The notes under the pieces: generated by a model
What the model saw: the letters and a program-made list of their open reading frames with translations, nothing else
Told to the model about the DNA's origin: nothing
Databases searched by the model: none
Assembly: GCF_012955605.1 (NCBI RefSeq)
Contig: NZ_CP052135.1
Location: forward strand, 1,623,469 to 1,647,468
Source of the DNA: Bacillus fonticola
Lineage (GTDB): Bacteria; Bacillota; Bacilli; Bacillales; JC228
Direction of reading: 5' to 3'
DNA length: 24,000 bases
In this document: one piece after another, positions 1 through 24,000 of the stretch
Position numbering within the stretch: position 1 is the stretch's first letter
Layout of the letters: each line of letters starts with the position of its first letter
Made by a program: the position numbers and the translations under genes

Positions 1-433
1 GAAAATCGTGAGTGTAAGGAAGATAGACAGTTTGAATTTTCTCATTCTTTGCCGCTAAAATCGCTGGCAACATCCCTTCAACCGGTCGAATTGAACCATC
101 AAGAGACAAAACACCAAGAAACGCAACATCTTCCGGAATAGGATCGTGAATATATCCGGCTTCTTTCATTATTCCTACAGCCATGGCGACATCGAAGATA
201 GGACTATTTTTCCTCTGTTCGGCAGGCGATAAGTTAATGACCACCTTCTGATCAGGGACCACACAGTCGTTTGCAAACAAAGCAGCCATCACCCGATCCT
301 TTGACTCCTTAACAGCAGCATCTGGTAAACCAACAACTGTCACCCCCTCAACTCCTGGAATTATTTGAACCTCAACATGGACTCTATAACCTTCAAGACC
401 CTTAAGACCAACACTTGTTATCACCGTTGCCAT
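1..433 (-). CDS. comM: ComM/YifB-family Mg-chelatase-like AAA+ protein, N-terminal part only (gene runs off the left edge)
   Basis: Absent from the ORF track because it is cut by the window edge. Translation from ATG at 433: MATVITSVGLKGLEGYRVHVEVQIIPGVEGVTVVGLPDAAVKESKDRVMAAL...FLGVLSLDGSIRPVEGMLPAILAAK. This is the Lon-protease-like N-domain typical of ComM/YifB. GGAGG-type RBS at 441-450. Confidence 0.8.
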   Translation of the reverse strand, partial: MATVITSVGLKGLEGYRVHVEVQIIPGVEGVTVVGLPDAAVKESKDRVMAALFANDCVVPDQKVVINLSPAEQRKNSPIFDVAMAVGIMKEAGYIHDPIPEDVAFLGVLSLDGSIRPVEGMLPAILAAKNEKIQTVYLPYTHDF

Positions 434-456
434 GATTTTAAAACCTCCCCACTAAG

Positions 457-468
457 GAACATATGTTC
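457..468. promoter_or_regulatory. LexA (Cheo/SOS) box GAACATATGTTC
   Basis: Perfect GAAC-N4-GTTC palindrome just downstream of the predicted -10 of the comM-like gene. A second half-matching box GGAAAAATGTTC lies at 486-497 inside the promoter spacer. Confidence 0.55.
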
Positions 469-477
469 TATTCGTTT

Positions 478-506
478 ATAGTAATGGAAAAATGTTCTAT
501 TGTCAA
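478..506 (-). promoter_or_regulatory. sigma-A type promoter of the comM-like gene
   Basis: Minus strand reads TTGACA (506-501), a 17 nt spacer, then TACTAT (483-478), about 45 nt upstream of the ATG. Confidence 0.45.
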
Positions 507-539
507 CACCTTTTTTATTTAAGTATTCCTAAAAAGCAA

Positions 540-835
540 TCGGAATGACCACGCAACACTCCATCAGCTTCTGTCACCCTATCACTTGAATGAATCTATC
601 ATGGGTGCTATTACAAACACTGTAATCTTCTGTGAAAAAGGACGGAGTTACGCAGAACTAATGTTCCATTTTTGTGTGATATAAGCGATAAATCCCTGAA
701 TTTGATTGTCACCTTTTATCGTCAACTTCTTCAACCTACAGGTGTTAAATAATAGTAAATAGTCCAATCAAACTTACTCCAGCCGTGCTTTGGACCAATT
801 TGCTTTAGGTCTTCTTTTGCAGAAAAAACTCCCAC
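540..835 (-). pseudogene. Decayed GNAT-like acetyltransferase fragment, paralog of 20522-20755
   Basis: Minus-strand reading gives EDLKQIGPKHGWSKFDWTIYYY..(stop)..IKGDNQIQGFIAYI with stops and frameshifts. Bases 715-830 align at nucleotide level with 20530-20640. Confidence 0.35.
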
Positions 836-903
836 TAAATCTTGACTCAATCCACCGCACTTTTTCTCTTCCTTACAAGAATCTTTTTCTGTATAATGGA
901 CAT

Positions 904-1035
904 ATAATTAAAGAGAGAAGTGCGCTAACACTTCTCCCTGCAACCTCTACCGTCAGGGTGGTGGTTGTCATAAGTTTATTTCTCTTTATGAGAACCACCC
1001 TGTTGCTTGTGACGGCGTAGGGTGGTTTTCTCGTT
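904..1035 (+). ncRNA. Predicted antisense RNA of small-basic-peptide module, copy A
   Basis: Extended -10 TGTATAAT (TATAAT at 892-897). 5' hairpin GAGAAGTG/CACTTCTC at 913-938. Terminator-like stem AACCACCCT (993-1001) / AGGGTGGTT (1019-1027) followed by TTTCTCGTT. Fully complementary to the 3' end of the minus-strand peptide mRNA. Ends are estimates. Confidence 0.45.
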
Positions 1036-1125
1036 CTCTAGGACGTGTTTGCGTAAAAAATGTGCGGTTATTTCACGCACCATTCCCTTCACAACCTCAC
1101 GTACGAGTTCAAGAAATGTTTCCAT
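976..1125 (-). CDS. 49-aa basic small protein, copy A (unknown family)
   Basis: METFLELVREVVKGMVREITAHFLRKHVLENEKTTLRRHKQQGGSHKEK. GGGGAGGTGA RBS 7 nt upstream of the ATG at 1125; the track's upstream start is unlikely. TATAAT on the minus strand at 1208-1203. Same 49-codon frame is kept in copies at 11226-11375 and 17387-17536. Confidence 0.6.
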   Translation of the reverse strand: METFLELVREVVKGMVREITAHFLRKHVLENEKTTLRRHKQQGGSHKEK

Positions 1126-1436
1126 GATTATCACCTCCCCCCGATCCAAATCGGAAAGAAGACTGACAACCAACCACCCTCACAATATTCAGCTGCACAT
1201 CTATTATACTCTCTTGTATAGAAGATTACTAGAAAAATCAGAAACATACGTTCCCTTTTTGTAAGGCTTCATCAAGTGGTTCTCTATTTATCAATGTCAT
1301 TCGGTAAAGTCACCAGTTTTAAAGGCTATCAACTAATGTGAAACAATGTCGTGAAACAAGAAAATTCGGTTGATGACAGTGGATTGTGCCCATCATAGGC
1401 ACCATGACCAAAAATTTTCCGGTACACTCATCCTCA

Positions 1437-1624
1437 TGTATGAATAAACATAGTGAAGTAATAAAAAAAGACCGCGGTAGCATCAACTACACACGGTCAG
1501 GTGCAACTTACACGCCGCAAGGGTAGCGGCTAAAGAAATAGTCATCTAACTTTTGGCGGTCAGGGTGGATATTTCTTTTCTGTAATGGCGACAACGATGG
1601 CTACGATTGTTCTATGTACACAGC
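1437..1624 (-). pseudogene. Decayed type I toxin/antisense locus, copy 1
   Basis: Nucleotide homolog of 13098-13341. The toxin ORF is frameshifted (..AVYIEQS stop) and cut at 1624/1625 by the Y1 transposase gene. The antisense -10 carries a 5 nt deletion relative to copy 3. Confidence 0.5.
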
Positions 1625-2413
1625 TTATGCCTTAAATATAAGACTTAAAGAAATGCCAAAGATCCTCGCAGTCTGACGCAGCGACAACCCTTCGATTCCT
1701 TTTACCTGTCGCAGCACTTCATTTCTTTTTATCTTAGGTAAACTCTTTACTTGTGGAATTTCAATCGTACCAAGCAGTTTTTTGATTTCCAGCCGTGCTT
1801 CTTCATCAGATAATCTTTTTTTATCCACTCTTTCATCTAGGCATTTATCATTATTTTTTCTTTCATTAAATTCTTTAAATCTTTCTATAGCAATTGTAGG
1901 ATGCGTAGAAAACATCCTTAAAATATAATCAAAATCTAGTAAACTGTTAGGATAGGAACTTTTACCATAGTATCCACAACAGCTACTCCACCTCCATTCA
2001 TCCGCCTGACTAACCATTCCAGCTTTCACTGGATTTTGGTGGATATACCTCACAACTGTCAGTAAATATTTATTATTTTCAACACTTTCACTTTTGAACC
2101 GATCCTGAAATAGGTGTCCTATTGTCCTGTACTTCCAGTTGTAGTATCCGACATAGCTCACCCCCATCCGTTTCATAGTAATTGAAATGTCTTCATTGCC
2201 CTCTTTTATCAGCAGATGAACATGATTGGTCATCAAGCACCAAGCATATACGTTCAATCCACATTTATTTTTATGTTTTTTGAGAATATCAAGAAACTTT
2301 GTCCAGTCCTCATCATCATGGAATATTTCCTGCCTATTAGCTCCTCTCCAAATGATATGATAAATTCCAGTTTTACTTTTTACTCTAGCTCCACGGGGCA
2401 TCTCTATCACCAC
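1625..2413 (-). CDS. IS200-like/REP-associated Y1 (HUH) tyrosine transposase with C-terminal HTH
   Basis: HUH motif in LMTNHVHLLI, catalytic Tyr context VRYIHQNPVKAG, C-terminal HTH-like LSLRQTARIFGIS. The likely true start is the ATG at 2401 (MPRGARVKSK). Confidence 0.88.
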   Translation of the reverse strand: MVIEMPRGARVKSKTGIYHIIWRGANRQEIFHDDEDWTKFLDILKKHKNKCGLNVYAWCLMTNHVHLLIKEGNEDISITMKRMGVSYVGYYNWKYRTIGHLFQDRFKSESVENNKYLLTVVRYIHQNPVKAGMVSQADEWRWSSCCGYYGKSSYPNSLLDFDYILRMFSTHPTIAIERFKEFNERKNNDKCLDERVDKKRLSDEEARLEIKKLLGTIEIPQVKSLPKIKRNEVLRQVKGIEGLSLRQTARIFGISLSLIFKA

Positions 2414-2465
2414 TATCCATTAAATTCGTATTACCATTTCCCCACCTTTTTTGTTCTTTGGGGTG

Positions 2466-3135
2466 ATACGGCGTAATGCGACCGCTATCCAAATGGATTC
2501 ATCTGTGATTTCTCGGCTGCCTTCAAACTCAGAGATTGTTCTTGCCAAGCGATTGATTTTGATTTGAACACGATTGTCCATTGTTTCTTGAACTATATGA
2601 GAAAAAAGATCGATGGATGGGTTGCGAAGGTTTATGTAGGGGAAGTAATCCTTGCCCTGACAAATGTTGTATTACCTCATGGATATGTTGAATGACAATA
2701 CATTCCAGTCCTTGGAACATTTCTAAGGGGATTAGCGAATCAAACGGTAAATAAACTCTCTTGAATCCTAGAGTTTTGGCTGCAATGAGTGCAGGGAGAA
2801 TTCCTTCTACCTTCTCTACTGTACCGTCCAAAGACAGCGCTCCAATACATACCGTGTCTTCAGAAAATTCCTCCTCCAACTTTCCCTTCTCTTTCAAAAT
2901 TCCATTGCCATTGCCATTGCCAAATCAAAAAATGGTCCGTTTTACTTTTGCTCTGATGGAGATAGGTTCACAACAATCTTCTGTTCCGACACATCACAAC
3001 CTAATGTGTGCACTGCTGAGAGCACCCTCTCCTTAGATTCCTTTACAGAAGATCCGGCAGACATTGACTCCTTTCTCTGTGAAACATGCACCTGAACGCG
3101 GTAGCCTTCAAGCCCTTTTAAATCGATGCTGGAAA
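2466..3135 (-). pseudogene. comM/yifB-like pseudogene: N-domain fused to C-terminal end, AAA+ core missing, several stops
   Basis: Reads SSIDLKGLEGYRVQVHV..VKESKERVLSAV..QKIVVNLSPSEQK(stop)..GALSLDGTVEKVEGILPALIAAK.. and then ..DNRVQIKINRLARTISEFEGSREITDESIWIAVALRR, a ChlI/ComM C-terminal helix region. Track ORF 2529-2897 is one piece of it. Confidence 0.75.
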
Positions 3136-3471
3136 CTTTGGTAGTCTATTTAACAAGCCTCTGTAAACGCTAAAATAGATTATTGAGATGAAAAGGTGAA
3201 ATGAATGTTTATAAATGTGCTTGGAGAAAAAGAAATGGGTGAGTGAAATGATATCGGATAGAAGAAAAGCAGATTTTGTGATTCTATATTCATATTCAAC
3301 ATCTAGTTCTGACTTCCTTCAATTATTCCTAGTAAATTAAAAAAGCAGAAAAAAATAAAGAACTTTGTCTCGGTTTACTATATTGGTAAAAATTAGGGTG
3401 GAACAAGACCCGTCCCCGTGTTTCCCGTGTTTCCCCTTCACACTAAGCATACCTTCATGTATAATAAGATA

Positions 3472-3600
3472 TAAATAAAGAGAGAAGTGTATCGACACTT
3501 CCCTCTGCACCTCTACCGTCAGGGTGGTGGTTGTCAATGAATTTTATTTCTTTTGAGAACCACCCTCTTGCTTCCTACGGCGCGGGGTGGTTTTCTCGTT
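3472..3600 (+). ncRNA. Predicted antisense RNA of small-basic-peptide module, copy B
   Basis: TTCACA, 17 nt spacer, TGTATAAT (TATAAT at 3460-3465). Same 5' hairpin and AACCACCC/GGGTGGTT terminator as copies A, C and D. Confidence 0.4.
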
Positions 3601-3660
3601 CTCTAGGACGTTTTTACGAAAAGAATGTGCGGTTACTTCACGCACCATTCCTTTCACAAC
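3544..3660 (-). pseudogene. 5'-truncated copy of the 49-aa basic peptide gene, copy B
   Basis: Encodes VVKGMVREVTAHSFRKNVLENEKTTPRRRKQEGGSQKK(stop). Start codon, RBS and promoter are lost at the duplication junction at 3660. Confidence 0.6.
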
Positions 3661-3743
3661 ATCTAGTTCTGACTTTCTTCAATTATTCCTAGTAAATTAA
3701 AAAAACAGAAAAAATAAAGAACTTTGTCTCTGTTTACTATATT

Positions 3744-3785
3744 GGTAAAAATTAGGGAAACACAAGAACCGTCCCCGTGTTTCCC
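3744..3785 (-). terminator. Rho-independent terminator after licR, built from a dispersed repeat
   Basis: Minus strand reads GGGAAACAC, a 13 nt loop, GTGTTTCCC, then TAATTTTTACC. It begins 3 nt after the licR stop codon. Confidence 0.55.
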
Positions 3786-3787
3786 CC

Positions 3788-5719
3788 TCACTCTAGCACA
3801 TGGATAAATTCTTCAAAGGTTTTCACACTGATTAACTTTTGAACAATCGGAGGATTCTCGATAATATTCCCTAATAAATCATACATTGATTGCAAGTCTT
3901 CGGTACTGTTTTTCTTTACACAAAGTAAACAAATAAATTGTACTAGCCTATCATTCCAATTAATAGGTTTATCTAATGTGCAAATAGCAAGAAATGTAGT
4001 TTCAGATTTTGGTGCAATGGGATGGGGAACTGCCACCAAATTACCAAAGGATGTAGGGGATATTCCCTCCCGTTCATACACGGCCTCGAGAAAAGTATCT
4101 TCGACTAATCCATTTTTATGCAATTGGTTATGCATAAATTCCAAAACCTCTTCTTTAGAATTAAAGCTTTTTCTTAAATACATGAGCTCTTTTTGGAAAT
4201 AACGATTTACACTCTGCTTGCTTTCAACTACAAAGTCCCTTATTTTCTTAAGGTCATTATCTCCCAAAATAGCATTTACCTCTACTACTGGTACAGGTAA
4301 ATCCCCTGAAATTGGAATGGAACTGACAATAAAATCAATATCGTTTAAATCAAGTTTATCAAGCTTATAATATTCCGTTGTACCAATTACATCAATTTCT
4401 CTACTGAATTTAGACTTTATCTTATAATAGATCAGTTTTGCTGTACCCAAACCGGAAGCACAAACGATCAAGCAGCGTTTAGGACCTGATTTTAATTTTT
4501 GCCTTTCCATTGCCGCTCCAATATGAAGCGCAAGATATCCGATCTCATTTTCATTAATTTTGGTTCCTGTATGTTCTTCTATCACAACTCCTGCTATGAT
4601 TCCCGCTTCAAATGCTAATGGATAGTTCTGTTTAATATCCTTAAGCATTGGGTTTCGTACATTCATTCCATATTTATAGCGATTGATCGAAGGTTTTAAG
4701 TGTAATCCCAAACCAATAATTAATTCTTTATCCAAACTTATTCCTAGATTAAATTCCGCTTCTATTTTTTCAAGCACTACCATGACTAATTGATACATAT
4801 CACCTTCTAAAACTTGTTCAACAACTTCATCAGCATCATTCGTTTGAGATAACATTTTTGTACCTAGTAAGTGAATGGCAATATATGCGATTTCAGCTTG
4901 GGGAAATTGAACATGAAAGGTATCTTCAACTTCCTTCACAATCTGTTTCGCTACTAAATATTCCCTCTGATCAGTAATAGATTGCATATCTGCTTGATAA
5001 AATGTCACATGATATCCACTTTTTATCCGTTTATAGGCGATTGCAATATGGATGAGGAGATTATTCAATGCAATATCTGATAAGGTTATTTTATTGTTCT
5101 CTATTTGTCTCATTATTATAGCCAAAATAGAATCCAAATCTGTTTTAGCCAAAGACGCTAGATGTGCTTCAACAGGATGATCACTTGTCTCCTCATTACG
5201 ATCGAATAAATATTCGGCCACACAGAAACGGCGTTTTAACTCGCTACCTCTAACAGTTAATCCATAATTAGGACGTGATTCCAGACGAATACCATATCCG
5301 CTCAATATATGTTTAACCTGTTTTAAATCATTTTGGATTGTTGATTTACTTACATACATTTCCTCAGCTAAATCATCAAGCTTTTCATACCCTTCACTTA
5401 ACAATAAGCGTTTTATTAAATAAGTTAACCGTTCTTCTGGCGATTTCGGTATAACTGTGCTATCAGAAACCTCTTCCTTAAAAACAGATTGTAAATATTT
5501 ACGGAACTTTAAAGCATCATCAATGAACAACTGATACCCTTTACCCATAATAGAATCGATATGTGCACCATTGTCGGAAATCGACGCATTAATACTTTTC
5601 ACGTCTTCCCTTGTAGTACGTGGTGTTACCTGATTTATATTCGCTAAATATTTTCCTGTGAGAGTAGTTTGTGCCGCCATTAATTCGCGTAGAACTGTTT
5701 TCATTCTGGAGTTCAACAT
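3788..5719 (-). CDS. licR: LicR/MtlR-type PRD-containing transcriptional activator (HTH, two PRDs, EIIB-like, EIIA-like)
   Basis: N-terminal HTH region, duplicated PRD-like segments, EIIB Cys context CLIVCASGLGTAKL, C-terminal EIIA-2-like VAVPHP. Start moved to ATG at 5719 (MLNSRMK), which has an AAGGAGA RBS. Confidence 0.85.
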   Translation of the reverse strand: MLNSRMKTVLRELMAAQTTLTGKYLANINQVTPRTTREDVKSINASISDNGAHIDSIMGKGYQLFIDDALKFRKYLQSVFKEEVSDSTVIPKSPEERLTYLIKRLLLSEGYEKLDDLAEEMYVSKSTIQNDLKQVKHILSGYGIRLESRPNYGLTVRGSELKRRFCVAEYLFDRNEETSDHPVEAHLASLAKTDLDSILAIIMRQIENNKITLSDIALNNLLIHIAIAYKRIKSGYHVTFYQADMQSITDQREYLVAKQIVKEVEDTFHVQFPQAEIAYIAIHLLGTKMLSQTNDADEVVEQVLEGDMYQLVMVVLEKIEAEFNLGISLDKELIIGLGLHLKPSINRYKYGMNVRNPMLKDIKQNYPLAFEAGIIAGVVIEEHTGTKINENEIGYLALHIGAAMERQKLKSGPKRCLIVCASGLGTAKLIYYKIKSKFSREIDVIGTTEYYKLDKLDLNDIDFIVSSIPISGDLPVPVVEVNAILGDNDLKKIRDFVVESKQSVNRYFQKELMYLRKSFNSKEEVLEFMHNQLHKNGLVEDTFLEAVYEREGISPTSFGNLVAVPHPIAPKSETTFLAICTLDKPINWNDRLVQFICLLCVKKNSTEDLQSMYDLLGNIIENPPIVQKLISVKTFEEFIHVLE

Positions 5720-5965
5720 AGTGGTTCTTCTCCTTATAAAATGCATCCGTTATTCTACTATACCGCTAATATTGAAATACTAAAAGGCCCTGATTCTATC
5801 ATGAACCAGAACCCATCAAATCATAGTTTAAAAATTACATTATATAAGATTGTTAAGGAATTGTGGTGAATAGTCTTTATGAGAGTCTCGAGCATTTCAG
5901 CAACTCCCATCCGCATTCCAAACAGGACATTTCATAATCCAACCGTTTTTGCCGCCTCGAATCAG

Positions 5966-7354
5966 TTAAAATCCATTATTCTCAGAAACTGCTTTGATCC
6001 AATGTGCACTTTTCTTCCATGTTCGTTTCTTCGTTTCAACATCAACAGAAATAAAGCCATAACGATTTTTGTAGGCATTCATCCATGACCAGTTATCCAT
6101 AAAGGACCACAAATGGTACCCCTTTGCATTGCATCCTGCTTCGATTGCTTTGTGTAGCCATTTCAAGTGTTCACGAATAAATTCAATTCGGTAATCATCC
6201 TGAATTTCACCGTCCTGAATAAATCGACTTTCACCTTCGACTCCCATACCATTTTCTGAGATAAATGACTCGATATTTCCATAATTCTCTTTTAAATTGA
6301 TCATGATGTCATAAATACCTTTTTCATAGATTTCCCAGCCACGATATTTATTCATCTTTCTACCAGGCATTTCATAGTTATCAAAAAACCAATCAGGCAT
6401 AAATGGACTATATGGATTTGGTAAATGATCTTTTGCTTTTACCCTTCTTGGCTGGTAATAATTCACACCAAGAATATCCGCAGTATTGGCTTTTAACAAT
6501 GCACCGTCACCTTTTTGTGTAACCGGTAATTGTCCATGCTCACGTAAGATTTCGATTAATTCTTCGGGGTATTCCCCTAATACTGCTGGATCAAGAAAGC
6601 TACGGTTGAAAAATAAATCTGCTATACGCGATGCTTTAAGATCAGCAGGGTTTTGGCTTCGTGGATACGAAGGTGTCAGGTTTAAAATAATACCTATTTT
6701 CCCACCATTAACGTCAAAGGTACGGAAAGCTTCAACAGCCTTTGCATGGGCAATCATCGTATGGTATGCCACCTGTGTCGCACGTCTTGCATCGACAACA
6801 TTTGGATAATGGAAATCGTACAGGTAACCACCTTCCACCGGTACAATCGGTTCGTTGAATGTAAACCATTTTTCGACCCGGTCTCCGAATAGGCTAAAAG
6901 CTTCTTTTGCATAGTCTACATAAGCTTCTACTACTTCTCGATTTTCCCAACCACCTTCATGTTGTAATTCCAATGGCATATCAAAATGGAAAAGATTCAC
7001 AAACGGTTCAATCCCGTTAGCAAGTAGCTCATCAATTACATTATTATAAAATGTCACAGCTTCTGGGTTAACTTCCCCGCGTCCACCGGGAATTAATCGA
7101 GCCCAGGAAATAGACATGCGGAATGTATTGTGACCAATTTCCTTCATCGTTTGAATATCTTCTTTATAGACATGATAAAAGTCTGAGGTGGACTCAGGTC
7201 CTACATTATCAAAAAAGCGATTGGGCTCTGTTTTATACCAGTGATCCCAAATATTTTCGCCTTTTCCACCTTCATGTGCTGCGCCTTCAATTTGTGTTGC
7301 GGAGGTTGCGCTTCCCCACCAGAAACCGCTTGGAAATTTATAATTTATAGACAT
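5966..7354 (-). CDS. bglA: GH1 6-phospho-beta-glucosidase
   Basis: GFWWGSATSATQIEGA N-terminal signature, acid/base TFNEP, nucleophile ISENG. Sits in a PTS cellobiose-type operon. Confidence 0.92.
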   Translation of the reverse strand: MSINYKFPSGFWWGSATSATQIEGAAHEGGKGENIWDHWYKTEPNRFFDNVGPESTSDFYHVYKEDIQTMKEIGHNTFRMSISWARLIPGGRGEVNPEAVTFYNNVIDELLANGIEPFVNLFHFDMPLELQHEGGWENREVVEAYVDYAKEAFSLFGDRVEKWFTFNEPIVPVEGGYLYDFHYPNVVDARRATQVAYHTMIAHAKAVEAFRTFDVNGGKIGIILNLTPSYPRSQNPADLKASRIADLFFNRSFLDPAVLGEYPEELIEILREHGQLPVTQKGDGALLKANTADILGVNYYQPRRVKAKDHLPNPYSPFMPDWFFDNYEMPGRKMNKYRGWEIYEKGIYDIMINLKENYGNIESFISENGMGVEGESRFIQDGEIQDDYRIEFIREHLKWLHKAIEAGCNAKGYHLWSFMDNWSWMNAYKNRYGFISVDVETKKRTWKKSAHWIKAVSENNGF

Positions 7355-7368
7355 ATAGTTACCTCCCC

Positions 7369-7674
7369 TTATTTGTTTCGATAGATTTCAATAATTTCAA
7401 CAGCTAGATCTCTAACAGTCATGGAAGTCATTAAATGATCCTGTGAATGAACTAAAATCACATTAACTCCAGTCCCCTCACCACTCGCTTCCTCCTGAAG
7501 TAGTTTGGTTTGGTAGCCATGTGCCTTCCCAAGCTCGGTACTTGCTTCTTCAATCAATCTGTCAGCTTCATCAAAATTACCCGCTTTTGCCTCTTGTATT
7601 GCCTCCATTGCGCTAGATTTACCATTTCCAGCATATAAAATAATTTGAAAGGAAATTTCTGTTAATTTATCCAT
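7369..7674 (-). CDS. licA: PTS lactose/cellobiose family EIIA
   Basis: MDKLTEISFQIILYAGNGKSSAMEAIQEAK...HSQDHLMTS. AGAGGTGA RBS before the ATG at 7674. The track's longer N-terminus overlaps EIIC and is unlikely. Confidence 0.88.
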   Translation of the reverse strand: MDKLTEISFQIILYAGNGKSSAMEAIQEAKAGNFDEADRLIEEASTELGKAHGYQTKLLQEEASGEGTGVNVILVHSQDHLMTSMTVRDLAVEIIEIYRNK

Positions 7675-7704
7675 GTGCCATTCACCTCTGAAGTCTGCAA
7701 TATT

Positions 7705-7729
7705 GGGACAGGGGGCATCCCCTTGTCCC
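7705..7729 (-). other. GC-rich intercistronic hairpin between EIIC and EIIA
   Basis: gggacaggggg cat ccccttgtccc, about a 10 bp stem with one mismatch and no U-tract. Possible mRNA processing or stability element. Confidence 0.35.
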
Positions 7730-7735
7730 ATAACC

Positions 7736-9031
7736 TTATTCCGCTTTTTGCGTTTCTTTTTTCTCAATCTCATAATAATTTTTGTCTAGGAGTTTTAAGA
7801 ATGGCCACCAGATAACCATGACTACTACTAGGTTAAATGCTTGTAAAACGCCACCCTGCCATGCATTTCCTGTTGCCAAAAAGCCATTCAAAATAGGTGG
7901 CGTTGTCCATGGCACAATAATTCCGGCTGGCGGTGGAACCATACCTGTCGCCATCGCATAATACGTTATAATCGTAACAACCACCGGCGCTAATAGCCAT
8001 GGAATAATAATCAATGGGTTCATAATGATTGGCAGTCCGAAAATAATTGGTTCATTTACGTTAAAGATTCCCGATGGTGCTCCCAATTTCCCCATTTCCT
8101 TAAGCTGCCTACTTCGTCCAATCATAAAAATTAAAATGATAACAGCTAAAGTCATACCAGATCCACCCATCCCAACTAAAAAGGAATCGATGAACTGTTT
8201 TGTAATTATGTTAGGAAGTTCAGTACCTGCCTGGAAAGCACTTAAATTCTCATCATTTAATGCATACCAGATTGGATCAAATACTGAGTTGACAATAATT
8301 TGGCCGTGCAACCCGAAGAACCAAAATACTTGAATCAATAATACAGCGATAATCGTTGCCGGCAATCCGCTACCCAATGCTGTTAAAGGTTCTTGAATGA
8401 CGGTGTAAATGAAATTTTGCACAGTATCGAATGATGTATAACTAAATATAATGCGAATGATTAAAAATACAGTAAGCGTTAATGTAATTGGAATTAATGC
8501 ACTAAATGATTTGGACACAGCTCCAGGAACACCAGCGGGCATCTTTATTGTCCAATTTTTTTGTACAAAAAACCGGTAAAGCTCGGCTGAAATAAAGGCT
8601 GTGAAAATACCAAGGAACATCCCTTGTGCACCAAGACTTGCTGTTGGAATAACACCAGAAACACCGTCAAGTACTTGTGGTGTCAAAATGAGAAAAGAAG
8701 CAAATGCTACAACACCACCGTAAATAGCTTCTCCCTTATAGTACTCCGTCAACTTATACCCAATCCCAATTATTACAAATGTTCCCATAATACTTAGCGT
8801 TGCAGCTGATGCTGGACCTAAAGCATCTTGATAGGCCGCAAAAGCATCTTCACTTATAAACTTATCAAGGAATGGGAAATTCGCAATAACCACGAATATC
8901 GAGCCAAAAATAATCAGTGGTAATGCTGTCATAAAACCATCACGCAATGCAGATAAATAACGATTGTTGTTTAATTTGTCTGCAATCGGTAACAAAATAT
9001 CCTCCAAGAATTGCATAAATTTACTGTTCAT
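7736..9031 (-). CDS. licC: PTS cellobiose/lichenan family EIIC permease
   Basis: 431 aa polytopic membrane protein with the typical N-terminus MQFLEDILLPIADKLNNNRYLSALRDGF. Confidence 0.93.
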   Translation of the reverse strand: MNSKFMQFLEDILLPIADKLNNNRYLSALRDGFMTALPLIIFGSIFVVIANFPFLDKFISEDAFAAYQDALGPASAATLSIMGTFVIIGIGYKLTEYYKGEAIYGGVVAFASFLILTPQVLDGVSGVIPTASLGAQGMFLGIFTAFISAELYRFFVQKNWTIKMPAGVPGAVSKSFSALIPITLTLTVFLIIRIIFSYTSFDTVQNFIYTVIQEPLTALGSGLPATIIAVLLIQVFWFFGLHGQIIVNSVFDPIWYALNDENLSAFQAGTELPNIITKQFIDSFLVGMGGSGMTLAVIILIFMIGRSRQLKEMGKLGAPSGIFNVNEPIIFGLPIIMNPLIIIPWLLAPVVVTIITYYAMATGMVPPPAGIIVPWTTPPILNGFLATGNAWQGGVLQAFNLVVVMVIWWPFLKLLDKNYYEIEKKETQKAE

Positions 9032-9052
9032 ATCGTTTCCCCCCTGTTTTGT

Positions 9053-9361
9053 TTACTCCCCAATTAATTCAAGGGCCTTATTCAAAACTGCCTTTCCATC
9101 TACTCGGCCATATGCCACAGGATCAATAACATCTAGTGGAATACCAACCTCTTCAGCTCTTTTAGAGAACTTTTTCTTCATAAACCTCATTTGTGGCCCA
9201 ATTAATAAAACATCCGCCTTCTCCATATCAGCTGGCGCCTTATCCTGTGCCACAGCCCAAATCTCAACTTCTAAACCCTTTTCCTTAGCTTCCTCCTCCA
9301 TTTTTTTTACCAACAAGCTAGTTGACATTCCTGATGAACATGCTAATAAAATACGTTTCAT
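9053..9361 (-). CDS. licB: PTS cellobiose/lichenan family EIIB
   Basis: MKRILLACSSGMSTSLLV with the active-site Cys context; 102 aa. Confidence 0.9.
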   Translation of the reverse strand: MKRILLACSSGMSTSLLVKKMEEEAKEKGLEVEIWAVAQDKAPADMEKADVLLIGPQMRFMKKKFSKRAEEVGIPLDVIDPVAYGRVDGKAVLNKALELIGE

Positions 9362-9442
9362 TTATAATTCCCCCAATTTTTTGTAAAGTTCAAGTTGTAT
9401 TTCTATTGTAAAATACAACCGCTTTCAGCTACACACATTGTT

Positions 9443-9462
9443 TTTCCGTTAGATAGCGGAAA
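9443..9462. promoter_or_regulatory. Perfect-arm palindrome TTTCCG-N8-CGGAAA upstream of licB; candidate LicR operator
   Basis: tttccgttagatagcggaaa, directly adjacent to the cre-like site. Confidence 0.3.
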
Positions 9463-9478
9463 TGATTAAGCGCTTACA
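9463..9478. promoter_or_regulatory. cre (CcpA) catabolite-responsive element
   Basis: Minus strand reads TGTAAGCGCTTAATCA, close to the cre consensus TGWAANCGNTNWCA. Located upstream of licB. Confidence 0.5.
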
Positions 9479-9496
9479 TTTTGGCTGGAAGGATAA

Positions 9497-9525
9497 CTAA
9501 AAGCTCTCTACATAATGTAAAGAGC
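9497..9525 (-). terminator. Rho-independent terminator after the oxidoreductase gene
   Basis: Minus strand reads GCTCTTTACA tta TGTAGAGAGC followed by TTTTAG. Confidence 0.6.
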
Positions 9526-9538
9526 CCTCTATTATCTA

Positions 9539-10453
9539 TTAATGTTTCAACAACGTGTCAACAACCACCTGTGTCTTCAATCCTTCAAGCCCATCCACAA
9601 TCGGCTGTTTATCATTCTGAATACATGCAATAAAATGGTGTATCGCGTTTTCAAAGCCCCGCTGTCTGCCCACCGTTTCCCACGATGGAGGAGTTTTAAT
9701 CACCGTTTTATCATCTTGTTCTATCTCCATCGTATGCATATTTTTAACACGTATAATTGTACCGTCTGAAAAAAGTTCTAATTGCTCTAGATTAGACCCA
9801 GCGTTACGATGCATTGCTGTAGTGAATGCTATTTTATCAGAAGATTCATAGGTATGTTGCGCAGAGATGAGCTGATTTTCATGGTTGATTTGTAGATTTT
9901 TATACATAGCCTGTAAGTCTCCATCTGCCAGCCAACGAACTGTGTCAACCAAATGAATGTAATCGTCCAGCATTGTAAACTTAGCTGAATTAGGACCAAT
10001 TCCGTTAACCCTATGCTTTTCGAATCGGACCCAAGCTAACTGATTCGCTTTTTTCTTTGCCTCTATATACATCGGGGCAAAACGCCGGTTAAATCCCACC
10101 ATTAACTTTCTTCCATGCTTATTACTTAAATCTACTAATTTCTCCGCCTCTGAAACTGTTGCCGCCAATGGCTTATCAACATAGACATCGATTCCTTTGT
10201 TTAAAAGCTCTGATACAACTTCATAATGAGAACCTGTTGAACTATGCACGAAGACCGCATCACAATTTTGTGCCAAGGCTGACAAACTGGCAAAATCCTG
10301 AATACGGTATTGCTTACATATAGATTTCCTTTTCTCCATACTCGGTGAAAAGGCACCAACAAACTCCCAGTCTATTTCTTTTGTAAGAATTGGCAGGTAT
10401 GCTTTCTGCGCAATACCACCCAACCCAATCATTCCAACTCGAACCCTTCTCAC
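9539..10453 (-). CDS. Gfo/Idh/MocA family NAD(P)-dependent oxidoreductase
   Basis: N-terminal Rossmann motif VGMIGLGGIAQKAYLP. GTG start with an AAGGAGGGA RBS. Confidence 0.88.
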   Translation of the reverse strand: MRRVRVGMIGLGGIAQKAYLPILTKEIDWEFVGAFSPSMEKRKSICKQYRIQDFASLSALAQNCDAVFVHSSTGSHYEVVSELLNKGIDVYVDKPLAATVSEAEKLVDLSNKHGRKLMVGFNRRFAPMYIEAKKKANQLAWVRFEKHRVNGIGPNSAKFTMLDDYIHLVDTVRWLADGDLQAMYKNLQINHENQLISAQHTYESSDKIAFTTAMHRNAGSNLEQLELFSDGTIIRVKNMHTMEIEQDDKTVIKTPPSWETVGRQRGFENAIHHFIACIQNDKQPIVDGLEGLKTQVVVDTLLKH

Positions 10454-10809
10454 TATCGCATCCCTCCTTGGGTTATATTGTGAAACTAGGGGATGGTTCT
10501 TTTAGCCCGAGTTACGGCTAGAAGGCTTTGGAATCCCCGTATATCAATATTCTTATGTTTTATTTGGTCACTACAACCTTTTTCAGTTTACTTTGAAAAA
10601 TCACCCTATTCCCCTATACTATGTAAACACCTTCTTTGATTAAATTCAGACTAACAGTAGAAGCAAAAGGGGAAAAAAGTCAACTACATCAGGCATTTTC
10701 CTTAGGTCACTACAATTAAAAAGTGAGAATTAAAATCCTATAATATCAAGGTTTATGAGGTGCCATATACCCCATTTTAGCCTTTTTACAAAATTTTTGC
10801 CGAAACTTG

Positions 10810-10845
10810 GGGGAACACAAGAATTGTCCCCGTGTTTTGTCTCGG
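10810..10845. repeat. Dispersed hairpin repeat (GAACACAAGAAyyGTCCCCGTGTT family)
   Basis: ggggaacacaagaattgtccccgtgttttgtctcgg. Related copies at 3373-3436, 3732-3787, 20233-20286 and 21160-21178, plus an inverted variant at 22943-22969. Confidence 0.6.
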
Positions 10846-10866
10846 TTGCCCTATAGCACATCATCA

Positions 10867-11100
10867 TGTAATATGAGAAAATGCAGAGTAGAAATAAAAA
10901 GACCGTGGTAGATAATAGCACTACACACGGTCAAAGCAACCACATACCGCGGAATTAGCGGCTAACCTGTGAGTAAGAAATAGTCACCCAACTTGGGTCG
11001 GAGGGGTGGCTATTTCTTTTTGTTTACGGCGACAACGATAGCTACGATTGTTCCTGTATACACAGCCTGAAACGTCTGTGCAGCAATGACAATTGTAACA
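10867..11100 (-). pseudogene. Type I toxin/antisense locus, copy 2: toxin 5'-truncated, antisense RNA apparently intact
   Basis: Reads ..PVTIVIAAQTFQAVYTGTIVAIVVAVNKKK(stop at 11010-11012) with no start codon or RBS; it is cut by peptide module C. The plus-strand TGTAATAT -10 and shared terminator are retained. Confidence 0.5.
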
Positions 11101-11156
11101 GGGCACCGTCACTACTTTTCCTTCACACTAAGCATATCTTTATGTATAATGAGATA

Positions 11157-11285
11157 TAAATAAAGAGAGAAGTGTTTGACACTTCTCCCTGCAACCTCTA
11201 CCGCCAGGGTGGTGGTTGTCAAAAATTATTTACTTTTCTGAGAACCACCCTTTTGCTTGTGACGGCGTAGGGTGGTTTTCTTGTC
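11157..11285 (+). ncRNA. Predicted antisense RNA of small-basic-peptide module, copy C
   Basis: TTCACA, 17 nt spacer, TGTATAAT (TATAAT at 11145-11150). 5' hairpin. AACCACCCT/AGGGTGGTT stem followed by TTTCTTGT. Confidence 0.45.
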
Positions 11286-11375
11286 CTCTAGTACGTTTTT
11301 TCGAAAGAGAAATGCCGCACTTTCACGCATTACCCCTTTCAAAATTTCACGAACGACTTCAAGAAATGTTTCCAT
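11226..11375 (-). CDS. 49-aa basic small protein, copy C
   Basis: METFLEVVREILKGVMRESAAFLFRKNVLEDKKTTLRRHKQKGGSQKSK. GGAGGTGA RBS. Extended -10 TGTATAAT on the minus strand about 75 nt upstream. Confidence 0.6.
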   Translation of the reverse strand: METFLEVVREILKGVMRESAAFLFRKNVLEDKKTTLRRHKQKGGSQKSK

Positions 11376-11700
11376 GATTATCACCTCCCTCCCGATCCAA
11401 ATCGGAAAGAAGACAGACAACCAACCACCCTCACAATATTCAGTTGCACACTTCCATTATACACTCACTTATTGAAGATTACTAGAGAAACAAGAAACAT
11501 ACGTTCCCGTCCATAAGAGACTATTCAATTCACCCTTTTGTAAGGCTTATAAAGCGTTTATCTATTTTAACTATTTACTCGTTAATTAACAACCGTGAAA
11601 CAAGAGAGTTCGGGTGGTGCCTGTGAATTGCGCCCATGATAGTAGACACGAATAATTCAGGAAATCCATGACCATAATGGTGAAAAAAAGGAGCGATTCG

Positions 11701-12003
11701 ATGTCTACTAAAAGAAGTTATAAATCTTATTCGTTTGAACTCAAACTGGATGCAGTTAAAAGAGTACAAGCTGGAGAAAGTGTAAAGGTTGTAGCCAAAC
11801 AATTAGATGTGGTTGATCCTGATTATATTTATGTGTGGATTGATAAATATGAAACCTATGGAGAAGTTGGCTTAAAACGCAAGAAGAGAAACAGTTCCAT
11901 AAGTGACCAAGATATAATTAAAGATTTGGAAATGGAGAATGAAATACTAAAAAAGTATCTTCAAATTCAACGAAAGGAGGGAAAAAGGCAAAGTTCAAGG
12001 TAG
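11701..12003 (+). CDS. IS3-family transposase OrfA (HTH)
   Basis: MSTKRSYKSYSFELKLDAVKRVQAGESV... with a leucine-zipper-like C-terminal end. AAAGGAG RBS before the ATG at 11701. Confidence 0.8.
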   Translation: MSTKRSYKSYSFELKLDAVKRVQAGESVKVVAKQLDVVDPDYIYVWIDKYETYGEVGLKRKKRNSSISDQDIIKDLEMENEILKKYLQIQRKEGKRQSSR

Positions 12004-12011
12004 TTGACGAA

Positions 12012-12916
12012 ATGAAGTCTAAATACCCCGTCTCTAAAATATGTGACAAACTTGAAGTGTCGCGAGGCGGATACTATAAATATGTAAAGAATAAAGGGAA
12101 ACAGAAAAGAGTATCTAATAAAGATAAGGAATTAAAAGAATATATCACAATTGTTTATAACGAACACCAAAAGAACTTTGGTTATCGAAAGGTTCACGGG
12201 GAATTGAGAAACGAACACAACCTTCCAGTAGGCGAAAAAGTCGTTAGAAGGTTAATGCGAGAGTTAGGATTAAAGAGCCAAACACGTAAGAAAAAGAGTA
12301 AATCAGTGAACGGGAATAAAGTGACAGCAGCTGGTTATATCTATCAGAACCTATTAAAAAGAGATTTCTCCATCACTAAAATTAGTGAAAAATGGGCTAC
12401 AGATGTGACTGAATTTCCAATTGGTGATAAAAAGCTTTACCTCTCTGCTTTATTAGATTTACATGATAACTTTGTTTTAGGATATCATATCAACTATCTG
12501 AAGTTCACGACGTCAAACTGGTAGAGGATACGCTTATGTCTTCATTAGAATCTAGAAAACCAGAAGAGGGTATCATTCTTCATTCTGACCGCGGAATGCC
12601 CTACCGTTCCACTCGATGGAATGAATTAATGGGCACGTGTAACATCCTCCCAAGCATGTCTAGAAAAGCGAATGCCCTTGATAATGCATGCATAGAAAGC
12701 TTCTGCTCATTTTTAAAGACGGAGCATAAAGAATTAAAATTAGTCAAGAAAATAGAGTTAGCCAAGCAAATCATCCATGAATATATAGACTATTATAATC
12801 ATAAGCGCATTCAAGGAGTTTTAAATTACAGGACCCTGCTTACTACGGTAAAGCGAGTTAAAAGCGGGCAGATGCCAAGGATTCTCCTTCTCATCTTGAC
12901 AAGCCAACCTCTCTGA
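12012..12916 (+). pseudogene. IS3-family transposase OrfB (DDE), split by a frameshift near 12490-12530
   Basis: The DDE residues lie in WATDVTEF, LHSDRG and DNACIESF, spread over two track ORFs (12012-12524 and 12536-12916) in different frames. Confidence 0.8.
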
Positions 12917-13097
12917 GACACTTTCAGGATGATGAGAAGGAAAGGAACTAAGTCTTAAAGGAACTGGTTCCTTCAGTGAAAACCGAATTTATATTGTCTA
13001 CTTTTAGGATCGCAACGCACAGGCACTCTGCCATCAAATGTTTGGCACCGAAATGAAAAAGTTTGCGGCGATACTCAACGTTATGTATAATATGAAT

Positions 13098-13247
13098 AAA
13101 TGTAGCGTAGAAATAAAAAAGACCGCGGTAGCTACAACTACACACGGTCAGGTAACAACTCATGCCGCAAGGATTAGCGGCTAACCTGTTAAGGGCATAG
13201 AAATAGTCACCCTACTTTGGTCGGTGAGGGTGGCTATTTCTTTTTAT
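13098..13247 (+). ncRNA. Predicted antitoxin antisense RNA of the type I locus, copy 3
   Basis: Extended -10 TGTATAAT (TATAAT at 13086-13091). 5' hairpin GACCGCGGTAG..CTACACACGGTC. Strong terminator GAAATAGTCACCC..GGGTGGCTATTTC followed by TTTTTATTT. Overlaps the toxin stop codon and the whole toxin 3' UTR. Ends are estimates. Confidence 0.5.
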
Positions 13248-13341
13248 TTATGGCGACAACGATGGCTACGATTGTTCCTGTGTACACAGCCTGAAATGTC
13301 TGTGCAGCAATGACAATTGCAACAATTTCTGTTGTCTCCAT
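13234..13341 (-). CDS. 35-aa hydrophobic peptide, type I toxin-like (not in ORF track)
   Basis: METTEIVAIVIAAQTFQAVYTGTIVAIVVAINKKK: one predicted transmembrane helix plus a KKK tail. GGAGGGGGTGA RBS 7 nt upstream. Minus-strand terminator with a U-tract at about 13108-13145, so the mRNA 3' UTR is fully antisense to the plus-strand RNA. Confidence 0.6.
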   Translation of the reverse strand: METTEIVAIVIAAQTFQAVYTGTIVAIVVAINKKK

Positions 13342-13368
13342 GAGCTTCACCCCCTCCAAAGGGAGTGT

Positions 13369-13413
13369 TAGTGGATTGCGCCCATCATAGCAGACACGTA
13401 TACTTCAGGAAAT
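13369..13413 (+). repeat. Solo IS3-type left-end (IRL) remnant
   Basis: gtggattgcgcccatcatagcagacacgtatacttcaggaaat matches the IRL of the IS at 11623-11667. A shorter remnant lies at 1377-1397. Confidence 0.6.
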
Positions 13414-13798
13414 GTATTTGAGCATTGCTACGGACTCTTTTTTCGTATGTACTAAGCATTGTTGCTAATTTTCCCATCAATTCTGTACCAATTCCCTCGT
13501 CATGTGGAATTTTTATAAACCATTCCTTTAATACTTCTTCCGTATGAACACCTGTCTTTCCTTTACCGCGGTTATATCTCGATGAATTCATGTTTTTATA
13601 GCCGATGAATTTACTCGGACCAAATAAATCGAGTTCGGTTATATAATACCAATGTTTGAACATAGTCAATTGTGTTACAATGTCTAATTCATTTTCCAAG
13701 TCTTCATTGAACTGTTTTACGTTTTGTTTCACTTCATCAAGACTTGTAACTAATTCTCCTAGAAAAACACCTGGCTCATATACTTTTCTTTCATCCAT
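13385..13798 (-). CDS. Hypothetical protein (137 aa), C-terminus replaced by IS-remnant sequence
   Basis: Start moved to MDERKVYEPG, which has an AGGGGGA RBS. The last ~10 codons (IHFLKYTCLL) are encoded by the IRL remnant, so the gene looks 3'-truncated. No motif recognised. Confidence 0.5.
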   Translation of the reverse strand: MDERKVYEPGVFLGELVTSLDEVKQNVKQFNEDLENELDIVTQLTMFKHWYYITELDLFGPSKFIGYKNMNSSRYNRGKGKTGVHTEEVLKEWFIKIPHDEGIGTELMGKLATMLSTYEKRVRSNAQIHFLKYTCLL

Positions 13799-14143
13799 TC
13801 TTCTATTCCCCCTGTTAATCACAACAAATTCTGCTAGATTAAAAGTTTTGGTTGTTCCTTTATATTTACAATTCAAAAATTTTATGGTCTGTTTTGTTCT
13901 TATAGTAAAGATACTTTAGTATGTAAATCATCAACTTTCAACGCTTTATCTATTACTCCACTTCAACTACAAGTGCCTAAAACTGTTCATAAATTCGAGC
14001 GATGACAGGCATCATCCTGTAAACAGTCACTTTCCTTCCTCTGAAAAACCTTCGATATTTTCATATTCCCCCAGTATAGAAACTGTACTTCTCCGGAGTA
14101 ATGTGCTACCTTTTTTGCATATTATGAGGGGGAGTTTTTTATT

Positions 14144-14674
14144 TTGATTATTCCTTATGATTTCGAGATAGAGCTGAGTGAGTATGCTGTATTAGGAAAA
14201 GAGAATGATTTTCCAATGTTTGATCAATGTCCAAACTGTCAGTGTCCTTCACCAGGAAACATACATAGACATGGCTATTATTGGCGTTTTGGCGTGACGG
14301 AGGAGGAGACCGTTAGGGTTCCCATCTGCCGAATGAAATGCTTACAGTGTAAAGTGAGCTTATCCATCCTTCCGGACTTTTTCATTCCCTACTTTCAACA
14401 TACAATTCATACGATCTTACAGAGGGTTTATCAGCTATTACATGATAAGAAAGGAAAGAGTAGTCGACAATTACTAAGATTTCACCTAACGAGGTTCTGT
14501 AAGAGTCTAAAGTGGGTTCATACATTTCTAGTAACTTTAGGTGTGGTAAGCGGGTTTTCAGCAGATATAAAAAAAGAGGCCATAAAATATTTGAACCTGC
14601 TCCGAGATTTTGGCGAATCCACCTTCTTACGAAGGTCTTGGGGGCATAATTCATCATACTTTATGGCACATTAA
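14144..14674 (+). CDS. Cys-rich zinc-ribbon-like transposon accessory protein
   Basis: CPNCQC...C..C (CRMKCLQC) motifs. First gene of the element. From memory this resembles DUF6431-type proteins found ahead of Mu-like transposases in Firmicutes; this was not searched. Confidence 0.65.
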   Translation: MIIPYDFEIELSEYAVLGKENDFPMFDQCPNCQCPSPGNIHRHGYYWRFGVTEEETVRVPICRMKCLQCKVSLSILPDFFIPYFQHTIHTILQRVYQLLHDKKGKSSRQLLRFHLTRFCKSLKWVHTFLVTLGVVSGFSADIKKEAIKYLNLLRDFGESTFLRRSWGHNSSYFMAH

Positions 14675-14808
14675 TTCTACCATATTTTTAGCGATATAAA
14701 AAAATTGTTCATCCCACACACTTTTTTCATAGTCGGAAAACCCCGAAAAAAGTAGAATAATAACCATGGATGACCGGTCGTCCTTCTCACTAAAAGGAGG
14801 AAGATTCC

Positions 14809-16062
14809 ATGAATGAAAAAGAACGGGAACAAGTAGCCTTATTTCGGTATGGACTAATTGCCCCACTATTAAATGAACAGGTGGATGCCAAAGAATACTT
14901 TGGAGAGTTAGTAGGAAAGGTTCACTCCATTCCTTATTATGGAGAGCGAACCGTCGCAGAAAAAACGATGAAGGAATGGCTGCTTCATTACCGCAGACAT
15001 GGGTTTGAAGCATTAAAGCCGAAGAAACGGACAGACCGAGGAAATTCGAGAAGGTTATCGGCTGATGACCAAGATCAACTTCTCGAACTACGAAAAAAAA
15101 TTCTCCATATGCCCGTGAGTGTCTTCTATGAGCACCTCATTGAGCTAGGAGAAATAAAGAAAAATACAATATCATACTCTACTATAAACCGATTACTTAA
15201 AAAACACAATCTAGTAGGGAAAAGAATTGTCGCAACCCCTGAAAGAAAAAGGTTTGCCCATGAACGAGTCAATCATTTATGGCAGGGGGATCTGTCTCAC
15301 GGGCCTTACATTCCGATTGATGGCAAAAAGAAAAAGACGTTTCTAATCGCTTATATTGATGATTGTTCTCGTCTCGTTCCGTTTGGTCAGTTTTTCTCAT
15401 CAGAGAAATTCGACGGTGTAAGAGTCGTGACCAAAGAGGCCCTTCTTCGAAGGGGAAAGCCAACGATGATTTATGCCGATAATGGCAAGATTTATCGTTC
15501 AGAAACTCTTCAATATGCATGTGCTCAATTAGGGATAACGCTAGCTCACACACAGCCTTACGACCCTCGTGCGAAAGGCAAGATTGAAAGGCTCTTTAAA
15601 ACGATTCAAACGAGGTTCTATCCTTTACTCCAAGCAAAACCAGTAGACTCTTTAGAAGAGCTAAATGAACGGTTTTGGCGTTGGCTAGAAGAAGACTATC
15701 ATCGTCGTATTCATGCATCTTTAGATGGAAAGACTCCGCATGAAGTCTACCAATCTCAATTGGAGAACGTGACGCTTCTTGAGAATACAGCGATTCTAGA
15801 CACGATCTTTTTGAAGAGAGAACACCGAAAGGTGAAAGCCGATAGTACAATCACTTTAAACAAACAACTCTATGAGGTACCCCCACGTTTTATCGGACAA
15901 TCCATTGATGTCCGCTTTGATGAGACAGGCATTTTTGTATTTGAAGAGGATCAAAGGGTGGCTGAAGCAGTACCTGTATCAATGACAGACAATGCCAAAG
16001 CAAAACGAGTGCGTTCTCCCTTTACCTTAACGGACGAAAAGGAGGGGAACGACTATGTATAA
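14809..16062 (+). CDS. DDE (rve/Mu-type) transposase, TnsB/TniA-like
   Basis: N-terminal HTH EQVALFRYGLIAPLL. DDE candidates are WQGDLSH, IYADNGKIY and KGKIERLF. Mu-transposase-like C-terminal region. AGGAGG RBS. Confidence 0.88.
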   Translation: MNEKEREQVALFRYGLIAPLLNEQVDAKEYFGELVGKVHSIPYYGERTVAEKTMKEWLLHYRRHGFEALKPKKRTDRGNSRRLSADDQDQLLELRKKILHMPVSVFYEHLIELGEIKKNTISYSTINRLLKKHNLVGKRIVATPERKRFAHERVNHLWQGDLSHGPYIPIDGKKKKTFLIAYIDDCSRLVPFGQFFSSEKFDGVRVVTKEALLRRGKPTMIYADNGKIYRSETLQYACAQLGITLAHTQPYDPRAKGKIERLFKTIQTRFYPLLQAKPVDSLEELNERFWRWLEEDYHRRIHASLDGKTPHEVYQSQLENVTLLENTAILDTIFLKREHRKVKADSTITLNKQLYEVPPRFIGQSIDVRFDETGIFVFEEDQRVAEAVPVSMTDNAKAKRVRSPFTLTDEKEGNDYV

Positions 16063-16855
16063 GTCTTTCTATTCCTTGGCTCAAACACCATTTTCTAAAA
16101 ACTTGCGTTCGGCTGATGCCTTCCAATCAACTGACCACCAAGGTGCTCTTGGAGCACTCGATTACTTGAAGAAATCAAGAGGAATGGGTCTTCTTATCGG
16201 TGATCCCGGTGTGGGCAAAACCTTTACGTTGCGAACGTTTAAAGAATCATTGAATCCCTCGCTGTACCATGTCGTCTATTTCCCTCTTTCGACAGGAGGC
16301 GTTATGGACTTCTATCGAGGCTTAGTTTACGGTTTAGGAGAAGAGCCGAAATTCCGTAAAGTGGATGTATTTCGCCAAATTCAGCAAGGAATTGAACGAA
16401 TGGCCCATGAACGGAAGATGACCCCTGTTTTCATACTCGATGAAATGCATTTGTCTAAAGATGCGTTTCTACAAGACTTAGCGATTCTATTTAACTTTCA
16501 GATGGACTCAACGAATCCATTTATCTTGATTTTAGCTGGGTTGCCACACCTAAAGACACGCTTGTCTATTAATCATCACAGACCCCTATCCCAGCGATTG
16601 ATAATGAAATATGAGATACAGCCTCTAGTGAAGGAAGAAGTAGCCGAGTATATCGACCACCATATGAAGCTAGCTGGAGCTAAGATGCCTATTTTTACGG
16701 AGGCAGCTATTGAGGCGATTGCTTTACGGTCACAAGGACGACCTCGTGTTATTAACACGTTAACCATTAATAGCTTACTATTTGGAACGCAGCAGAAAAA
16801 AGAACAGATCGATGAAGAAGTGGTACGCTTAGCGATCGAGGATAGTGGGTTATGA
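16055..16855 (+). CDS. TniB/ExeA-like AAA+ ATPase
   Basis: Walker A GDPGVGKT and Walker B FILDEMH. Overlaps the transposase stop by 8 nt. Confidence 0.88.
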   Translation: MYKSFYSLAQTPFSKNLRSADAFQSTDHQGALGALDYLKKSRGMGLLIGDPGVGKTFTLRTFKESLNPSLYHVVYFPLSTGGVMDFYRGLVYGLGEEPKFRKVDVFRQIQQGIERMAHERKMTPVFILDEMHLSKDAFLQDLAILFNFQMDSTNPFILILAGLPHLKTRLSINHHRPLSQRLIMKYEIQPLVKEEVAEYIDHHMKLAGAKMPIFTEAAIEAIALRSQGRPRVINTLTINSLLFGTQQKKEQIDEEVVRLAIEDSGL

Positions 16856-17112
16856 TGACAAAAGGAATTATGATCTATAATCAGGAAGAACAAGAATGGA
16901 GATTATGGATTGGGCATCAAGACTACTGGATTCAACAAGGTTATTTCTTTGAACTATTCATTCAAGGGCAGTGTTTTCAAGCCTATCTTCAGAAGGATTT
17001 AGACTGGTTTATCACGATAGAGGATGATGTCAAACTAGTGCTGCACATACAGGAAGTCTATAAAGTAAGCGTTCAGCTAGAGGATTTTATAAAAGTCGAA
17101 GACCCGTTTTAG
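16852..17112 (+). CDS. Small transposon-associated protein (86 aa)
   Basis: ATGA overlap with the ATPase gene, followed directly by a terminator. Function unknown. Confidence 0.55.
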   Translation: MMTKGIMIYNQEEQEWRLWIGHQDYWIQQGYFFELFIQGQCFQAYLQKDLDWFITIEDDVKLVLHIQEVYKVSVQLEDFIKVEDPF

Positions 17113-17126
17113 GGTCTCTCTTTTTC
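17100..17126 (+). terminator. Rho-independent terminator of the transposon operon
   Basis: AGACCC gtttta GGGTCT followed by CTCTTTTTC. Confidence 0.6.
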
Positions 17127-17312
17127 ATTTTAAGAACTGGATTAATTTGAACAGAGTTTTGCATATTCCGGAATAACGTGGAAAACTGAGCACATTATTT
17201 CATATTTTCTCCCGCAATAATTTGAAAATGAGGTGCTGAAATAATGTGCTCGTTTACAATCATCCCATCCAATTTTTTTGCCTATACGAATCTTGTTATG
17301 TATAATGGGCAT

Positions 17313-17445
17313 ATAATAAAAGAGAGAAGTGTTCGAGCACACTTTCCCTACAGCCTCTACCGTCAGGGTGGTGGTTGTCAAAATATTTAATGTTTATCTT
17401 GAGAACCACCCTCTTGCTTGTGACGGCGTAGGGTGGTTTTCTTGT
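17313..17445 (+). ncRNA. Predicted antisense RNA of small-basic-peptide module, copy D
   Basis: TGTATAAT (TATAAT at 17301-17306), 5' hairpin, AACCACCCT/AGGGTGGTT stem followed by TTTCTTGT. Confidence 0.45.
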
Positions 17446-17536
17446 CTTCTAGTACGTTTTTCCGAAAGAGAAATGCGGCAATTTCACGCACTGCCCCTTT
17501 CAAAATTTCGCGAACGAATTCAAGAAATGTTTCCAT
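17387..17536 (-). CDS. 49-aa basic small protein, copy D
   Basis: METFLEFVREILKGAVREIAAFLFRKNVLEDKKTTLRRHKQEGGSQDKH. GGAGGTGA RBS. Minus-strand TGTATAAT upstream. Confidence 0.6.
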   Translation of the reverse strand: METFLEFVREILKGAVREIAAFLFRKNVLEDKKTTLRRHKQEGGSQDKH

Positions 17537-17702
17537 GATTATCACCTCCCTTCCGATCCAAATCGGAAAGAAGACTAACAATCAACCACCCTCACAATAT
17601 TCAGCTGTATCCCTCTATTATACACTCTTGTATAGAAGTTTACTAGAGAAAAAGGAAGCATATGTTTCTAATACATAAGAAATCTCTGTCCTGCTTCTGC
17701 AC

Positions 17703-19928
17703 TCACCTACCCAGTCTTGCCGCGCGATCAATCTTGTTCAATACAAAAATTTCCTGTTTTTCTTTGTCTGTTAACTCCCTTTCTGACAAGTTGTCAATAA
17801 GTTGATCTATTATCTTTTTTTCGTTTCTAGTCATATCTTTGTAGGTCCCACGCAATAATCCAACAATGGAAAACCACATGCCTACATTTGGAAGGAGACC
17901 TGCTCCGCCGAGTACGTAGTTTTTCCAATCTATTTTTTTGTGACTATTATCCTGACTAATTTCGTAAAGTAGTTGGTTATATTCATCTACTTTCTCTTTG
18001 CGTTCATTAGCTGTCAGTTGTTCAAAGTCAGAAAGCATATTTCTTAATGTTTCTCTAGTATGATGACGGTCTGCAATCTGATCAAATTCTGTTATAGGTA
18101 AGGACTCTGCTACATCGAACAATTTTAAGCTATGGGATTCTTGTCGGTGTAGTTGCTTTAACTTCATTAAAGTTTGTTGCTGCTCGCTGTGAGGGTACTT
18201 ATAGCTGTTTAAAATGTCGCCGACGATGTTAGCCACTCCAATGTTGCTATAAACTTTTCGTCCATCTGTTTCTTGAAATGGATAGTAGGTTGCATTTAAA
18301 GCATTAGAAATATAAATAGGAGAACTATTGGCTAGGAATTCGAAGTTGACTTTTTCATTTCCTTTAATGGATGGAATGAATTGATGAACTCCAATGTTAG
18401 CCAGTTGAAACGGACTATCAAAAGTAAGTATCTCCATACTTTTATTTTTGGCTTGAATCGGCCAGGTTAGCATTTTAAAAAGGTCTTCGCTTGAGACGTT
18501 TATTTGTTCTGAAATTTTATCACAAATAATCCGTAATAAATTCCATCCGTCTGAACCAAGATGATTCATGATAGACTGCTGGGCGATCTCTGTAAATTCT
18601 ACCGCTAAAAGTGCATGGATCCCTCTTCTAGTAACTAATGAAAACTCATCAATAGCAAAAGCATTCTTAATTAGCTCCTGATTGTACCGTTTTTCGTCAT
18701 TAACTAGGAAAAGTTTCATTCTACCTCTTCGAATAAGTTCCCAAAGTTCCTCTATCTGCATCCCTTGTTGTTCTAGCCACATTCTTGTATTCTTCTTATC
18801 ATCCATTTCTAATGGTGGAGCAATATAAACGACATCATACAAAAGAAGATGATTCCGCAAATTCAAATTTGAAAAGACAGAAAAATCTAGGTAGCATTTT
18901 GTTACATGTTCTTGGTAAAAATACAGCTTGTCTTTCGTATACTCCCCTGTATATATTTTCTCCGCATTTCTAAACCACAAATCAGCATCTCGAGTTGAAA
19001 ATGGCATCGTGCGGTATGTCTGAACGTGGAGGGCCCTTTCATTTACTGGAGGCGTAGAAACCCCTTGATTCCTTATATGAACTGTTTCGATCGAAGGATT
19101 AAGCTTACAAATAAGTTTTTCAATATTCTCCCGCTCTTCCAAAGTTAAGGTGCTTGAACCGGCGATTGAAACATGCGTAACTTTATCTCGAAATAAAACA
19201 GAACCGACTTTTTGACTAGCATATCGTTGGAGAACAGTATCCCAATCCGAAGAACTTGTAAGACTTCCGTTATGCACCTCAAAGGTATACTTCCCCCATT
19301 TTAATTTCAAAGCATGGTGAAAATTATATAATTCCTGCGGTGAAGCGTGCACAGTAATGATCTTATAGTGGCTCCCAGTTCTATCAGCTATAACCGACTT
19401 AATAAAAACAAAGCTTTTACTTATTTCAACGATTTTCTCCCAGTAGTTTTCTAAGACAAATCTAATGATTATATTTGAAAAGGGGGTTACCGTCTGAGTA
19501 AACTCTCGCAATTCATGCAACATGCCCTGCTTTTGCTCAGCATCATCTACGACTTCTATAATTAGTTCGTGATATGTATAGTCCACGTATAAGCCTTCAA
19601 ACTTCAAAGCGTGAAACTTACTTTCAAGAATTGTTCTCAACTGCATGATCGTTAACGGGAACCCTCTGAATCCTGAAACTGGGTTTGGAATAGAAGGAAT
19701 CTTTTTATTGTATTTCTCCGGTACGTAAGTCGATAGTGCTATTGCTTCTGCAGCGGGTCGAATTGAATAATCAAACGTTTTAACCATTTCATCAAAATAC
19801 TCCAGCGAAGAAAGGCAGACGATGACATAAGCCCGATGGTCAACCTCATAAATTTCCGTCTCTAAACCTAAAAACTCGTTCCTTAATCTAAAATCTACTC
19901 TTTGCACTTGATAGTCAAAACTTTGCAT
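17703..19928 (-). CDS. Large hypothetical protein (741 aa), no recognisable catalytic or NTPase motif
   Basis: Long uninterrupted ORF with an AAGAAGGGG RBS. Hydrophobic segment YVLGGAGLLPNVGMWFSIVGLL (residues 671-692, nt 17853-17918) preceded by a long E/K/Q-rich helical region. A terminator lies upstream, so the gene is probably monocistronic. Confidence 0.85.
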   Translation of the reverse strand: MQSFDYQVQRVDFRLRNEFLGLETEIYEVDHRAYVIVCLSSLEYFDEMVKTFDYSIRPAAEAIALSTYVPEKYNKKIPSIPNPVSGFRGFPLTIMQLRTILESKFHALKFEGLYVDYTYHELIIEVVDDAEQKQGMLHELREFTQTVTPFSNIIIRFVLENYWEKIVEISKSFVFIKSVIADRTGSHYKIITVHASPQELYNFHHALKLKWGKYTFEVHNGSLTSSSDWDTVLQRYASQKVGSVLFRDKVTHVSIAGSSTLTLEERENIEKLICKLNPSIETVHIRNQGVSTPPVNERALHVQTYRTMPFSTRDADLWFRNAEKIYTGEYTKDKLYFYQEHVTKCYLDFSVFSNLNLRNHLLLYDVVYIAPPLEMDDKKNTRMWLEQQGMQIEELWELIRRGRMKLFLVNDEKRYNQELIKNAFAIDEFSLVTRRGIHALLAVEFTEIAQQSIMNHLGSDGWNLLRIICDKISEQINVSSEDLFKMLTWPIQAKNKSMEILTFDSPFQLANIGVHQFIPSIKGNEKVNFEFLANSSPIYISNALNATYYPFQETDGRKVYSNIGVANIVGDILNSYKYPHSEQQQTLMKLKQLHRQESHSLKLFDVAESLPITEFDQIADRHHTRETLRNMLSDFEQLTANERKEKVDEYNQLLYEISQDNSHKKIDWKNYVLGGAGLLPNVGMWFSIVGLLRGTYKDMTRNEKKIIDQLIDNLSERELTDKEKQEIFVLNKIDRAARLGR

Positions 19929-20052
19929 GGATACCCCTTCTTAACGTCCAGAACTCGAAATTCCTTTGGATCCATTCTCTTCCCACAAGCATGACTCATC
20001 CCCCTCATTCATAATTTTTTCCGTTACTAACTCTACAACAAAAATTCCGGAG

Positions 20053-20086
20053 AGAAAAAAATAAACCCACTAAGTGTCTCAGCGGG
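20053..20086 (-). terminator. Rho-independent terminator insulating the 741-aa gene from upstream transcription
   Basis: Minus strand reads CCCGCTG agacact TAGTGGG (includes G-U pairs) followed by TTTATTTTTTTCTC. Confidence 0.5.
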
Positions 20087-20232
20087 CAATTCTCCTACAT
20101 AATACACAGTAAACTCTACACTAACATCGGGTCATCATTTTTCTTGGGGAAGATAAACATGAGTGTATTTGTTTCTAAGACTTTGTATAGCCCTGGCTTT
20201 TTGCCAAATACCTCATTCCCAGCTTTGTTTCA

Positions 20233-20286
20233 TTTTACTATATTGGTAAAGATTAGGTGAACACAAGAACCGCCCCGTGCTTCCTC
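20233..20286. repeat. Dispersed repeat (tttactatattggtaaa..gaacacaagaaccg.cccgtg)
   Basis: Near-identical to 3373-3436 and 3732-3787. Confidence 0.6.
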
Positions 20287-20431
20287 AGTGATTATTTTTC
20301 ATCTGCCGGATTAACCTTTTCATTACCTCATCTTGCTCTCTAGTACTTCTTGTAGGGACAGTGTACACGCCGCCCTTTACCGCTCTCTCCAACTGCATGA
20401 CATTTTTTCGGCTAATTGTTTTTATCTTCAC
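20285..20431 (-). CDS. Possible 48-aa small protein (GTG start)
   Basis: VKIKTISRKNVMQLERAVKGGVYTVPTRSTREQDEVMKRLIRQMKNNH, with an AAGGAGAG RBS 7 nt upstream. No family recognised; may be a gene remnant. Confidence 0.3.
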   Translation of the reverse strand: MKIKTISRKNVMQLERAVKGGVYTVPTRSTREQDEVMKRLIRQMKNNH

Positions 20432-20521
20432 AGTTAATCTCTCCTTCAAAAGTAGGTCGTAACCAACTGCTCGGCCGCTTCTGTCGTTAATACAAGTTTC
20501 CGTGCTTTTCGGCTTACAACT

Positions 20522-20755
20522 TCAGCATTCCTTTATCGTTAACTTCTTCAACGTACAAGTGTTGGAATTATAGTAAACAGCCCAATCAAACTTACTCCAG
20601 CCATACTTTGAACTAATTTGATTTAGGTCTTCCCTTGTCACGGAACTTACATCAGTTGGGTATATTTCTCCAGATTCTCTATGCTCTAAGCATGGAGTAT
20701 ATTGATCTACGATGATTGACACTTCATGAGTGAACTCACTGTTGATTCCTTTCAT
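20522..20755 (-). pseudogene. N-terminal fragment of a GNAT-like acetyltransferase
   Basis: MKGINSEFTHEVSIIVDQYTPCLEHRESGEIYPTDV...GWSKFDW. From memory this resembles the N-terminus of a Firmicute GNAT family. The acetyl-CoA-binding part is absent and there is no RBS. Confidence 0.45.
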
Positions 20756-21177
20756 TGGAGGGCTGGCAAGGCTTCTTTTTCCTAAAAAAGAAGTACAAAG
20801 TTGTGTACGTATTCGTTGCACGACTCTGTACTTCTATTTTGCACTACACATAAGTCATCGTTTATCTCCTTTCCTTAGATTAGGTATGTGCATGGAAGTT
20901 CTGTAGTAGGTGCCTCCATTGTACAAGATAACGATGGCTTTTTTCATTTGATAACGGGCTATTTACTATACTAGGCACTGAGACCTTCTGTGAAACAAGA
21001 AAGTGGTGACAGCCATCATCACCCAAAGGGAATCTATACTATGCCAAGAACATTCATTCGACAAATTTCAGAAAGTGCCTGGGCACAAAGCCCTTAAGAA
21101 TAGCCCATTAGTAAAAGAACATCAAGAACATTTGTTCACGTATAACAAAAAAGAAGCATGAGAACTGTCCCCGTGTT

Positions 21178-22221
21178 TTAGATACGTATATGTGCGTTCA
21201 ACGATTGATTAAGCGTGTATCCCATTAATGTTTTTTCAACAATGTGGAAGTCAAACAACTTATCAATGCCATTTATAATATCCTCTTCAGGAAACCTTTT
21301 GGCTTTATCTCCTGACCAGCGTTTGAATTCATCTACAATTTCAGCTTGTGTTAGTTCTTCTTTTTCTTTTAATAAATACGTAATTGTAGATAAACATTCT
21401 AATTCATGATTGGTGTTGAATGTGTTAACGTATTCTGCTGCTTTTTTAATAAATGGTTGTAATGTTGCAAGCTTTAATTCAACATGACCACTTACAATTT
21501 TATTATACAAAATACCATAGGCCTCTTGTGTACTTTTGACACCATGATACTTCTGAAATTCCTTAATGTTCCTGCTGATAATAGCAATAGAATTATCGTA
21601 TGGCCCGTATTTATGTCTTGTGAAATTGAAATAATGCTCCCCAGAAAAAACATCCATATAGAAAGCTGTCTTTTGAAGTCGTAACGTATCAAATTTCTTG
21701 AGGTGGTGTTTGATATCCATTAAAACAAGCCCAGATAAACTTAAATTGGGTTCAGATTTTGGTTGAGATACGTAATTTTGAGACGGTTCGTATATAAGAA
21801 TTTGAACATTTTCATCAACAGCGGATAACTTTTTCTCGATTAACGCTTTCACATCATTCCAAATTAAACCGCCATTTCCACTTCCTAAAGGTGGAATAGC
21901 AATCGACTGAATACCCAATTGCTCTATTAACTTTACAAGCTCATCCAGTCCTTTTTCTACATATTCAATCTTAGACTTCGCTCTCCACTTATTTTTTGTC
22001 GGAAAGTTAATAATGATTTTACCGTCTTCTTTAAAATAATGTAGCTTCCCAATTTGCAATTCTCCTGTTTTACATGCTTTGACATAATCTTTATTATTGT
22101 TAGGGAACTGCATTTTGAACTGATAAGCAATACCTTTCCCCATATAACCTTCACAATTCACGGTATTCACCAAGGCATCAGCTGATGATTTTAATAAATC
22201 ACCTGTAGTATAGATAATCAC
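21178..22221 (-). CDS. darG: DarG antitoxin (N-terminal macrodomain plus C-terminal DarT-binding region)
   Basis: Macrodomain signature GDLLKSSADALVNTVNCEGYMGKGIAYQFK ... IAIPPLGSGNGGL. GTG start with a GAGAGGTGA RBS, 31 nt after darT. Confidence 0.88.
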   Translation of the reverse strand: MIIYTTGDLLKSSADALVNTVNCEGYMGKGIAYQFKMQFPNNNKDYVKACKTGELQIGKLHYFKEDGKIIINFPTKNKWRAKSKIEYVEKGLDELVKLIEQLGIQSIAIPPLGSGNGGLIWNDVKALIEKKLSAVDENVQILIYEPSQNYVSQPKSEPNLSLSGLVLMDIKHHLKKFDTLRLQKTAFYMDVFSGEHYFNFTRHKYGPYDNSIAIISRNIKEFQKYHGVKSTQEAYGILYNKIVSGHVELKLATLQPFIKKAAEYVNTFNTNHELECLSTITYLLKEKEELTQAEIVDEFKRWSGDKAKRFPEEDIINGIDKLFDFHIVEKTLMGYTLNQSLNAHIRI

Positions 22222-22252
22222 GTTTTCACCTCTCTTTCTTCAACAGTTTTTT

Positions 22253-22846
22253 CTATAGCCAGTGACCTATATCCACAAACGGTGGCATTTTGTAAATTCC
22301 TTTTGATTGCAATTTCTTCTTAACCATCGCCCTTGTTGCTTCATTTTTTACATAAATACATTGAAAAAGCTTGGCTGGAACAACTAAAGGCGTCAAACAT
22401 TCAGCCATTTTTACATTCTTAGTATATCGTTCTTCCGTTCCTGGTGTGTGCATCGTATCCCAATCAATTGCTTCAAAGCCCTCACCATAGTCATATAATT
22501 GATAATTTTCTTTATTGTTAAGTGGATGTATTGGTAGTATTTTGAAATTATTTTCTTTGGCTAGCCCTCTCGTAATACAAATATATATGAATTCTTCATC
22601 TGCATATGTGCTTTTTACAGCAACATCGAATGAGGAATACGGATGGAAATGAAAAGGTATATATTCATCCAATCCAAGTTCTGTTCGCTTAGTAATGATT
22701 TCTTGGTTTGCAATATCAAAAAATCGAACATCACTATCTTTCACTAATTTTCTTGATACTAAACCGTGTTCCAATATGGAGTCTAGGTTCGACAATCTTG
22801 TCAAATGATATAAGAGTTTGCTCGTTTTTATATTATCAATTGCCAT
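22253..22846 (-). CDS. darT: DarT ssDNA ADP-ribosyltransferase toxin (DUF4433)
   Basis: LYHLTRLSNLDSILEHGL (the YHxT start), IPFHFHP, and catalytic-Glu context KMAECLT comparable to the QAEFLV of characterised DarT. Toxin-first gene order. Confidence 0.85.
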   Translation of the reverse strand: MAIDNIKTSKLLYHLTRLSNLDSILEHGLVSRKLVKDSDVRFFDIANQEIITKRTELGLDEYIPFHFHPYSSFDVAVKSTYADEEFIYICITRGLAKENNFKILPIHPLNNKENYQLYDYGEGFEAIDWDTMHTPGTEERYTKNVKMAECLTPLVVPAKLFQCIYVKNEATRAMVKKKLQSKGIYKMPPFVDIGHWL

Positions 22847-23061
22847 GTTTGAATTCCACCTTATTATAATACTGCCAATATAGCAAGCCGTGATATTTAT
22901 TCGATTGAGTTAAGATTTAGTGGGAGTTTTTTTCTACAATGTGAAGCAAAGGGACGGTTCCTTTGCTTCCACTTGAGATAATTTCACCATCAATTGTAGC
23001 GTATTCAAGGGCTGGGTACATGAACCTAAAGGACAATCCCCAACATATCCCACGCTACGCC

Positions 23062-23558
23062 TTAAAAGATAAGATTCGCAGAAACGCCTAAGATCCTTGC
23101 AGCCTGACGTTGTGATAGTCCATCTATTCCTTTTATTTTTCTCAAGACTTCATTTCTTTTTAACCTAGGTAAACTCTTTACTTGCGCTATCTCAATCGAA
23201 CCTAGTGTCTGTCTAATTTCTAATCTCGCATCTTCATCCATTTTTCTACTATTATTAATGCGTTCATCTAGACACTTATCATGATTCAGCTCTTCATTAA
23301 ATGCTTTAAATTTCTCTTTTGCAATTGTTCTATCTCCAGGAAACATCCCTAATAGTAAGTCTTTATCCAACTAATCACTCGGAAAATAACTTTTATCATA
23401 GTATCCAAGACAACTGCTCCACTTCCCTTCATCAACCTTATCTACGACACCAGCTTTTACTGGGTTTTGATGAATATACCTTTTAACCGTTAGTAAATAA
23501 TTATCCGTTTCTACATTTTCACTTTTGAATCACTTTTCACCCTAGCTCTTCGGGGCAT
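23062..23558 (-). pseudogene. Decayed copy of the Y1 (HUH) transposase gene
   Basis: Reads MPRRARVKS, then an internal deletion removing the HUH core, then ..FKSENVETDNYLLTVKRYIHQNPVKAG..(stop)..LDKDLLLGMF...GLSQRQAARILGVSANLIF. Track ORF 23062-23370 is its C-terminal part. Confidence 0.8.
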
Positions 23559-23564
23559 TTCTTC

Positions 23565-23970
23565 ACTCCTCAAGATAAAGTTCAAAATATGGGATGATAA
23601 ATGTCTACCGCCAATCCTTTCTGCCCATTACCAGAATGTAACATTGTCATAGCTTCCCAGATGGGTTTGTCATAGGTAGGTGTAATACTTAATGGAATGT
23701 CTGAGGTGTGAGATGTAGTAAATAAAGAAGGGGTGAATTAACTTGAAAAGACTCGATGACTTCATGTAATGTTTCAACAAACCGGATCTCCAATCATTTG
23801 AATAAAAAGCAGCCATCACCTGATGCTTCGACTCCTTCGCAAAGCGTCTGGGAGACCTACAATACAAATTCCTTCTACATCAGATAACAGCTGCACATCA
23901 GCTTGTATTCAGTACCTATTCAGTACCACTGCATCCCTTTTGCCCAATGCTTTCTATCACAGCAGCCCAT
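23565..23970 (-). pseudogene. Heavily decayed comM/yifB-like N-terminal fragment
   Basis: From the ATG at 23970, with multiple frameshifts: MAAVIESIGQKG.., ..VGLPDAFAKESKHQVMAAFYSND.. parallels VGLPDAAVKESKDRVMAALFAND of the intact copy. It abuts the Y1 transposase pseudogene. Confidence 0.5.
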
Positions 23971-24000
23971 AACCTCACACCTTACACCTTTTGTTATATT

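What the first reader, a model, noticed from the sequence alone, without database searches (positions are those of the whole stretch)
11110..11470. Multi-copy module: 49-aa basic, non-hydrophobic peptide gene with a convergent, fully overlapping antisense RNA (type I TA-like but atypical)
Four copies lie in 24 kb: A 870-1260, B 3440-3660 (truncated), C 11110-11470 and D 17290-17640. Each intact copy has the same parts. On the minus strand there is an extended -10 promoter (TGTATAAT), a roughly 70 nt leader with a hairpin next to a GGAGGTGA RBS, and a 49-codon ORF. On the plus strand there is a strong promoter (TTCACA-17-TGTATAAT in copies B and C). It drives a roughly 130 nt RNA complementary to the last ~20 codons and the 3' UTR, ending at its own terminator inside the ORF. 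The peptide keeps exactly 49 codons in A, C and D although about one third of residues differ between A and C, which argues for real coding. The layout matches 3'-overlapping Bacillus type I systems (txpA/RatA, bsrG/SR4). The peptide, however, is an amphipathic, Lys/Arg-rich sequence (METFLE.VRE..KG..RE....F.RK.VLE..KTTLRRHKQ.GGS) and not a membrane toxin. The track shows only mis-started 64-65 aa versions plus spurious antisense ORFs.
Basis: partly seen in the sequence, partly recalled or inferred. Interest (0 to 1): 0.8.

Follow-up and report, generated by a model that had tools for sequence, protein, structure and literature searches.

The report
Undescribed type I toxin-antitoxin-like peptide/antisense module
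A small, mobile-element-associated gene cassette is repeated four times in this Bacillus fonticola window and is widespread in the Bacillaceae. It encodes a conserved 49-residue amphipathic, basic peptide and a convergent antisense RNA, arranged like a type I toxin-antitoxin system but without the usual membrane-spanning toxin.

Summary
The window is Bacillus fonticola chromosome. It carries three complete copies (A about 864-1235, C about 11120-11470, D about 17273-17666) and one 5'-truncated copy (B 3435-3664) of a roughly 350-bp module.

The 49-codon minus-strand ORF is truly coding. In the helix-coding part dN/dS is about 0.18, and the frame is kept in all 80 related loci. At least 163 relatives exist in Bacillaceae genomes and Bacillus cereus-group plasmids. 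All are annotated "hypothetical", with no Pfam, NCBIfam, PDB or Rfam family.

The predicted peptide mRNA (about 298 nt) is very strongly structured (z = -8.1). Its Shine-Dalgarno sequence sits in a 12-bp hairpin, and its 5' end pairs with its 3' region. Compensatory changes support both features.

A plus-strand RNA of about 100-130 nt has a near-invariant TATAAT box and three hairpins. Their G·U pairs work only on that strand, and the RNA lies wholly inside the mRNA's 3' part.

The layout matches the 3'-overlapping Bacillus type I systems, and RatA is the top Rfam hit, though below threshold. The peptide has no transmembrane segment: it is one amphipathic helix plus a cationic tail.

Best reading: a new, atypical type I TA-like family. 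Toxicity and transcription remain untested.

The parts
11456..11463 (-). Copy C: sense promoter -10 region (TGTATAAT). Across the family the equivalent is TTGATA-17-TGnTAnAAT, placed 6-8 nt before the conserved GCAAC mRNA start.
11150..11447 (-). Copy C: predicted peptide mRNA (about 298 nt) from the GCAAC 5' end to the terminator tail. The rod-like fold pairs the 5' end (GCAAC...GGGUGGUUGGUUGUC) with the 3' region (GACAACCACCACCC...GUUGC).
   Evidence: MFE -119 kcal/mol, z -8.1; 95.9% of cells paired versus 47-59% in slid controls, with compensatory pairs
11385..11412 (-). Copy C: 12-bp hairpin that buries the Shine-Dalgarno sequence (GGGAGG/GGAGGTGA at 11381-11388).
   Evidence: helix 3: 97.8% paired, 3 pairs with double changes
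11226..11375 (-). Copy C: 49-codon ORF plus stop, METFLEVVREILKGVMRESAAFLFRKNVLEDKKTTLRRHKQKGGSQKSK. Predicted as an amphipathic helix (residues 2-34) followed by a disordered basic tail.
11164..11190 (-). Copy C: intrinsic terminator of the peptide mRNA. Its complement is the 5' hairpin of the antisense RNA.
   Evidence: covariation in helix 12
11122..11150 (+). Copy C: antisense RNA promoter, TTCACA-17-TATAAT (11 of 12).
   Evidence: the -10 box is near invariant across the family
11157..11288 (+). Copy C: predicted antisense RNA with three hairpins. The 3' end is at about 11258 (short form) or about 11288 (long form). It lies entirely within the peptide mRNA and overlaps the last 10-20 codons.
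   Evidence: 96.9% paired on this strand versus 82.0% on the other
864..1235 (-). Copy A, complete module. ORF 1125-976 (stop included). Antisense -10 TATAAT at 892-897 on the + strand.
3435..3664 (-). Copy B, 5'-truncated. It keeps the antisense promoter (TTCACA 3437-3442, TATAAT 3460-3465, + strand), the antisense RNA and the last ~39 codons. It lacks the sense promoter, leader, RBS and start codon.
17273..17666 (-). Copy D, complete module. ORF 17536-17387 (stop included). Antisense promoter TTGCCT-17-TATAAT at 17278-17306 on the + strand.

Best explanation
The module is a member of an undescribed family of type I toxin-antitoxin-like cassettes.

The minus strand makes a peptide mRNA of about 300 nt that is built to be poorly translated and stable. 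Its Shine-Dalgarno sequence is locked in a hairpin, and its 5' end is paired to its own 3' region.

The plus strand makes a three-hairpin antisense RNA of about 100-130 nt. It is perfectly complementary to the last 10-20 codons, the 3' UTR and the terminator of that mRNA.

Inferred mechanism:
- The antisense RNA binds the same 3' segment that the mRNA's 5' end occupies. This makes a long duplex for RNase III and frees the 5' end for RNase J1/Y, so peptide synthesis stays off while the cassette is present.
- If the unstable partner is lost, the peptide is made and slows or stops growth. The peptide is a 30-residue amphipathic helix with a +8 tail. It could act at the membrane surface or by binding nucleic acid or the ribosome.
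- This would stabilise the mobile elements and plasmids that carry the cassette.

Shown here: coding selection, conserved promoters, both RNA structures, multi-copy and mobile-element or plasmid distribution.

Inferred only: transcription, RNA-RNA regulation, toxicity and the peptide's target.
For: Coding:
- Codon-position entropy is 0.45/0.29/0.72.
- dN/dS is about 0.18 with pS 0.54 in codons 6-31.
- All 80 fetched loci keep the frame.
- In-frame length varies from 46 to 51 aa.

RNA constraint on top of coding: synonymous sites are almost frozen in codons 0-5 and 32-45 (pS 0.04 and 0.15), exactly where the RNA helices lie.

mRNA fold:
- z = -8.1.
- The 5'-3' helix covaries: AU 44, GC 9, GU 7 at columns 31:304.
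- B. cereus-group versions switch GCAAC/GUUGC to GUAAC/GUUAC and GGUUGUC/GACAACC to GGUUAUC/GAUAACC.

Antisense gene:
- The TATAAT box is conserved at a fixed position.
- 340 G·U cells pair only on the antisense strand.

Similarity to known systems: RatA is the top Rfam hit in window copy C (20.9 bits) and in all three copies of L047 (30.4, 28.1 and 25.9 bits).

Behaviour typical of a selfish module:
- Four copies lie in 24 kb among IS200, IS3 and Tn7/Mu-like elements and a DarT-macrodomain pair.
- Copies are clustered or tandem elsewhere.
- 60 Bacillus plasmid records carry it.
- It matches phrog_6429.
- Copy B is truncated but keeps the antisense gene.
- Some copies have frameshifted tails.
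Against: - No expression data exist for either strand.
- No toxicity data exist.
- The peptide lacks the transmembrane helix of nearly all type I toxins (max Kyte-Doolittle 19-residue window 0.5-1.0, versus about 2.2 for TxpA, BsrG and Fst).
- Rfam RatA and BsrG scores are far below gathering thresholds, and the B. cytotoxicus copy gives no RatA hit.
- Conservation of the basic tail may owe more to RNA structure than to peptide function.
- The RNA structures were derived from the same alignments on which they were counted.
Confidence: 0.6

Rival explanations
1. A cis-antisense-regulated small protein that is not a toxin. One example would be a regulator or accessory factor of the mobile elements, plasmids or phages that carry it. 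The antisense RNA would simply tune its level.
For: YhzE-2, another Bacillus small protein with a 3' antisense RNA, was not toxic when tested (PMC2887945). The peptide is soluble-looking, with one helix and a basic tail. It belongs to a phage protein family of unknown function.
Against: Several features fit an addiction module better than a housekeeping regulator:
- heavy translational locking of the mRNA;
- many paralogous copies per genome;
- decay of copies with retention of the antisense half;
- location on plasmids;
- absence of any conserved partner gene next to it.
Confidence: 0.27
2. A genuine type I toxin that acts on the membrane after all. It would work as a surface-active amphipathic helix (carpet or pore type, like delta-lysin or phenol-soluble modulins), anchored by its cationic tail. 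The system would then be an ordinary membrane-toxin TA with an unusual peptide. This is a sub-case of the best explanation and concerns the target only.
For: The hydrophobic moment is 0.60-0.63 at mean hydrophobicity 0.43-0.50, comparable with delta-lysin (0.65/0.51) and SpoVM (0.62/0.55). The tail carries +8 charge. AlphaFold gives a single long helix.
Against: The helix carries balanced acidic and basic residues (net -1), which is typical of soluble helices or coiled coils. There is no experimental localisation. The comparison sequences were recalled from memory.
Confidence: 0.25
3. A non-coding repeat (MITE/REP-like element or a pair of sRNA genes) in which the 49-codon ORF is incidental.
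For: Nucleotide conservation in the UTRs is as high as in the ORF. Parts of the ORF have frozen synonymous sites.
Against: There is clear three-base periodicity, dN/dS is about 0.18 in codons 6-31, and indels between genera are in frame. A conserved SD sits 7 nt before a conserved ATG. The ORF is intact in all 80 fetched loci.
Confidence: 0.04

Closest known systems
txpA/RatA of Bacillus subtilis (Rfam RF01776), type I TA
   Same: Convergent genes overlap at their 3' ends. The antisense RNA starts just beyond the toxin terminator, so its 5' hairpin is the complement of that terminator, and it ends inside the toxin ORF. RatA is the best Rfam match to the antisense strand in four of the five copies tested. 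Both are associated with mobile elements. RNase III-dependent decay is the documented mechanism for RatA (PMC6562991, PMC3531473).
   Different: Scores of 20.9-30.4 bits fall below the gathering score of 49. The peptide is unrelated to TxpA (59 aa, transmembrane) and has no hydrophobic segment. This mRNA also has an extensive 5'-3' end pairing and a fully buried SD.
bsrG/SR4 (SPbeta prophage), type I TA
   Same: The RNAs overlap at their 3' ends. The toxin mRNA has a partly sequestered SD, and the antitoxin can act on both decay and translation (PMC3834814, PMC6562991).
   Different: The Rfam BsrG (RF01412) match is at most 15.8 bits against a gathering score of 55. BsrG is a 38-aa membrane peptide.
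hok/Sok and aapA1/IsoA1 toxin mRNAs (Gram-negative type I TA)
   Same: Long-range pairing of the mRNA 5' end with its 3' region keeps the full-length toxin mRNA stable and translationally inert (general knowledge of these families; T1TAdb paper PMC8594479).
   Different: The phylum differs, the antisense RNA is placed near the 5' end or across the ORF, the toxins are hydrophobic, and there is no sequence relationship.
SymE/SymR and RalR/RalA (E. coli), the known type I systems with non-membrane toxins
   Same: Both have a cytoplasmic, non-hydrophobic toxin controlled by an antisense RNA (PMC6562991).
   Different: SymE (113 aa, RNase) and RalR (DNase) are larger folded enzymes. The present peptide is a single helix plus tail with no match to either.
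phrog_6429 (PHROGs v4, unknown function)
   Same: The peptide matches over its full length, with E 2.3e-6 for the window copy and 3.4e-12 for the B. cytotoxicus plasmid copy.
   Different: That family has no assigned function. No relative was found in the 50,697 phage records searched.

Membership tests
Type I toxin-antitoxin system (generic) | Small protein-coding gene (usually under 60 aa) that is really translated or under selection | tested here: met
   dN/dS is about 0.18 in codons 6-31, with codon periodicity, the frame kept in 80 loci, and SD GGAGGTGA 7 nt before the ATG. Translation itself was not observed.
Type I toxin-antitoxin system (generic) | Antisense RNA gene with its own promoter and terminator, complementary to the toxin mRNA | tested here: met
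   The promoter scores 11 of 12 and the -10 box is conserved family-wide. The three-hairpin structure pairs 96.9% on this strand versus 82.0% on the other. Complementarity follows from the cis arrangement. Transcription is not testable here.
Type I toxin-antitoxin system (generic) | Protein is toxic when over-produced | not testable with these tools
   Needs induction experiments.
Type I toxin-antitoxin system (generic) | Antisense RNA blocks translation and/or promotes decay of the toxin mRNA | not testable with these tools
   Inferred only from the overlap of about 100-130 bp and from competition with the mRNA's own 5' end.
Type I toxin-antitoxin system (generic) | Toxin is hydrophobic with a transmembrane helix (typical, with the known exceptions SymE and RalR) | tested here: not met
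   Max Kyte-Doolittle 19-residue mean is 0.5-1.0, against about 2.2 for TxpA, BsrG and Fst. AlphaFold gives an amphipathic helix 2-34 plus a disordered tail.
TxpA/RatA family (RF01776) | Antisense RNA reaches the Rfam gathering score for RatA | tested here: not met
   Scores are 20.9 bits (window), 30.4, 28.1 and 25.9 bits (L047) against a gathering score of 49. The B. cytotoxicus copy gives no hit.
TxpA/RatA family (RF01776) | Toxin homologous to TxpA/BsrG-type peptides | tested here: not met
   No Pfam, NCBIfam or PADLOC family matches at meaningful E-values. All 103 remote relatives are stand-alone peptides of the same type.
BsrG/SR4 family (RF01412) | Toxin mRNA reaches the Rfam gathering score | tested here: not met
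   11.6-15.8 bits against 55.
phrog_6429 | Significant full-length match to the family profile | tested here: met
   E 2.3e-6 and 3.4e-12 over the full length. The family has no known function.

The most novel reading that the evidence does not exclude
A new class of type I system in Gram-positive bacteria with two unusual properties:
- The toxin is a soluble, cationic single-helix peptide that targets nucleic acid, the ribosome or a protein partner rather than spanning the membrane.
- The mRNA carries a built-in 'self-antisense' 5' leader that occupies the same 3' site as the antitoxin RNA. Antitoxin binding would then work by strand displacement, unlocking the mRNA for decay.
Probability: 0.25. 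Interest if true: 0.75.

Novelty: new variant of a known kind. Interest (0 to 1): 0.62.

Why it matters
Searches for type I toxins have relied on hydrophobicity and transmembrane prediction (Fozo et al. 2010, PMC2887945; T1TAdb, PMC8594479). A widespread family with a non-transmembrane peptide would have been missed by design.

If the peptide is toxic, several things follow:
- It enlarges the small set of non-membrane type I toxins, which currently consists of SymE and RalR, both in E. coli.
- It gives a compact, highly conserved RNA pair for studying 5'-3' mRNA locking and antisense displacement in Bacillus.
- It adds a marker for mobile-element stabilisation in the Bacillaceae and in B. cereus-group plasmids.

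If the peptide is not toxic, it is still an unannotated, strongly conserved pair of small protein and antisense RNA, with more than 100 sequence clusters and no assigned function.

Tried and rejected
- Rfam at gathering thresholds on the window and on 10 related loci: nothing overlaps the module.
- Pfam, NCBIfam and PADLOC on the peptides: only noise, with E at least 0.015.
- PDB profile search: no hit at E up to 10.
- Phage collection, by tblastn and by blastn: no hit, despite the phrog_6429 match.
- tRNA/tmRNA scan: none.
- AlphaFold gave a single helix, so a fold search would be uninformative and was not run.
- Full-text literature search for the peptide motifs (METFLE, KTTLRR, KQKGGS, KTTPRR): no relevant paper.
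- The YhzE family was considered and rejected. It is 28 aa, hydrophobic and Gly/aromatic-rich.
- XrrA/XrrB of pXO1 are unrelated.
- The upstream TTG start (64-aa version) was rejected. The conserved SD lies 7 nt before the ATG, and the NCBI protein is 49 aa.
- A non-coding repeat was rejected on dN/dS and periodicity.
- Read-through into the neighbouring hydrophobic ORF was considered and rejected. A strong terminator separates them, and that ORF copy has lost its start.
- My own first estimate of a 100-nt antisense RNA was revised. The family consensus favours the 130-nt form.

Full report
SOURCE AND OBSERVATION

The peptide of copy C is identical to a 49-aa 'hypothetical protein' of Bacillus fonticola on a 3.16-Mb contig, so the window is chromosomal.

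Three methods agree on the copies: the repeat finder, a four-way alignment, and nhmmer with separate 5' and 3' half-models.
- Three copies are complete: A about 864-1235, C about 11120-11470, D about 17273-17666.
- One copy is truncated: B 3435-3664.

The minus-strand ORF is exactly 49 codons in A, C and D. In copy C the mapped features are:
- ATG at 11375, stop at 11228-11226;
- SD GGAGGTGA at 11388-11381;
- TGTATAAT at 11463-11456;
- plus-strand promoter TTCACA-17-TATAAT at 11122-11150, scoring 11 of 12.

Copy B has lost the sense promoter, leader, RBS and about the first 10 codons. It keeps an identical plus-strand promoter and the RNA region.

THE PEPTIDE GENE IS REAL

Distribution:
- A sequence search found 67 relatives, all small and all 'hypothetical', across Neobacillus, Metabacillus, Cytobacillus, Domibacillus, Sporosarcina, Oceanobacillus and others.
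- A scan of one genome per species found 163 encoding loci.
- 60 Bacillus-group plasmid records carry a 51-aa version that NCBI annotates as a CDS.
- An exhaustive HMMER search found 103 clusters at 50% identity, all stand-alone peptides.

Selection, measured on 66 distinct ORFs:
- Codon-position entropy is 0.45/0.29/0.72.
- In codons 6-31, mean pN is 0.16, pS is 0.54, and median dN/dS is 0.18.
- Length differences between genera (46-51 aa) are in frame, and all 80 fetched loci keep the frame.
- A few database members have frameshifted tails, which looks like copy decay.

AN RNA CONSTRAINT LIES ON TOP OF THE CODING CONSTRAINT

Synonymous sites are nearly frozen in codons 0-5 (pS 0.04) and codons 32-45 (pS 0.15). 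These encode METFLE and KKTTLRRxKQKGG. The same stretches form helices in the predicted RNAs.

THE SENSE mRNA

Across the family, a TTGATA-17-TGnTAnAAT promoter sits 6-8 nt before an almost invariant GCAACUGAAUAUUGUGAGGGUGGUUGGUUGUC. That places the 5' end at about 11447.

The 298-nt RNA down to the terminator (stem 11190-11164) folds at -119 kcal/mol, with z = -8.1 against shuffles. It forms a rod with three main features:
- GCAAC pairs with GUUGC.
- GGGUGGUUGGUUGUC pairs with GACAACCACCACCC in the 3' UTR.
- The SD lies inside a 12-bp hairpin (11412-11385).

On a 61-sequence alignment, 95.9% of cells pair, against 47-59% when partners are slid by 1-3 columns. Every covariation measure exceeds all 500 shuffles. 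Compensatory changes occur in:
- the end-pairing helix (columns 31:304: AU 44, GC 9, GU 7);
- the SD hairpin;
- an intra-ORF helix;
- the terminator.

The B. cereus-group plasmid copies share about 70% nucleotide identity with the window copy. They change GCAAC/GUUGC to GUAAC/GUUAC and GGUUGUC/GACAACC to GGUUAUC/GAUAACC, which preserves both long-range helices.

Caveat: the tested structure was derived from these alignments.

THE ANTISENSE RNA

On the other strand a TATAAT box, usually within (A/G)TGTATAAT, is near invariant at a fixed distance from the hairpin. The -35 region varies.

From about 11157 the RNA folds into three hairpins, with z = -4.0 for 102 nt and -5.4 for 139 nt. Two 3' ends are possible:
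- after GGGUGGUGGUUGUC...GAGAACCACCC-UUUUGCUUG, at about 11258;
- after AACCACCCU...AGGGUGGUU-UUCUUGU, at about 11288.

The family consensus fold picks the second.

Strand-specific evidence comes from the G·U pairs. The consensus helices are 96.9% paired on the antisense strand, with 340 G·U cells. Read on the sense strand, the same helices are only 82.0% paired, because G·U becomes C·A.

The antisense RNA lies wholly inside the sense transcript. It covers the 3' segment to which the mRNA's own 5' end pairs, so the two must compete for that segment.

THE PEPTIDE

AlphaFold2, run with the family alignment, gives one helix (residues 2-34; pLDDT 88-94 over the first 20 residues) and a disordered tail.

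Three points describe it:
- There is no transmembrane segment. The maximum Kyte-Doolittle 19-residue mean is 0.5-1.0, against about 2.2 for TxpA, BsrG and Fst.
- The helix is strongly amphipathic. Its hydrophobic moment is 0.60-0.63, similar to delta-lysin and SpoVM.
- The helix is about neutral in net charge, and the tail carries +8.

'Non-membrane' is therefore not proven. Only 'non-transmembrane' is.

CONTEXT

The four copies lie among the following:
- an IS200-like Y1 transposase next to a ComM/ChlI fragment;
- a broken IS3;
- a Tn7/Mu-like transposase with its AAA+ partner;
- a DarT plus macrodomain pair;
- a cellobiose PTS operon.

ComM-like/Y1 transposase, IS21 and AAA_22 neighbours recur next to relatives in other genera. 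On plasmids the neighbours are recombinases, YjcZ genes and ArsR. No conserved partner protein gene accompanies the module.

Extra copies cluster near one another. About 110 copies occur in 85 loci, including a run of three tandem copies in L047.

COMPARISON WITH KNOWN SYSTEMS

No Rfam family reaches its threshold. With permissive thresholds, RatA (RF01776) is the best hit on the antisense strand:
- 20.9 bits for copy C;
- 30.4, 28.1 and 25.9 bits for the three L047 copies, against a gathering score of 49.

BsrG gives weak hits on the sense strand. The B. cytotoxicus copy shows neither. This is a recurrent resemblance in the promoter-proximal hairpin region, not membership.

Reviews state that type I toxins are almost all hydrophobic membrane peptides, with SymE and RalR as the cytoplasmic exceptions. 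They also state that B. subtilis systems overlap at their 3' ends and mostly use RNase III (PMC6562991; PMC8594479).

The peptide motifs do not occur in the searchable literature. The only family match is phrog_6429, of unknown function.

VERDICT

The anatomy is that of a 3'-overlapping type I toxin-antitoxin cassette with three features:
- an mRNA locked by SD sequestration and 5'-3' pairing;
- a conserved antisense RNA;
- an atypical single-helix cationic peptide.

I give 0.6 to the type I TA-like mechanism. About 0.27 goes to a non-toxic, antisense-regulated small protein. A few percent go to other readings. The target of the peptide is open.

The family appears undescribed and unannotated beyond 'hypothetical protein'. 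I class it as a new variant of a known kind.

Noticed in passing
window 13234-13341 (minus strand), with remnants at about 11030-11100 and about 1534-1612: A second, separate small-gene family. The intact copy encodes a 35-aa hydrophobic ORF, METTEIVAIVIAAQTFQAVYTGTIVAIVVAINKKK, with SD GGAGGGGGTGA and a terminator. The copy next to module C has lost its N-terminus and start. It looks like a classic membrane type I toxin. It has no Pfam or NCBIfam match.
   Followed up: partly
window 10944-11029 (+ strand); equivalents near 13170-13260 and 1510-1600: A plus-strand match to ctRNA_pT181 (33.1 bits, E 0.013, below the gathering score of 56). [quoted passage not shown] This is plausibly that ORF's own antisense RNA.
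   Followed up: no
window 1350-1398 and 11594-11642 (repeat D12); compare 13375-13400: A 49-bp repeat lies about 90 bp upstream of modules A and C. It resembles the promoter/leader (TGCTATGATGGGCGCAATCCAC) of the intact hydrophobic ORF. Module C therefore sits between a leader-like piece and the 3' part of a hydrophobic-toxin gene, which suggests insertion or recombination between cassettes.
   Followed up: partly
window 3297-3426 and 3657-3785; partial third copy at 20223-20276: Truncated copy B is bracketed by a direct repeat of about 130 bp (86-97% identical). It lies just upstream of the PRD/PTS-EIIA regulator gene at 3788-5746.
   Followed up: no
window 21178-22846 (minus strand): A DarT (ssDNA thymidine ADP-ribosyltransferase; 22253-22846) followed by a macrodomain protein (21178-22221). 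This is a DarTG-type toxin-antitoxin pair in the same island.
   Followed up: no
window 1625-2897 (minus strand); L083 3123-6144: A ComM/ChlI-like ATPase (fragment), then a Y1 (IS200-like) transposase, then the peptide module. The same order and orientation occur in the window (copy A) and in a Bacillus sp. S3 relative. The module may travel with this element. The repeat at 1634-1933 and 23065-23364 (71%) is a second fragment of the transposase gene.
   Followed up: partly
window 14809-17112 (+ strand): A Mu/Tn7-like transposase (rve plus Mu-transpos_C), an AAA_22 ATPase and an 86-aa ORF lie immediately upstream of module D. An AAA_22 plus DUF5348 pair also lies near a relative in Neobacillus niacini.
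   Followed up: no
window 11668-12916 (+ strand): An IS3-family element next to module C. Its transposase is split into three ORFs (111, 170 and 126 aa), so it is probably inactivated.
   Followed up: no
window 17703-19928 (minus strand): A 741-aa ORF directly beside module D. It has no Pfam or PADLOC hit and matches only phrog_36744, of unknown function (E 2e-17).
   Followed up: no
L083 6508-6591 (minus strand): A c-di-GMP-I riboswitch (63.8 bits) lies about 250 bp beyond the module in Bacillus sp. S3, on the opposite strand. It is probably unrelated.
   Followed up: no

What the first reader, a model, noticed from the sequence alone, without database searches (positions are those of the whole stretch)
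13098..13341. Unannotated type I toxin-antitoxin locus (35-aa hydrophobic peptide plus convergent antisense RNA), with two decayed copies including an orphan antitoxin
The minus strand encodes METTEIVAIVIAAQTFQAVYTGTIVAIVVAINKKK behind a strong RBS. A plus-strand RNA starts from TGTATAAT (13084-13091) and ends at a strong terminator (13199-13247). It overlaps the toxin stop codon and the whole 3' UTR, and the toxin mRNA has its own U-tract terminator near 13108-13145. This is the classical 3'-overlap type I geometry. Copy 1 (1437-1624) is frameshifted and cut by the Y1 transposase gene. Copy 2 (10867-11100) has lost the toxin start to insertion of peptide module C. Copy 2 still keeps the antisense promoter and terminator, so it could be an orphan antitoxin able to act in trans on copy 3. 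None of this is in the ORF track; the track ORF 12948-13163 is an artefact of the antisense region.
Basis: partly seen in the sequence, partly recalled or inferred. Interest (0 to 1): 0.6.

Follow-up and report, generated by a model that had tools for sequence, protein, structure and literature searches.

The report
Divergent bsrG/SR4-type toxin-antitoxin locus
This stretch holds a small membrane-peptide "toxin" gene facing an antisense RNA "antidote", an ordinary though unusually divergent relative of the well-studied Bacillus bsrG/SR4 pair, and it is the last of five such loci in this genome whose toxin reading frame is still whole.

Summary
A 35-codon ORF (minus strand, 13341-13237, stop 13236-13234) follows a strong, hairpin-sequestered ribosome site. 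It faces a plus-strand RNA gene with a perfect TATAAT (13086-13091), three hairpins and a terminator (13200-13245).

The type I toxin-antitoxin reading is supported, but the system is not a new kind. Related loci in other Bacillales match Rfam BsrG (RF01412, up to 61 bits) and encode Pfam Hol_Tox peptides. The window peptide belongs to a rare 35-residue sub-branch that PF16935 does not detect. This branch is less hydrophobic and has a conserved mid-helix Glu (Gln here).

The frame is under purifying selection: dN/dS is 0.08-0.19 against distant members, and the count against a paralogue is 7 synonymous to 2 non-synonymous changes. The antisense RNA structure shows compensatory changes in 11 of 26 pairs.

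- A fourth copy lies elsewhere in the genome, with its native 5' end but a 2-nt frameshift.
- A fifth locus of the canonical type is also frameshifted.
- In the "intact" copy, a 42-bp IS3-end remnant replaces the native promoter and the 5' arm of the long-range helix.

Whether the toxin is still expressed is therefore open. The scan has noted bsrG/SR4-type modules many times on other DNA.

The parts
13063..13091 (+). Antisense (antitoxin) RNA promoter: -35-like TTGCGG (13063-13068), 17-nt spacer, perfect -10 TATAAT (13086-13091)
   Evidence: Read. A perfect TATAAT upstream of hairpin 1 is present in all 19 full-length homologous loci examined.
13098..13247 (+). Predicted antitoxin RNA of about 150 nt (SR4-like). 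It has three hairpins and is fully complementary to the toxin mRNA 3' UTR, stop codon and last 3-4 codons.
   Evidence: Fold of -53.4 kcal/mol, z = -5.0. The 21-sequence alignment A2 shows 95.4% paired cells and 11 of 26 pairs with compensatory change; 0 of 500 shuffles reach this.
13111..13139 (-). Toxin mRNA intrinsic terminator hairpin, followed by U6 (13110-13105). It is also hairpin 1 of the antisense RNA.
   Evidence: All 4 outer pairs covary (CG/UA, GC/AU) across relatives. In this copy the stem has a U-G wobble on the minus strand, which would be a C-A mismatch on the plus strand.
13154..13171 (+). Hairpin 2 (GCCGC...GCGGC), nearly invariant in all relatives
   Evidence: 2 sequences carry a compensatory change.
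13200..13245 (+). Antisense RNA terminator: 14-bp stem, 13-nt loop, T5. The stem covers the toxin stop codon and the T-run is the complement of the KKK codons.
   Evidence: U-G pairs at two stem positions in 10-12 of 21 sequences would be A-C mismatches on the other strand, so the stem is selected on the plus strand.
13234..13341 (-). 35-codon toxin ORF plus TAG stop: a single predicted helix with a KKK tail
13348..13368 (-). SD GGAGGGGGTG (13357-13348) sequestered in an 8-bp hairpin by ACACTCCC (13368-13361)
   Evidence: The same hairpin is present in all sub-branch loci with a native leader.
13372..13413 (.). Remnant of an IS3-family left end, with the junction somewhere in 13366-13372. It replaces the native toxin promoter and the 5' arm (AACTACAT) of the long-range 5'-3' helix. 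On the minus strand it carries TGCTATGAT (13392-13384), a possible substitute extended -10.
   Evidence: It is 88% identical to 11623-11665, the left inverted repeat of the IS3 element, whose right repeat is at 12985-13026. Homology to copy 4 and to other genomes stops here.
10869..11100 (.). Copy 2: antisense RNA region plus toxin codons 7-35, still in frame. The start and leader are lost to the 49-aa-peptide module, and the -10 box has a 2-nt deletion.
1439..1624 (.). Copy 1: the most decayed. It has a 1-nt deletion in the frame, has lost KKK, lacks the spacer between hairpins 2 and 3, and is cut off by the Y1 transposase gene at 1625.

Best explanation
This is a divergent member, by descent, of the bsrG/SR4 class of type I toxin-antitoxin modules. 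The minus strand makes an mRNA of about 280 nt for a 35-residue single-helix membrane peptide with a KKK anchor. An 8-bp hairpin sequesters its ribosome site. The plus strand makes an antisense RNA of about 150 nt from a consensus -10 promoter. The two RNAs are complementary over about 140 nt, covering the mRNA 3' UTR, the stop codon and the last codons.

By analogy with SR4, pairing probably starts at the antisense terminator loop, which faces the stop-codon hairpin of the mRNA. It then spreads 5'-wards and marks the mRNA for RNase III and exonuclease decay, keeping the peptide off.

The peptide belongs to a rare sub-branch that Pfam Hol_Tox does not detect. This copy is the only one of five bsrG-type loci in the genome with a whole frame. 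However, an IS3-end remnant has replaced its native promoter and the 5' arm of the long-range helix. Any toxin transcription must therefore come from the remnant's TGCTATGAT box or from read-through of the upstream gene. I judge it more likely than not still expressible, probably at a low level.

What is shown: the sequence features, the homology, purifying selection and RNA covariation. What is inferred: transcription, toxicity, the pairing pathway and the RNases involved.
For: **Ancestry**
- BLAST of the locus finds the 3' UTR/antisense core at 72-79% identity in other families of the order.
- Those loci encode PF16935 peptides with E of 1e-10 to 2e-11.
- They match RF01412 at 59.5 and 59.3 bits, against a gathering score of 55.
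- Loci encoding the window's own peptide type match RF01412 at 35-61 bits.

**The peptide is real**
- Nine homologues of 57-69% identity share the same length.
- dN/dS against them is 0.08-0.19.
- Within the genome, this copy differs from copy 4 by 7 synonymous and 2 non-synonymous codons (P about 0.001), and from copy 2 by 4 and 2 (P about 0.03).

**The RNAs are real**
- Folds give z = -5.0 and -5.7.
- 11 of 26 pairs show compensatory change, and 0 of 500 shuffles reach the observed covariation.
- Strand-specific wobble pairs assign each terminator to its own strand (and direct reading).
- A perfect TATAAT is conserved in 19 of 19 full loci.

**Mechanism template**
- SR4 and bsrG pair at their 3' ends, starting at the SR4 terminator loop. 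SD sequestration and RNase III cleavage are documented (PMC3834814, PMC6562991).
Against: - This copy scores only 12.6 bits on RF01412, and its peptide gives no PF16935 hit even at E <= 10.
- Its native promoter and the 5' arm of the long-range helix are gone. The substitute promoter has no recognisable -35 and was not picked up by the promoter scan.
- Its peptide is the least hydrophobic of the sub-branch. The best 19-residue Kyte-Doolittle mean is 1.57, against 2.0-2.5 for the sub-branch and about 2.7 for canonical peptides, so membrane insertion and toxicity may be weak.
- All four other loci in the genome are broken, which suggests the family is being lost here.
Confidence: 0.55

Rival explanations
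1. Same ancestry, but a dead relic. Since the IS3 insertion and deletion removed the promoter and 5' leader, the toxin is no longer transcribed or is no longer toxic. The frame is intact only because too little time has passed. The antisense RNA genes here and at the other loci are leftovers that may or may not still be transcribed.
For: - The native promoter and 5' helix arm are replaced.
- The 3' arm of that helix has also drifted: ATGAGTTG here, against ATGTAGTT in copy 4 and in relatives.
- All four other bsrG-type loci are broken.
- The peptide has the lowest hydrophobicity in its branch, and the otherwise invariant Leu14 and Glu17 are both Gln here.
Against: - Synonymous changes outnumber non-synonymous ones 7:2 and 4:2 against the paralogues, so selection on the peptide lasted until recently.
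- The SD hairpin, start, stop, both terminators and the antisense promoter are all unimpaired.
- A TGn-TATGAT box sits at a usable distance in the remnant (read).
Confidence: 0.35
2. A small membrane protein that has been tamed and is no longer a toxin, for example a modulator of a membrane complex. It would still be regulated post-transcriptionally by its antisense RNA.
For: The sub-branch is markedly less hydrophobic than canonical Hol_Tox peptides. It conserves polar residues (Thr15, Glu17, Tyr/Phe20, Thr21) inside the helix under purifying selection.
Against: - The full toxin-style RNA control apparatus is retained in every member.
- Loci are patchy across families, multi-copy, tandem in some genomes and sit among mobile elements. 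This is the pattern of selfish toxin-antitoxin cassettes.
- Repeated inactivation of the ORF while the antisense part survives fits a costly toxin.
Confidence: 0.07
3. A chance ORF and chance hairpins in an intergenic or IS-flanking region.
For: A 35-codon open frame alone is not rare, and the generic promoter and terminator scans were not enriched.
Against: - The frame, length and ends are conserved in nine distant loci with dN/dS well below 1.
- Covariation and fold z-scores support the RNAs.
- Relatives match Rfam BsrG.
Confidence: 0.02

Closest known systems
[quoted passage not shown]
   Same: - Convergent genes, with the antisense RNA overlapping the toxin mRNA 3' end.
- The stop codon lies in a hairpin that faces the antisense terminator loop.
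- The SD is sequestered in a 5' hairpin.
- In copy 4 and in relatives, a long-range 5'-3' helix is present.
- The peptide is short and hydrophobic with a Lys tail.
- Homologous loci reach the Rfam gathering score.
   Different: - This copy scores only 12.6 bits because an IS3 remnant has replaced its 5' leader.
- The antisense RNA is about 150 nt with three hairpins, against 180 nt and four in SR4.
- The peptide belongs to a sub-branch with polar residues in the helix.
Pfam PF16935 Hol_Tox (TxpA/BsrG/BsrH-like 'putative holin-like toxins')
   Same: - Same length class, an N-terminal M-T-T-x-E-like start and a C-terminal IVxIVVxxNKKK-like end.
- The flanking RNA elements are homologous to those of loci that encode PF16935 peptides.
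- The family is present in 145 of 201 sampled genomes of the order.
   Different: - Neither the window peptide nor any of the sub-branch peptides tested (four of the other members) scores on the HMM.
- The own genome has no hit above the cut-off.
- The central segment is replaced by ALTFEAVYTAT-type sequence, and hydrophobicity is much lower.
txpA/RatA of the B. subtilis skin element (type I, 3'-overlap, RNase III-dependent)
   Same: It has the same 3'-overlap geometry. Its degradation-only mode is the more likely one for this copy, now that the long-range helix is lost (PMC6562991).
   Different: No Rfam RatA match was found. TxpA is 59 aa with a long C-terminal extension.

Membership tests
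bsrG/SR4-type type I TA (Rfam RF01412 toxin mRNA) | Covariance-model match at or above the gathering score (55 bits) | tested here: not met
   This copy scores 12.6 bits, E = 1.5, and copy 4 scores 21.8 bits. Homologous loci score as follows: L003 59.5 and L002 59.3; L043 61.3, and L046, L044 and L042 51.9-53.1. Membership therefore rests on descent, not on this copy's own score.
bsrG/SR4-type type I TA (Rfam RF01412 toxin mRNA) | Convergent antisense RNA gene overlapping the toxin mRNA 3' end, with its own promoter and terminator | tested here: met
   TATAAT at 13086-13091 and terminator at 13200-13245. Both are conserved in 19 of 19 loci, with covariation. This is sequence evidence only; no transcripts were observed.
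bsrG/SR4-type type I TA (Rfam RF01412 toxin mRNA) | SD sequence sequestered in a 5' stem | tested here: met
   An 8-bp hairpin at 13368-13348 in the MFE and centroid folds. It is conserved in relatives.
bsrG/SR4-type type I TA (Rfam RF01412 toxin mRNA) | Long-range helix between the mRNA 5' end and the region before the terminator (P1) | tested here: not met
   The 5' arm (AACTACAT) is present in copy 4 and in all relatives with native leaders. In this copy the IS3 remnant replaces it.
bsrG/SR4-type type I TA (Rfam RF01412 toxin mRNA) | Peptide is toxic; the antisense RNA lowers toxin mRNA or translation; RNase III cleaves the duplex | not testable with these tools
   This needs expression experiments.
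Pfam PF16935 Hol_Tox | HMM score at or above 23.3 bits | tested here: not met
   No hit at E <= 10 for the window peptide or for three sub-branch homologues. The canonical relatives score 39-44 bits.
Type I toxin (general) | Short peptide with one hydrophobic helix long enough to span a membrane, plus a charged end | tested here: inconclusive
   Residues 6-31 are uncharged and followed by KKK. However, the best 19-residue Kyte-Doolittle mean is 1.57, about at the usual threshold, and the Wimley-White octanol sum is only -2.8 kcal/mol, against -11 to -14 for canonical relatives.

The most novel reading that the evidence does not exclude
The genome captures the end-game of a toxin-antitoxin family. 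Four of the five toxin frames are broken. At least the copy 4 antisense gene still has its consensus promoter, and all the paralogous antisense RNAs could pair with the last intact toxin mRNA (predicted gain of -79 to -101 kcal/mol, against -189 for the cognate RNA and -7 for shuffles). That last toxin now runs off an insertion-sequence end instead of its own promoter. If the orphan antisense RNAs really act in trans, this would be a natural case of antitoxin RNAs outliving their toxins and buffering a rewired survivor. The sub-branch peptide, with its mid-membrane Glu/Gln, might also act differently from BsrG.
Probability: 0.15. Interest if true: 0.5.

Novelty: new member of a known kind. Interest (0 to 1): 0.27.

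Why it matters
The main value is for annotation. The finding defines a 35-residue sub-branch of bsrG/Hol-Tox-type toxins that the Pfam model misses. It is therefore likely to go unnamed in Neobacillus, Pseudoneobacillus, Robertmurraya, Pullulanibacillus, Sporolactobacillaceae and this genome.

It also gives a tidy natural series of decay states for one toxin-antitoxin family within a single genome: frameshift, 5' truncation, 3' truncation and promoter replacement by an IS end. This series could be used to ask whether antisense antitoxins persist and cross-regulate after their toxins die. It does not reveal a new mechanism.

Tried and rejected
- **Rfam at gathering thresholds over the window:** nothing found.
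- **Rfam at relaxed thresholds:** a 30-bit ctRNA_pT181 match on the plus strand at 13162-13253 (also on copy 4). I reject it as family membership. It is half the gathering score and rests on a similar terminator loop (ACUUUGGUC) and T-tract.
- **NCBIfam:** no hit for the window peptide, and only weak sub-threshold PepG1 hits for canonical relatives.
- **Generic promoter and terminator scan:** uninformative, because its loop limit misses both terminators.
- **Representative-library search:** gave one true 35-aa homologue. It also gave a 1458-aa protein with 12 Ala/Ile/Val-rich stretches, which I take as a compositional match.
- **The look-up of encoding contigs:** no record.
- **Repeat at 13371-13413 as part of the TA leader or a shared small-gene promoter:** considered and rejected. 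It is the left inverted repeat of the IS3 element.
- **Frameshifts as assembly errors:** considered. Genome-wide ORF statistics look normal, so this is unlikely but not excluded for the 2-nt insertion in copy 4.
- **Structure prediction:** not run, because a helix prediction for a 35-residue Ala/Ile/Val peptide would not discriminate between the hypotheses.

Full report
**What is there**

The minus strand of window 13341-13237 encodes a 35-residue peptide (window:13237-13341:-), ending in TAG at 13236-13234. Six bases upstream of the ATG lies GGAGGGGGTG. In the predicted fold of the minus-strand RNA, this ribosome site pairs over 8 bp with ACACTCCC (13368-13361). The fold energy is -104.9 kcal/mol, z = -5.7 against shuffles.

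Downstream of the stop, the mRNA has a hairpin that contains the stop codon, a GCCGC/GCGGC hairpin, and a terminator hairpin (13139-13111) followed by U6.

On the plus strand, a perfect TATAAT (13086-13091) has a TTGCGG hexamer 17 nt upstream. It precedes an RNA of about 150 nt that folds into the three complementary hairpins. This RNA ends in a 14-bp terminator stem (13200-13240) plus T5, with fold energy -53.4 kcal/mol and z = -5.0. The T-run is the complement of the three Lys codons.

The two RNAs would therefore overlap over about 140 nt: the whole toxin 3' UTR, the stop codon and the last codons.

**Copies in the genome**

BLAST and a profile search of the 3.16-Mb single-contig genome find five related loci.

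| Locus | Position | State |
|---|---|---|
| Copy 3 | this finding | Whole toxin frame |
| Copy 4 | genome 2,688,012-2,688,307 (locus L006) | 85% identical to copy 3. Keeps the native promoter and leader, but a 2-nt insertion (GTGT to GTGTGT) frameshifts it after codon 19. |
| Copy 2 | window about 10869-11100 | Codons 7-35 still in frame. The start and leader are lost where the repeated 49-aa-peptide module begins. |
| Copy 1 | window about 1439-1624 | 1-nt deletion, KKK lost, and ends at the Y1_Tnp transposase gene. |
| Fifth locus | genome about 351,970-352,240 | Encodes a canonical Hol_Tox-type start (MMTYEA...) but is frameshifted. |

The antisense part is recognisable in all five loci. 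Only copies 3 and 4 keep a consensus -10. Copy 2 has a 2-nt deletion in its -10 box.

**What it is related to**

The locus itself matches nothing in Rfam at gathering thresholds, and its peptide matches no Pfam or NCBIfam model.

DNA searches of related genomes, however, recover the 3' UTR/antisense core at 72-79% identity in several other families of the same order. Next to those matches, in the same place and orientation, lie 34-35-residue ORFs.

Most of these ORFs are classic Hol_Tox peptides (PF16935, E of 1e-10 to 2e-11). Their loci match Rfam BsrG (RF01412) at 59.5 and 59.3 bits, above the gathering score of 55.

A minority encode peptides of exactly 35 residues that are 57-69% identical to the window peptide. 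A scan of all GTDB species genomes names the carriers as:
- Pullulanibacillus pueri
- Pseudoneobacillus rhizosphaerae
- Neobacillus sp. D3-1R
- a Sporolactobacillaceae MAG
- Robertmurraya mangrovi

These sub-branch peptides also escape PF16935. Their loci nevertheless match RF01412 at 35-61 bits, with one above the gathering score and three at 52-53. The full-locus alignment shows the same parts in the same order.

The module is therefore a bsrG/SR4-type type I toxin-antitoxin locus by descent, and its peptide belongs to an unmodelled sub-branch. That sub-branch is rare. It occurs in 2 of 400 other sampled genomes of the order, both of one genus. Hol_Tox, by contrast, is in 145 of 201, including all three genomes of the sister genus.

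**Is the peptide real?**

Yes. Against the eight distinct sub-branch ORFs, dN/dS for this copy is 0.08-0.19, with saturated dS. Among the others it is 0.15-0.43.

Within the genome, copy 3 differs from copy 4 by 7 synonymous and 2 non-synonymous codons. It differs from copy 2 by 4 and 2. Only 24% of random changes would be synonymous, which gives P of about 0.001 and 0.03. The paralogues therefore diverged under selection on the peptide, and the breaks are recent.

Similarity to canonical peptides exceeds that of all 2000 composition-matched shuffles.

The peptide is nonetheless odd for the family. The sub-branch replaces the Leu/Phe-rich core with ALTFEAVYTAT-type sequence, which has a conserved Glu17. 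The window copy has Gln at both position 14 and position 17. It is the least hydrophobic member, as the table shows.

| Group | Best 19-residue Kyte-Doolittle mean |
|---|---|
| Window copy | 1.57 |
| Sub-branch | 2.0-2.5 |
| Canonical Hol_Tox | about 2.7 |

**Are the RNAs real?**

A 21-sequence alignment of the antisense region (A2) gives a three-hairpin consensus. In it, 95.4% of cells are paired, 11 of 26 pairs carry compensatory changes, and none of 500 shuffles or of the slid controls comes close.

Both strands are thought to be transcribed, so covariation alone does not assign a strand. Wobble pairs do. The plus-strand terminator stem has U-G at two positions in 10-12 of the 21 sequences, and these would be A-C mismatches on the minus strand. 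Conversely, in this copy the minus-strand terminator has a U-G that would be C-A on the plus strand. Each terminator is thus tuned to its own RNA.

A perfect TATAAT upstream of hairpin 1 is present in all 19 full-length loci.

Homology of copy 3 to copy 4 and to every relative stops just upstream of the SD hairpin, at 13366-13372. What follows (13372-13413) is 88% identical to 11623-11665. That stretch is the left inverted repeat of the single, degenerate IS3-family element at about 11617-13026, whose right repeat is at 12985-13026 (transposase domains).

Copy 3 therefore sits between the right end of that IS and a solo left-end remnant. It has lost two things:
- its native promoter (TGATAGAAT-type in relatives);
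- the AACTACAT segment that forms the long-range 5'-3' helix of bsrG-type mRNAs. The 3' partner has also drifted.

The remnant offers TGCTATGAT (13392-13384, minus strand) as a possible extended -10 about 36 nt before the ATG, but there is no convincing -35. Read-through from the upstream 137/163-codon ORF is the alternative source of transcription. This truncation is also why copy 3 scores only 12.6 bits on RF01412.

**Likely mechanism**

The experimentally dissected bsrG/SR4 pair serves as the template (PMC3834814 and PMC6562991). In that pair:
- The RNAs pair at their 3' ends.
- First contact is between the SR4 terminator loop and the loop of the mRNA hairpin that holds the stop codon.
- The helix then spreads 5'-wards.
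- RNase III cleavage and exonucleases follow.
- The SD-sequestering stem is extended from 4 to 8 bp.

By analogy, the window's antisense RNA should bind the toxin mRNA 3' region and promote its decay. The conformational-switch arm of SR4 action depends on the long-range helix that this copy has lost. A degradation-only (RatA-like) mode, on top of a constitutively closed 8-bp SD hairpin, is therefore more likely here. All of this is inference from homology.

**Cross-talk**

The table gives the predicted hybridisation gain with the copy 3 mRNA 3' region and the longest perfect run.

| Antisense RNA | Predicted gain (kcal/mol) | Longest perfect run (nt) |
|---|---|---|
| Cognate (copy 3) | -189 | 150 |
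| Copy 4 | -101 | 27 |
| Copy 1 | -86 | 19 |
| Copy 2 | -79 | 18 |
| Shuffled | -7 | not computed |

Trans-action is thermodynamically possible, most plausibly for copy 4, which keeps its promoter.

**Verdict**

The locus is a divergent, IS-clipped member of the known bsrG/SR4 family, not a new system.

Ancestry is near certain, at about 0.9. Present-day function of the toxin is uncertain. I put about 0.55 on a still-expressible module and about 0.35 on a recent relic.

Earlier notes of this scan list many bsrG/SR4-type modules on other DNA, and they name the organism as Bacillus fonticola, which I could not verify.

Noticed in passing
window 877-1255, 3458-3663, 11130-11508, 17288-17666; also genome 1,622,138-1,622,293 and 3,087,366-3,087,554: A second repeated small-gene module encodes a 49-residue basic, non-hydrophobic peptide with no Pfam hit. 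It has its own convergent TGTATAAT (11143-11150) and terminator (about 11241-11285). It abuts copies 1 and 2 of the bsrG-type locus and has already been reported by this scan (e1-2480897).
   Followed up: partly
genome C1:351,970-352,240 (locus L011): A fifth bsrG-type locus of the canonical Hol_Tox type has a native promoter and leader, but its ORF is frameshifted after about 20 codons (MMTYEAMNVLLQFGILLVPG*). The antisense region matches the A2 profile at E = 3.6e-10.
   Followed up: partly
L006:2421-2767 (-), i.e. genome about 2,688,932-2,689,278: A group I intron (Rfam RF00028, 83.5 bits) lies directly at or after the 3' end of a flagellin gene (Flagellin_C, L006:2743-3294 minus), about 0.6 kb from copy 4. 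From memory, group I introns in flagellin genes of thermophilic Bacillaceae have been described.
   Followed up: no
window 11617-13026: A single-copy, degenerate IS3-family element has 42-nt inverted repeats that are 74% complementary and an orfB split into two frames (12012-12524 and 12536-12916). Solo left-end remnants lie at about 1379-1400 and 13372-13413.
   Followed up: partly
L042:916-1184 and L046:1974-2237; L045:262-377: Some sub-branch loci in other genomes are tandem: a second RF01412 match lies about 0.5 kb away. The Sporolactobacillaceae contig also carries a BsrF (RF01411) match at 59 bits.
   Followed up: no
whole genome G000: The marker-gene completeness of this closed 3.16-Mb genome is only 83.6%, although ORF length statistics look normal (378 ORFs of at least 300 aa per Mb, 79% ORF coverage). 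The sister genus has genomes of 4.2-4.5 Mb. This may reflect lineage-specific gene loss or a poor marker set, and is unexplained.
   Followed up: partly
window 13162-13253 (+) and L006:1575-1673 (+): There is a sub-threshold match (30-32 bits, against a gathering score of 56) to the pT181 plasmid copy-control antisense RNA. It is driven by a shared terminator-loop motif, ACUUUGGUC. This is probably convergence of kissing-loop antisense RNAs, but the loop motif is conserved in many of the SR4-like RNAs aligned here.
   Followed up: no

Follow-up and report, generated by a model that had tools for sequence, protein, structure and literature searches.

WP_170007307.1 of Bacillus fonticola, a candidate single-gene defence protein from a large family of mobile-DNA cargo

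The 741-aa protein WP_170007307.1 of Bacillus fonticola is a credible but unproven candidate for a new defence gene. With a probability of about 0.42, we read it as a stand-alone, horizontally mobile protein directed against phages or mobile elements, a member of an undescribed family and probably of the abortive-infection type. Islands, plasmids and integrative elements carry its gene as solitary cargo in the midst of defence genes, and in the structural model its conserved alpha/beta-plus-helical core has no known fold neighbour. The original prediction had named an undescribed single-gene defence or abortive-infection factor: the lack of a known family, the mobile and defence-rich context and the lone gene stand, whereas the description as an orphan and the link to a nearby DarTG pair do not.

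The gene and its surroundings

The window, that is, the whole 24,000-nucleotide stretch of DNA that was analysed, contains the following features around the gene:

17703-19928, (-) strand: 741-aa open reading frame, including the stop codon at 17703-17705 (ORF list and exact look-up)
19934-19940, (-) strand: Shine-Dalgarno sequence GAAGGGG, 5 nt 5' of the ATG, read from the sequence
20055-20087, (-) strand: intrinsic-terminator-like hairpin with a T-run; a 10-pair stem with 5 GC pairs, then TTATTTTTTT (terminator scan)
21178-22221, (-) strand: DarG (PADLOC model, E 3e-100)
22253-22846, (-) strand: DarT (PADLOC model, E 1.4e-39)

The open reading frame at 17703-19928 is real and intact, begins with ATG, and was matched by exact look-up to WP_170007307.1, annotated as "hypothetical protein" in Bacillus fonticola. 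The product is cytoplasmic and lacks a signal peptide. At 741 aa it is the longest in the window, as had been claimed, the runner-up being 652 aa. The elements expected of a separate transcription unit were also found where they had been placed: the gene has its own ribosome-binding site (GAAGGGG, listed above), the terminator scan returned a hairpin at 20087-20065 with a T-run upstream of it, and the promoter put about 90 bp past its 3' end corresponds to an extended -10 element, TGTATAAT, at 17617-17624, about 80 nt after the stop codon. No consensus sigma-70 promoter is present between the upstream terminator and the start codon. The hairpin ends the upstream transcription unit, and the gene stands as a unit of its own, preceded by a terminator both here and at a second family locus (L004).

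The DarTG pair lies as close as first described, with the end of DarG 1250 bp from the start of the open reading frame, and the intervening DNA is indeed debris, made up of repeat fragments and short open reading frames without a family match. Transposons flank the region, also as stated: a Mu/Tn552-like unit occupies 14144-17112, and IS3 and Y1-transposase pieces are found elsewhere. None of the other family loci examined carries DarTG, which was found in the window only. Since the pair is unique to the B. fonticola locus, we reject a functional link and regard its presence as incidental. A link to the 48-codon cassette downstream was rejected as well, as the window contains four copies of this cassette that are independent of the gene.

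Family distribution and genomic setting

WP_170007307.1 is not the orphan it had been called. An exhaustive profile search gave a family of 556 cluster representatives at 50% identity, 195 of them at E<=1e-30; a word-indexed homolog search had returned just 7 relatives, even with a profile. The protein aligns along its whole length with homologs at 48% and 41% identity. Three members (P0001, P0002 and P0003) cover profile positions 1-634 or 1-635 at E ~1e-259, in a profile that WP_170007307.1 itself seeds, and more than 100 further proteins align with the family profile end to end, through N-terminal module, alpha/beta core and C-terminal tail. The family is typified by proteins of ~620 aa, and WP_170007307.1 is a long-form member; P0001, P0002 and P0024 share the long form and align full-length at ~748 aa.

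Members are found in Bacillota, Negativicutes and Gammaproteobacteria, on chromosomal islands and plasmids, in a patchy distribution that crosses phyla. They include WP_000995609.1 of E. coli Nissle 1917 and Q8ZMP3 of Salmonella LT2, the latter of which we take, by gene order, to be STM2761, a 'putative inner membrane protein'. Both belong to the family over nearly their full length (hmmsearch E 7e-48 for WP_000995609.1 and 2e-47 for Q8ZMP3) and have in common with WP_170007307.1 the core motifs, the C-terminal hydrophobic segment and a lone-gene layout adjoining integrases. They are only ~22-26% identical to it, are of the short form (~610-625 aa, without residues ~130-260), and in the HMM alignments keep the family His where WP_170007307.1 has Tyr539. 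A genome scan with the family gave 3 loci. The family was not found in the viral scan, and tblastn searches of 50,697 phage records with three members were negative. Residues 313-658 match positions 200-528 of the 613-position profile PHROG 36744, an entry without a function, at E 2e-17; the match is partial and indicates that a related protein exists in the (pro)virus set behind PHROGs. A literature search by accession, PHROG id or locus tag found no functional study of the family.

The genomic setting of the homologs follows the link to defence genes and mobile DNA that the original prediction proposed to check, in that the 14 informative loci lie mostly on mobile elements, beside known defence genes, a tally that carries no background rate. 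At 8 of these 14 loci, a raw count from a sample of ~3% of the family, the family gene has a known gene of defence or toxin type no more than 10 kb away: DarTG, AbiL, a ThsB-like TIR, a retron-XI-type RT-protease, a type I R-M system with a Gabija-like pair, Mrr, SIR2 and RnlA. Among the neighbours recorded within 10 kb at family loci are Mrr together with reverse transcriptases, type I R-M with an OLD-TOPRIM/UvrD pair, an RT-protease matching the retron type XI model, RnlA and Hok, AbiLi (E 7e-61) with DUF3226, a ThsB-like TIR (E 2e-33), SIR2_2 and a caspase, and, in the E. coli island, PDC-M62 A/B and DUF4238. Some surroundings are ordinary: one locus (L002) is mostly housekeeping, and housekeeping genes are also among the 134 neighbours of the census. 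All-against-all BLAST of these 134 neighbours revealed no conserved partner gene, with the exception of a 200-aa upstream open reading frame common to two long-form members with an N-terminal extension. The description as a single gene therefore holds.

An integrase, transposase, relaxase or plasmid backbone is present at 9 of the 14 informative loci. An integrase or recombinase lies directly beside the family gene in E. coli, Salmonella and Heyndrickxia and at L008/L009 and L045, the neighbour census contains two further integrases, and family members also occur on plasmids. In E. coli, the slot between an island integrase and pilV holds the family gene in 189 genomes, and elsewhere the same slot holds an LmuA/HamA-like (Lamassu/Hachiman-like) nuclease protein or other small cargo. 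Of 5426 complete E. coli genomes, these 189 contain most of the region used as query, and 572 have any match to it, a figure that includes the integrase and pilV flanks.

Domain layout and the hydrophobic segment

The absence of a recognisable domain, noted at the outset, was borne out by HMM and structure searches, which matched no housekeeping or described family. WP_170007307.1 has no significant match in Pfam, NCBIfam, PADLOC or PDB sequences, and a 106-sequence profile and ~30 other members gave only chance-level matches in the same collections. Against the 5027 models of PADLOC-DB v2.0.0, WP_170007307.1 matched no family at E<=1. Of nine other members tested against PADLOC, eight had none at E<=0.1, and the ninth (P0006) had only weak Csa3/CARF-type matches, located in its N-terminal extension. 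The confident AF2 model of the 741-aa protein (pLDDT 82.5, pTM 0.81) had no structural neighbour at E<=1e-3 in Foldseek searches of PDB and BFVD. Its secondary structure reproduces the outline drawn earlier: the N-terminal third is alpha/beta, residues 581-661 form long helices, and 671-692 are hydrophobic. The regions of the protein are as follows:

19545-19928, (-) strand: residues 1-128, N-terminal pair of small alpha/beta modules (pLDDT 81-98 over most)
19029-19541, (-) strand: residues ~130-300, extra alpha/beta modules of low confidence (pLDDT 30-77)
18573-19016, (-) strand: residues 305-452, core alpha/beta subdomain with four predicted parallel strands (pLDDT 86-98)
18189-18572, (-) strand: residues 453-580, helical subdomain and three-strand meander (pLDDT 91-98)
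17946-18188, (-) strand: residues 581-661, three long charged helices in the AF2 model (581-603, 612-636 and 640-661)
17853-17918, (-) strand: residues 671-692, Gly/Ala/Leu-rich hydrophobic segment YVLGGAGLLPNVGMWFSIVGLL with a central P680, conserved in position
17706-17828, (-) strand: residues 701-741, C-terminal helices and a short strand at 737-739 (pLDDT 73-88)

The N-terminal tandem modules gave the sole fold-search matches, to KH domains (NusA, archaeal CPSF and ribosomal uS3) and to the ring-building modules of the type III secretion inner-membrane ring proteins PrgH/MxiG. Foldseek probabilities reach 0.98, with a best E of 7.8e-3, which is not significant, a target-normalised TM-score of ~0.35 (maximum 0.36) and sequence identities of 6-17%. 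Unlike KH domains, residues 1-160 contain no GXXG loop, as read from the sequence; unlike PrgH/MxiG, the modules of WP_170007307.1 are cytoplasmic, without a signal peptide or N-terminal anchor, and the rest of the protein is unmatched. The conserved sites of residues 1-128 are R10, D12, R16, T24, F52, P70 and G89, with R16 kept in 100 and T24 in 103 of the 106 members over which residue conservation was counted. Residues ~140-260 occur in a few percent of the aligned members (occupancy 0.03-0.13 over 141-260). We also considered the N-terminal modules, the extra ones at ~130-300 included, as mutual sequence repeats, for which hhalign gave no signal.

In the core, R358 (106/106) and P372 are invariant, W318, G328, C345 (101/106) and R435 (99/106) are near-invariant, and D348, E412, R414 and R434 are also conserved. 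In the model, most of the conserved polar residues of the core appear to be placed at the C-terminal end of a predicted strand or directly after it. Residues 453-580 carry W489-P490, E530, the motif HIAHALxATYFPF and L573; the helices at 581-661 contain 10 K/R and 16 D/E, with R643 conserved; and the C-terminal region carries the motif LxKIxRxAxL, in which L730 is kept in 102 and A737 in 89 of 106 members. The C-terminal tail, which had been supposed to be basic, is not, having 12 K/R against 10 D/E. The residues conserved family-wide (R16, T24, W318, G328, C345, R358, P372, R435, P490 and L730) are all present in WP_170007307.1. It deviates at two conserved polar sites: position 539, which is His in 94 of 106 members and Tyr only in WP_170007307.1 and its two closest relatives, P0001 and P0002, and position 416, which is Asn here and Asp in 80 of 106. 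If the family is enzymatic, WP_170007307.1, with Y539 and N416, may be divergent or inactive. Readings of the conserved residues as a PIN- or Toprim-like nuclease or as a Cys-His protease were dropped: the acidic residues are less conserved than the arginines, and Cys and His are not placed as those folds require.

The single hydrophobic segment of the original prediction was recovered at 671-692 and is conserved in position, although its hydrophobicity is marginal. In 72 of 106 members it ranks first for hydrophobicity among the 19-residue windows, and its central Pro (P680) is kept in 91 of 106. The best Kyte-Doolittle mean over 19 residues is 1.38 in WP_170007307.1, with a family median of 1.48, and 31% of members reach 1.6, taken here as the usual transmembrane threshold for a mean over ~19 residues. 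The AF2 pLDDT falls below 50 over residues 672-698. Conserved, confidently modelled helices come after the segment, which argues against a simple single-pass anchor; in the model, this conserved tail suggests that both flanks lie on one side of the membrane. The segment resembles a membrane hairpin, putatively re-entrant or monotopic, more than it does one membrane-spanning pass, and it could also be a buried loop. The "sensor plus membrane effector" architecture of the original prediction is conjectural.

Membrane-inserting single-protein abortive-infection or defence factors have precedents, such as the transmembrane effectors of CBASS and Pycsar and lactococcal Abi proteins with one hydrophobic helix. 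WP_170007307.1 resembles such factors in being encoded by a lone gene in defence or mobile DNA and in combining a large cytoplasmic body with a short C-terminal hydrophobic element. It differs in having no upstream signal-producing enzyme and no PADLOC sequence match, and in place of clear transmembrane helices it has one marginal segment, interrupted by a proline, after which comes a conserved folded tail.

Proposed mechanism and alternative explanations

Under the defence reading, an arginine-rich crevice in the core (R358, R414, R434 and R435, with D348 and E412) would bind a phosphate-bearing ligand, either a nucleic acid or a nucleotide, that serves as trigger or substrate. The hydrophobic segment would form a re-entrant hairpin that either holds the protein at the inner membrane face or inserts into it. 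Activation, possibly accompanied by oligomerisation through the N-terminal modules, would then damage the membrane or the bound substrate, so that the infected cell stops. A bolder version, which we regard as a long shot, would make the family a new class of single-protein immune effector with a fold unseen in solved structures, in which an arginine-lined alpha/beta domain senses a nucleic acid or nucleotide derived from the phage and so sets off assembly through the ring-building-like N-terminal modules, bringing many proline-kinked hairpins together to breach the inner membrane from the cytoplasm; such an effector would be pore-forming or membrane-disrupting and unrelated to gasdermins, holins and known transmembrane effectors.

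There are other possibilities for these observations. The protein could be an accessory of mobile elements that acts in exclusion of related elements, in stabilisation or addiction, or in the control of excision or transfer, which we consider rather unlikely. Its gene lies directly beside integrases and recombinases at several loci and also on plasmids, and integrase adjacency could equally reflect the element's own biology. However, no one element type accompanies the family (tyrosine and serine recombinases, transposons, plasmids and loci without a mobility gene all occur), and core element functions are normally conserved with their element rather than swapped. The gene is dispensable for the E. 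coli island, in which other cargo may take its place between the integrase and pilV. It is also unlikely that the protein is a defence or toxin enzyme whose alpha/beta core acts on a nucleic acid or nucleotide and whose segment 671-692 is a structural or autoinhibitory loop outside the membrane. Such an enzyme would account for the positions of R358, R435, R414, R434, D348, E412, D416 and C345 near strand ends of a parallel-sheet subdomain, for H539 in the adjoining helical subdomain, and for the marginal hydrophobicity of the segment. The helices after the segment, being conserved and confidently modelled, probably pack back on the body, as this explanation would have it. Against an enzyme stand the lack of any nuclease, NADase, protease or kinase match for WP_170007307.1 among profiles or structures, the lower conservation of acidic residues than of arginines, which fits binding better than metal-dependent catalysis, and the Y539 and N416 of WP_170007307.1 itself. 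The NCBI annotation of the Salmonella member as a membrane protein, a prediction only, points the same way.

Highly improbable, finally, is an ordinary membrane-associated protein of physiology or virulence that lies in a mobile region by chance, for example a type III secretion substrate of Salmonella. A computational method for predicting type III secreted effectors gave STM2761 a high score (PMC2668754), and the neighbourhood of L002, as described, is mostly housekeeping. Yet the family is patchy, with most of the query region held by the 189 E. coli genomes counted above, it has members in Gram-positive and Gram-negative bacteria without type III secretion, and its gene is nearly always part of variable or mobile DNA. 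Monophasic variants of Salmonella, moreover, have repeatedly lost the region, with no cost reported (PMC7767384).

If the defence reading is wrong, the family would still be a large and structurally new set of cargo proteins of mobile elements, deserving of a Pfam entry and of structure determination. If it is true, the family would be a widespread form of single-gene immunity whose fold has not been seen before, spanning at least 556 clusters at 50% identity in Gram-positive and Gram-negative bacteria, and the slot between integrase and pilV in E. coli would be a defined site of swappable cargo in which further systems could be found. The presence of members in the workhorse strains E. coli Nissle 1917 and Salmonella LT2 allows direct testing with standard phage panels.

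The 741-aa protein and its relatives

The ORF at 17703-19928 (− strand) of this stretch of Bacillus fonticola chromosome is genuine: it starts with ATG, encodes 741 aa and, as predicted, is the longest on the window's ORF list. An exact look-up identified its product as WP_170007307.1, "hypothetical protein"; the window's glycosidase, oxidoreductase and DarG were also exact matches (WP_170007297, WP_170007301 and WP_170007309, respectively). The original prediction called the protein an orphan and could place no Walker, nuclease, TIR/SIR2, protease, RT or HTH signature on it. No known family emerged, as Pfam, NCBIfam and PADLOC searches with the protein gave nothing significant, and neither the single protein nor a 106-sequence profile matched any PDB sequence. 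PHROG 36744, for which no function is given, matches residues 313-658 (E 2e-17). The term orphan was wrong. A word-indexed search of 5.8 billion proteins found only seven relatives, and from this search alone the protein would have looked like an orphan, but when 1.84 billion cluster representatives were searched exhaustively with an HMM, 556 passed E ≤ 1e-3, 195 of them E ≤ 1e-30, with a usual length of ~620 aa. Thus, the family is sizeable, though unnamed.

By hmmsearch with the family profile, members include Escherichia coli WP_000995609.1 and Salmonella WP_001521074.1, the LT2 protein Q8ZMP3 (both E about 1e-47), and a Photobacterium plasmid protein (E about 1e-43). Gene order suggests that Q8ZMP3 is STM2761, "putative inner membrane protein". 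The literature searched assigned no function to any of the three. The B. fonticola protein and its homologs P0001, P0002 and P0024 constitute a long form; just a few percent of the aligned members have residues ~140-260. A further subfamily carries an N-terminal extension of ~250-340 aa (locus L003, 4404-7884; locus L021, 2201-5696), and the extension of homolog P0006 has a weak Csa3-like winged-helix match.

The gene and its surroundings in the window

The gene was proposed to be its own transcription unit. It has a GAAGGGG Shine-Dalgarno (SD) sequence 5 nt ahead of the start codon, and a terminator-like hairpin with a 10-bp stem and T-run lies upstream (20087-20065); a scan found no consensus sigma-70 promoter between this hairpin and the start codon. 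The promoter expected for the next module is an extended -10 ~80 nt beyond the stop codon and is part of a repeated small cassette. The DarT-DarG pair (E 1.4e-39 and 3e-100) lies 1250 bp upstream, and the intervening "debris" indeed consists only of short ORFs without a family match and repeat fragments. The transposon flanks were also confirmed, with IS3 and Y1-transposase pieces farther out and an intact unit nearer by.

Mobile and repeated features of the window:
14144-17112, + strand: intact Mu/Tn552-like transposition unit (DUF6431, rve + Mu-transposase C, AAA_22/ExeA ATPase, DUF5348)
850-1330, read on −: ~380-nt cassette
3420-3800, read on −: ~380-nt cassette, 5'-truncated
11100-11600, read on −: ~380-nt cassette
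17260-17720, read on −: ~380-nt cassette
1625-2413, −: Y1 (IS200-like) transposase-family gene
23062-23370, −: 300-nt fragment, 71% identical to the 3' part of the Y1 gene

The Mu/Tn552-like unit lies ~600 bp downstream of the 3' end of the gene on the opposite strand, with the repeated cassette in between. Since a near-identical second copy of its ATPase (WP_170008482) occurs elsewhere in the genome, the element is multicopy.

The four cassettes share one orientation. A full copy comprises an extended -10 promoter TGTATAAT, an SD GGGAGGTGA, a 48-codon ORF (METFLEFVRE...KTTLRRHKQEGGSQ) and a highly conserved 3' block, in which a convergent TGTATAAT promoter occupies the opposite strand. Neither Rfam nor Pfam gave a match to the cassette. 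It resembles a sense/antisense (type I toxin-antitoxin-like) module, although its peptide is amphipathic and basic rather than hydrophobic. The Y1 gene and its fragment are in direct orientation 21.4 kb apart, and further short repeats pair the window ends (264-310 with 23791-23837; 748-819 with 20566-20637). These repeats may therefore delimit or shape the variable region.

A 25-codon upstream ORF (19915-19992, −; MLVGREWIQRNFEFWTLRRGIHAKF), with a strong SD GAGGGGGA ~7 nt ahead of its ATG, shares 14 nt with the start of the 741-aa ORF, in a different frame. The overlap may reflect translational coupling or chance; the small ORF is not conserved ahead of the closest homologs (L004, L001).

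Genomic settings across the family

Among 134 neighbouring ORFs, the only conserved partner was a 200-aa ORF directly upstream of two N-extended long-form members (59% identity between L003 and L021), which agrees with the prediction of a single-gene system. Mobile and defence surroundings were also borne out: 8 of 14 informative loci have a known defence-type or toxin gene within 10 kb, and 9 have integrases, recombinases, transposases, a relaxase or plasmid backbone. The particular association with DarTG proved incidental.

Defence-type or toxin genes within 10 kb of family members:
The window (B. fonticola): DarTG
L001 (Heyndrickxia): Mrr and two reverse transcriptases
L003: type I R-M genes intermixed with those of a Gabija-like OLD-TOPRIM/UvrD pair
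L004: RT-trypsin recognised by retron type XI models
L014 (Photobacterium plasmid): RnlA and Hok
L039: AbiLi (E 7e-61) and DUF3226
L040: ThsB-like TIR (E 2e-33)
L045: SIR2_2 and caspase

The pooled neighbours have the same accessory flavour (four AAA_21/AriA-like, three RhuM, three reverse transcriptases, two DUF4238 and two Bro-N) and include some housekeeping genes; the neighbourhood of L002 (Anaerosporomusa) looks ordinary. Three different queries found no family member in 50,697 phage genomes.

E. coli offers the most informative example. Here the gene directly follows the integrase of a chromosomal mobilisable island with pilV, bfpA, traD and mobQ, which we take to resemble ROD21-type islands. 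PDC-M62 A/B and DUF4238 are on the same island. Most of the query region is held by 189 of 5426 complete E. coli genomes, including Nissle 1917. The integrase-pilV slot (L016, 11056-15788; also L042, L043 and L044) is occupied in other strains by a "dsDNA nuclease domain" protein of 567 aa that matches LmuA/HamA models (E 2.5e-11), by a group of three small genes, one encoding a DUF1878 protein, or by a VOC-family protein. The slot is a swappable cargo site whose content is strain-dependent.

Salmonella Q8ZMP3 (L013, 7368-9242, where an IncHI2 plasmid carries a copy of the LT2 region) has an integrase remnant on either side and is part of the STM2758-STM2773 segment adjoining fljBA. That segment has been repeatedly deleted in monophasic S. 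4,[5],12:i:- lineages (PMC7767384).

Predicted anatomy and candidate role

The AlphaFold2 model from the 106-sequence alignment was a confident one, with a mean pLDDT of 82.5 and a pTM of 0.81.

Predicted regions, with conservation in the alignment:
1-160: two small alpha/beta modules (pLDDT about 97 in the first); R16 100/106, T24 103/106
About 160-300: extra modules, poorly modelled, largely the long-form insertion
305-452: alpha/beta subdomain, four short strands alternating with helices; R358 and P372 invariant, C345 101/106, R435 99/106; R414, R434, D348 and E412 highly conserved
453-580: helical subdomain plus a three-strand meander; carries W489-P490, E530 and the motif HIAHALxATYFPF
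581-661: three long charged helices
671-692: hydrophobic segment, pLDDT below 50
701-741: conserved helices and terminal strand, pLDDT 73-88; L730 102/106

Predicted secondary structure would place most conserved polar residues of the alpha/beta subdomain at or just past the C-terminal ends of strands, the usual ligand-binding place in parallel-sheet domains. Arginines are conserved more strongly than acidic residues, a pattern that fits the binding of a phosphate-bearing ligand better than catalysis with a metal, and we infer an arginine-lined site for such a ligand in the core. His539 (94/106) is Tyr only in the B. fonticola protein, P0001 and P0002 (codon at 18312-18314), and Asp416 (80/106) is Asn in the B. 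fonticola protein (18681-18683); these substitutions may indicate that activity has changed or been lost in the long-form clade.

The predicted hydrophobic segment is present and conserved in position: in 72/106 members no other 19-residue window is as hydrophobic, and 91/106 keep its central proline. Its hydrophobicity is marginal (Kyte-Doolittle mean 1.38 in the B. fonticola protein; family median 1.48; 1.6 reached by only 31% of members). The tail described as basic is not (12 K/R versus 10 D/E). Because the tail is conserved and confidently modelled and its terminal strand needs a pairing partner, we think that both flanks would be cytoplasmic and the segment a re-entrant hairpin or releasable loop, not a single-pass anchor. 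A membrane effector is plausible and unproven.

The observation behind the original prediction was largely right. A genuine, conserved gene without a known family or fold, it stands alone in mobile and defence contexts that include a swappable slot. The best-supported reading, to which we give a probability of about 0.4, is that the gene belongs to an undescribed family and is stand-alone cargo serving defence or acting against mobile elements. The arginine-lined site would bind its ligand, a re-entrant hairpin would associate the protein with the membrane, and the outcome would be abortive infection. A role in the mobile element's own biology, to which the integrase adjacency points, is weakened by the cargo swap in E. 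coli and is unlikely though not negligible; an enzyme acting in defence or as a toxin, with a hydrophobic loop that does not engage the membrane, is likewise unlikely. An ordinary membrane or virulence protein is very improbable: its sole support is computational, a sequence-based predictor having ranked STM2761 as a candidate type III effector (PMC2668754), whereas the family also occurs in Gram-positive bacteria.

As a defence or anti-mobile-element cargo gene, the candidate is a good one and, since members are present in Nissle 1917 and LT2, cheaply testable; many such candidates exist. It is of a known kind, the single-gene island-borne defence candidate, and what would be new is the undescribed family and fold.
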